Source: Basidiobolus meristosporus CBS 931.73 (lineage: Eukaryota > Fungi > Basidiobolomycota). From it: a DNA stretch of 36,158 nt. Position 1 is the stretch's first letter; each line of letters begins with the position of its first letter. Made by a program: the position numbers and the translations under genes. The notes under the pieces were generated by a model that worked only from the letters and a program-made list of their open reading frames with translations, searched no databases and had not been told where the DNA came from. This document shows, piece by piece, positions 1-36,158 of the stretch. The stretch covers positions 1-36,158 of the forward strand of contig MCFE01000789.1 in assembly GCA_002104905.1 (NCBI GenBank), given 5' to 3'.

Positions 1-1
1 T

Positions 2-238
2 GTGTCATTGTACCTGAAGAGCACCTTCTATTCCCTCCAGGCTATAAGATGGAGGATGAATACCTTATGTCTGGGCTCCAAGTGCCCAATCTGCAAGCAG
101 CCCTTCTACTATACTCATGCTGAAAGATGCTTTGAATTCAAGGATACTGATGCACTCTTCCAGTTTCATACTCAGAGAGCTTTGGTCAGAAGATTAAATT
201 GCCTAATAGCTGCAATTAGACCTGAGCTTCTGCCTTGA
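2..238 (+). pseudogene. C-terminal fragment of a probable non-LTR retrotransposon ORF with a Cys/His knuckle (runs off the window start)
   Basis: RWRMNTLCLGSKCPICKQPFYYTHAERC has a C-x2-C-x7-H-x3-C pattern resembling LINE ORF2 C-termini; it lies in CpG-free DNA; AATAAA at 430-435. No RT motif is visible in the window, so the class is inferred. Confidence 0.4.
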
Positions 239-442
239 AATATCTGTACCACTAACACAAATGATTACCACCTACTATGAGATTACCTTGGCCCTTTCAT
301 GTTCAAGCCACTTTGAGATAATTTTCACACTCTGAACACTCCCAGCTATCCCTCTTTCTTACACAGGCTTTACATCAGCTGGTATTTGCTCCTTTAGCAT
401 GTATGTTCCATTACAATACTCATTATCCCAATAAAGCACTAG

Positions 443-460
443 AACCCTAACCCTAACCCT
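443..460 (+). repeat. Short interstitial telomere-type repeat (AACCCT)x3
   Basis: Direct reading: aaccctaaccctaaccct. Confidence 0.7.
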
Positions 461-479
461 CCCTCAAAGCTTCTCTATT

Positions 480-2039
480 TTCCTTCTCCCAAAACAAGCT
501 TGTTGGAATGAATTCTGACTAACCAATAAATAACTTAGGTCAAAATATATATTTCAACAATCAAAAGCTCTTGTATAGCTACTTGATTCTTGGCTCTAGT
601 TGCTTTTCTTAACACAATCCCATCCATTGATGTAGAGTACTGAGTAATAATAAGTATTGTTAGGATGCTCTGTGCTAGGATCAGGAACTGCTACCTTTGA
701 GACCAAGATCAGGGAGGGAAGAATGGTAGATTTATAGGCTTCTTTACATTTTAGAGCAGCAAGGTGTATTGCAACCACTTGGCTCTCTGCCTTTGCTATT
801 CCGAGGGGGACTAAATCTCTGGGCTCCTTACTCTTTGTACCTTTGGCAGCCTCTACTATAACACTAACACCCTTGCCCTTAATATTCTTTCTGAGTACAC
901 TTTACTACAAGCTTCAAAATGATTACTATGTGTATTAGCTGCACTATCCCAAATATACAGTCTCTCTATACTTGAAGCTATTGGTATCTTTAGCTTTATC
1001 TATTTGGCAGACAAGAGGCAATTTATTTTTGAGTATGCTGGGATAAATGGCATCCTTAACATATCCAGTAATAAGCTCCTCACTACTAGAACAAAGATTC
1101 AAAATTAAACTTTTGAAGTAAAATCACCAGATGAATGCCAGTAAAATACTATCACAATACCAGCAGATTCCTAGCTGAACATTAAAGTAGCTACTGGTGT
1201 GATATACTTAATAGGGAGATAAGTCACAGTAGATAACATGCACTGTATGAAGATAGTTTAGTGCAATGGAAATGATATATATATATTGAGCTTATAGTTT
1301 CACCACTTGTCTATCTTACAGTTCCACATTTCTTATTGTGGAGCATGAGCAATTTATTTAGGACCTAGTAGGTAGTATGTTGAATTGCTTTCACAGCTAA
1401 TCAAGTCCTGGAAATGATTGACACTTGTGAAGCTGTCTAAACGTCCATGGGCTTTGCTCACCATTTCCCAGAACATTTCCCAAGGTCTCCATATGATAAT
1501 ATTTATAAGGCTTCCTTACAGTACAAATACTTTACTTCTACTCTGGATAACACCATGTGATTGCTGTGCAGCTCTTCCAGCTCACCTGATTATTTTCAGT
1601 GCTCCATAGAATCTTGAAATACCAAGTCCCCAAGTTCTAAAGAGTAGAAGGCTCTATTACCAGCTATGGATGCTCACTTTGATATGCTGCGGAAGCAGTT
1701 GAGTGGAGGATAATTGACATGAGTGGAAGCAATGACTTTGACTTGGGCTTATTGAAACTTACTAATTGACAAATTTAGGAGACAAAAATTAACCTTTGGA
1801 ATTGAGGCATAATCAAACTATTACCAAACACAAGGAAGTCCAAATACCCACTCAGTTTAGTTTTCATTAGTGTATATGAATGTAAAAGTCATCAATAACC
1901 CATATCCAGAAACATATACTGGAATAATTTGACAAATCTATATCTATTAGGAAGCAACTAGCCATAGGCAGAAACAAGTGATTCAATTAATTACCAATCA
2001 GATTAAATGTAAAATATCTTGATAAGCTTGAATTAGTGG
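480..2039. mobile_element. Heavily decayed transposon-derived DNA, family unresolved
   Basis: Only 3 CpGs in 1-2039 by hand count (802, 1442, 1690); minus-strand reading near 750-1100 (ELITGYVKDAIYPSILKNK...) is broken by many TAA/TAG stops. Confidence 0.5.
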
Positions 2040-2516
2040 CGATTGTAATGCGATGGTCTGAAGCGATCTGGCAACCGGAACTGCAGCGAACCGTAATGTG
2101 TACTAGCGTGGGAGAAGCAAATTTCGATCCCCTAAAGTAATAACCTTAGTGCAAGCTGAAGTGTGAGAAGCGGTCAAGATTAGAGGGGATGTGGCGCGGT
2201 GGTAACACATACCTCCTAGTATGGAAGAATTTTGATAGACTTGGTGCTTGATGTTGACAATACAACAGATCAATTAATACTCCGTGTGATCAATTTGCCA
2301 TGTGGAGAAACTAGGACAATTAATGGTCAACAATGAAATAACCTTTTGGAATGGGTCGACAAACACCAAACTAGAACGAACCAGTTCCAAGGTGGCTGTA
2401 TGGGCATGTACGCTAAGAAGATTCATATAAAAGTGCGGCAAATTTCGCTGGAGTAGGCCAACCACACCCTTGTCTATTACATTCGTCTTTCATTGCCTGG
2501 GATCATTAAGGCCAAT

Positions 2517-4256
2517 ATGAAGAAAGAAGAAGCAGTTGAATATGGAGCTGACGATAAGGATTATATCTCCACTGAGCCTGCTGCTTATCCCGATAACCAG
2601 GAGAGCAACATTAAATGGTATATGCGTAACCTTTGTACAAGGCAAGGTTGGATAGGAGATTATGACTTTGGATTCCTATGTCTCCCGAACCTGCCAGGAT
2701 TCAGAAAGCAGGCGCCCGCCAAGTTCATCGGAATTAAAGACCGTTTACCATTAGCCGTGGCCATCATTATGGGTTTCCAGCATTGTCTGGCTATGTTGGC
2801 GGGAGTAGTCACCCCTCCGCTCATTCTATCCGGGCCTGGACCCCAGCACATGAACCTCAACACGGAATATCGTTCTTACCTCATTTCAGCTTCGCTGATT
2901 ACCTGTGGCCTGCTATCGATGATCCAGATGACTCGGTGGAGAATCCCGGGCACTCGCTACTACATGGGAACCGGACTCATAACTGTTGTTGGCACCTCAT
3001 TCACCATCATGCCTGTAGCTGAGTCTTCGTTTGCCTATATGTACCAATCAGATTTCTGCCCATCGGTGAAAAATGACATGGGAGTGATCACCCAATACTT
3101 GCCCTGCCCGCAGGCCTATGGCGCGCTACTTGGAACCACCATGGCATGTTCCGTTTTGATGATCCTCATCTCGTTCGTACCCGCCAAAGTGCTGCATAAA
3201 CTGTTTCCTCCACTCGTCACCGGGATCACTGTTACACTGATCGGTGCGCATCTGGTCGGCTCAGGCTTGAAGAACTGGGGAGGTGGCAGTGGGCCTTGCA
3301 TCAACCATCCAGCAAGTGGGAGTTTTATGCGCTGTCCAAATGTTGATGCTCCTAATGCCCTACCATGGGGGCACATCAAGTACATGGGACTTGGCTTCTT
3401 GGTGTTTATTTCGATCATTCTTTTTGATATCTTTGGCTCCCATTTTATGCGATCCGCCGAAGTAGTGCTTGGCTTGATTGTTGGATTGGTCGTCTCTTGG
3501 ACCACTGGATACGTAAATACCCAGGTCATTAACGACGCGCCTGTTGTCACTTTTCTATGGGTCAAAACATTCCCGCTAAGTATCTACACGCCAGCAATCA
3601 TTCCCATGCTGGTGATTTACATGTTGATTGCAGTGGAATCTATTGGTACAATCACTGCATGTTGCGACGTCTCCGGTGTAGAGGTTTCTGGGCCGGTATT
3701 TGAGACACGCATCCAAGGAGGAGTGTTAGCTGACGGCCTAAATAGTCTGCTTGCGGGAGCTTTCACTAACCCTCCTATGTCGACCTTTGCTCAGAACAAT
3801 GGGATTGTGGCATTGACACGCTGCGCTAACCTGACCACCGGATACGCCTGTTGCTTCTTCCTTGTCTTCATGGGGGTTTTCTCGAAGTTGGCCTCGGTAT
3901 TTCTGGCCATTCCCGAGTCTGTTCTTGGAGGGATGACAACGTTCCTTTTTGCTAATGTTTTGGTCTCCGGAATCCGTATTCTTTCTTATCTTAAGTGGAC
4001 CCGTCGTGATCGCTTTATAGCAGCTGCTTCCATGACTCTAGGAATGGGCACTACAATCAAGGATGACTGGTTCTCATATGCACTCACCGCATACAAAGGC
4101 TCAAACACCACAGTCAATGGACTAATCATTTCCGCAGAGATGATAGTCAATTCAGGATTCACAATTGCTGCACTAATTGCCATCATACTTAACCTGGTGA
4201 TGCCCAAAGAACCAGAAGACCTCGACAATGAAGAGAGTCAAGGCCATCCAGTCTAA
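2517..4256 (+). CDS. NCS2/NAT-family uric acid-xanthine permease (UapA/UapC-like), single exon, 579 aa
   Basis: First true ATG at 2517 (the ORF-track start at 2493 is TTG); QH motif in TM1 (GFQHCLAM); NAT signature STFAQNNGIVALT; many hydrophobic TM segments. Confidence 0.93.
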   Translation: MKKEEAVEYGADDKDYISTEPAAYPDNQESNIKWYMRNLCTRQGWIGDYDFGFLCLPNLPGFRKQAPAKFIGIKDRLPLAVAIIMGFQHCLAMLAGVVTPPLILSGPGPQHMNLNTEYRSYLISASLITCGLLSMIQMTRWRIPGTRYYMGTGLITVVGTSFTIMPVAESSFAYMYQSDFCPSVKNDMGVITQYLPCPQAYGALLGTTMACSVLMILISFVPAKVLHKLFPPLVTGITVTLIGAHLVGSGLKNWGGGSGPCINHPASGSFMRCPNVDAPNALPWGHIKYMGLGFLVFISIILFDIFGSHFMRSAEVVLGLIVGLVVSWTTGYVNTQVINDAPVVTFLWVKTFPLSIYTPAIIPMLVIYMLIAVESIGTITACCDVSGVEVSGPVFETRIQGGVLADGLNSLLAGAFTNPPMSTFAQNNGIVALTRCANLTTGYACCFFLVFMGVFSKLASVFLAIPESVLGGMTTFLFANVLVSGIRILSYLKWTRRDRFIAAASMTLGMGTTIKDDWFSYALTAYKGSNTTVNGLIISAEMIVNSGFTIAALIAIILNLVMPKEPEDLDNEESQGHPV

Positions 4257-4277
4257 TGGAGTTTCGAGTTAACATGG

Positions 4278-4292
4278 ATATATATATATATA
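4278..4292. repeat. (AT)n microsatellite just downstream of the permease stop
   Basis: Direct reading: atatatatatatata. Confidence 0.85.
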
Positions 4293-6444
4293 CATTCCAA
4301 ACTTTATCACTTCCTCTCTGATACTGACAATGTTGAGACCGAGTTGGCGTAGCAAGCCGAGAACCCTCAACAATGGCTTGTAGTCACACCTGCGATTGTT
4401 GTCAAAATTGATCCCAAATTAAAGGCGCTATTCAACAAATATTTATTGGTGAAATGTATAAAAGAATCAGCATGTGCACTGGCCATGCTTGTGTCAGAGC
4501 TTCTCAACAGTGTCAACCACCCAGCACGGACCATTACAGCAGTATACATGCTTACCACACAGACTAGCTCTACCTCTGGAATCTAGGTATAAAGCGCAAA
4601 CCATGGTGTCAAGCACGTAGTGTCCGCTTCCTCTCGACCTGGGATTGGATACTAATATGGTAATCGGGAACTATTCGTGGTAGGCCGGTGCCAGGTTTAG
4701 CATACCCCCACTGCAATAGTGACCGAAAAACTGCCTACCATGGTGAATGTCTTGATAATGACCAAGCCGTGTTTGGACTGACGCAGAATGATGCATCGGG
4801 CGCCATATTCATATCAACTAGATTCCTCAGCAATGCTTGGTTGGTAAATACCACAACTTCGAATTGCTTTGCTCTGCTCTTACTTACCCACACCTGCCAC
4901 TAAGAAGAGTCCTGGATTGATTGCTATCAGCAGGATAGGGAAACTTTTCGCAATAACGCTGTGCCATACACTGGAGACTCGCGAGTATTTTTGGCTGCTT
5001 CAGAGGACATTTTGGAAGATGTATGTGAATTTAGTTGAAGGCTTTAGATCCCATCTGATTGAAGTACCAATCTCTGCTTGAACCATTATCCATGTTGTCT
5101 CAGGTACTCCGGCCCATTGGCACGCCACGCCGGCAATTTGATCGAGATGTTGGAGCTTGGTTCTCACATACCCTCACCACCACAGCACAACCAAACCAAA
5201 TGAGAAATCGATTCTGGCGCGGAATCAGTTCCATGATGCATCAAAGCCGAGCAAAAGACGTCTATAGAATTCGATTCACTTGGGATCTACGCGGCCAGCA
5301 GCAGTAGTATTTTTATCGAGTGGAAGCATGCAAGCTAATCTCCTGTACCCTTCTGTGGTTACGAGCGAGGCGATTGAGCACAAAAGCAGCCATCGCTCTG
5401 CGAGTGACCAGGCCATGAACCTCTGTAGAGCTACTTCCCATTTGGCGTTGTGTCGTCAAATATAGCCAACCGCAAGGTGGATGATCCGCCACTATTGGTT
5501 GCATTCAAGATGGGCCGAATACGCTCCCTGCTAACCAACCACGAATGACTTAACCCAGCCGATCAGAAATTTCGAAGCCGCCTTTGCATAATGTGTGGTA
5601 GTTCCTTCCCCCACGTGCTAGCTGATGCTCAACTTGCCACAAGAAGAATGACCTAATGCTAGTTCAAGAGTGCGACAACGGAATGCTTATCAGTTGAAAT
5701 GTACGTGTGCAAGGCTGATTGGTTAGACTGGTGTCAAGGCACCTCATCTCTGTAACAATGTTTATTATTATCCCTTCGCCGAAGCAAAGGTGGTGACTGG
5801 TGTTCTGACCAAGGTCACGATTTTGGAGGAGGATTTGGTTTAGGACGACACATACACTATCCATTGATCGCATGCATTAACCATCATCATTTGCAGAGTA
5901 CACTAAAGTAAGATGCATCACATATACGAGCTAACAGCTGGACATGTTGAGTTGATCATGATGTTGAACCAGATAATAGGGTCAGAAAGAATAATGGCCT
6001 ACACATAACATCGATCCCCATCACCCCGCACTCCATCAAGTTCCATGGCAAGAAGTGTTTGCCTCACTGGCCACTCAAAGTGTATAGCCTGCGTGGTCTC
6101 GGCGTGGATGTAACCACTATCACCACATGAAAGACAGCTCTGGTGGTTGGAAAGTCTTTAATGCTAGTAGCAATGATCGATACAAGAGCATTAATACAAC
6201 CTCGAATTGATTACAAGGCGGGATAGTAAGGAAGATAGAAGTCAGTATGGACATGGCTAAACCACTGGTGGATTGACAAATGGTTTGTATAGTAACCGGA
6301 AAATTGGTGAATACAAAGTGAATATTAAAATTGAACCTATGACTCCTTGCTTGACTCAACAGGGGCTCTAAACGTTGGTGCAACCTTGCCCTTGGAACAT
6401 ATCAAACTGCGAAGCCAGGAGACCTAGAGGGTTGTGGGGTTAGA

Positions 6445-7233
6445 TTACTCAGGGTGGTCAGGTGGGATATCTGGAATTACCTCATCTTCCAGAAGATTTA
6501 ACTTTTCGATGGCGCTGAATTTCTCCAGTTTGGCCTGGTTGAGATCGAATTCCAGTTGGTTGATCTGCTTCGAAAACGGGTTTTCCAACTCCAGCTGATG
6601 TACTTTCTTCTCCAATAAGCTGCATCTTTCAAGAATCTCCTTTTCCTTCTGTTTTCGGCGGTCGCGGAATTTGGCCGAAGCGGTTGCGTTTTTCTTCCTT
6701 TTCTCCGCCAGTATGCGTCCAGCGGATATCTCGTCGAAGGATCTGGACCGGCTCTTGACTCTGCTACCCGTGTCTTCGGCTGCTCTTTCTTGCATCGTGT
6801 ACGGTAGATGGTAGGAGGGCTCACTTGGGGTTTCCTCGGGGCTCGGGTTGTTCAAGGCCAATATGTTCTCGATTCGGCTATCCGGAGTTAGTCCTCTAAA
6901 CCCTGAGGTGTACATGTCGGAGGAAGCAGCCGTGCTTGTCAGCCTGGAATGCTCGGGTAGAATCTCTGTTGTAGGGAAGGGGAGTGACTTCTGGCACTCG
7001 GGAGGGAATGATGACAGAGGGGGTAGACATCTTGGTATTGGTGATTTATCTGAGGACATGACGGAAGGGGGACTCGCTGTTATCGCATTAACCACACCGC
7101 TCAATACGCACTGTACACAAACGTCAACTTGGAAACCATTCCACGGCCACGCATCAGATTTATATACTGTGCCCCATCGAACCTTTTTTCCATTGAAATG
7201 ATGCAATATTTGCTCCGAACCCCTTAAAAGCAT
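6445..7233 (-). CDS. bZIP transcription factor, MetR/Cys-3/Zip1-like basic region
   Basis: Basic region EKRKKNATASAKFRDRRKQKE followed by a leucine heptad (LEKKVHQLELEN...); resembles the N-x-A-S-A-R-F-R motif of fungal sulfur-regulator bZIPs. The start may instead be the ATG at 7059 (MSSDKSP). Confidence 0.82.
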   Translation of the reverse strand: MLLRGSEQILHHFNGKKVRWGTVYKSDAWPWNGFQVDVCVQCVLSGVVNAITASPPSVMSSDKSPIPRCLPPLSSFPPECQKSLPFPTTEILPEHSRLTSTAASSDMYTSGFRGLTPDSRIENILALNNPSPEETPSEPSYHLPYTMQERAAEDTGSRVKSRSRSFDEISAGRILAEKRKKNATASAKFRDRRKQKEKEILERCSLLEKKVHQLELENPFSKQINQLEFDLNQAKLEKFSAIEKLNLLEDEVIPDIPPDHPE

Positions 7234-9920
7234 AGATTGACACCTTTATCACTCAAGAGTTGTGCTAAATCTTGCCCAAAATCACCTCATTCCATTCGAT
7301 TTATTTCGTGGTAAAACGGGCTGCCAAATATGGTATGAGCCATCTGTCCCGCTCACCTGGATTTCTCTTGTGACAGTCACTTTTCGCTGTCATGTGAGCC
7401 ATCCGGGTTCTGGGAAAACAACGAAGGACACTAGGCTGGGCGGCCATGAACCCCCAGCAGCACTGGACGGCATTGGAGGCAGGTCCAAGCTCATCACACA
7501 CACATCATGAGTCCTTGGCGGAGCGCAGCCCTACGAGACGCTGGCTCAGCTAGCGGAAACAACCAATGCACTATCACTCCGTCCTCAGACCTATCAATCA
7601 TGATGCATCGAGCAGCAAATCAAGTGAATCAACGCAAGCCCTGGCGCGACACAGCAACTGCTCCAAGGGTAGGCCCAGGATTCGCAACACTCCCAACCTG
7701 CAAATGAGATTACCGATGGTTCTGGTGGATTTTTTCACGGATGCCAACTCTGTGCATGCAGAGCGAATAGCATCTTGTCCTCGGGTGCACATCTAACCAC
7801 TTGCAGATTGTGCTACGCAAGCCTGACGCCAATCAAATCCAGGTTATTCTAGCGTTGCATAATATGCATCCTTGGTTAGCTACCACGCTTGGTGAACATT
7901 TGGTGGGGAGAGGACTACTCTGTCCGGGGGGGGACATCAGATATTCACCACGACGAATCATGTCTTGTGCCCTTATCAATCTCTCTTATGGTGCCTCTCC
8001 AATCTCCAGCCGATCCAGTACAATTCTCCCAAGCTACACATTAGGAAATCGGCTGGATTTCCACTCTCGCGTTAGCCTTGGAGTCTGCCATATTCGCTGA
8101 TTATTCCTGAACGATTTCGCGCTCTCCCCCATATCAGTAGCATTAAGTAGAGTGCTACAGGTGACATCACAGGCTTCTTGATTGGATGGCAAATATCCAA
8201 ATGTGATGGTGCTGGCCAGGCATCGATTGAATGATATTCAGCAATGGTTCGATCAGATGCAACTTGGATTTGTTATATTGGCGCTCTTTTCGTGATTGCC
8301 AGTGATTCCGCATCGCCCCTTGCCCACTTTATTTTGAAACCGTCTTTCCTTTCTACGTAGCCAGATCCTTTTCCAGACTAAAGCCCCTATGTTCAGGTAT
8401 GATGTTACATGGGCAAGGGGCTGTATCGTGAAACCAAGCCAGGTTCGCTGATGTTGAGGGGGGTCGTAGGAGGCATGGAAAGGCCCAGGAGATCTAATCA
8501 ATATTGGATGTGCATCTTTCCATTGGAGTATAGCATGGATTAAATCAGTGGTGCATTTGATTTAAACTGCTGCTATTGGTACTGAATAAATTGCGAAATA
8601 GGCCCCATCTACTTAATGCTGCATATGAAAGCATTAGCACCTCTGCAGCGCTCCCCGCCTACCTAATCGGCGTCCAGCAGTGGGCGTCGTTGATCTAACG
8701 GTGTGTATTGCTATAAGGCAGGCGATACTTGCTAATACAGCCTGTCACCACCATTCCCCTCATTTCTTTGTAAAATTCTAGAAGGCGTTCTTATCGCGAA
8801 CAGAGGCCGCAGTCTCTGCGATGGTATGTCGTATTTTAGGAGATTGACTATTGCATCCCATGACCTGGATATTTATTAGATTACCTGCTGGGCTACTTCC
8901 TTGGTGTCAGATGGGATACACGAGAAAGGAAGTAGTCATTGGACAGAGCTCGGATGGCCATATATTTATTTGATTTGGCTAGGCGAGATCATACGGTAAT
9001 CCTACGAGGCTAAATGCCGTTTCGGTCCATGTTATTGAAGTGGGATGTTTGTGAATCCAGATGATTATGTATATTGCAAATTCCGTGAAGAATCGATGTT
9101 TCGAATAGAGGAGCATGTCGACTTATCGAGGGCAGAATGAATCATCCCAGCGCGCTGTCCGGGCTACCCAATGTACGGTGAGGCTAGCGCTCTGATTGGC
9201 TTCATGCATATGGCGCCGATGACATTTGCTGGCGTTCTGTTTTTATGGGTTTTTCCGTAGTGCCTTGGCATTGACCATGAACCAAGCCAGGGCAGAAGCA
9301 TCCCTGTGAGGGTCTGAGCGGATGAATGGGACTGGGATTGGAGCCCACCGGATTCTTTTATCAGCTTTCATGGCTGCGATTTCCACTCAGGTAAATCATG
9401 GCTGCTCTCAGGAATCTCTGGTAAAGGGGAATGCAGCAGACTCTCAGACCCAGTCATCTATGTGTTTCCCAATCTCCGCTCACGCCATCATAGAAAATGG
9501 AGGCGGCACTGGTGGGAATCCGCTTGATCTCTGGTTGGTCTGATCCGGCGAAGATCAATATTCCATGGAGCCACCGGGCCAAGCCACATCTGCGTATGCC
9601 TTACTGCAAAATACGCGATGAGACTGTCCCCCAGGGTTGGGTCCAATCGAAACGCTCGAACGGTGGGAACTCGTACTCAATTGCCCTCACACACTGATAA
9701 TGTCATGGGAGCCGAGAATTTGTGGGAACTACTGATGGCGGTTAGAGAGGCTAGTGGAATTTTATGTATAACTACTATTACAACAGAGGGTACAGCTGAA
9801 GACTGTCGGTCGAGGAAGAATGATGCACAGATATGAATAGACTTGGTTAATAAAGTAGGGTGCTGGTCAGATGTCAGCTACATGATGAATCTTCGTTGGG
9901 TAAGAATGGGCCGATGCCTA

Positions 9921-10740
9921 TCATAAGCGATCCTGAGGGACACCAGCTCTGATCAACAAGCGGTCCTGATCTATGGAGCTGTACCTTGGTAGTGAGTTTA
10001 TTGCTGACCTAACACTATCAATCGTTTTGTAAGTGGGTGCCTGGTCAAGCGGTATCCCGTACTCGACCGTACGATACGTGGGCGACGGACCGAAGGGTAG
10101 CTGGGCAACCACCCCGTTCCCGTATTGGCTCGGCTGCACATCACCACGGCTTCCTAACTGAGCAACCGCGTTCAACACTTCCGTATTCACAATGTAGCGA
10201 GACTTGGTACTGCTCGCCCAGCAACGATCTATGAACGGCAGGATATCCTTGATCTTTCTGCCGGATTCGATGACGACTATCCGGGTGTTGTCGTAGTACT
10301 CCGGCGACCCGGGAACTGGCTCAGTGTAGTCTTGATTTTTGGACGACCGCACGAGGATGCGACAGGGCGAAAAGGGGAAGTTGTATACGCTCGAGATCTC
10401 GAAGGTGACGTCTCGTCGAACATGACGTTGCGAAGGGTTCTTCACCTCGACCACGATGTCCTGGTGCCCATTTAGCCACCTCAGTATGCTTTTCTTGAAC
10501 CCGATAAACACGAACTTCGGATGGTTGGCTGACAAACCTATCTTGGAGAGCAGAGGAGGAGTGACCACTCTCGTGAACAGGCCGCTGATTCCGTCGTTGC
10601 AATCTGTACTTTGAATAGAGGTGGGGTTGGGTTGTTTTGAGTTTGCCTATTCAGTGGAAGGGGAGAAACACGACCAAGTTACCTTCTAAATATCCGTAAC
10701 GCATGACCGTCGCTGCTCCCTCGGCACCGATAAGTGAATT
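9921..10740 (-). CDS. Hypothetical protein, no family recognised; 5' exon structure uncertain
   Basis: Stop-free frame 9921-10603 with C/G-ending codon bias; a candidate intron 10682-10604 (GTAACT...TACAG) joins it in frame to a 58-nt upstream exon (10740-10683, NSLIGAEGAATVMRYGYLE). Confidence 0.6.
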
Positions 10741-12464
10741 CTGCTTTAACAAGGCCACCCAAGCAATGGTCAGCAGGCAACCAAACGGGAACGTGTGGAG
10801 TACACCAGAAAGGGGATGGAGGGATGGAATGAAAGATGAGGGGATGAACAGGAATTAAGGTTGGATTATATGAGAGGTGTGTGCTCCTTGATCTTAGGGT
10901 TGAACAATCAAAAACCCCTACCGAAATGGCCGAAACCGGTAAGTGAGAAACATGTCTATTTCGCTTAATTTCGCCAGCAGTTTGGCTGTGTTGATACGGC
11001 TTCTAGAAGGACTCTTCGCGTTCTGTCTGGGAGGCGGTGCGAATATCCTTGGCATTTCGCGGTGAAACACCTGTGATCTCGAGCCCAAACGGGGGTTGTT
11101 TCGCTCCTCAGCCAGAAGCAAAATACCGCATTGGTTGAGATCTACGAGACTTGAAAGGGATTGGTGGATGCCGCTCCCACCTTTTTAATCTAATTAAGTT
11201 GGAGTTTCCTCTTTGGTAAAATGGATGCCACTCCCATCGCCATCGTAACACAGCAACACGCCTTTGGGAAGCGGATTTTCGATGGACGGAGAGGAGCCCG
11301 CACGGGTTGAATCAAGCGAAGGCATCACAGGAACAGCGGCAAGCGATGCACGTCCGCAGTAGAGAATGGACGACTGGCGCAGCACGACCGCCCATCCTGA
11401 TGTGAGATTACTGGATGGTATGAGCCATTTCTTCTAGCCATCACAAACCCCACCCGTTGGCCACCGAGTGATGTTCTGATCTTACCATCATCATCATCCT
11501 TCGAGAGATCTCCGTGGCCAACCCTATGGAGGCATGGCGGGTTGTCCCACCATAATAGGCATGATTCCATCAGCTGATTGGTGTTCGATTTGGATGGAGC
11601 AACCGTGATTCTGTAGCAAGAGTGCCTGATCTGTCACTGCACTCTTCACGGTGCCTGCTGTTTGCTATCTGCCAAACCGTAGTCGCTAGGGCGGATTTTT
11701 GACTGCCGAACTTTCAGAGAAACATATCGACCGATGGCGAAACGCCTGGCGCAGTGAATATTCCTCCATTTGCGGCCTGTAAATTTTCCTTTCCATCTGG
11801 TGTCGTTGGTATGGCGGGTATTTCCAGGCGGAGCTTGGGATATTCGAGGGATACAGCGGTAGGAAATTCCCAGACTACGACACCGGATCCCCATCAGGTT
11901 GTGATGGTGCTGTGGCTTAGTATTTGTTAGGTCCAGCCAGCTGATGATTGTTAGATGGATGGATAAGGGTAGCACACCACTTTCCGGTTATTGTTATGAT
12001 ATGGCCACCTTTATCAAGGCGGTCACTTTCACGAGACTAGTCAACATGGTCACAACTGTTCATTAAGCCGGTGCGTAACAAATGAGTCATAATAAAGGCC
12101 ATGCACTTGGGGCAGGATGCGCTGGTTGACGTGAGAAAGGTTAAGAGCGCTGGAATTCAAATGGGTCGGTGTCGTTGAACTTTCCTTACTCCTTTGGGCC
12201 TGCAGATGACAAGCACTCTGGGCTACGGCCACCAAATCCACCAGAATATCGCTTGTTTGGTGGTAAGGAGGGGTAGATAAGACCTCTTGACCATTTTTGT
12301 GGCTGTTGAGAATACGGCCGGGCGAACGGTGAGCTTGGTATGCAAACGCAATGAATTTAGAGCTGGAGTTTATTCGCCAATAGTTATAGTATTCTCTTAT
12401 GAATGAACTTGATGATTGCAGTTTATGCCCATGCCAGAGAGACTTGATGCCATCAACAAGCGAG

Positions 12465-14469
12465 CTAAGTAGTGAAGGAAACGCCTGATACTCTATATCC
12501 AGGATTGTTATCCGAGTTTAACCTTGATATAGTGGTCTGCAGCGGACGGTATTAGATGAGCTACCAAGGATTGAACAGGCAGTTGGGATTTTACCTTCGG
12601 TCTCCGATGTGAATCCGACATGTAGCCTATCCCCTGGAATTTGTGCATGAGAGTAAATACCTGGCGCAATAAGATGAATACTGTATCACACTTACCATGC
12701 TAGGAGTGGAGTGTGTATACCAAAACTCTCCATCTTCATATATGCAAGCATGTTAGTTGAGTACAAGGCGGTATACGAACGCAGAAGGACCATACTTCGG
12801 AGATCTTCGTCAAGTTTCAATATTATCAGCCCAATATTCTTCTCTTCGTACGACGCTAAACGCTTGGAGGCTTCGCCCTATTAGCAGGCACAGCGCTTTA
12901 TACGATGACTCCACCACATACCTAAGAAATCGTGCTGCATATAGGAGTCCAAGGCACTGTGCGTATCTTCCGTGCATACCAGCCGATCACAGCATGTTTT
13001 GGCCGCCAGAATTTTCATGATCTGTTCGCCGGTGCCTAAGGCATTTGTGAATATCGATTGGTGAAAGGGTTCGCGACTAAAGAGCTACCTGTGACACTGC
13101 ACGCGAAGCCGGGCGTTTTGTTGGGATTCTGCGCCCAGCAGCCAGCCCCGTAAACAGCCGCCTGGAGACATGGTTATGCGGCGTACCAAAGGAATTGTCG
13201 CTCGCGCAAAAGCTTACCTCGCCAACCCTCCCAGGGAATTTGAGACAAATCCCGCCTGAGCTAACGCCCGATGCTAGATTTCCTGTGGAATCTATGCAGA
13301 TGGCACCGACCGTGTCCATCAACTACACTTACAGTTGAATATCACCTTCAGCAAGTGATCAGTACAACACTCAGCTTACGTTTCGATCGAGTCTCGCTTT
13401 TTTCCTGGATTCCGGCTGAGTTGCAACCTCCGTTTCTTCGCAATCAGCTGGACTATTGCGGTTCATCTCGTGTTGTAGACGCTCGATATATGTGTGGTAG
13501 CTTGCTTTGGCCTCACCTAGAAACCGGTCAAGATCGAAAATAGTACGCAACGTAGAAGATGGTCCCATTGACATACTTGAAACTAATGCTCCTTCTTCGG
13601 GATTAAAGCATTGGATTTGCTGTGTTTTCGCCCACTTTCTTGCCCCATCCCCAGCCAAGAATCTATGCAACAAAGGGATCGTTAGAAGCCAGTTATTGCA
13701 AAGAGCATAAAGGTCTGTATACACACATGGGTGATATTCTCCCTAAAGATAGCGGTTCTTCAGAATCGGCACGCAGAAGGCGCGCTGCAGCTGAGATGGG
13801 ATTATAAATCCCTAGAACAAGGCTCAGCCAATCGTCTGTGGGTGAGGATTCCTCTAGCAGCCTACCTGACACTGCGCCCACACTAGCAAATCTTTCTTCG
13901 AGGCCTTCCATAACGCTGGCGTCACACTCCACCTCGCCGACGAGATTCAGGTTGGAGCCGAAGCCTGGCCGTAGCGGAACGTGGGTCAACAGAGTTACCG
14001 AAAAGCTTCGAGCTGTGTAGAGGAAATACCTGCGTTGGTGAACGGATCGTTCTGATCGTGCGATTAGTACGTTGCCCAAGTAACGTTCTTATGTCAACCA
14101 TACCTCCAAAACCTTGATGGCTTCTTCAACCGCGTCCAAAGCACTGCCGCCCGCTCGAAGGATCGTCATACCAGCCAAACAGGCGCTATCACCGGAAGAA
14201 CATCAAAACAGGTCAGCCTAACTCGTTTCGTCCTTTCCCTTTATATGTCTAACTCACTTCGAGCATGCTTTTCGATATAGCCTCTCTTTCTTGTACCCAT
14301 GAAATCCTATCCGACAGGAAGGTGGTTAATGTCAACATGGGGCCAGGGTAATCCGCCAAACAGGAAGTGTAGAAAGGGAGGTTTATTAATGCTGGGGAAT
14401 GATCGGGAGGTGTTGAAGGGGAATTGTGCTTCCCTAACCTGCTCCCACGTGTACTGCAATGAAGGCCAT
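12465..14469 (-). CDS. TASP1: Threonine aspartase 1 (taspase-1, Ntn-hydrolase/asparaginase type 2), 15 exons
   Basis: Hand splicing over 14 GT-AG introns gives MAFIAVHVGAGFHG...NDPFTNAGFGSNLNLVGEVECDASVM...MD/[42 protein letters not shown]...GTGEQIM...HSTPSMGIGYMS...TTISRL. Autocleavage Asp-Thr is at 13316-13311. Confidence 0.92.
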
Positions 14470-14526
14470 TATGAGGAACGTAAGCGAAGAAGCACCACTT
14501 GGATTGAACACCGAGTTAGTTGCGCG

Positions 14527-14536
14527 ATCACGTGAT
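14527..14536. promoter_or_regulatory. Palindromic E-box ATCACGTGAT (Cbf1/bHLH-Zip type site) in the divergent TASP1-HGSNAT intergenic region
   Basis: Perfect 10-bp palindrome 58 bp upstream of the taspase ATG; function is inferred only. Confidence 0.35.
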
Positions 14537-15445
14537 GAAATCGAATGAGGTATGGATTGAAGTAGGAGACAACAGGCGTGAAAGACACTCAGTATTTAAT
14601 TAAATAGATGAATAGAGGCGGTCATGGGCCATTGCTGGATGGTGTGTACCTCGGCCTCAGGTGGCACAGAAAGACTTCAAGTAGTGGAAACGGACACCGG
14701 GTGTGGGTGATCTGCTGTCAAGGATGGGCGCATACAGACCAAACTGCATAGCTAAGCATAGACATCATGACAGCTTGCTTACGGTTCGTGCAAGTTGCCG
14801 TAAACTCAAGCCCCGCAATTTCGACCATATATAGTGAATAGGTCATTCGCGGGTAGATCATGCCAGCCAATCCCGCGCCATCATACCGACCCAAGCCTGG
14901 TGTGAGGAGGGTTGTATCACCTGGAGGACTGGTCTTCGCATGCAGCATGGTGGTAATGACTTGGAATCTGTCCAACGCTGCTGTTTACTTAACAACGTTA
15001 TGCGCATCACGGATCGCTGGGGTGATTCCTGCACACCCGTCACTATTTGACGGTGAATCTGGTGCTCTAGCCGCCACATGCTGCAAACCAGTAGCTGTGA
15101 CGGCAGATGGGTTGTTTCATCCGCTGGGCCCACGGTTGCCTATCAGTCCCCAGTAGGGAGTTGTAACGAGAAGAAAGGATCGGCGTCAATGGGATTATGC
15201 ATACTTAATGGGGAATCCACGGCTCACCCGTGACTTCTCTGGATCGAATAAGCGCCTCTCGAGAGGTAAGCAACGCCTGGTATTGTAGCGAAGGATCGAG
15301 TGAGCTGGCAGACAATTGGTTGGCGCTGATGATCCTCATATCCGGATGGCGTCTATTTCTGGCTCGGAACCGCTGACGAGCTTCGTAACGGCATATTTGG
15401 AAGGCGGGCCAGGTGGTCGGATTCAAGACAAATAGACGGCTGGGG

Positions 15446-15453
15446 TATATAAG
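15446..15453 (+). promoter_or_regulatory. TATA box (TATATAAG) upstream of HGSNAT
   Basis: Canonical motif about 50 bp before the ATG at 15503. Confidence 0.5.
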
Positions 15454-15502
15454 CAGGGATGCGCTCTGCAATCAGACTAGATCCCTATCCAACAACAGCA
15501 CG

Positions 15503-16807
15503 ATGAATGCCGAGAAGCCGGAAAGCAGGACCGTGGCAGAGGGTGGCTGTACCAACCCTGCCCTCAAAACACAAGATACAGAAATAACCATTTCACAGAC
15601 AGACCGTCTCAAGCAGCACCGTCTAGCGTCATTGGATGTTTCCAGAGGACTTACGATTATGCTCATGATACTTGTCAACTATCAGGTGGAGCCATACATA
15701 CAGCTTGAGCATCCCGAGTGGTTCGGCTTCTCTCTGGCGGACTCCGTCTTCCCGAACTTTGTGTTTATCATGGGGCTGGCTATTCCCTTGGCCATGTCAT
15801 CAGGTAGGAAGCCTGCAGGGTGGAGGCTCTGGCTGCAGGTGTTAAAACGGTTCGTTCTGATCTTTTTAATCGGTGTTTGGGTGAACACGTTTCCGTTCAA
15901 TTCGCCTGATCTGAGTCGATCGTGGAGGCCCTTGGGCGTCTTACAAAGACTTGCTGTGTGCTATCTGGTATGCTCCGTCGCATTCATACTCTGCAGCGGC
16001 AAACCTCGTAGGTCCTGGCAATACTGGTATCTCAGGGTGGGGTTTCCTCTTAGCGCATTCGTGCTCTGGCTGGCGCTTACTTATGGCATCTATGTTCCAT
16101 TTGAAGGGTGCGGCAGAGGTATGCTGACTCCAGAATGCTCTGCAGAGGGATTTGTCGATAGCCAAATCCTTACTGCGGGCCACAACTACAACCAGAAGCT
16201 CTACGATCCCGAAGGGGTGCTCTCGGACATAACCGCATGCATCACCTGTTGGATTGGTATGATGGTCGGCATGAATCTTGTCAAACGACAGGCACAGCTC
16301 TCAGAAACATCCTATTGTTATCAAAAGGTTGCCCAACTCTGTCTGATAGCCATGAGCCTTTTACTTGTGACCTACTTTCTAAACGCTGGAATCCCCATAA
16401 GCAAGGTCCTTTGGACGCCTACATTTGTTTTGATGGCTGGCGCCTTATCCCTCTCCACGCTAGCCATGTTTATGTACCTGGTGGATATTTTGGGCTTGTT
16501 GAATTCCGGGTACAACGTGCTGCGAGGCTTTTTTCGGATGTTTGTTGTCGTCGGGAAGAATCCTTTGTTTCTCTATGTGCTGTCGGAGAACCTGGCCAGC
16601 ATCCTTACCACCATAGAAGTTTCCTCCAACGCCCACTACGCGCAAGATGGAAAGGTGAGTCTGTGGGGACTTCTCTTCCAGGCGGTGCTCGCATCCTGGC
16701 TTCCAACTCGGTTCGCTTCCTTGGTGTGGTCGCTGATATGGGTCTTTTTGATATACGTCCCCATCGCCTTCGTGCTCGACTGGCGTGGATGGTATATACG
16801 AATCTAG
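15503..16807 (+). CDS. HGSNAT: Heparan-alpha-glucosaminide N-acetyltransferase-like membrane protein (HGSNAT/DUF5009 family), single exon, 434 aa
   Basis: RLASLDVSRGLTIMLMILVN, EHPEWFGFSLADSVFPNFVFIMG (family His retained), GVLQRL, YDPEGVL, PISKVLW, GKNPLFLYVLSE. First ATG at 15503 (the track start is GTG). Confidence 0.9.
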   Translation: MNAEKPESRTVAEGGCTNPALKTQDTEITISQTDRLKQHRLASLDVSRGLTIMLMILVNYQVEPYIQLEHPEWFGFSLADSVFPNFVFIMGLAIPLAMSSGRKPAGWRLWLQVLKRFVLIFLIGVWVNTFPFNSPDLSRSWRPLGVLQRLAVCYLVCSVAFILCSGKPRRSWQYWYLRVGFPLSAFVLWLALTYGIYVPFEGCGRGMLTPECSAEGFVDSQILTAGHNYNQKLYDPEGVLSDITACITCWIGMMVGMNLVKRQAQLSETSYCYQKVAQLCLIAMSLLLVTYFLNAGIPISKVLWTPTFVLMAGALSLSTLAMFMYLVDILGLLNSGYNVLRGFFRMFVVVGKNPLFLYVLSENLASILTTIEVSSNAHYAQDGKVSLWGLLFQAVLASWLPTRFASLVWSLIWVFLIYVPIAFVLDWRGWYIRI

Positions 16808-17333
16808 GAGGGCCCGTGACCAAGGACCTACCACAGGTGATAGAAAACCATCCGGCTCCCTCCACACATATCATTACTGAATACCCAGGACGAGAATGAA
16901 TCGTTGAACCCTAACGCCAAAGGGAAAGGGGTGTTGAAAGTTCCACTGCAATAAAATCCCCTCCACTAGATATCCTGCTGAGTGGGACGGGTTCGTACCA
17001 CTGGCACTGACTATGCCCTTCCATCGTGAAGTCAATATACTATGGCAACCAGCATTATTGAGCAGAACTATGTAACAAATCAAAGCACTCCTGGCCAGAG
17101 TCGTCTGATTAAAACACCATCCACCCATGAATCAGTGTTCGTGTGGCTCCAGCACTTCAATCCTCATTGCGTCATAGGAGCTCCCGTGACCATTCAACCA
17201 GCAGGGAATTCATGAGGATGAAGAATCCCTGATTTTCCCTAATTTTTCTAGCAGCCAAGCACACCCTATAGAAATCGCAGGGATCAACAGGCTCCATCAA
17301 AACAGGCCAGCTTCTTTCTCCTAACCATTCACC

Positions 17334-20203
17334 ATGTTTTCAGGACGAGGGAAGAAGAGAGACGTTAGCACCAGAGGAACCAACGAGTGGGAGGAGTTCA
17401 ATTTCGACATACCCAACCTAGATGAGGTGGAGGTTTCGGAGCATCTGGATGAGAACGACCTGAACGATCCCGATTTATTGGTACGTCACGTTGCAGGTTT
17501 GGAGTTGAAAACTATAGTGGAGAGGATCGCTCCGAGACTCGGCTCCACTTATTCTTGCCACTCTCCTCTACGTGTTCATGTTAGGGTTGCAGTATGGATG
17601 TTGCATTATTAACTTGCTTTTTGCTCACTCTGAAGAAAGAGTTGCAGGCTTTAAGTGGTATCGGAGCACCCAAGCCGAAGCCTAAGAGCAAGCCCAAGCC
17701 TGCGGCAAGCCAAAACTACCTGGATGGATTGGACTTGGACGCGTTGCAGAATCTTGGCGACGAGGAGGAGGTGGAGGTAGAACTCACGGAGGAGGATTTA
17801 AACGACCCGAATCTACTAGTAGGTAGTTTCTACGAGCAATGTATCCACGCAATAAGCTGATCAACCCTTTGTACGAACATTTTCGTCTTTTAAGAGTCAA
17901 CTTTCGGCATTCGAGTCTCTGGAGGAGGTGGAGAAGGGCGGTTCTCAAACAACCGCCGTTCCGGAGGTGGACACAGTCCCAGAGCCCTCGAAGGTAGATA
18001 TGCCACCAAGCCACCTCGACACCAACGAAGAAAAGCCCAAAGTGGCCGAAGGGACCCCGGTAACCTGTTCTTCCAACGACGTTGAAAGCAGTCGGGTTGA
18101 GGCGATTCCAAATCTTTCGCCAACAGAAATCGAGGCGGAAGTGCCAGTCAGTCTTGTAGACGTTACCGAGCCAATAGAGCCAACTCCGCCTACCGTGCCG
18201 AAGCCCGACCCATCCGTGCAGATTGAGCTTATCAAGCAAAGGATGCAAGAGTTCAAGCAAGCCGCGCTGTTTTATAAGCGACACAATGACATGCCTACGG
18301 CCAGATCCATGCTTGCCATTTCGAAATCCTTACAACAGCCCCTTGACATCCTCTCTCTCGGTGGGCAACTGGATGAACACTTTGAGCTTCCCAGTGTCCC
18401 GGTACTAACACCACCGCCGACTACTAAGGGCTCGGAGGCAGCGTCTCCAATGCCACCCAAGACCGCTAGCAAGCCAAGTCCCGCGAAGCGGGAGCCGAAG
18501 AGCGACGGAAAGAAAAGCACCAGGTTGCAGGGGGTTACCGAGTCATTTGATCTTCGCGAGGTCATGGAGGACCCGATGGTTAGTCAGGTAAGCAGATCGT
18601 CGATCCTTCAACATCGCAGAAAGTCTCCTCAAGGCCACGCTTAACACGTGACCGTCTTTAGATCACCTCTAAATCCCCCAAGGAGCAATACTCGGAAATG
18701 TGCCGGCAGCTAGAGCAACAGATCACCTACTGTACGTCGATTGCCGCGCACTACTACAAGGCTGGGGAGAAGGCCAGCGCGCTACAGTTTCACAAGCTGA
18801 AGAAGAGTTTCTTGGCCGACCTGGCCTCGCTCCGCTCCTACGAGGAGCACCAAAGGCCGGTTCCGAGATTCCACTACCAAGACGTCACATACATGATCGA
18901 GAACGCCTTCTACGACATCCCGGTGAACGAGATGGAGTTCGAGATCGTCCGCGGGTTTCACCTGGGCGTCAAGGAGGTCAGCGGCAACAACGTCGATGCT
19001 TATGTCAGCTTCGATCTCGGATGGCCCACCGAGGGCTCCGGGCCTGGCAAAGGTGACACCGCGGTGATCCGGAAATCCATGGATCCAGGTAAGCGCGCAC
19101 GAACGTCTTGTGTACCGTACTGCATCTGACCCGACCGACAGAATTCCAATTCAACCGCCGCATCCCGATCGAGCGGACCAGATCTTTCCAGCGGTTCGTC
19201 GAACGGAAGAAAGCGGTGTTCGAGGTGTTCCATTATCGGGGATTCCTATGGCGCGCGGTGTCCCTGGGGAAGGTCCAGGTGAAGCTGGACAGACTGCTCC
19301 ACCGATGTGAGATCCACGAGGTCCTGGAGGTAAGTGATTCGGTTCCGGCGTCTCCACTCGCATCCTAACAAGCTCCCCGTTCGCCCCAGCTGTTGGACGC
19401 CAACCGCAGACCCACGGGCGGAAAGCTGGAGATCAAGATTCGATTACGAAACCCATTGCTCAAAGCCGATATCTCGACCAAATCCGAGAAATGGCTGTTC
19501 CTGGAATTCGATCAACCCGGTAATCCTTCCGCTGCGCCCATACCAGCATCATCCCCAGCCCCAGCCCCCGCCCCCGCCCCCGCCTCCGCTCCAGCACAGC
19601 CAGTTGCCACCGATCCACAGCCTCCTAGAACCGAAGCTTCCCCAACACAGCCAGCAGACGTCGATGTCAAGATGGACGCTCCGTCGCCTCATCCCAGTGA
19701 CAAATCCAAACCGTCACAGCAAAAGAAATCCCAGGCCCCAAGTGCCGTGGAGGAGCCGGACGAGCTTCAACTGGCCATAGAGGAGTTCAACAGGTAAGCA
19801 AATGGTAAACCACACCCCAATCCCCTCGTCCCACTAACATGAACGGCACATCGCAAACAGCCCCGACAAGCTGGTATCGAACATGGTGCTGGAGCAAGAG
19901 CTCCAGCTCGTCCAAGCGCGCATAAGCCAGTCACGCCAACCGGCCGACGACCTACTTGATCGACAACAAGCGTTGGACATCAAGATGAACATGCTTGTGA
20001 TTCAGGTTCAAACCGGCCAGCTCACCATGGACGGCTACCTCCAGCAAGTCCGGGAGGCGATCAGGAGCACCAAACGACTCGCGCTCATCTTCAAAAACCA
20101 CCAGAACATGGAGTTGGCCAAACACGCGCTAGCCAGAATCAAAACCATGTCGCAGGAAGTTGAGGAAGCGGAGAAGGCCATGGCCGAAGGACTGATGGAG
20201 TGA
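17334..20203 (+). CDS. CC2D1: Coiled-coil and C2 domain-containing protein 1 (CC2D1A/B, Lgd homologue), 7 exons
   Basis: Exons 17334-17480, 17636-17818, 17895-18587, 18662-19088, 19142-19329, 19390-19793 and 19861-20203 splice in frame. DM14 repeat (KQRMQEFKQAALFYKRHNDMPTA); C2 domain ending RRPTGGKLEIKIRLRNPL, as in animal CC2D1. Confidence 0.88.
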
Positions 20204-20284
20204 TCCCGCTCCTTCACCCTCGCGCCTCCTCTCGTGCGAGGTCCACTCATTTCGCATACTTCTCCACCTCCACCCTCACCCATG

Positions 20285-20323
20285 CCCACACCTACGCCCA
20301 CGCCCACACCCACACCCACACCC
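20285..20323 (+). repeat. Imperfect (CCCACA)n hexamer repeat downstream of the CC2D1 stop
   Basis: cccaca cctacg cccacg cccaca cccaca cccaca ccc. Confidence 0.85.
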
Positions 20324-20749
20324 ATTCCACGTCTCTAGGCTAGTCTATTGATCGGGCCACCAATGGAATTGAATCACGTTTCAGTGAAACGCGATAACTC
20401 AGAACCCATTAAATTTGATTGAATTCGCCACCGTTCCACGTATCCATCGTCGAGTTCCAATTCGTGAACGCAAGACTGAAGGTGCCACCCGGTCTAGCGT
20501 GCATTTGGTGGCAGCCGAACAACCGCATTTCATGCTGAAAGAGTTCTGGGGGTATTGGGAGCGATTGAGAGGTGTTGCAAATCTTGGGATCTCACCTAAA
20601 TGTTGTCGTCCTAAAGATTTGGTTTGCACCTGAACCATTCGTATGGGGCAAGATTCTCCTTGGCTTGTTGCTAAGTTCTGAATTGTCCACTTGAGGTTTG
20701 GCTCCTAAGATGTGAGCTAATTCTCAGAATCGGTGAGGGCCTGGAAGTT

Positions 20750-22034
20750 ATCAACCCTCTCCAACCTGTCCAAAAGCCCTCGAACTTTTCACACAGCTTC
20801 CTGAGGCCTTATGCCATAGTTTGTTCGCTGGTTCCCAGACCTCCTGTTCTTCAGCCAGCAGTGGATGGCTTGGCACCTTGTCTGCCAGTGTTTGCAATGA
20901 ATCCTTGCAATATTCAAGTGTGTCTTCTTGAGCACCACTCTTCAAGAAGTGTGGCAACCTCTTAGTTTGTGTATTATTGTTCCAAAATTCCACCTTTGGA
21001 ATTGTCATAGCCAACTGAATTCTTGACATTGCTGCCATACTTGCCAGTGGGGTCTCCACACTGTCTACAACAGAGCATGTAGAGGCTACAAAAGGGGAAA
21101 TGCCTTTCTTGGTCAAATACTCCATCTCAATAGAGTGTTGCTCAACTGGCTGAACTTCAAGCTCCTGTGAAAACAATTGTTGTCTTGAGGGTAATCTTCT
21201 TTGTTATTATGAGATGTGGACTGTGCATAGTTAAATTTGTCATTTGGTGAGTGCTGCTGCTATTGCCTCCTTTTTCTCTGTCTCTGACTTGGGCAAGCTT
21301 TCTTTCCTTTCCCTTTTCCTTTACCCTTACCACTGCCAGAACTTTTCCTACTACACTGACTGAGTGCTTCTTGTATTGTACTACATTTCTTGCTTGATAA
21401 ATACTGCATTGATGCTACTGTTTCTGCTTACTTTCCCTTACTGATACTCTGCTGACTTCCTGACATTTCTTGCTATTTACTGGGTGATTTCAGCCTTGCA
21501 TGTGATTGGCTCATGAAGAAGGTGCTAGCATTTTGACCTGATATCCTGCTCTACTCCCTCTGATAATTCTACTACTCACAGGATATCTTCACAGGATTCT
21601 AATGTTAACCCAAAATCCACTTGCCTGCTTAAACTTGGGGTATTGTTCAAGGAACAGGTCATGTGCATTCTGCTTTTCTTTTAGTGCCTGATAGTCCAAT
21701 GGTATGCTAGCCTTTAGATGATTGTTTACCAAAGTTCTTATGGCATCCTGAATATGACCCACTCATTGTTATTGCACCCAATGGCTTCATGGATCTTCAA
21801 TGTCTTTGGATTTTTTGGCTACAGTATCTATATCACAGGCTCACCTTTCCATGCTATGATAGGATTTTCTGCAGGCTCTATTGTTGGTAATATTGTTATG
21901 CAGCAAAAAGCTGAACAACCCTCCACTGCTGCTATGTTGGGACACAGCTTGACTTTTGTGTGCATCATTGAGCTGCTTGAGTTCCTTCCTTATGATATAG
22001 ATATAGCATTCTCCACTTTGCATACTGATTGCTC
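20750..22034 (-). mobile_element. Decayed transposon-derived ORF remnant, family unresolved
   Basis: No CpG between about 20830 and 22034; a minus-strand protein-like frame riddled with TAA/TAG/TGA stops, plus a residual 141-codon ORF at 20751-21176. Confidence 0.5.
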
Positions 22035-22382
22035 TGATGTAAAAATTTGTATTTCCACCTAAATATTCACCTAACTTAGTCACTTAGATCATCACCTTCA
22101 AATCCTAGAGAATACTGACCAAATTCCTTGTTGGGATTTACTTGGAATATTTTCACCAAAATACCAGATACCCAGAAATGAAAATTCTCAAAGTTGTCCA
22201 AACAGCCCCAAACTTTGCACACATGTTCTTGGGACCTTCCTTAACCTATTCTACGTGTTTTTAATGCCAAGACAAGGTAAAAGTATAAATACTACTTTTA
22301 CATTCAATAAATCATTAAGTGAAAACCACCTAATCTACTTGTTCTCCAAATCACTTCCAATATCTCCAAGACTCTTACAACA
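22035..22382 (+). repeat. 5' LTR of copia copy 1
   Basis: TGATG(TGTTG)...CAACA; about 94% identical by eye to 27444-27791. Confidence 0.92.
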
Positions 22383-22394
22383 GGTTATGAGCCC
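22383..22394 (+). other. Primer-binding site GGTTATGAGCCC (initiator tRNA-Met anticodon arm, half-tRNA priming type)
   Basis: Immediately follows the 5' LTR; reverse complement GGGCTCATAACC matches the anticodon stem-loop of fungal initiator tRNA-Met, as used by Ty5 and Drosophila copia. Confidence 0.85.
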
Positions 22395-23142
22395 CAAGCT
22401 GTCACTCTCTGCAATATCTACTACTGCTATTACTGGAATATTTCCCTCTGCTGAAAAGTTGGATGGATCCAACTACCAAGTGTGGAAGGTGAAGATGAAG
22501 ATGCTGCTACAAGAAAGAGGCCTTTGGGATATTGTCATGGGAGAAGAATGCCCTCCTAAAAACATGGGAGAGGAAGCCTTAAAGTATCAGAAGAAAGAAC
22601 AAAGTGCCTTTAACTGCATTTGCCTTAATGTCAAGGACAAATTGCTAATTCAATGCTCAAGAGCAAAAACTGCAAAGAATGCCTGGAAGGCATTAGAAGA
22701 CACCTACCAGTCATGTTCAGCTGCTAAGAAAATGTATCTGAGACAAAAATTCTTTACTACAAAGATACTGCCAGGAGAAGAAATGAAAAATCTAATTAAC
22801 AGAATTACCCTGCTGGTAGATGAGATGGAATCTGTGGGCGTACCAACTACTGATGAGGATGTGATAGTTACCATCCTGAGTAGCCTGACAGACAAGTTTC
22901 AAGGCCTTGTATCAGCCCTAGAGTCCATAACTGAAGATTTGACCTTAAATTACGTATATGGAAGGCTCCTGGATGAAGAATTAAGAAAATCAAGCACCAA
23001 TAAGAAGGAAGAAGAAAATGCTTTGATAAGCAATGATAACCAACAAAGGAGGTACCCAAGACCCTACAAAGGTAACAGCAACCTATTTTGCAACTACTGC
23101 AAAAGGAAAGGACACACATCAGACCGGTGTAGTGGTGTATAG
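22387..23142 (+). CDS. gag: Copia Gag (uninterrupted 251-codon frame, terminated inside the inserted solo LTR)
   Basis: LDGSNYQVWKVKMKMLLQERGLWDIV N-terminal motif, UBN2-like core, and CNYCKRKGHTSDRC zinc knuckle. Confidence 0.85.
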   Translation: MSPKLSLSAISTTAITGIFPSAEKLDGSNYQVWKVKMKMLLQERGLWDIVMGEECPPKNMGEEALKYQKKEQSAFNCICLNVKDKLLIQCSRAKTAKNAWKALEDTYQSCSAAKKMYLRQKFFTTKILPGEEMKNLINRITLLVDEMESVGVPTTDEDVIVTILSSLTDKFQGLVSALESITEDLTLNYVYGRLLDEELRKSSTNKKEEENALISNDNQQRRYPRPYKGNSNLFCNYCKRKGHTSDRCSGV

Positions 23143-24201
23143 GTCCAAGGGAGAGATATGTCCAACACTTCTCAAGTGTTTTGTGTGTGGGGTGTTCACT
23201 GGGTGCAATAACCTCTGGCAAAAGCTTGCTAGGAATACTTGGGTTCTGTTTCTAATCTAATGTGAAGGGGAATAAAGCCACAAGCTTGTCAAGGGAAAAC
23301 TATTGAGCTACAATCCCCAACTTAGTTGGTGTCTTAACAAAAGTATGTGCTGGGTTCAGTGTCCTTTGAGATGACAATGTACCAAAGCTTCCAAAGTCAA
23401 AACAACTGTAAACTCCACCAGCAGGGACTTGATAAGAATGCAGCTGTGGTCAATAGTTACAAAGACAGAAAAGTATCTTTGCCTGTACAAGAACAAACTT
23501 GGGAAAGAATCAAATATAATAAAAGATACCTACTCTGAGTATTCCTCACAAGTAGTGCCTCCAAGGTCAGTTGGCTGTCAGCACGGCTTACTGGGAGTGT
23601 CCTGTGGTCTAGGGTTGGAAGTTCAGGTAGCAGCAGGTAGCAGTGATCACGCTAATCAACAAGTCAGTATATTGATAAAAGGGATGATGATGATTTATTG
23701 TAGAGGGATAGCCTCCCTTATATACTTTTCTCACTGGCTAAGTGATTACTAATCATGGTGTTCCAGAAGGTTCCAGATATCAATAGAAATCTTAATGACA
23801 TCAGAATGACCTAAGAATGCTCTAAGTAGGTGCTGGAAGGTTCTAAGAGGCACAGCACATCCAACCAATCAGGAATCAGTATTCTGAAACCTGTGTAACA
23901 TGGGGATACCATATATGGTATGGAAATGGTAGGGATGGTGACACGGGTTGATCATGTGTCACAGGTACTGGCGCAGGTACTTGCCTAATATAGAAGCACT
24001 TGTAGCTAGTAATCTTACATAAAGTGAGGGGTAACTTATGCAATAAGGTAAGCAGGTGTAATAGTCAACTGGCTTATGGGATAGTACTGATTGGGTAAGA
24101 CAAATAGGATAAAACTAAAATGAGTGTAGTAGGGATATAGGGAAGTAGAAAACAAGGGAATGAGCACATCTGTCAGTGGGTGTCACTGTCACCCCACTAC
24201 A
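23128..24201 (-). mobile_element. Solo LTR (1074 bp) of an unrelated element inserted into copia copy 1
   Basis: TGTAGTGG...CCACTACA terminal inverted repeats; CCGG duplicated at 23124-23127 and 24202-24205; removing it restores gag-pol (SDRC-LKKK). Minus-strand TATATAAG (23724-23717) and AATAAA (23699-23694) suggest orientation. Confidence 0.85.
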
Positions 24202-24205
24202 CCGG

Positions 24206-27200
24206 TGTCTCAAAAAGAAAGATAATCAGCAAAAGAAGCCTGAATATGGAAATGCTGCAACAACAGAAGATAGACCATTCATATCTGCACTAAATATAAC
24301 CACAAACAAAGATTCTCAGATGTGATATATTGACTCTGGAGCATCTCAACACTTTACACACCAAAAAGAACTTTTTACCTAATATCAAGAAATTCCAATC
24401 AAGAAGGTTTTCATGGGTGACAATAGAACACTTGATGCAGTGGGAGAAGGAACTATCCAAGTAAACCTTAGAAGCAGTGAAGGAAGCCATGCACTGACCT
24501 TTAAAGAAGTACTCTATGTACTAGAAATAGCCAAGAACCTACTCTCTGTAAGCAAGGCTACAGCAGAAGGACTCAGTTTCAGTTTTGACAATTCTGGATG
24601 CAAGATCACTGATCAAAATGGTGCCCATATTGCTTTGGGCATCAGAGATCAGAATCTATACAAGTTGACTTATATTCCATCATATTTGGAAGCTAATATA
24701 AGTAACTTAAATGAAGAAACACCTATGCTTTGGCATAGGAGATTTGGACACATCAATTTTGATTATTTGCGTAAAATGATCAAAGATCAGCTTATTTCTG
24801 GAGTGAAAATTGATCCCCCAGCTAATTTGGAGCACTGTGAAGCCTGCATATATGGGGAACAAGCCAGACAACTGCTCAAGAGCTCTGGGCTAATCAAAAC
24901 TAAGAAAAAATTAGATCTAATTCACTCAGATCTGTGTGGACCTATGCAAAATTTATCCTTAGGTGGGATGAAGTATTTAATCCCTTTTATTGATAATTAT
25001 GCAAGATATACATGGGTCTACTTCATGGAGAGAAAGGAAGAAGCTCTGTCTAAGCTCAGGGAGTTCAAAACCATGGTGGAGAGAGAAACTGATGAAAAAA
25101 TCAAGAAAAAACGCTCTGACAATGGTGGAGAATACACCTCAAAACTCTTCATCCACTTCTGCAAAATTCATGGGATAAAGCAAGAGACTACTGTACCATA
25201 CTCCCCAACGCAAAATGGAGTAGCAGAACAAGCTAACAGATCAATAATTGATATGGCAAGATCTATGATCCATGATCAAAAATTATCATATGATTTTTGG
25301 GTGGAATCAGTTGCCACTGCTGTATACCTTAGAAATAGGAGTTATACAGAATACTTTGTGATTCTACTCCATTTGAAGCATGGCATAGATACAGACCAAG
25401 TGCAGAACATCTAAGAATATTTAGGTGTATAGTATATGCCAAAAAACTGGCCAGAAATCAGTCAAAATTTGAGCCAAAAAGTGTAAAATGCATATTTTTA
25501 GGCTACTACAATGAGAGTAAGGCATACAGACTCTACAATACCAAGGCAAAGAAGCTGATCAAGTCCAGGGATGTGTTGTTTGATGAAAATTCAAAATTTA
25601 CACAAAAAATGACATCAGATGAGGATGAAAATTTGATCTCAAGTCCACCAATTGTCAGGATTGAATCAGAGCAAAACAATGAAAATTTTTTCACTCCAGA
25701 GGACTCTAAAGCCATGGTTCAGCCAGAATCAGTGCCCAGGAATATCCTGGAAGTGATCATTCCAGTATCAAATGCCCAGAGATCCAATTGGACAAGAAAT
25801 AACCCAATTACTATATCAATGAGGGTACAAACTTAGCCTATGCCTATTCAGTCCATGTTGATGAACCCCAGACTGTAGAAGAGGCCCTAAATAGCCCTCA
25901 ATCAAAGTTTTGGAGATCTCCAATGACTGAGGAATATCAGGCCCTGATGGAAAATCAAATTTGGGACTTAGTCAAATTATCAATCAACCAAAAATCAATT
26001 GGATGCAGATGGGTCTTCAAGACAAAATACAAGGCTGATGGTACAATTGAAAGATACAAAGCAAGACTTGTAGCTAAAGGATACTCTCAAACAAAAGGAC
26101 TTGACTATACTGAGACCTTTGCACCGGTAGCCAAGTTTAATTCCATCAGATTAATATGGGCTATTGCAGCCAAATATGAGTTTATATTCATCAAATGGAT
26201 GTAAAAGCTGCATTTTTGCATGGAGAACTTGATGAGGACATGTATATGGACCAGCCTGATGGATTTGTTGACCAAGATAACCCCCATTTGGTCTGCAAGC
26301 TTAAAAAGTCACCATATGGTCTCAAACAATCACCAAGAGCCTGGAATTGCAAGATAAATTCTTATTTGGAATCCTTGGGTTTCAAAAGAAGTAATGCTGA
26401 CTATAGTATATACTATAAGCCAGATAGAGCAAATCCAGTTATATTAGCTCTATATGTGGATGATCTTATTATAGCCACCAATAACCTAGAAACATTGGAA
26501 GAGACTAAATCCTGCCTATCTAAGGAGTTCAAGATGTCTGATTTAAGAGAACTTAGTTAATACTTAGGGATTAAGTTCTCCATAGACAGAAGTACCCAGA
26601 CTATCACCCTAAGCCAATCCAAGTATATTCAAGATATACTAAAGAAGTACCAAATGGAAGACTGTAAACCGGCAGCTACCCCAATGGAGACAAACCTTAA
26701 CTTGGTCAAAATTCAACCAAATCAAGAGAGCTTGGTGCCATCTGAAAGCCTTGACTTTCCTTATCAATCAATGGTTGGCAGTCTGATGTATATCATGCTT
26801 GGAACATGTCCAGATATCTCATATTCAGTGGGAGTTGTCAGCCAACATAATCAGAACTATGGATCTGATCATATTGCAGCAGTTAACGGATTTTTAGATA
26901 CCTAAAAGGAACTGCTGATATCTGCCTAAGATACACTTATAATGATTCAGAACAGGATCTTGTGGGATACTCTGATGCTGACTGGGGACAAAATTTGGAA
27001 GACAGAAGATCCACCACAGGATACAACTTTCTTTACTGTAAAGGAGCAATTTCATGGAATTCAAGAAAGCAACCAACTGTAGCACTTTCCACCACAGAGG
27101 CAGAGTATATGGCGGCCTATGAAGCTACAAAAGAAGCAATGTGGTTAAGAAAACTTTTTACAGATTTAGGCCTATGTCAAAAAATGCCTATTACTTTATT

Positions 27201-27432
27201 TCAAGATAATCAAGGATGTGTACAATTAGGTAGAAATCCTACTTTTCATGCTAGAACCAAGCACATAGATATTAGACATCATTTCATACGTGATGCTATA
27301 GAGAATAACTTAGTTAGCTTAGTTTACTGTCCTACAGATGAAATGATTGCAGACATATTTACCAAACCATTAGCTAGAGACAAGTTTGAATATCTTAGGT
27401 CAAAATTAGGACTAGTCAGTATAAACATTTAG
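24206..27432 (+). pseudogene. pol: Copia pol pseudogene (protease, integrase, reverse transcriptase, RNase H)
   Basis: (W>stop)YIDSGASQH at 24323; LWHRRFGH...CEAC; IHSDLCGP, RSDNGGEY, QNGVAEQANR; KARLVAKGY; YVDDL; GYSDADW, EAEY, ADIFTKPL. Several frameshifts (e.g. about 25345 and about 26190). Confidence 0.93.
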
Positions 27433-27434
27433 CT

Positions 27435-27443
27435 GAGTGGGAG
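27435..27443 (+). other. Polypurine tract of copia copy 1
   Basis: GAGTGGGAG immediately before the 3' LTR; the identical tract precedes the LTR of copy 2 (34025-34017, minus strand). Confidence 0.75.
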
Positions 27444-27791
27444 TGTTGTAAAAATTCGTATTTCCACCTAAATATTGACCTAACTTAGTCACTTAGATCA
27501 TTACCTTCAAATCCTAGAGAACACTGACTAAATTCCTTGTCAGGATTTACCTAGAATATTTTCACCAAAATACCAGGTAACCAGAACATGAAAATTCTCA
27601 AAGTTGTCCAAACAGCCCCAAACTTTGCACACATGTTCTTGGGACCTTCCTTAACCTATTCTATGTGTTTGTAATGCCAAGACCATGTAAAGTATAAATA
27701 CTACTTTTACATTCAATAAATCATTAAGTGAAAACCACATGGTCTACTTGTCCTCCCAATCACTTCCAATATCTCCAAGACTCTTACAACA
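27444..27791 (+). repeat. 3' LTR of copia copy 1
   Basis: TGTTG...CAACA, 348 bp. Confidence 0.93.
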
Positions 27792-29898
27792 CATCATTGG
27801 CTCAACCTGACTCTGCACTGATTGGTGATATTTCTGAATCATAGCCTCTATCCTATGAGCACCTACTTCTAATTGCCTTATTGATACATTTTTTCCAATG
27901 GACTGCACCTAGTCATGAGGCATCATCTGTGGTTAATGAGAGTGTTCAGGCAAAATGTAGCAGCTAGCAGTGGGCAAGCTTGCTCCTGGACAGTTATGCA
28001 TTATGTGCCAATACTTTGCACATCACAAAGCTATCTCACTCAATGAGGTTGGTGCAGATAATTAAGCAAGCTGTGATGCTTGACTCACATGCGAAACTGG
28101 AGGCCACTATTGTGGCAGGTAAGATTGGGTATTTGATTTTTTTTGACGTAAAGGAAATACATGCATATTTAACTCTAGATACCCTAATATTTGTCATTCC
28201 AATTCCCATCCTTCTGAGTTGATAGAATGTCACTGGTTTATTGATTTATATGCATGCTGATGCTCTAGCCCCTGTTGACCCAGAAGCCAATCAACAAGCT
28301 ATCAAATATGCCAATACATATTCTACTGACATCAAAGGTGGTCACTTTTGGCATAGTTAGAATTCAGCTGATATTGTGGTGGTGGTTGGCTGTCCGTTTA
28401 TTGATTTTTCTCTTTGAGATAACCAATTAGCAAGGTATTATGACTCATCAAGAAATACCAAACCTTGCCTTTTAAGCATATAGACCCTACAACTTGAAGA
28501 CCAGGCAAGGTGCCATAACTAGCATGCAAGTGACCAGGCAAGTAAAAAAAGAGCAAGTAGCTGCACCAGTGCTACATATGATGTATTCATAAGCAGAGTG
28601 TTTATTTAAAGGGGTTATATTGCAAGTCTTAGACCAACTTGTTGTTACTTAAATCTAAATGTAGTGATCATAGGTTTGCAATAGTTCAACTTGGATGTCT
28701 TAGTCAACTCTGTAGTGTTGGATCAGGATAGTCATAACAACTCAACTCAACTATATTACAATATAGTTTTTTTCCTCACCTGGATTGCTACTGCAGCATC
28801 TGGTAGTGAGCTACTTTGCTCACCTAAACTATCCCTTTGCCACCTATCATCTTAGCTTCTTGTTTACTACTAATTAATGTTATCTACACACTTGCTAACA
28901 ATAGCAAGATGTGGCATTTTGGCACAAATTGGTTCACTCTGGTAGACCTGTGCATAAATGGGCAGCTTTGCAAGTTCTTGTAGTTTGCCCTGAGCCATGT
29001 GTTGTAGAATGTTGGGGTACTCCAGGGAGAAGCCACACAACCAAAAGAGCATGAGGTATCTGATGGGTGCACTAACCTCCAGGGCTAAACTGCTGACATC
29101 ACTATCACTATGCTACTATGGTAAATGCTTCTACTTCTCTAGCTTCCTAGGGGCTCCAGGTATCTCCAAAGGCCTCTGTATATCTATTGCACAGCCCTGA
29201 GCAGCACCTTGATGGCAAGTCTGAGGTGCAACAGTTGAAGATCCATTTGAGAAACATTGGGCTCCATAGACAGATCCAATCAGGATCAGCTATTGGGATT
29301 CCATCACAAGGTTGTCATAAACCAGCAGCCTGGAATTATTGACCTCTAGACAATCTTGTGGCAGGATTGTGATGGTGGTTTGCTGGTTTTACTGCAAAAC
29401 AAAGTTATTAACTTTGCATTATTTAATTGACCTTTTGGTAAGTATTACATGGCATTTTGATGGTCTTAATAGACCTGTTCCATTTTACTGTGACAGAATG
29501 TGTGGCACAATTCTTGGTTGTTAAGAACAATCAGGCACACTACTGTAGCTACCAGTAGGCAGGACTGCTCTTGGACAATTTTGCACTAGCTGGGACAATC
29601 CTGCACACTAGGGCACAATCTGACACAATGAGGTTGGCTTGGATGACTGCACCAACTGGTAATGTATAATTCACATGCACAATTGGATACTACTGTTGTG
29701 GCAGTTAAAAGCAGCTGTTTGGATATGTTTCTTTAATGTAAATGGAAATAAATGCATATCACACTATACACTATACTGATACTTACAATTCTGATTAACA
29801 TCACTCCAATTATACAGTATGTCAGTGATTGATTAGTCTAAAAGTATCTTGAAGCTGTGAGCCCACCAATTGGCTTATTTGCCAATGTGACTACTAAA
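27792..29898. mobile_element. Decayed repeat-derived DNA, family unresolved
   Basis: 3 CpGs in about 2.1 kb; no long ORF or recognisable motif. Confidence 0.4.
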
Positions 29899-32800
29899 TG
29901 TAGTACCCACTCTTTGCCCAAGAGTTCTCCCCTGGGTCCTACCCAAAGTCCCCCAGTATGCACCCTATGATTCCCCCATGTGTCCCCCTCCTATTCCTGC
30001 CCTTATCTAGTGAGAACACTTACCATAACAGGAAGGTGTTTACACCCCTATTTTATGGCATATTGCCTATTATCTAAGCCCCTCCAAGTGATATATATAT
30101 ATCCAATTGAACCAAGTGAGAGAACAACAAGATTTAGATGGAATATACACAGGCCTTTATTTCCTTGCTACCTTCTATCAGAAGCTATTCTGAATCCAAT
30201 GGTACTGACTTGACCTACAAGCTCTCCCACTCACCAAGTAGAGTCAGTAATAACCCACATATTTGGTGCCATTTCTGCAGAAATAAGTACAAGTGAGGTA
30301 ATGACTACAACAATCAAACTAAAAACATACCAGGGAAAGAGAGAGAAAGCCCTTGAGTGGTTTGATAAGTTTGAGAGAGTTGCGGTTGATGCAGGATGGG
30401 ACAACAATAAGAAAGTAAGGGAGTTTGCAAGATATATGGAAGGGTCAGCATGGCAATGGCATTATGGGTTGGATGATGCAGCTAAAGTTGACTAGGATGC
30501 ACTAGAAGAAGCCTACAAGACACGCTTTTTATATGCCAAAGGATACCACAACAAAGCCCTTCTACTGACCTCACAGAAGAAAAGCAGTGAGAGCTATAAA
30601 GCCTACACTGAGCTGTTTCTCCAACAAGTTTGAAGTCTCCCAAAGGACAAAATTGCCAAACCACAGCTCATTAGGTAATACATCATGGGCTCAGATAACA
30701 AAGTAAGATGTAGGGCATCCAATGAACAACAGGGATGTAAATGTTGCAAGAGTTGGTCAAACAAGTACCAGGGGTCTTCTTGCTATGGGGGCTACCCTAT
30801 AGTGATACAAGTGCTTGAGGGATAGGGATCCCCTGTAAGAAAGGAAAAATTGCATCCCCAAAAGACTGTGAGCCAGAAGATTTACAGCAAAAGGTCCAAG
30901 AACTCTTGATCAGAAATGTCCAAGAAGTCCCCAAAGTTGGTGATAAACTCTGGGAAGCTGTTGTAGATCCAAAGGCCCAGGTGCAAGCCCTAACTCAGCA
31001 GTTGGAACAACCACAATGACATTATCCATGTTATGTATGTGGAGAAGTTGGCCACCAGGCCCACAAATGTGAAAAATGCTACAGCCAAGAACCTGTATCA
31101 GACACAAAACAGAAGAAAGCATCAAAAGACAGAGTCCCTTGCCAGGAGGCCAAAAGGACTCAGTCAATATAAGCCCTCCAGTTAGAACAGTTAAGTGAGG
31201 AAGAAGAAGTGTCAACATGCTGCTTCTAGAGAGGAGGCAAAGGAACCTGTAGTAGAGGTTCTGACAAAAGGAAAGAATGTGGAATTAGATGAAGAAATAC
31301 AGAATGAGCCTTGGGCAGAAGTGTTGAAGCAAACAAAGAATGCTAGTATATCTTCCCACAGCCTATTCCCCATAATGAAGGTACTAGAGCAAACCAAGGC
31401 AACCCTCCCAATGACCAATTTGCTGAGACTTGCCCTAGCTCTAGTCAAGGAACTGATAGAGGGATTGAAGGAGATAACAACCGTTCATGTCAACCAGACA
31501 GTCCTACAAAAACCAAATAAGGGTACATACATAAAGGTATGTATAGAGAATAATGATATTCTCACCCTTATCATCACAGGATCCTCTACATTGATCATAT
31601 CAGAGTCATTAGCAAAATAGACTTGTTCCGTTGGATAGTGCCACATTGAGCCATGAGTGCCAAATGATGCCATAGTGTGCCAGGGAGGCTAAGTGAGCCT
31701 ATACTTGGCCACAGAGTGTGAAACATAGATCTGCATCTTCATGCAAAGCAGCCCCTGTGTTTCACCAATTGTGTTGGAGAAAATCCACTTTTTGACCTTT
31801 TTTATTAGGTCAATGTTGTGCAGGATGTGTAAGAGCACAAAAGGATTGAAAATATGCATCAGGTACTCAATACCCATGGCACTCTGAATCTAGCTCCTGT
31901 GGCTTGTAACATGTCACAACAATGCATGGCACTATCTTGGTCCACTGGTACTATCTGGCACTATATTTAATTATTAGCCCTAAAGTAAGATCTATACAAA
32001 GCACTTATAGTGCCAGATAGTACCAGTGGACCAAGATAGTGCCATGCATTGTTGTGACATGTTACAAGCCACAGGAGCTAGATTCAGAGTGCCATGGGTA
32101 TTGAGTACCTGATGCATGTCTTCAGTTCTTCTGTGCTCTTACACATCCTGCTTAACATTGATCCACAAAAAAACGTCAAAAAATGGATTTTCTCCTGCAT
32201 CATAGGTGAAACACAGGGGCTGCTTTGCATGAAGATGCAGATCCATGTTTCACACTCTGTGGCCAAGTATAGGCTCACTTGGCCCCTCTGGTACACAATG
32301 GCATCATTTGGCACTCATGGCTCAATGTGGCACTATCCAACGGAACAAGTCTAATGTCTAAAGTTAGATATAGTCCACAACAACACCATTTTGGTATGGC
32401 TAGCAAATGACCAACTGGACACAACAGTAGGAATGGTGCCTAATTGCCCCATCTGGCAGGTAAGTTGATTATACACCAAGATGTTGTAGTCCTACCCATT
32501 GCAGCCAATGACTTACTCATTGCCAAGAGTTGGTTTATCCAACATATGATGGACATACTCTACAGTGCATCTGAACTCAGGTGGGATACTGAGAGTATCC
32601 CACTGATTCATATTGCCAATGAGAGCAAGGCGTGTAACTACAGTGTGACAATCAAAGAGGTGAAACCATTACAATCTCCAATCAACACACAAAAGGTAAT
32701 AAAAATACCACCAGCTAGTGAGGGAGTGATTGCATTAGAGACACCAATAGCTTATTTGACAAGTGGAAGAATGATAACTGCAACAAAGGTATCCAAGCAA

Positions 32801-33667
32801 CTGGAAGGAATCTCAATCCCTAAAGTATAGATACTGCTGAAATTTGAAACGCAAAGTCTGAAGTGCTTAGTGGTTATCAATGGGCAACATGTGGTGACAT
32901 TGCCTAGAGGAGTGCCATTGTTAAACCTAGAGGAGGCTGACAGAAACAACCAAGGACCGCTTACAAAAAAGGATACTGAGGAGGAACTCTGCAAACTAAA
33001 GGTGGACCCCAGTCTACTGCCTTTGTTACAAGACAAGTTCCTAGAAAGAATACACCTGCTTGCCCAAATATTCTCTAAGAGCCAAGTAATTGGCCATATA
33101 CCTGGGGTATATCACCAAATCCACCTTGCCAACAAATACACCATGAAGCAAAAAGCCTATAGGAACTTGAAAATTGACACTGATTATATCAAAGAGACAG
33201 TTGAAACTTTGTTAAAGGATGACATCATTACAGAGAGCCATTCTGTGTGGGCCTTCCCTGTAGTGATAGTTCCAAAGAAAGATGGAAAGCAATGTTTTTG
33301 CATTGGCTGCTGAAAATTGAATGCTGTTACCCAGACAGATGTGTGTCCACTACTGCAAATTGATGACCTCTTGGACAGATTAGTTGGAGCTAAATATTTT
33401 AGCTCTCTTGACTTAATCTGTGGGTATTGGCAAGGTAGAAGTAGTCCCAGAAGATTGACCCAAAACTGCCTTTATAAGATTGTTTGGATTACACAAATAG
33501 AACCAACTATCCTTTGGCTTGTGTAATGCTCCTGCTACATTCCAAAGGATGATCAGCAAGGTGCTAGGAAATTTATGCTGGGAATGCACTCATTTTTATC
33601 TGGACAACATCACAATATATTCCCATAGTGTAGAATAACATATACACAACATGCAATGCATCCAAAC
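29899..33667 (+). mobile_element. Decayed Ty3/gypsy LTR retrotransposon, 5' part (interrupted twice; remainder beyond copia copy 2)
   Basis: Gag from 30301 (LEWFDKFE...GWDNNKK...MEGSAWQW); CYVCGEVGHQAHKC knuckle at 31029-31070; decayed protease (LIITGSST); RT (WAFPVVIVPKKDGK...IDDLLDRLVGAKYFSSLDL...GYWQ...LDNITIYS). PBS-like TGGTGCCATT at 30264. The 5' LTR limits (29899-30259) are tentative. Confidence 0.88.
31620..32351. mobile_element. Foldback/MITE-like non-autonomous DNA element with 346-bp terminal inverted repeats and TA target duplication
   Basis: 31620-31965 is the reverse complement of 32006-32351 with a 40-bp spacer; TA at 31618-31619 and 32352-32353; excision restores the gypsy protease frame. 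Confidence 0.88.
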
Positions 33668-34016
33668 TGTTGTAAGAGTCTTGGAGATATTGGAAGTGAT
33701 TGGGAGGACAAGTAGATTATGTGGTTTTCACTTAATGACTTATTGAGTGTAAAAGTAGTATTTATACTTTACATAGTCTTGGCATTACAAACACATAGAA
33801 TAGGTTAAGGAAGGTCCCAAGAACATGTGTGCAAGGTTTGGGGCTGTTTGGACAACTTTAAGAATTTTCATGTGCTGGGTACCTGGTATTTTGCTGAAAA
33901 TATTCCAAGTAAATCTCAACAAGGAATTTTGGTCAGTATTCTCTTGGATTTGAAGGTGATGATCTAAGTGACTAAGTTAGGTGAATATTTTGATGGAAAT
34001 ACAAATTTTTACAACA
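33668..34016 (-). repeat. 3' LTR of copia copy 2 (349 bp)
   Basis: Reverse complement TGTTG...CAACA, homologous to both LTRs of copy 1. Confidence 0.92.
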
Positions 34017-36158
34017 CTCCCACTCAGCTAAATGCTCATACTAACTAGTCCAAATTTTGACCTAAGATATTCAAACTTGTCTCTAGCTAATGGTGTGGTA
34101 AATATGTCTGCAATCATTTCATCTGTAGGACAGTAAACTAAGCTAACTAAGTTATTCTCTATAGCATCACGTATGAAATGATGTCTAATATCTATGTGCT
34201 TGGTTCTAGCAAGAAAAGTAGTATTTCTACCCAATTGTATACATCCTTGATTATCTTAATATAAAGTAATAGGCATTTTTTGACATAGGCCTAAATCTGT
34301 AAAAGGTTTTCTTAACCACATTGCATCTTTTGTAGCTTCACAGGCTGCCATATACTCTGCCTCTGTGGTAGAAAGTGCTACGGTTGGTTGCTTTCTTGAA
34401 TTCCATGAAATTGCTCCTTTACAGTAAAGAAAGGTGTATCCTGTGGTGGATCTTCTGTCTTCTAAATTTCATCACCAATCAGCATCAGAGTATCCCACAA
34501 GATCCTGTTCTGAATTGTTATTAGTGTATCTTAAGCAGATATCAGCAGTTCCTTTTAGGTATCTAAAAATCCGCTTAACTGCTGCAATATGATCATATCC
34601 ATAGTTCTGATTATTTTGACTGACAACTCCCACTGAATATGAGATATCTGGATGTGTTCCAAGCATGATATACATCAGACTGCCAACCATAGATTAATAA
34701 GAAAAGTCAAGGCTTTCAGATGGCACCAAGCTCTCTTGATTTGGTTAAGTTTTGACCAAGTTAAGGTTTGTCTCCATTGGGGTAGCTGCCGGTTTACAGT
34801 CTTCCATTTGGTACCTCTTTAGTATATCTTGAATATTTTTGGATTGACTTGGGGTGATAGTCTGGGTACCTCTGTCTATGGAGAACTTAATCCCTAAGTA
34901 ATAATTAAGTTCTCCTAGATTGGACATCTTGGACTCCTTAGATAGGCAGGATTTAGTCTCTTCCAATGTTTCTAGGTTATTGGCAGCTATAATAAGATCA
35001 TCCACATATAGAGCTAATGGAACTGGATTTGCTCTATCTGGCTTATAGTATATACTATAGTCAGAATTACTCCTTTTGAAGCTCAAAGATTCCATATAAG
35101 AATCTATCTTGCAATTCCAGGCTCTTGGCAATTGCTTGAGACCATATAGTCACTTTTTAAGCTTTCAGACCAAATGGGGGTTATCCTGGTCAACAAACCC
35201 ATGAGGCTAGTCCATATACTCATCCCCATCAAGTTCTCTATTCAAAAATGCAGCTTTTACATCCATTTGATGGATAAAAAACTTATATTTGGCTGCAATA
35301 GCCAAAATTACTCTGATGGACTAAATCCCAAGTTTGATTTTCCATCAGGGCCTGATATTCCTCAGTCATTGCAGATCTCCAAAACTTTGTCTGAGGACTA
35401 TTGAGGGCCTCTCTCACAGTCAGGGGCTCATCAATATGGACTGAATAGGCATAGGCTAAGTTTGTACCCTCATTGATATAGTGATTGGGCTATTTCTTGT
35501 CTGATTGGATCTCAGAGCATCTGATACTGGGATGATCACTTCTGGGATATTCCTGGGCACTGACTCTGGCTGAAACATGGTTGTAGAGCTCTCTGGAGTG
35601 AAAAAACTTTAATTGTTTTGCTCTGATTCAATCCTGACAATTGTTGGACTTGAGATCAAATTTTTGTCATCATCTGATGTCATTTTTTGTGAAAATTATG
35701 AATTTTCATCAAACAACACATCCCTGGGCTTGATCAACTTCTTTGCTTTGGTATTGTAGAGTCTGTATGCCTTACTCTCATTGCAGTAGCCCAAAAAATA
35801 TGCATTTTACACTTTTTGGCTCAAATTTTGACTGATTTACGGCCAGTTTTTTGGCATATGCTGTACATCCAAATATTCTTAGATGCTCTGCACTTGGTCT
35901 GTATTCATACCATGCTTCAAATAGAGTAGAATCACAAAGTATACTGTTATAACTCCTATTTCTAAGGTATACAGCAGTGGCAACTGATTCCACCCAAAAA
36001 TCTTAGGATAATTTTTGATCATGGATCATAGATCATGCCATATCAGTTATTGATCTGTTAGCATGTTCCACTACTCCATTTTGCTGTGGGGAGTATGGTA
36101 CAGTAGTCTCTTGCTTTATCCCATGAATTTTGCAGAAGTGGATGAAGAGTTTTGAGGT
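33668..36158 (-). mobile_element. Second copy of the same Ty1/copia family, inverted, 3' half only (runs off the window end), inserted in the gypsy RT
   Basis: Integrase C-terminus, RT (YVDDL), RNase H (GYSDADW, KHIDIRHHF), PPT and LTR all align to copy 1; carries a roughly 170-bp RT deletion. Confidence 0.93.

Follow-up and report, generated by a model that had tools for sequence, protein, structure and literature searches.

Transposon-restricted, TCG-biased loss of CpG in the early-diverging fungus Basidiobolus meristosporus

By what process have about 94% of the CG dinucleotides disappeared from the transposon half of a fungal contig? The window analysed here is one entire NCBI contig (MCFE01000789.1, 36,158 nucleotides) of Basidiobolus meristosporus CBS 931.73. 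A sequence-only reading of it had described a repeat-restricted, RIP-like erasure of CpG with a preference for TCG/CGA, and had guessed at an early-diverging fungal host. The guess was right: Basidiobolus belongs to Zoopagomycota sensu lato and is not a rust-type basidiomycete, the kind of host in which such a signature is already known.

CpG loss is confined to transposon-derived DNA

The repeat block at positions 20830-36158 (GC 39.6%) contains 35 CpGs versus 599.7 expected from base composition, an observed/expected ratio (o/e) of 0.058, in agreement with an earlier hand count of about 35 in 15.3 kb against several hundred expected. The contexts of the residual sites were likewise reproduced in full: ACGG 9, ACGC 8, ACGT 6, CCGG 5, CCGC 4, GCGC 1, and just two TCG/CGA, at 27457 and 28092. 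As an internal control, the gene island (2001-20829; GC 48.5%), with a xanthine/uracil permease (2493-4256), a bZIP ORF and others, has 926 CpGs (o/e 0.76), of which 455 (49%) are TCG/CGA, the share of about half that had been expected. Comparing these tetranucleotides between repeats and genes, as had been proposed, gives 2/35 versus 455/926 (Fisher p = 8e-8; binomial p = 4e-8). By class, o/e in the repeat block is 0.113 for CpGs without a flanking T or A (89% of non-TCG CpGs are lost) and 0.008 for those with one TCG half-site, while TCGA is absent against 54.7 expected. TpG and CpA are enriched in the block (o/e 1.40 and 1.28; genes, 1.17 and 1.14). Its left edge is abrupt, with the last CpG at 20826 and the next at 22254, and the left end of the contig (1-2000) is another CpG-poor repeat block, unclassified, with three CpGs versus about 70 expected.

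The desert opens with an unclassified repeat (20830-22034), part of which (21190-21405) matches transposable element (TE) islands at two other loci, L005 and L009, at 70%. It is followed on the plus strand by a copia element, whose 5' LTR (22035-22386) and 3' LTR (27444-27791) are 93-94% identical and whose internal region (22387-27443), interrupted by stops, retains Retrotran_gag_2 (gag), gag_pre-integrs, rve and RVT_2. Nested within it is a plus-strand solo LTR of 1074 bp (23128-24201) with a CCGG target duplication at both sides and empty-site joints; it belongs to a young family with 96% identical copies on contigs L007 and L008. The residual TCG at 27457 lies in the 3' LTR, and T makes up 67% of the read depth from other copies at this site. 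The other residual TCG/CGA site, 28092, lies in degraded, unclassified repeats (27792-33663), parts of which recur in L007/L008 at 68-80%; the label 'gypsy' given to this stretch was not confirmed, because a search of 19 ORFs there found no Pfam domain. It includes a foldback (31618-32353) with two 348-nucleotide arms, 93% complementary and spaced by 40 nucleotides. A second, partial copia copy lies inverted on the minus strand (33664-36158; its 3' LTR at 33664-34016), matches 25136-27791 at 93% and is truncated by the contig end. Sequencing reads aligned to the copia (741 variant rows) showed it to be a member of a huge family. In the protein collection just one close copia relative was found, an intact element on an ENA metagenome contig (CpG o/e 0.15; TCG/CGA at 10 of 18 CpGs), and an exact look-up there of nine TE ORFs and one gene ORF from the window gave no match. 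The TE proteins of the B. meristosporus genome carry no annotation.

The same pattern was found in the TE blocks of L007 and L008, with TCG/CGA at 12 of the 117 residual CpGs pooled. For non-T-flanked CpG, CpG with one TCG and TCGA, respectively, o/e is 0.335, 0.060 and 0 in L007 and 0.136, 0.015 and 0 in L008, as against 0.69-0.73, 0.83-1.02 and 0.85-1.26 in the gene regions of three contigs. Unrelated repeat families on three contigs share the TCG bias. Across 234 residual half-sites, T at position -1 occurs at 0.17 of expectation, whereas positions -2 and -3 are flat; only position -1 of the flank is biased. The loss stops sharply at the edges of TE blocks, even around a 1.5-kb TE island amid genes (L009 2965-4547), and regional spreading of CpG loss was rejected on the same sharp edges. 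Both the restriction of the erasure to transposon-derived DNA and its special severity at TCG/CGA, as claimed in the sequence-only reading, thus extend over three contigs.

Order, rate and age of the loss in aligned copies

Alignment of the copia copies gave 47 inferred ancestral CpGs, 21 of them (45%) TCG/CGA. CG survives at 1 of 68 TCG/CGA copy-sites versus 11 of 77 others (Fisher p = 0.005), so C-to-T change is not equal across NCG contexts; counted per site, CG is kept in any copy at 1 of 21 TCG/CGA sites versus 7 of 26 others, a marginal difference. Between two copia copies, 12 of 24 adjacent double differences are TG/CA swaps, and the reciprocal pairs reported earlier, ttgtTGgg/ttgtCAgg between LTRs and aatTGgac/aatCAgac, are real. 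Because such reciprocal states occur among paralogous copies and between the LTRs of one element, loss within the genome is proven, and the CpG loss postdates the divergence of the copies, as had been proposed. An ancestor already poor in TCG/CGA, which the sequence-only reading had named as evidence against its claim, is seen in the young solo-LTR family (2 of 16 CpGs) and not in copia (21 of 47).

Among the young solo LTRs, whose copies are still 96% alike, non-TCG CpG is already gone in 45% of cases, versus about 1% change at other sites, a rate about 30-40 times background per cytosine. TCG is lost about 4-15 times faster than other CpG, per strand; the two TCG/CGA sites of the solo-LTR family were not lost faster (3/6 versus 23/42), a comparison without statistical power. 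The suggested preference for TCG therefore stands as a bias and not as a specificity, since CpG is lost in all contexts. From 45% in these copies the loss rises to 86-98% in copies 85-93% alike; it is gradual and increases with copy age.

Along each copy, changes on one strand and on the other follow in random order (runs tests, P = 0.16, 0.70 and 0.93), with no strand clustering of the mutations. Outgroup polarisation yielded just 76 lineage-specific changes, too small a set for rates in 16 contexts; 28 were C>T and 23 T>C, and neither CpA nor TC was favoured. A TC-specific, APOBEC-like deaminase was rejected, as the aligned copies showed no C>T excess at TC outside CpG. In a recent 14.7-kb duplicate (L005/L009), the TE island carries eleven substitutions.

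Methylation, mutation or inheritance

Canonical RIP mutates any duplicate above a few hundred base pairs and about 80% identity, genes included, and is usually called where (CpA+TpG)/(ApC+GpT) falls below about 1.03. Three 1.6-kb permease genes, 99.5% alike and lying within 10 kb, a tandem pair of P5CR genes (91%) and the 14.7-kb duplicate (99.3%) all keep normal CpG and a normal TCG share (o/e 0.73-0.80, about 50% TCG/CGA), which shows that the loss is independent of simple duplication. In TE blocks (CpA+TpG)/(ApC+GpT) is 1.39-1.50, so the composite RIP index is negative; TpA/ApT is 0.84-1.0. Same-strand mutation tracts are absent, and a published gene survey found no RID/DNMT4. C-to-T transitions are indeed concentrated in repeated DNA, and other entomophthoralean fungi give a hint of RIP-like composite indices (10.1101/2023.09.13.557621). 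A duplication-triggered, RID-dependent process of the Neurospora type with its target moved to CpG/TCG is nevertheless contradicted by the spared gene duplicates and is extremely improbable; 'RIP-like', taken literally as repeat-induced, does not describe this locus.

Nearly as improbable is that the elements were already poor in CpG and TCG on arrival, either because their lineage has that composition or because they came by horizontal transfer out of a host that methylates, and that the pattern was inherited with no host process. The intact metagenome relative, already CpG-poor, and the TCG-poor solo-LTR ancestor fit such an origin. However, the polarised comparisons largely refute it as sole cause: paralogues and the LTRs of a single element carry reciprocal TG/CA states, the copia ancestor and the intact relative have TCG/CGA at 45% and at 10 of 18 of their CpGs, and unrelated families on three contigs share the bias. 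Inheritance holds only in the sense that the same mutational pressure, acting on TE lineages over long times, has this composition as a by-product.

A published inventory (PMC10538959 source data) credits B. meristosporus with DNMT1 (ORX99839), UHRF1, HELLS and CDCA7F, together with two Dim-2-clade DNMTs (ORX98566 and ORX84408), and detected no DNMT3, DNMT4/RID or DNMT5; it gives no 5mC reference for the species. The seven sequencing runs listed include no bisulfite, EM-seq or RNA run. The loss is CpG-specific, TE-restricted, post-divergence and TCG-biased, and it probably reflects CG methylation targeted to TEs and subsequent deamination, biased towards TCG. The methylation itself, the enzymes and the source of the bias are inferences. 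The DNMT1/UHRF1 maintenance pair, with one or both Dim-2-like enzymes, would be the probable agents of a selective CG methylation of transposon-derived DNA, and methylated C would deaminate to T site by site, turning CG into TG or CA. Per strand, loss of C would be about 4-15 times faster after T than after A, C or G, which would leave TCG/CGA near-extinct in old copies, with a thin residue of ACG, CCG and GCG, partly newly created sites. The data match this expectation in the CpG-specific loss with reciprocal TpG/CpA products (47 sites, copia alignment) and in single-site events on either strand that build up with age. In mammals, spontaneous 5mC deamination is slower at TCG than in the three other NCG classes, and a 5' T preference is not known to belong to DNMT1-type maintenance; the TCG bias therefore needs an extra cause, which may be that TCG/CGA is methylated more fully or that T:G mismatches are repaired less well in that context.

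An active enzymatic hypermutation of (T)CpG in transposons is a possible, if unlikely, alternative. A DNMT-like or other deaminating activity would convert C (or 5mC) to T, perhaps at one stage of the life cycle, with chromatin or small RNA, and not simple duplication, as its guide. Its appeal lies in the very high rate (higher still for TCG), in a direction of bias unlike ordinary mammalian decay, in the presence of two Dim-2-clade DNMTs and in the motif, which with position -1 alone mattering matches the Pucciniomycotina signature (PMC3318451). Moreover, CpGs that have newly arisen within old copies hardly ever have a TCG/CGA context, and this implies that fresh TCG sites are still being acted on de novo. 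Yet the loss scales with copy age and is not all-or-none, TG and CA products alternate randomly along each copy, every CpG context is affected, no TC signature exists outside CpG, no RID homologue is reported, and gene duplicates 91-99.5% alike are unaffected. Doubtful, too, is a dedicated TE-directed, TCG-recognising mutator (a de novo methylase-deaminase or a methylation-coupled deaminase) that would be a functional homologue of the rust and smut TpCpG process; if true, an active CpG-context hypermutation defence would be older than the Dikarya/zygomycete split and would work without RID.

Relation to known systems

The closest likeness is the TpCpG hypermutation of Pucciniomycotina (Microbotryum, Puccinia, Melampsora, Rhodotorula; Hood 2005, Horns 2012, PMC3318451), in which C>T is likewise in excess at TE CpGs, T-preceded C is hit hardest with other CpG still above non-CpG, genes are spared, a RID homologue is absent and the mechanism is unproven. 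Unlike those fungi, Basidiobolus lies outside Dikarya, with the whole Dikarya stem between it and the rusts; its depletion is far deeper (o/e 0.06); and it is reported to lack DNMT5 and to have Dim-2-like enzymes, whereas a Masc2-like DNMT1 is the sole Dnmt1-family gene in three Pucciniomycotina species (Amselem 2015, PMC4352252). TE CpG depletion in rusts is now interpreted as 5mCpG deamination (10.1101/2025.05.29.656941). Such deamination, as in rusts such as Austropuccinia, in Agaricomycotina, Tuber and animals, shares with Basidiobolus the TE-restricted CpG loss, the gain of TpG/CpA and the site-by-site course graded with TE age; the strong T bias at position -1 falls outside that general model. 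With Neurospora crassa the likeness ends at C>T transitions that irreversibly inactivate repeats: duplication as trigger, CpA target, same-strand tracts and RID dependence do not hold in Basidiobolus.

Early-diverging fungi are usually viewed as 6mA organisms with little 5mC, generally described as near-undetectable (PMC13297926), which weighs against the methylation reading, and the TpCpG signature is usually seen as special to Pucciniomycotina. In the available text on the 6mA-rich lineages of Linderina pennispora (Zoopagomycota), Phycomyces blakesleeanus and Rhizophagus, 5mC is mostly CG on repeats (PMC11258239, PMC8298701), being limited to repeats in the first two (PMC11258239), which favours that reading; the repertoire of DNMT1 plus Dim-2-like enzymes appears common to them and Basidiobolus, and that text makes no mention of a TCG bias. 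Theirs are methylomes, whereas Basidiobolus offers an evolutionary footprint alone. In a culturable Basidiobolus strain, transposons are short of 90-99% of their CpG under the same one-base flank rule, which suggests that cytosine methylation or a linked process has kept transposons in check here for a long evolutionary time. Basidiobolus would thereby be a new host lineage for a bias that earlier reports describe only in rust and smut fungi, here most likely a methylation scar; as the earlier reading had supposed, we found no description of it for Basidiobolus in the literature searched. The cause of the TCG bias, be it a flank preference of the enzyme, a bias in T:G repair or active deamination, can now be sought in a second, distant system, and the context gradient offers a ready prediction for a methylome. 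RIP indices based on CpA will overlook TE inactivation of this kind in zygomycete genomes. In B. ranarum, one locus has a small CpG-poor block with just six CpGs, three TCG/CGA and three other.

CpG loss in the window

The repeat block (20830-36158; GC 39.6%) contains 35 CpGs by direct count against 599.7 expected (o/e 0.058), and the gene island (2001-20829; GC 48.5%), our internal control, contains 926 (o/e 0.76). The edge of the desert is sharp, with the last dense CpG at 20826 and the next at 22254; a second desert, holding 3 CpGs, occupies positions 1-2000. Only two residual CpGs in the repeat block, at 27457 and 28092, have a 5' T or a 3' A (TCG/CGA; 2 of 35); in the gene island, 455 of the 926 CpGs do (Fisher p = 8e-8). 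Relative to the expectation from base composition, CpGs of the repeat block stand at 0.113 without a T/A flank and at 0.008 with one TCG half-site, and TCGA, expected 54.7 times, does not occur. The sequence-only reading had given the same CpG count, to the digit, and its tetranucleotide contexts for the 35 sites, including the two TCG/CGA, agree exactly with ours.

One component of the block is a copia element (22035-27791); its LTRs, 350 bp long, are 93-94% identical to each other, and its gag, pre-integrase, integrase and RVT_2 domains are interrupted by stops. Nested within it is a solo LTR of 1074 bp (23128-24201; TGTAG...CTACA), which has the target duplication CCGG on both sides, and is absent from some copia copies in public reads; relatives 96% alike lie on two other contigs (L008 18649-19721 and L007 18004-19093). 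A second copia copy, partial and inverted (33664-36158), is 93% alike to the first, and a foldback (31618-32353) has 348-nt arms with 38 differences, transitions and transversions mixed, among them one TG/CA swap. Because an ORF search found no Pfam domain in the roughly 6 kb of unclassified repeats, the 'gypsy' label given earlier to part of the block was not confirmed. The gene island holds a permease gene (2493-4256) that shares 98% identity with a protein of B. meristosporus CBS 931.73. Public reads of this strain are extremely rich in the copia family: in one sequencing run, 155,821 Logan contigs match 22035-27791 at a likeness of at least 80%, and many internal-deletion joints are seen.

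Recurrence on other contigs

Loci surrounding permease paralogues on further contigs of the assembly were examined; two of them reach blocks of transposable elements (TEs). The block in L007 (14071-21206) has 60 CpGs, eight of them TCG/CGA, and that in L008 (15884-21634) has 22, including two TCG/CGA; when the 35 sites of the window's repeat block are added, TCG/CGA make up 12 of 117 residual CpGs (binomial p = 4e-19 versus 0.49). Observed/expected ratios for CpGs without a T/A flank, with one TCG half-site and as TCGA are 0.335, 0.060 and 0 in the L007 block and 0.136, 0.015 and 0 in the L008 block; gene regions of the same loci give 0.69-0.73, 0.83-1.02 and 0.85-1.26. TCG is lost first, most clearly in the least decayed blocks. 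Among 234 strand-symmetrised residual half-sites, T at position -1 occurs at 0.17 of expectation and positions -2 and -3 are flat, placing the bias at -1 only; in genes, T at -1 is mildly favoured (1.18 of expectation). Amid genes on L009, a 1.5-kb island of LTR fragments (2965-4547) shows equal CpG depletion between flanks of normal CpG density, and the effect therefore tracks the element, not the region. The loss of CpG and TCG from TEs is real, strong and genome-wide across the sampled loci.

The gene parts (window 2001-20829; L002, L007, L008 and L010) have a context bias opposite to that of the TEs, with o/e of 0.85-1.26 for TCGA and about 0.70 for CpG without a T/A flank. Codon usage and mild methylation are candidate causes.

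Timing, rate and context of the loss

Comparison of copies shows that CpGs were lost by mutation after the copies had diverged. Where the two copia copies of the window differ at two adjacent bases, 12 of the 24 cases are TG/CA swaps, bearing out the reciprocal TG/CA states reported by the sequence-only reading. In an alignment of six copia sequences (the two window copies, three L008 fragments, and an intact relative, 85% identical, on the ENA metagenome contig L001), 47 sites have states limited to CG, TG, CA and TA. TCG/CGA make up 21 of these 47 inferred ancestral CpGs (45%), so the copia ancestor had a normal TCG/CGA share. In B. meristosporus copies CG is kept at 1 of 68 TCG/CGA versus 11 of 77 other copy-sites (Fisher p = 0.005), a difference that is marginal at the level of sites (1 of 21 versus 7 of 26). 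The intact relative has TCG/CGA at 10 of 18 CpGs; at nearly all of its CpGs, whatever the context, the window copies read TG or CA. Its contig (ERZ27274739 contig k141_126514) encodes long intact copia ORFs of 570 and 302 aa, and this copia, with a CpG o/e of 0.15, presumably represents a younger copy from a different Basidiobolus-like organism. In the copy at L008 14984-17246 (L8a), decayed CpGs read TG at 8 sites versus CA at 21; the window copia copies lack this strand asymmetry (20:19 and 15:15).

Sixteen ancestral CpGs were inferred for the solo-LTR family from three copies, which are 96% alike. Non-TCG CpGs survive at 23 of 42 copy-sites, with other sites about 1% different per copy; per cytosine, they decay roughly 30-40 times as fast as non-CpG cytosines change to T. 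From the class-wise o/e values, we estimate that T-flanked cytosines are lost roughly 4-6 times as fast as others if TEs decayed purely from a gene-like start, and roughly 14 times as fast at mutation-decay equilibrium. The sequence-only reading had named, as evidence against itself, a lack of TCG/CGA already present in consensus or young copies; this holds for the solo-LTR ancestor (2 of 16 CpGs) and not for the copia ancestor. Over the long term, TE lineages have thus felt the pressure in their non-coding parts as well.

Some residual CpGs are new, not survivors: 23651 is A in 99.6% of the read depth of other copies, and several window CGs face AG or TG in the outgroup. Newborn CpGs are almost never TCG/CGA, which suggests that an activity directed at TCG continues to work de novo. 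A few non-TCG CpGs (copia alignment column 2680, GCGG, and the window CCGG at 23125 and 24203) are kept in all copies examined, so CpGs are retained less evenly than one uniform decay rate would predict; such sites are possibly unmethylated or protected.

Duplication, methylation and the TCG rule

The sequence-only reading had proposed a candidate RIP-like defence; in the literal sense of induction by repeats, this is contradicted by the gene duplicates. Three 1.6-kb permease genes within 10 kb (L003; 99.5% alike) retain their CpGs, as do tandem P5CR genes (91%) and a 14.7-kb duplicate shared by L005 and L009 (99.3%); all three sets have a CpG o/e of 0.73-0.80, with about half TCG/CGA. Duplication as such is thus not the trigger. 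In the TE blocks, CpA-type RIP indices are negative ((CpA+TpG)/(ApC+GpT) 1.39-1.50), and TG and CA products follow in random order along copies (runs tests, P = 0.16, 0.70 and 0.93). Canonical RIP is effectively excluded. C>T changes outside CpG had no excess of 5' T or of CpA, which also disfavors a TC-type deaminase.

The likeliest mechanism, which we consider probable, is CG methylation that would be aimed at TEs, followed by deamination of methylated CG that would be biased by a single 5' base (TCG). For B. meristosporus, Funabiki et al. (eLife 2023; PMC10538959, source data) list DNMT1 (ORX99839), the Dim-2-clade proteins ORX98566 and ORX84408, DNMT2, UHRF1, HELLS and CDCA7F, with DNMT3, DNMT4/RID and DNMT5 not detected and a 5mC reference absent. 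CpG-type TE mutation has been tied to Masc2-like DNMT1 (Amselem et al. 2015; PMC4352252), and a 2025 rust preprint (10.1101/2025.05.29.656941) attributes TE CpG depletion to 5mCpG deamination. An active TCG-directed hypermutator, as proposed for rusts, seems to us unlikely. Horns et al. 2012 (PMC3318451) found TpCpG hypermutation in each of four Pucciniomycotina and in none of four Agaricomycotina and Ustilaginomycotina species tested, and they remark that an influence of the 5' flank on methylation would have no precedent. The signature in Basidiobolus is of the same kind as that TpCpG signature, in a new host lineage.

Among early-diverging fungi, 5mC is reported to be restricted to repeats in Linderina and Phycomyces (PMC11258239), and a 2026 review (PMC13297926) describes it as near-undetectable. 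Stajich et al. (10.1101/2023.09.13.557621) report composite CpA-type RIP indices for Entomophthorales and state that RIP is known from Dikarya alone. In the literature searched on Basidiobolus and methylation, CpG, RIP or DNMT, we did not find the signature described. It is of interest mainly because it provides another system, and a culturable one, in which to study the unexplained TCG rule, and because it points to substantial control of TEs linked to 5mC in a fungus rich in 6mA.

The xanthine/uracil permease family, with its triplicate at L003 6281-15270, has at least nine paralogues, and the pair L005 4372-19136 and L009 1-14747 could be a recent segmental duplication or haplotigs.
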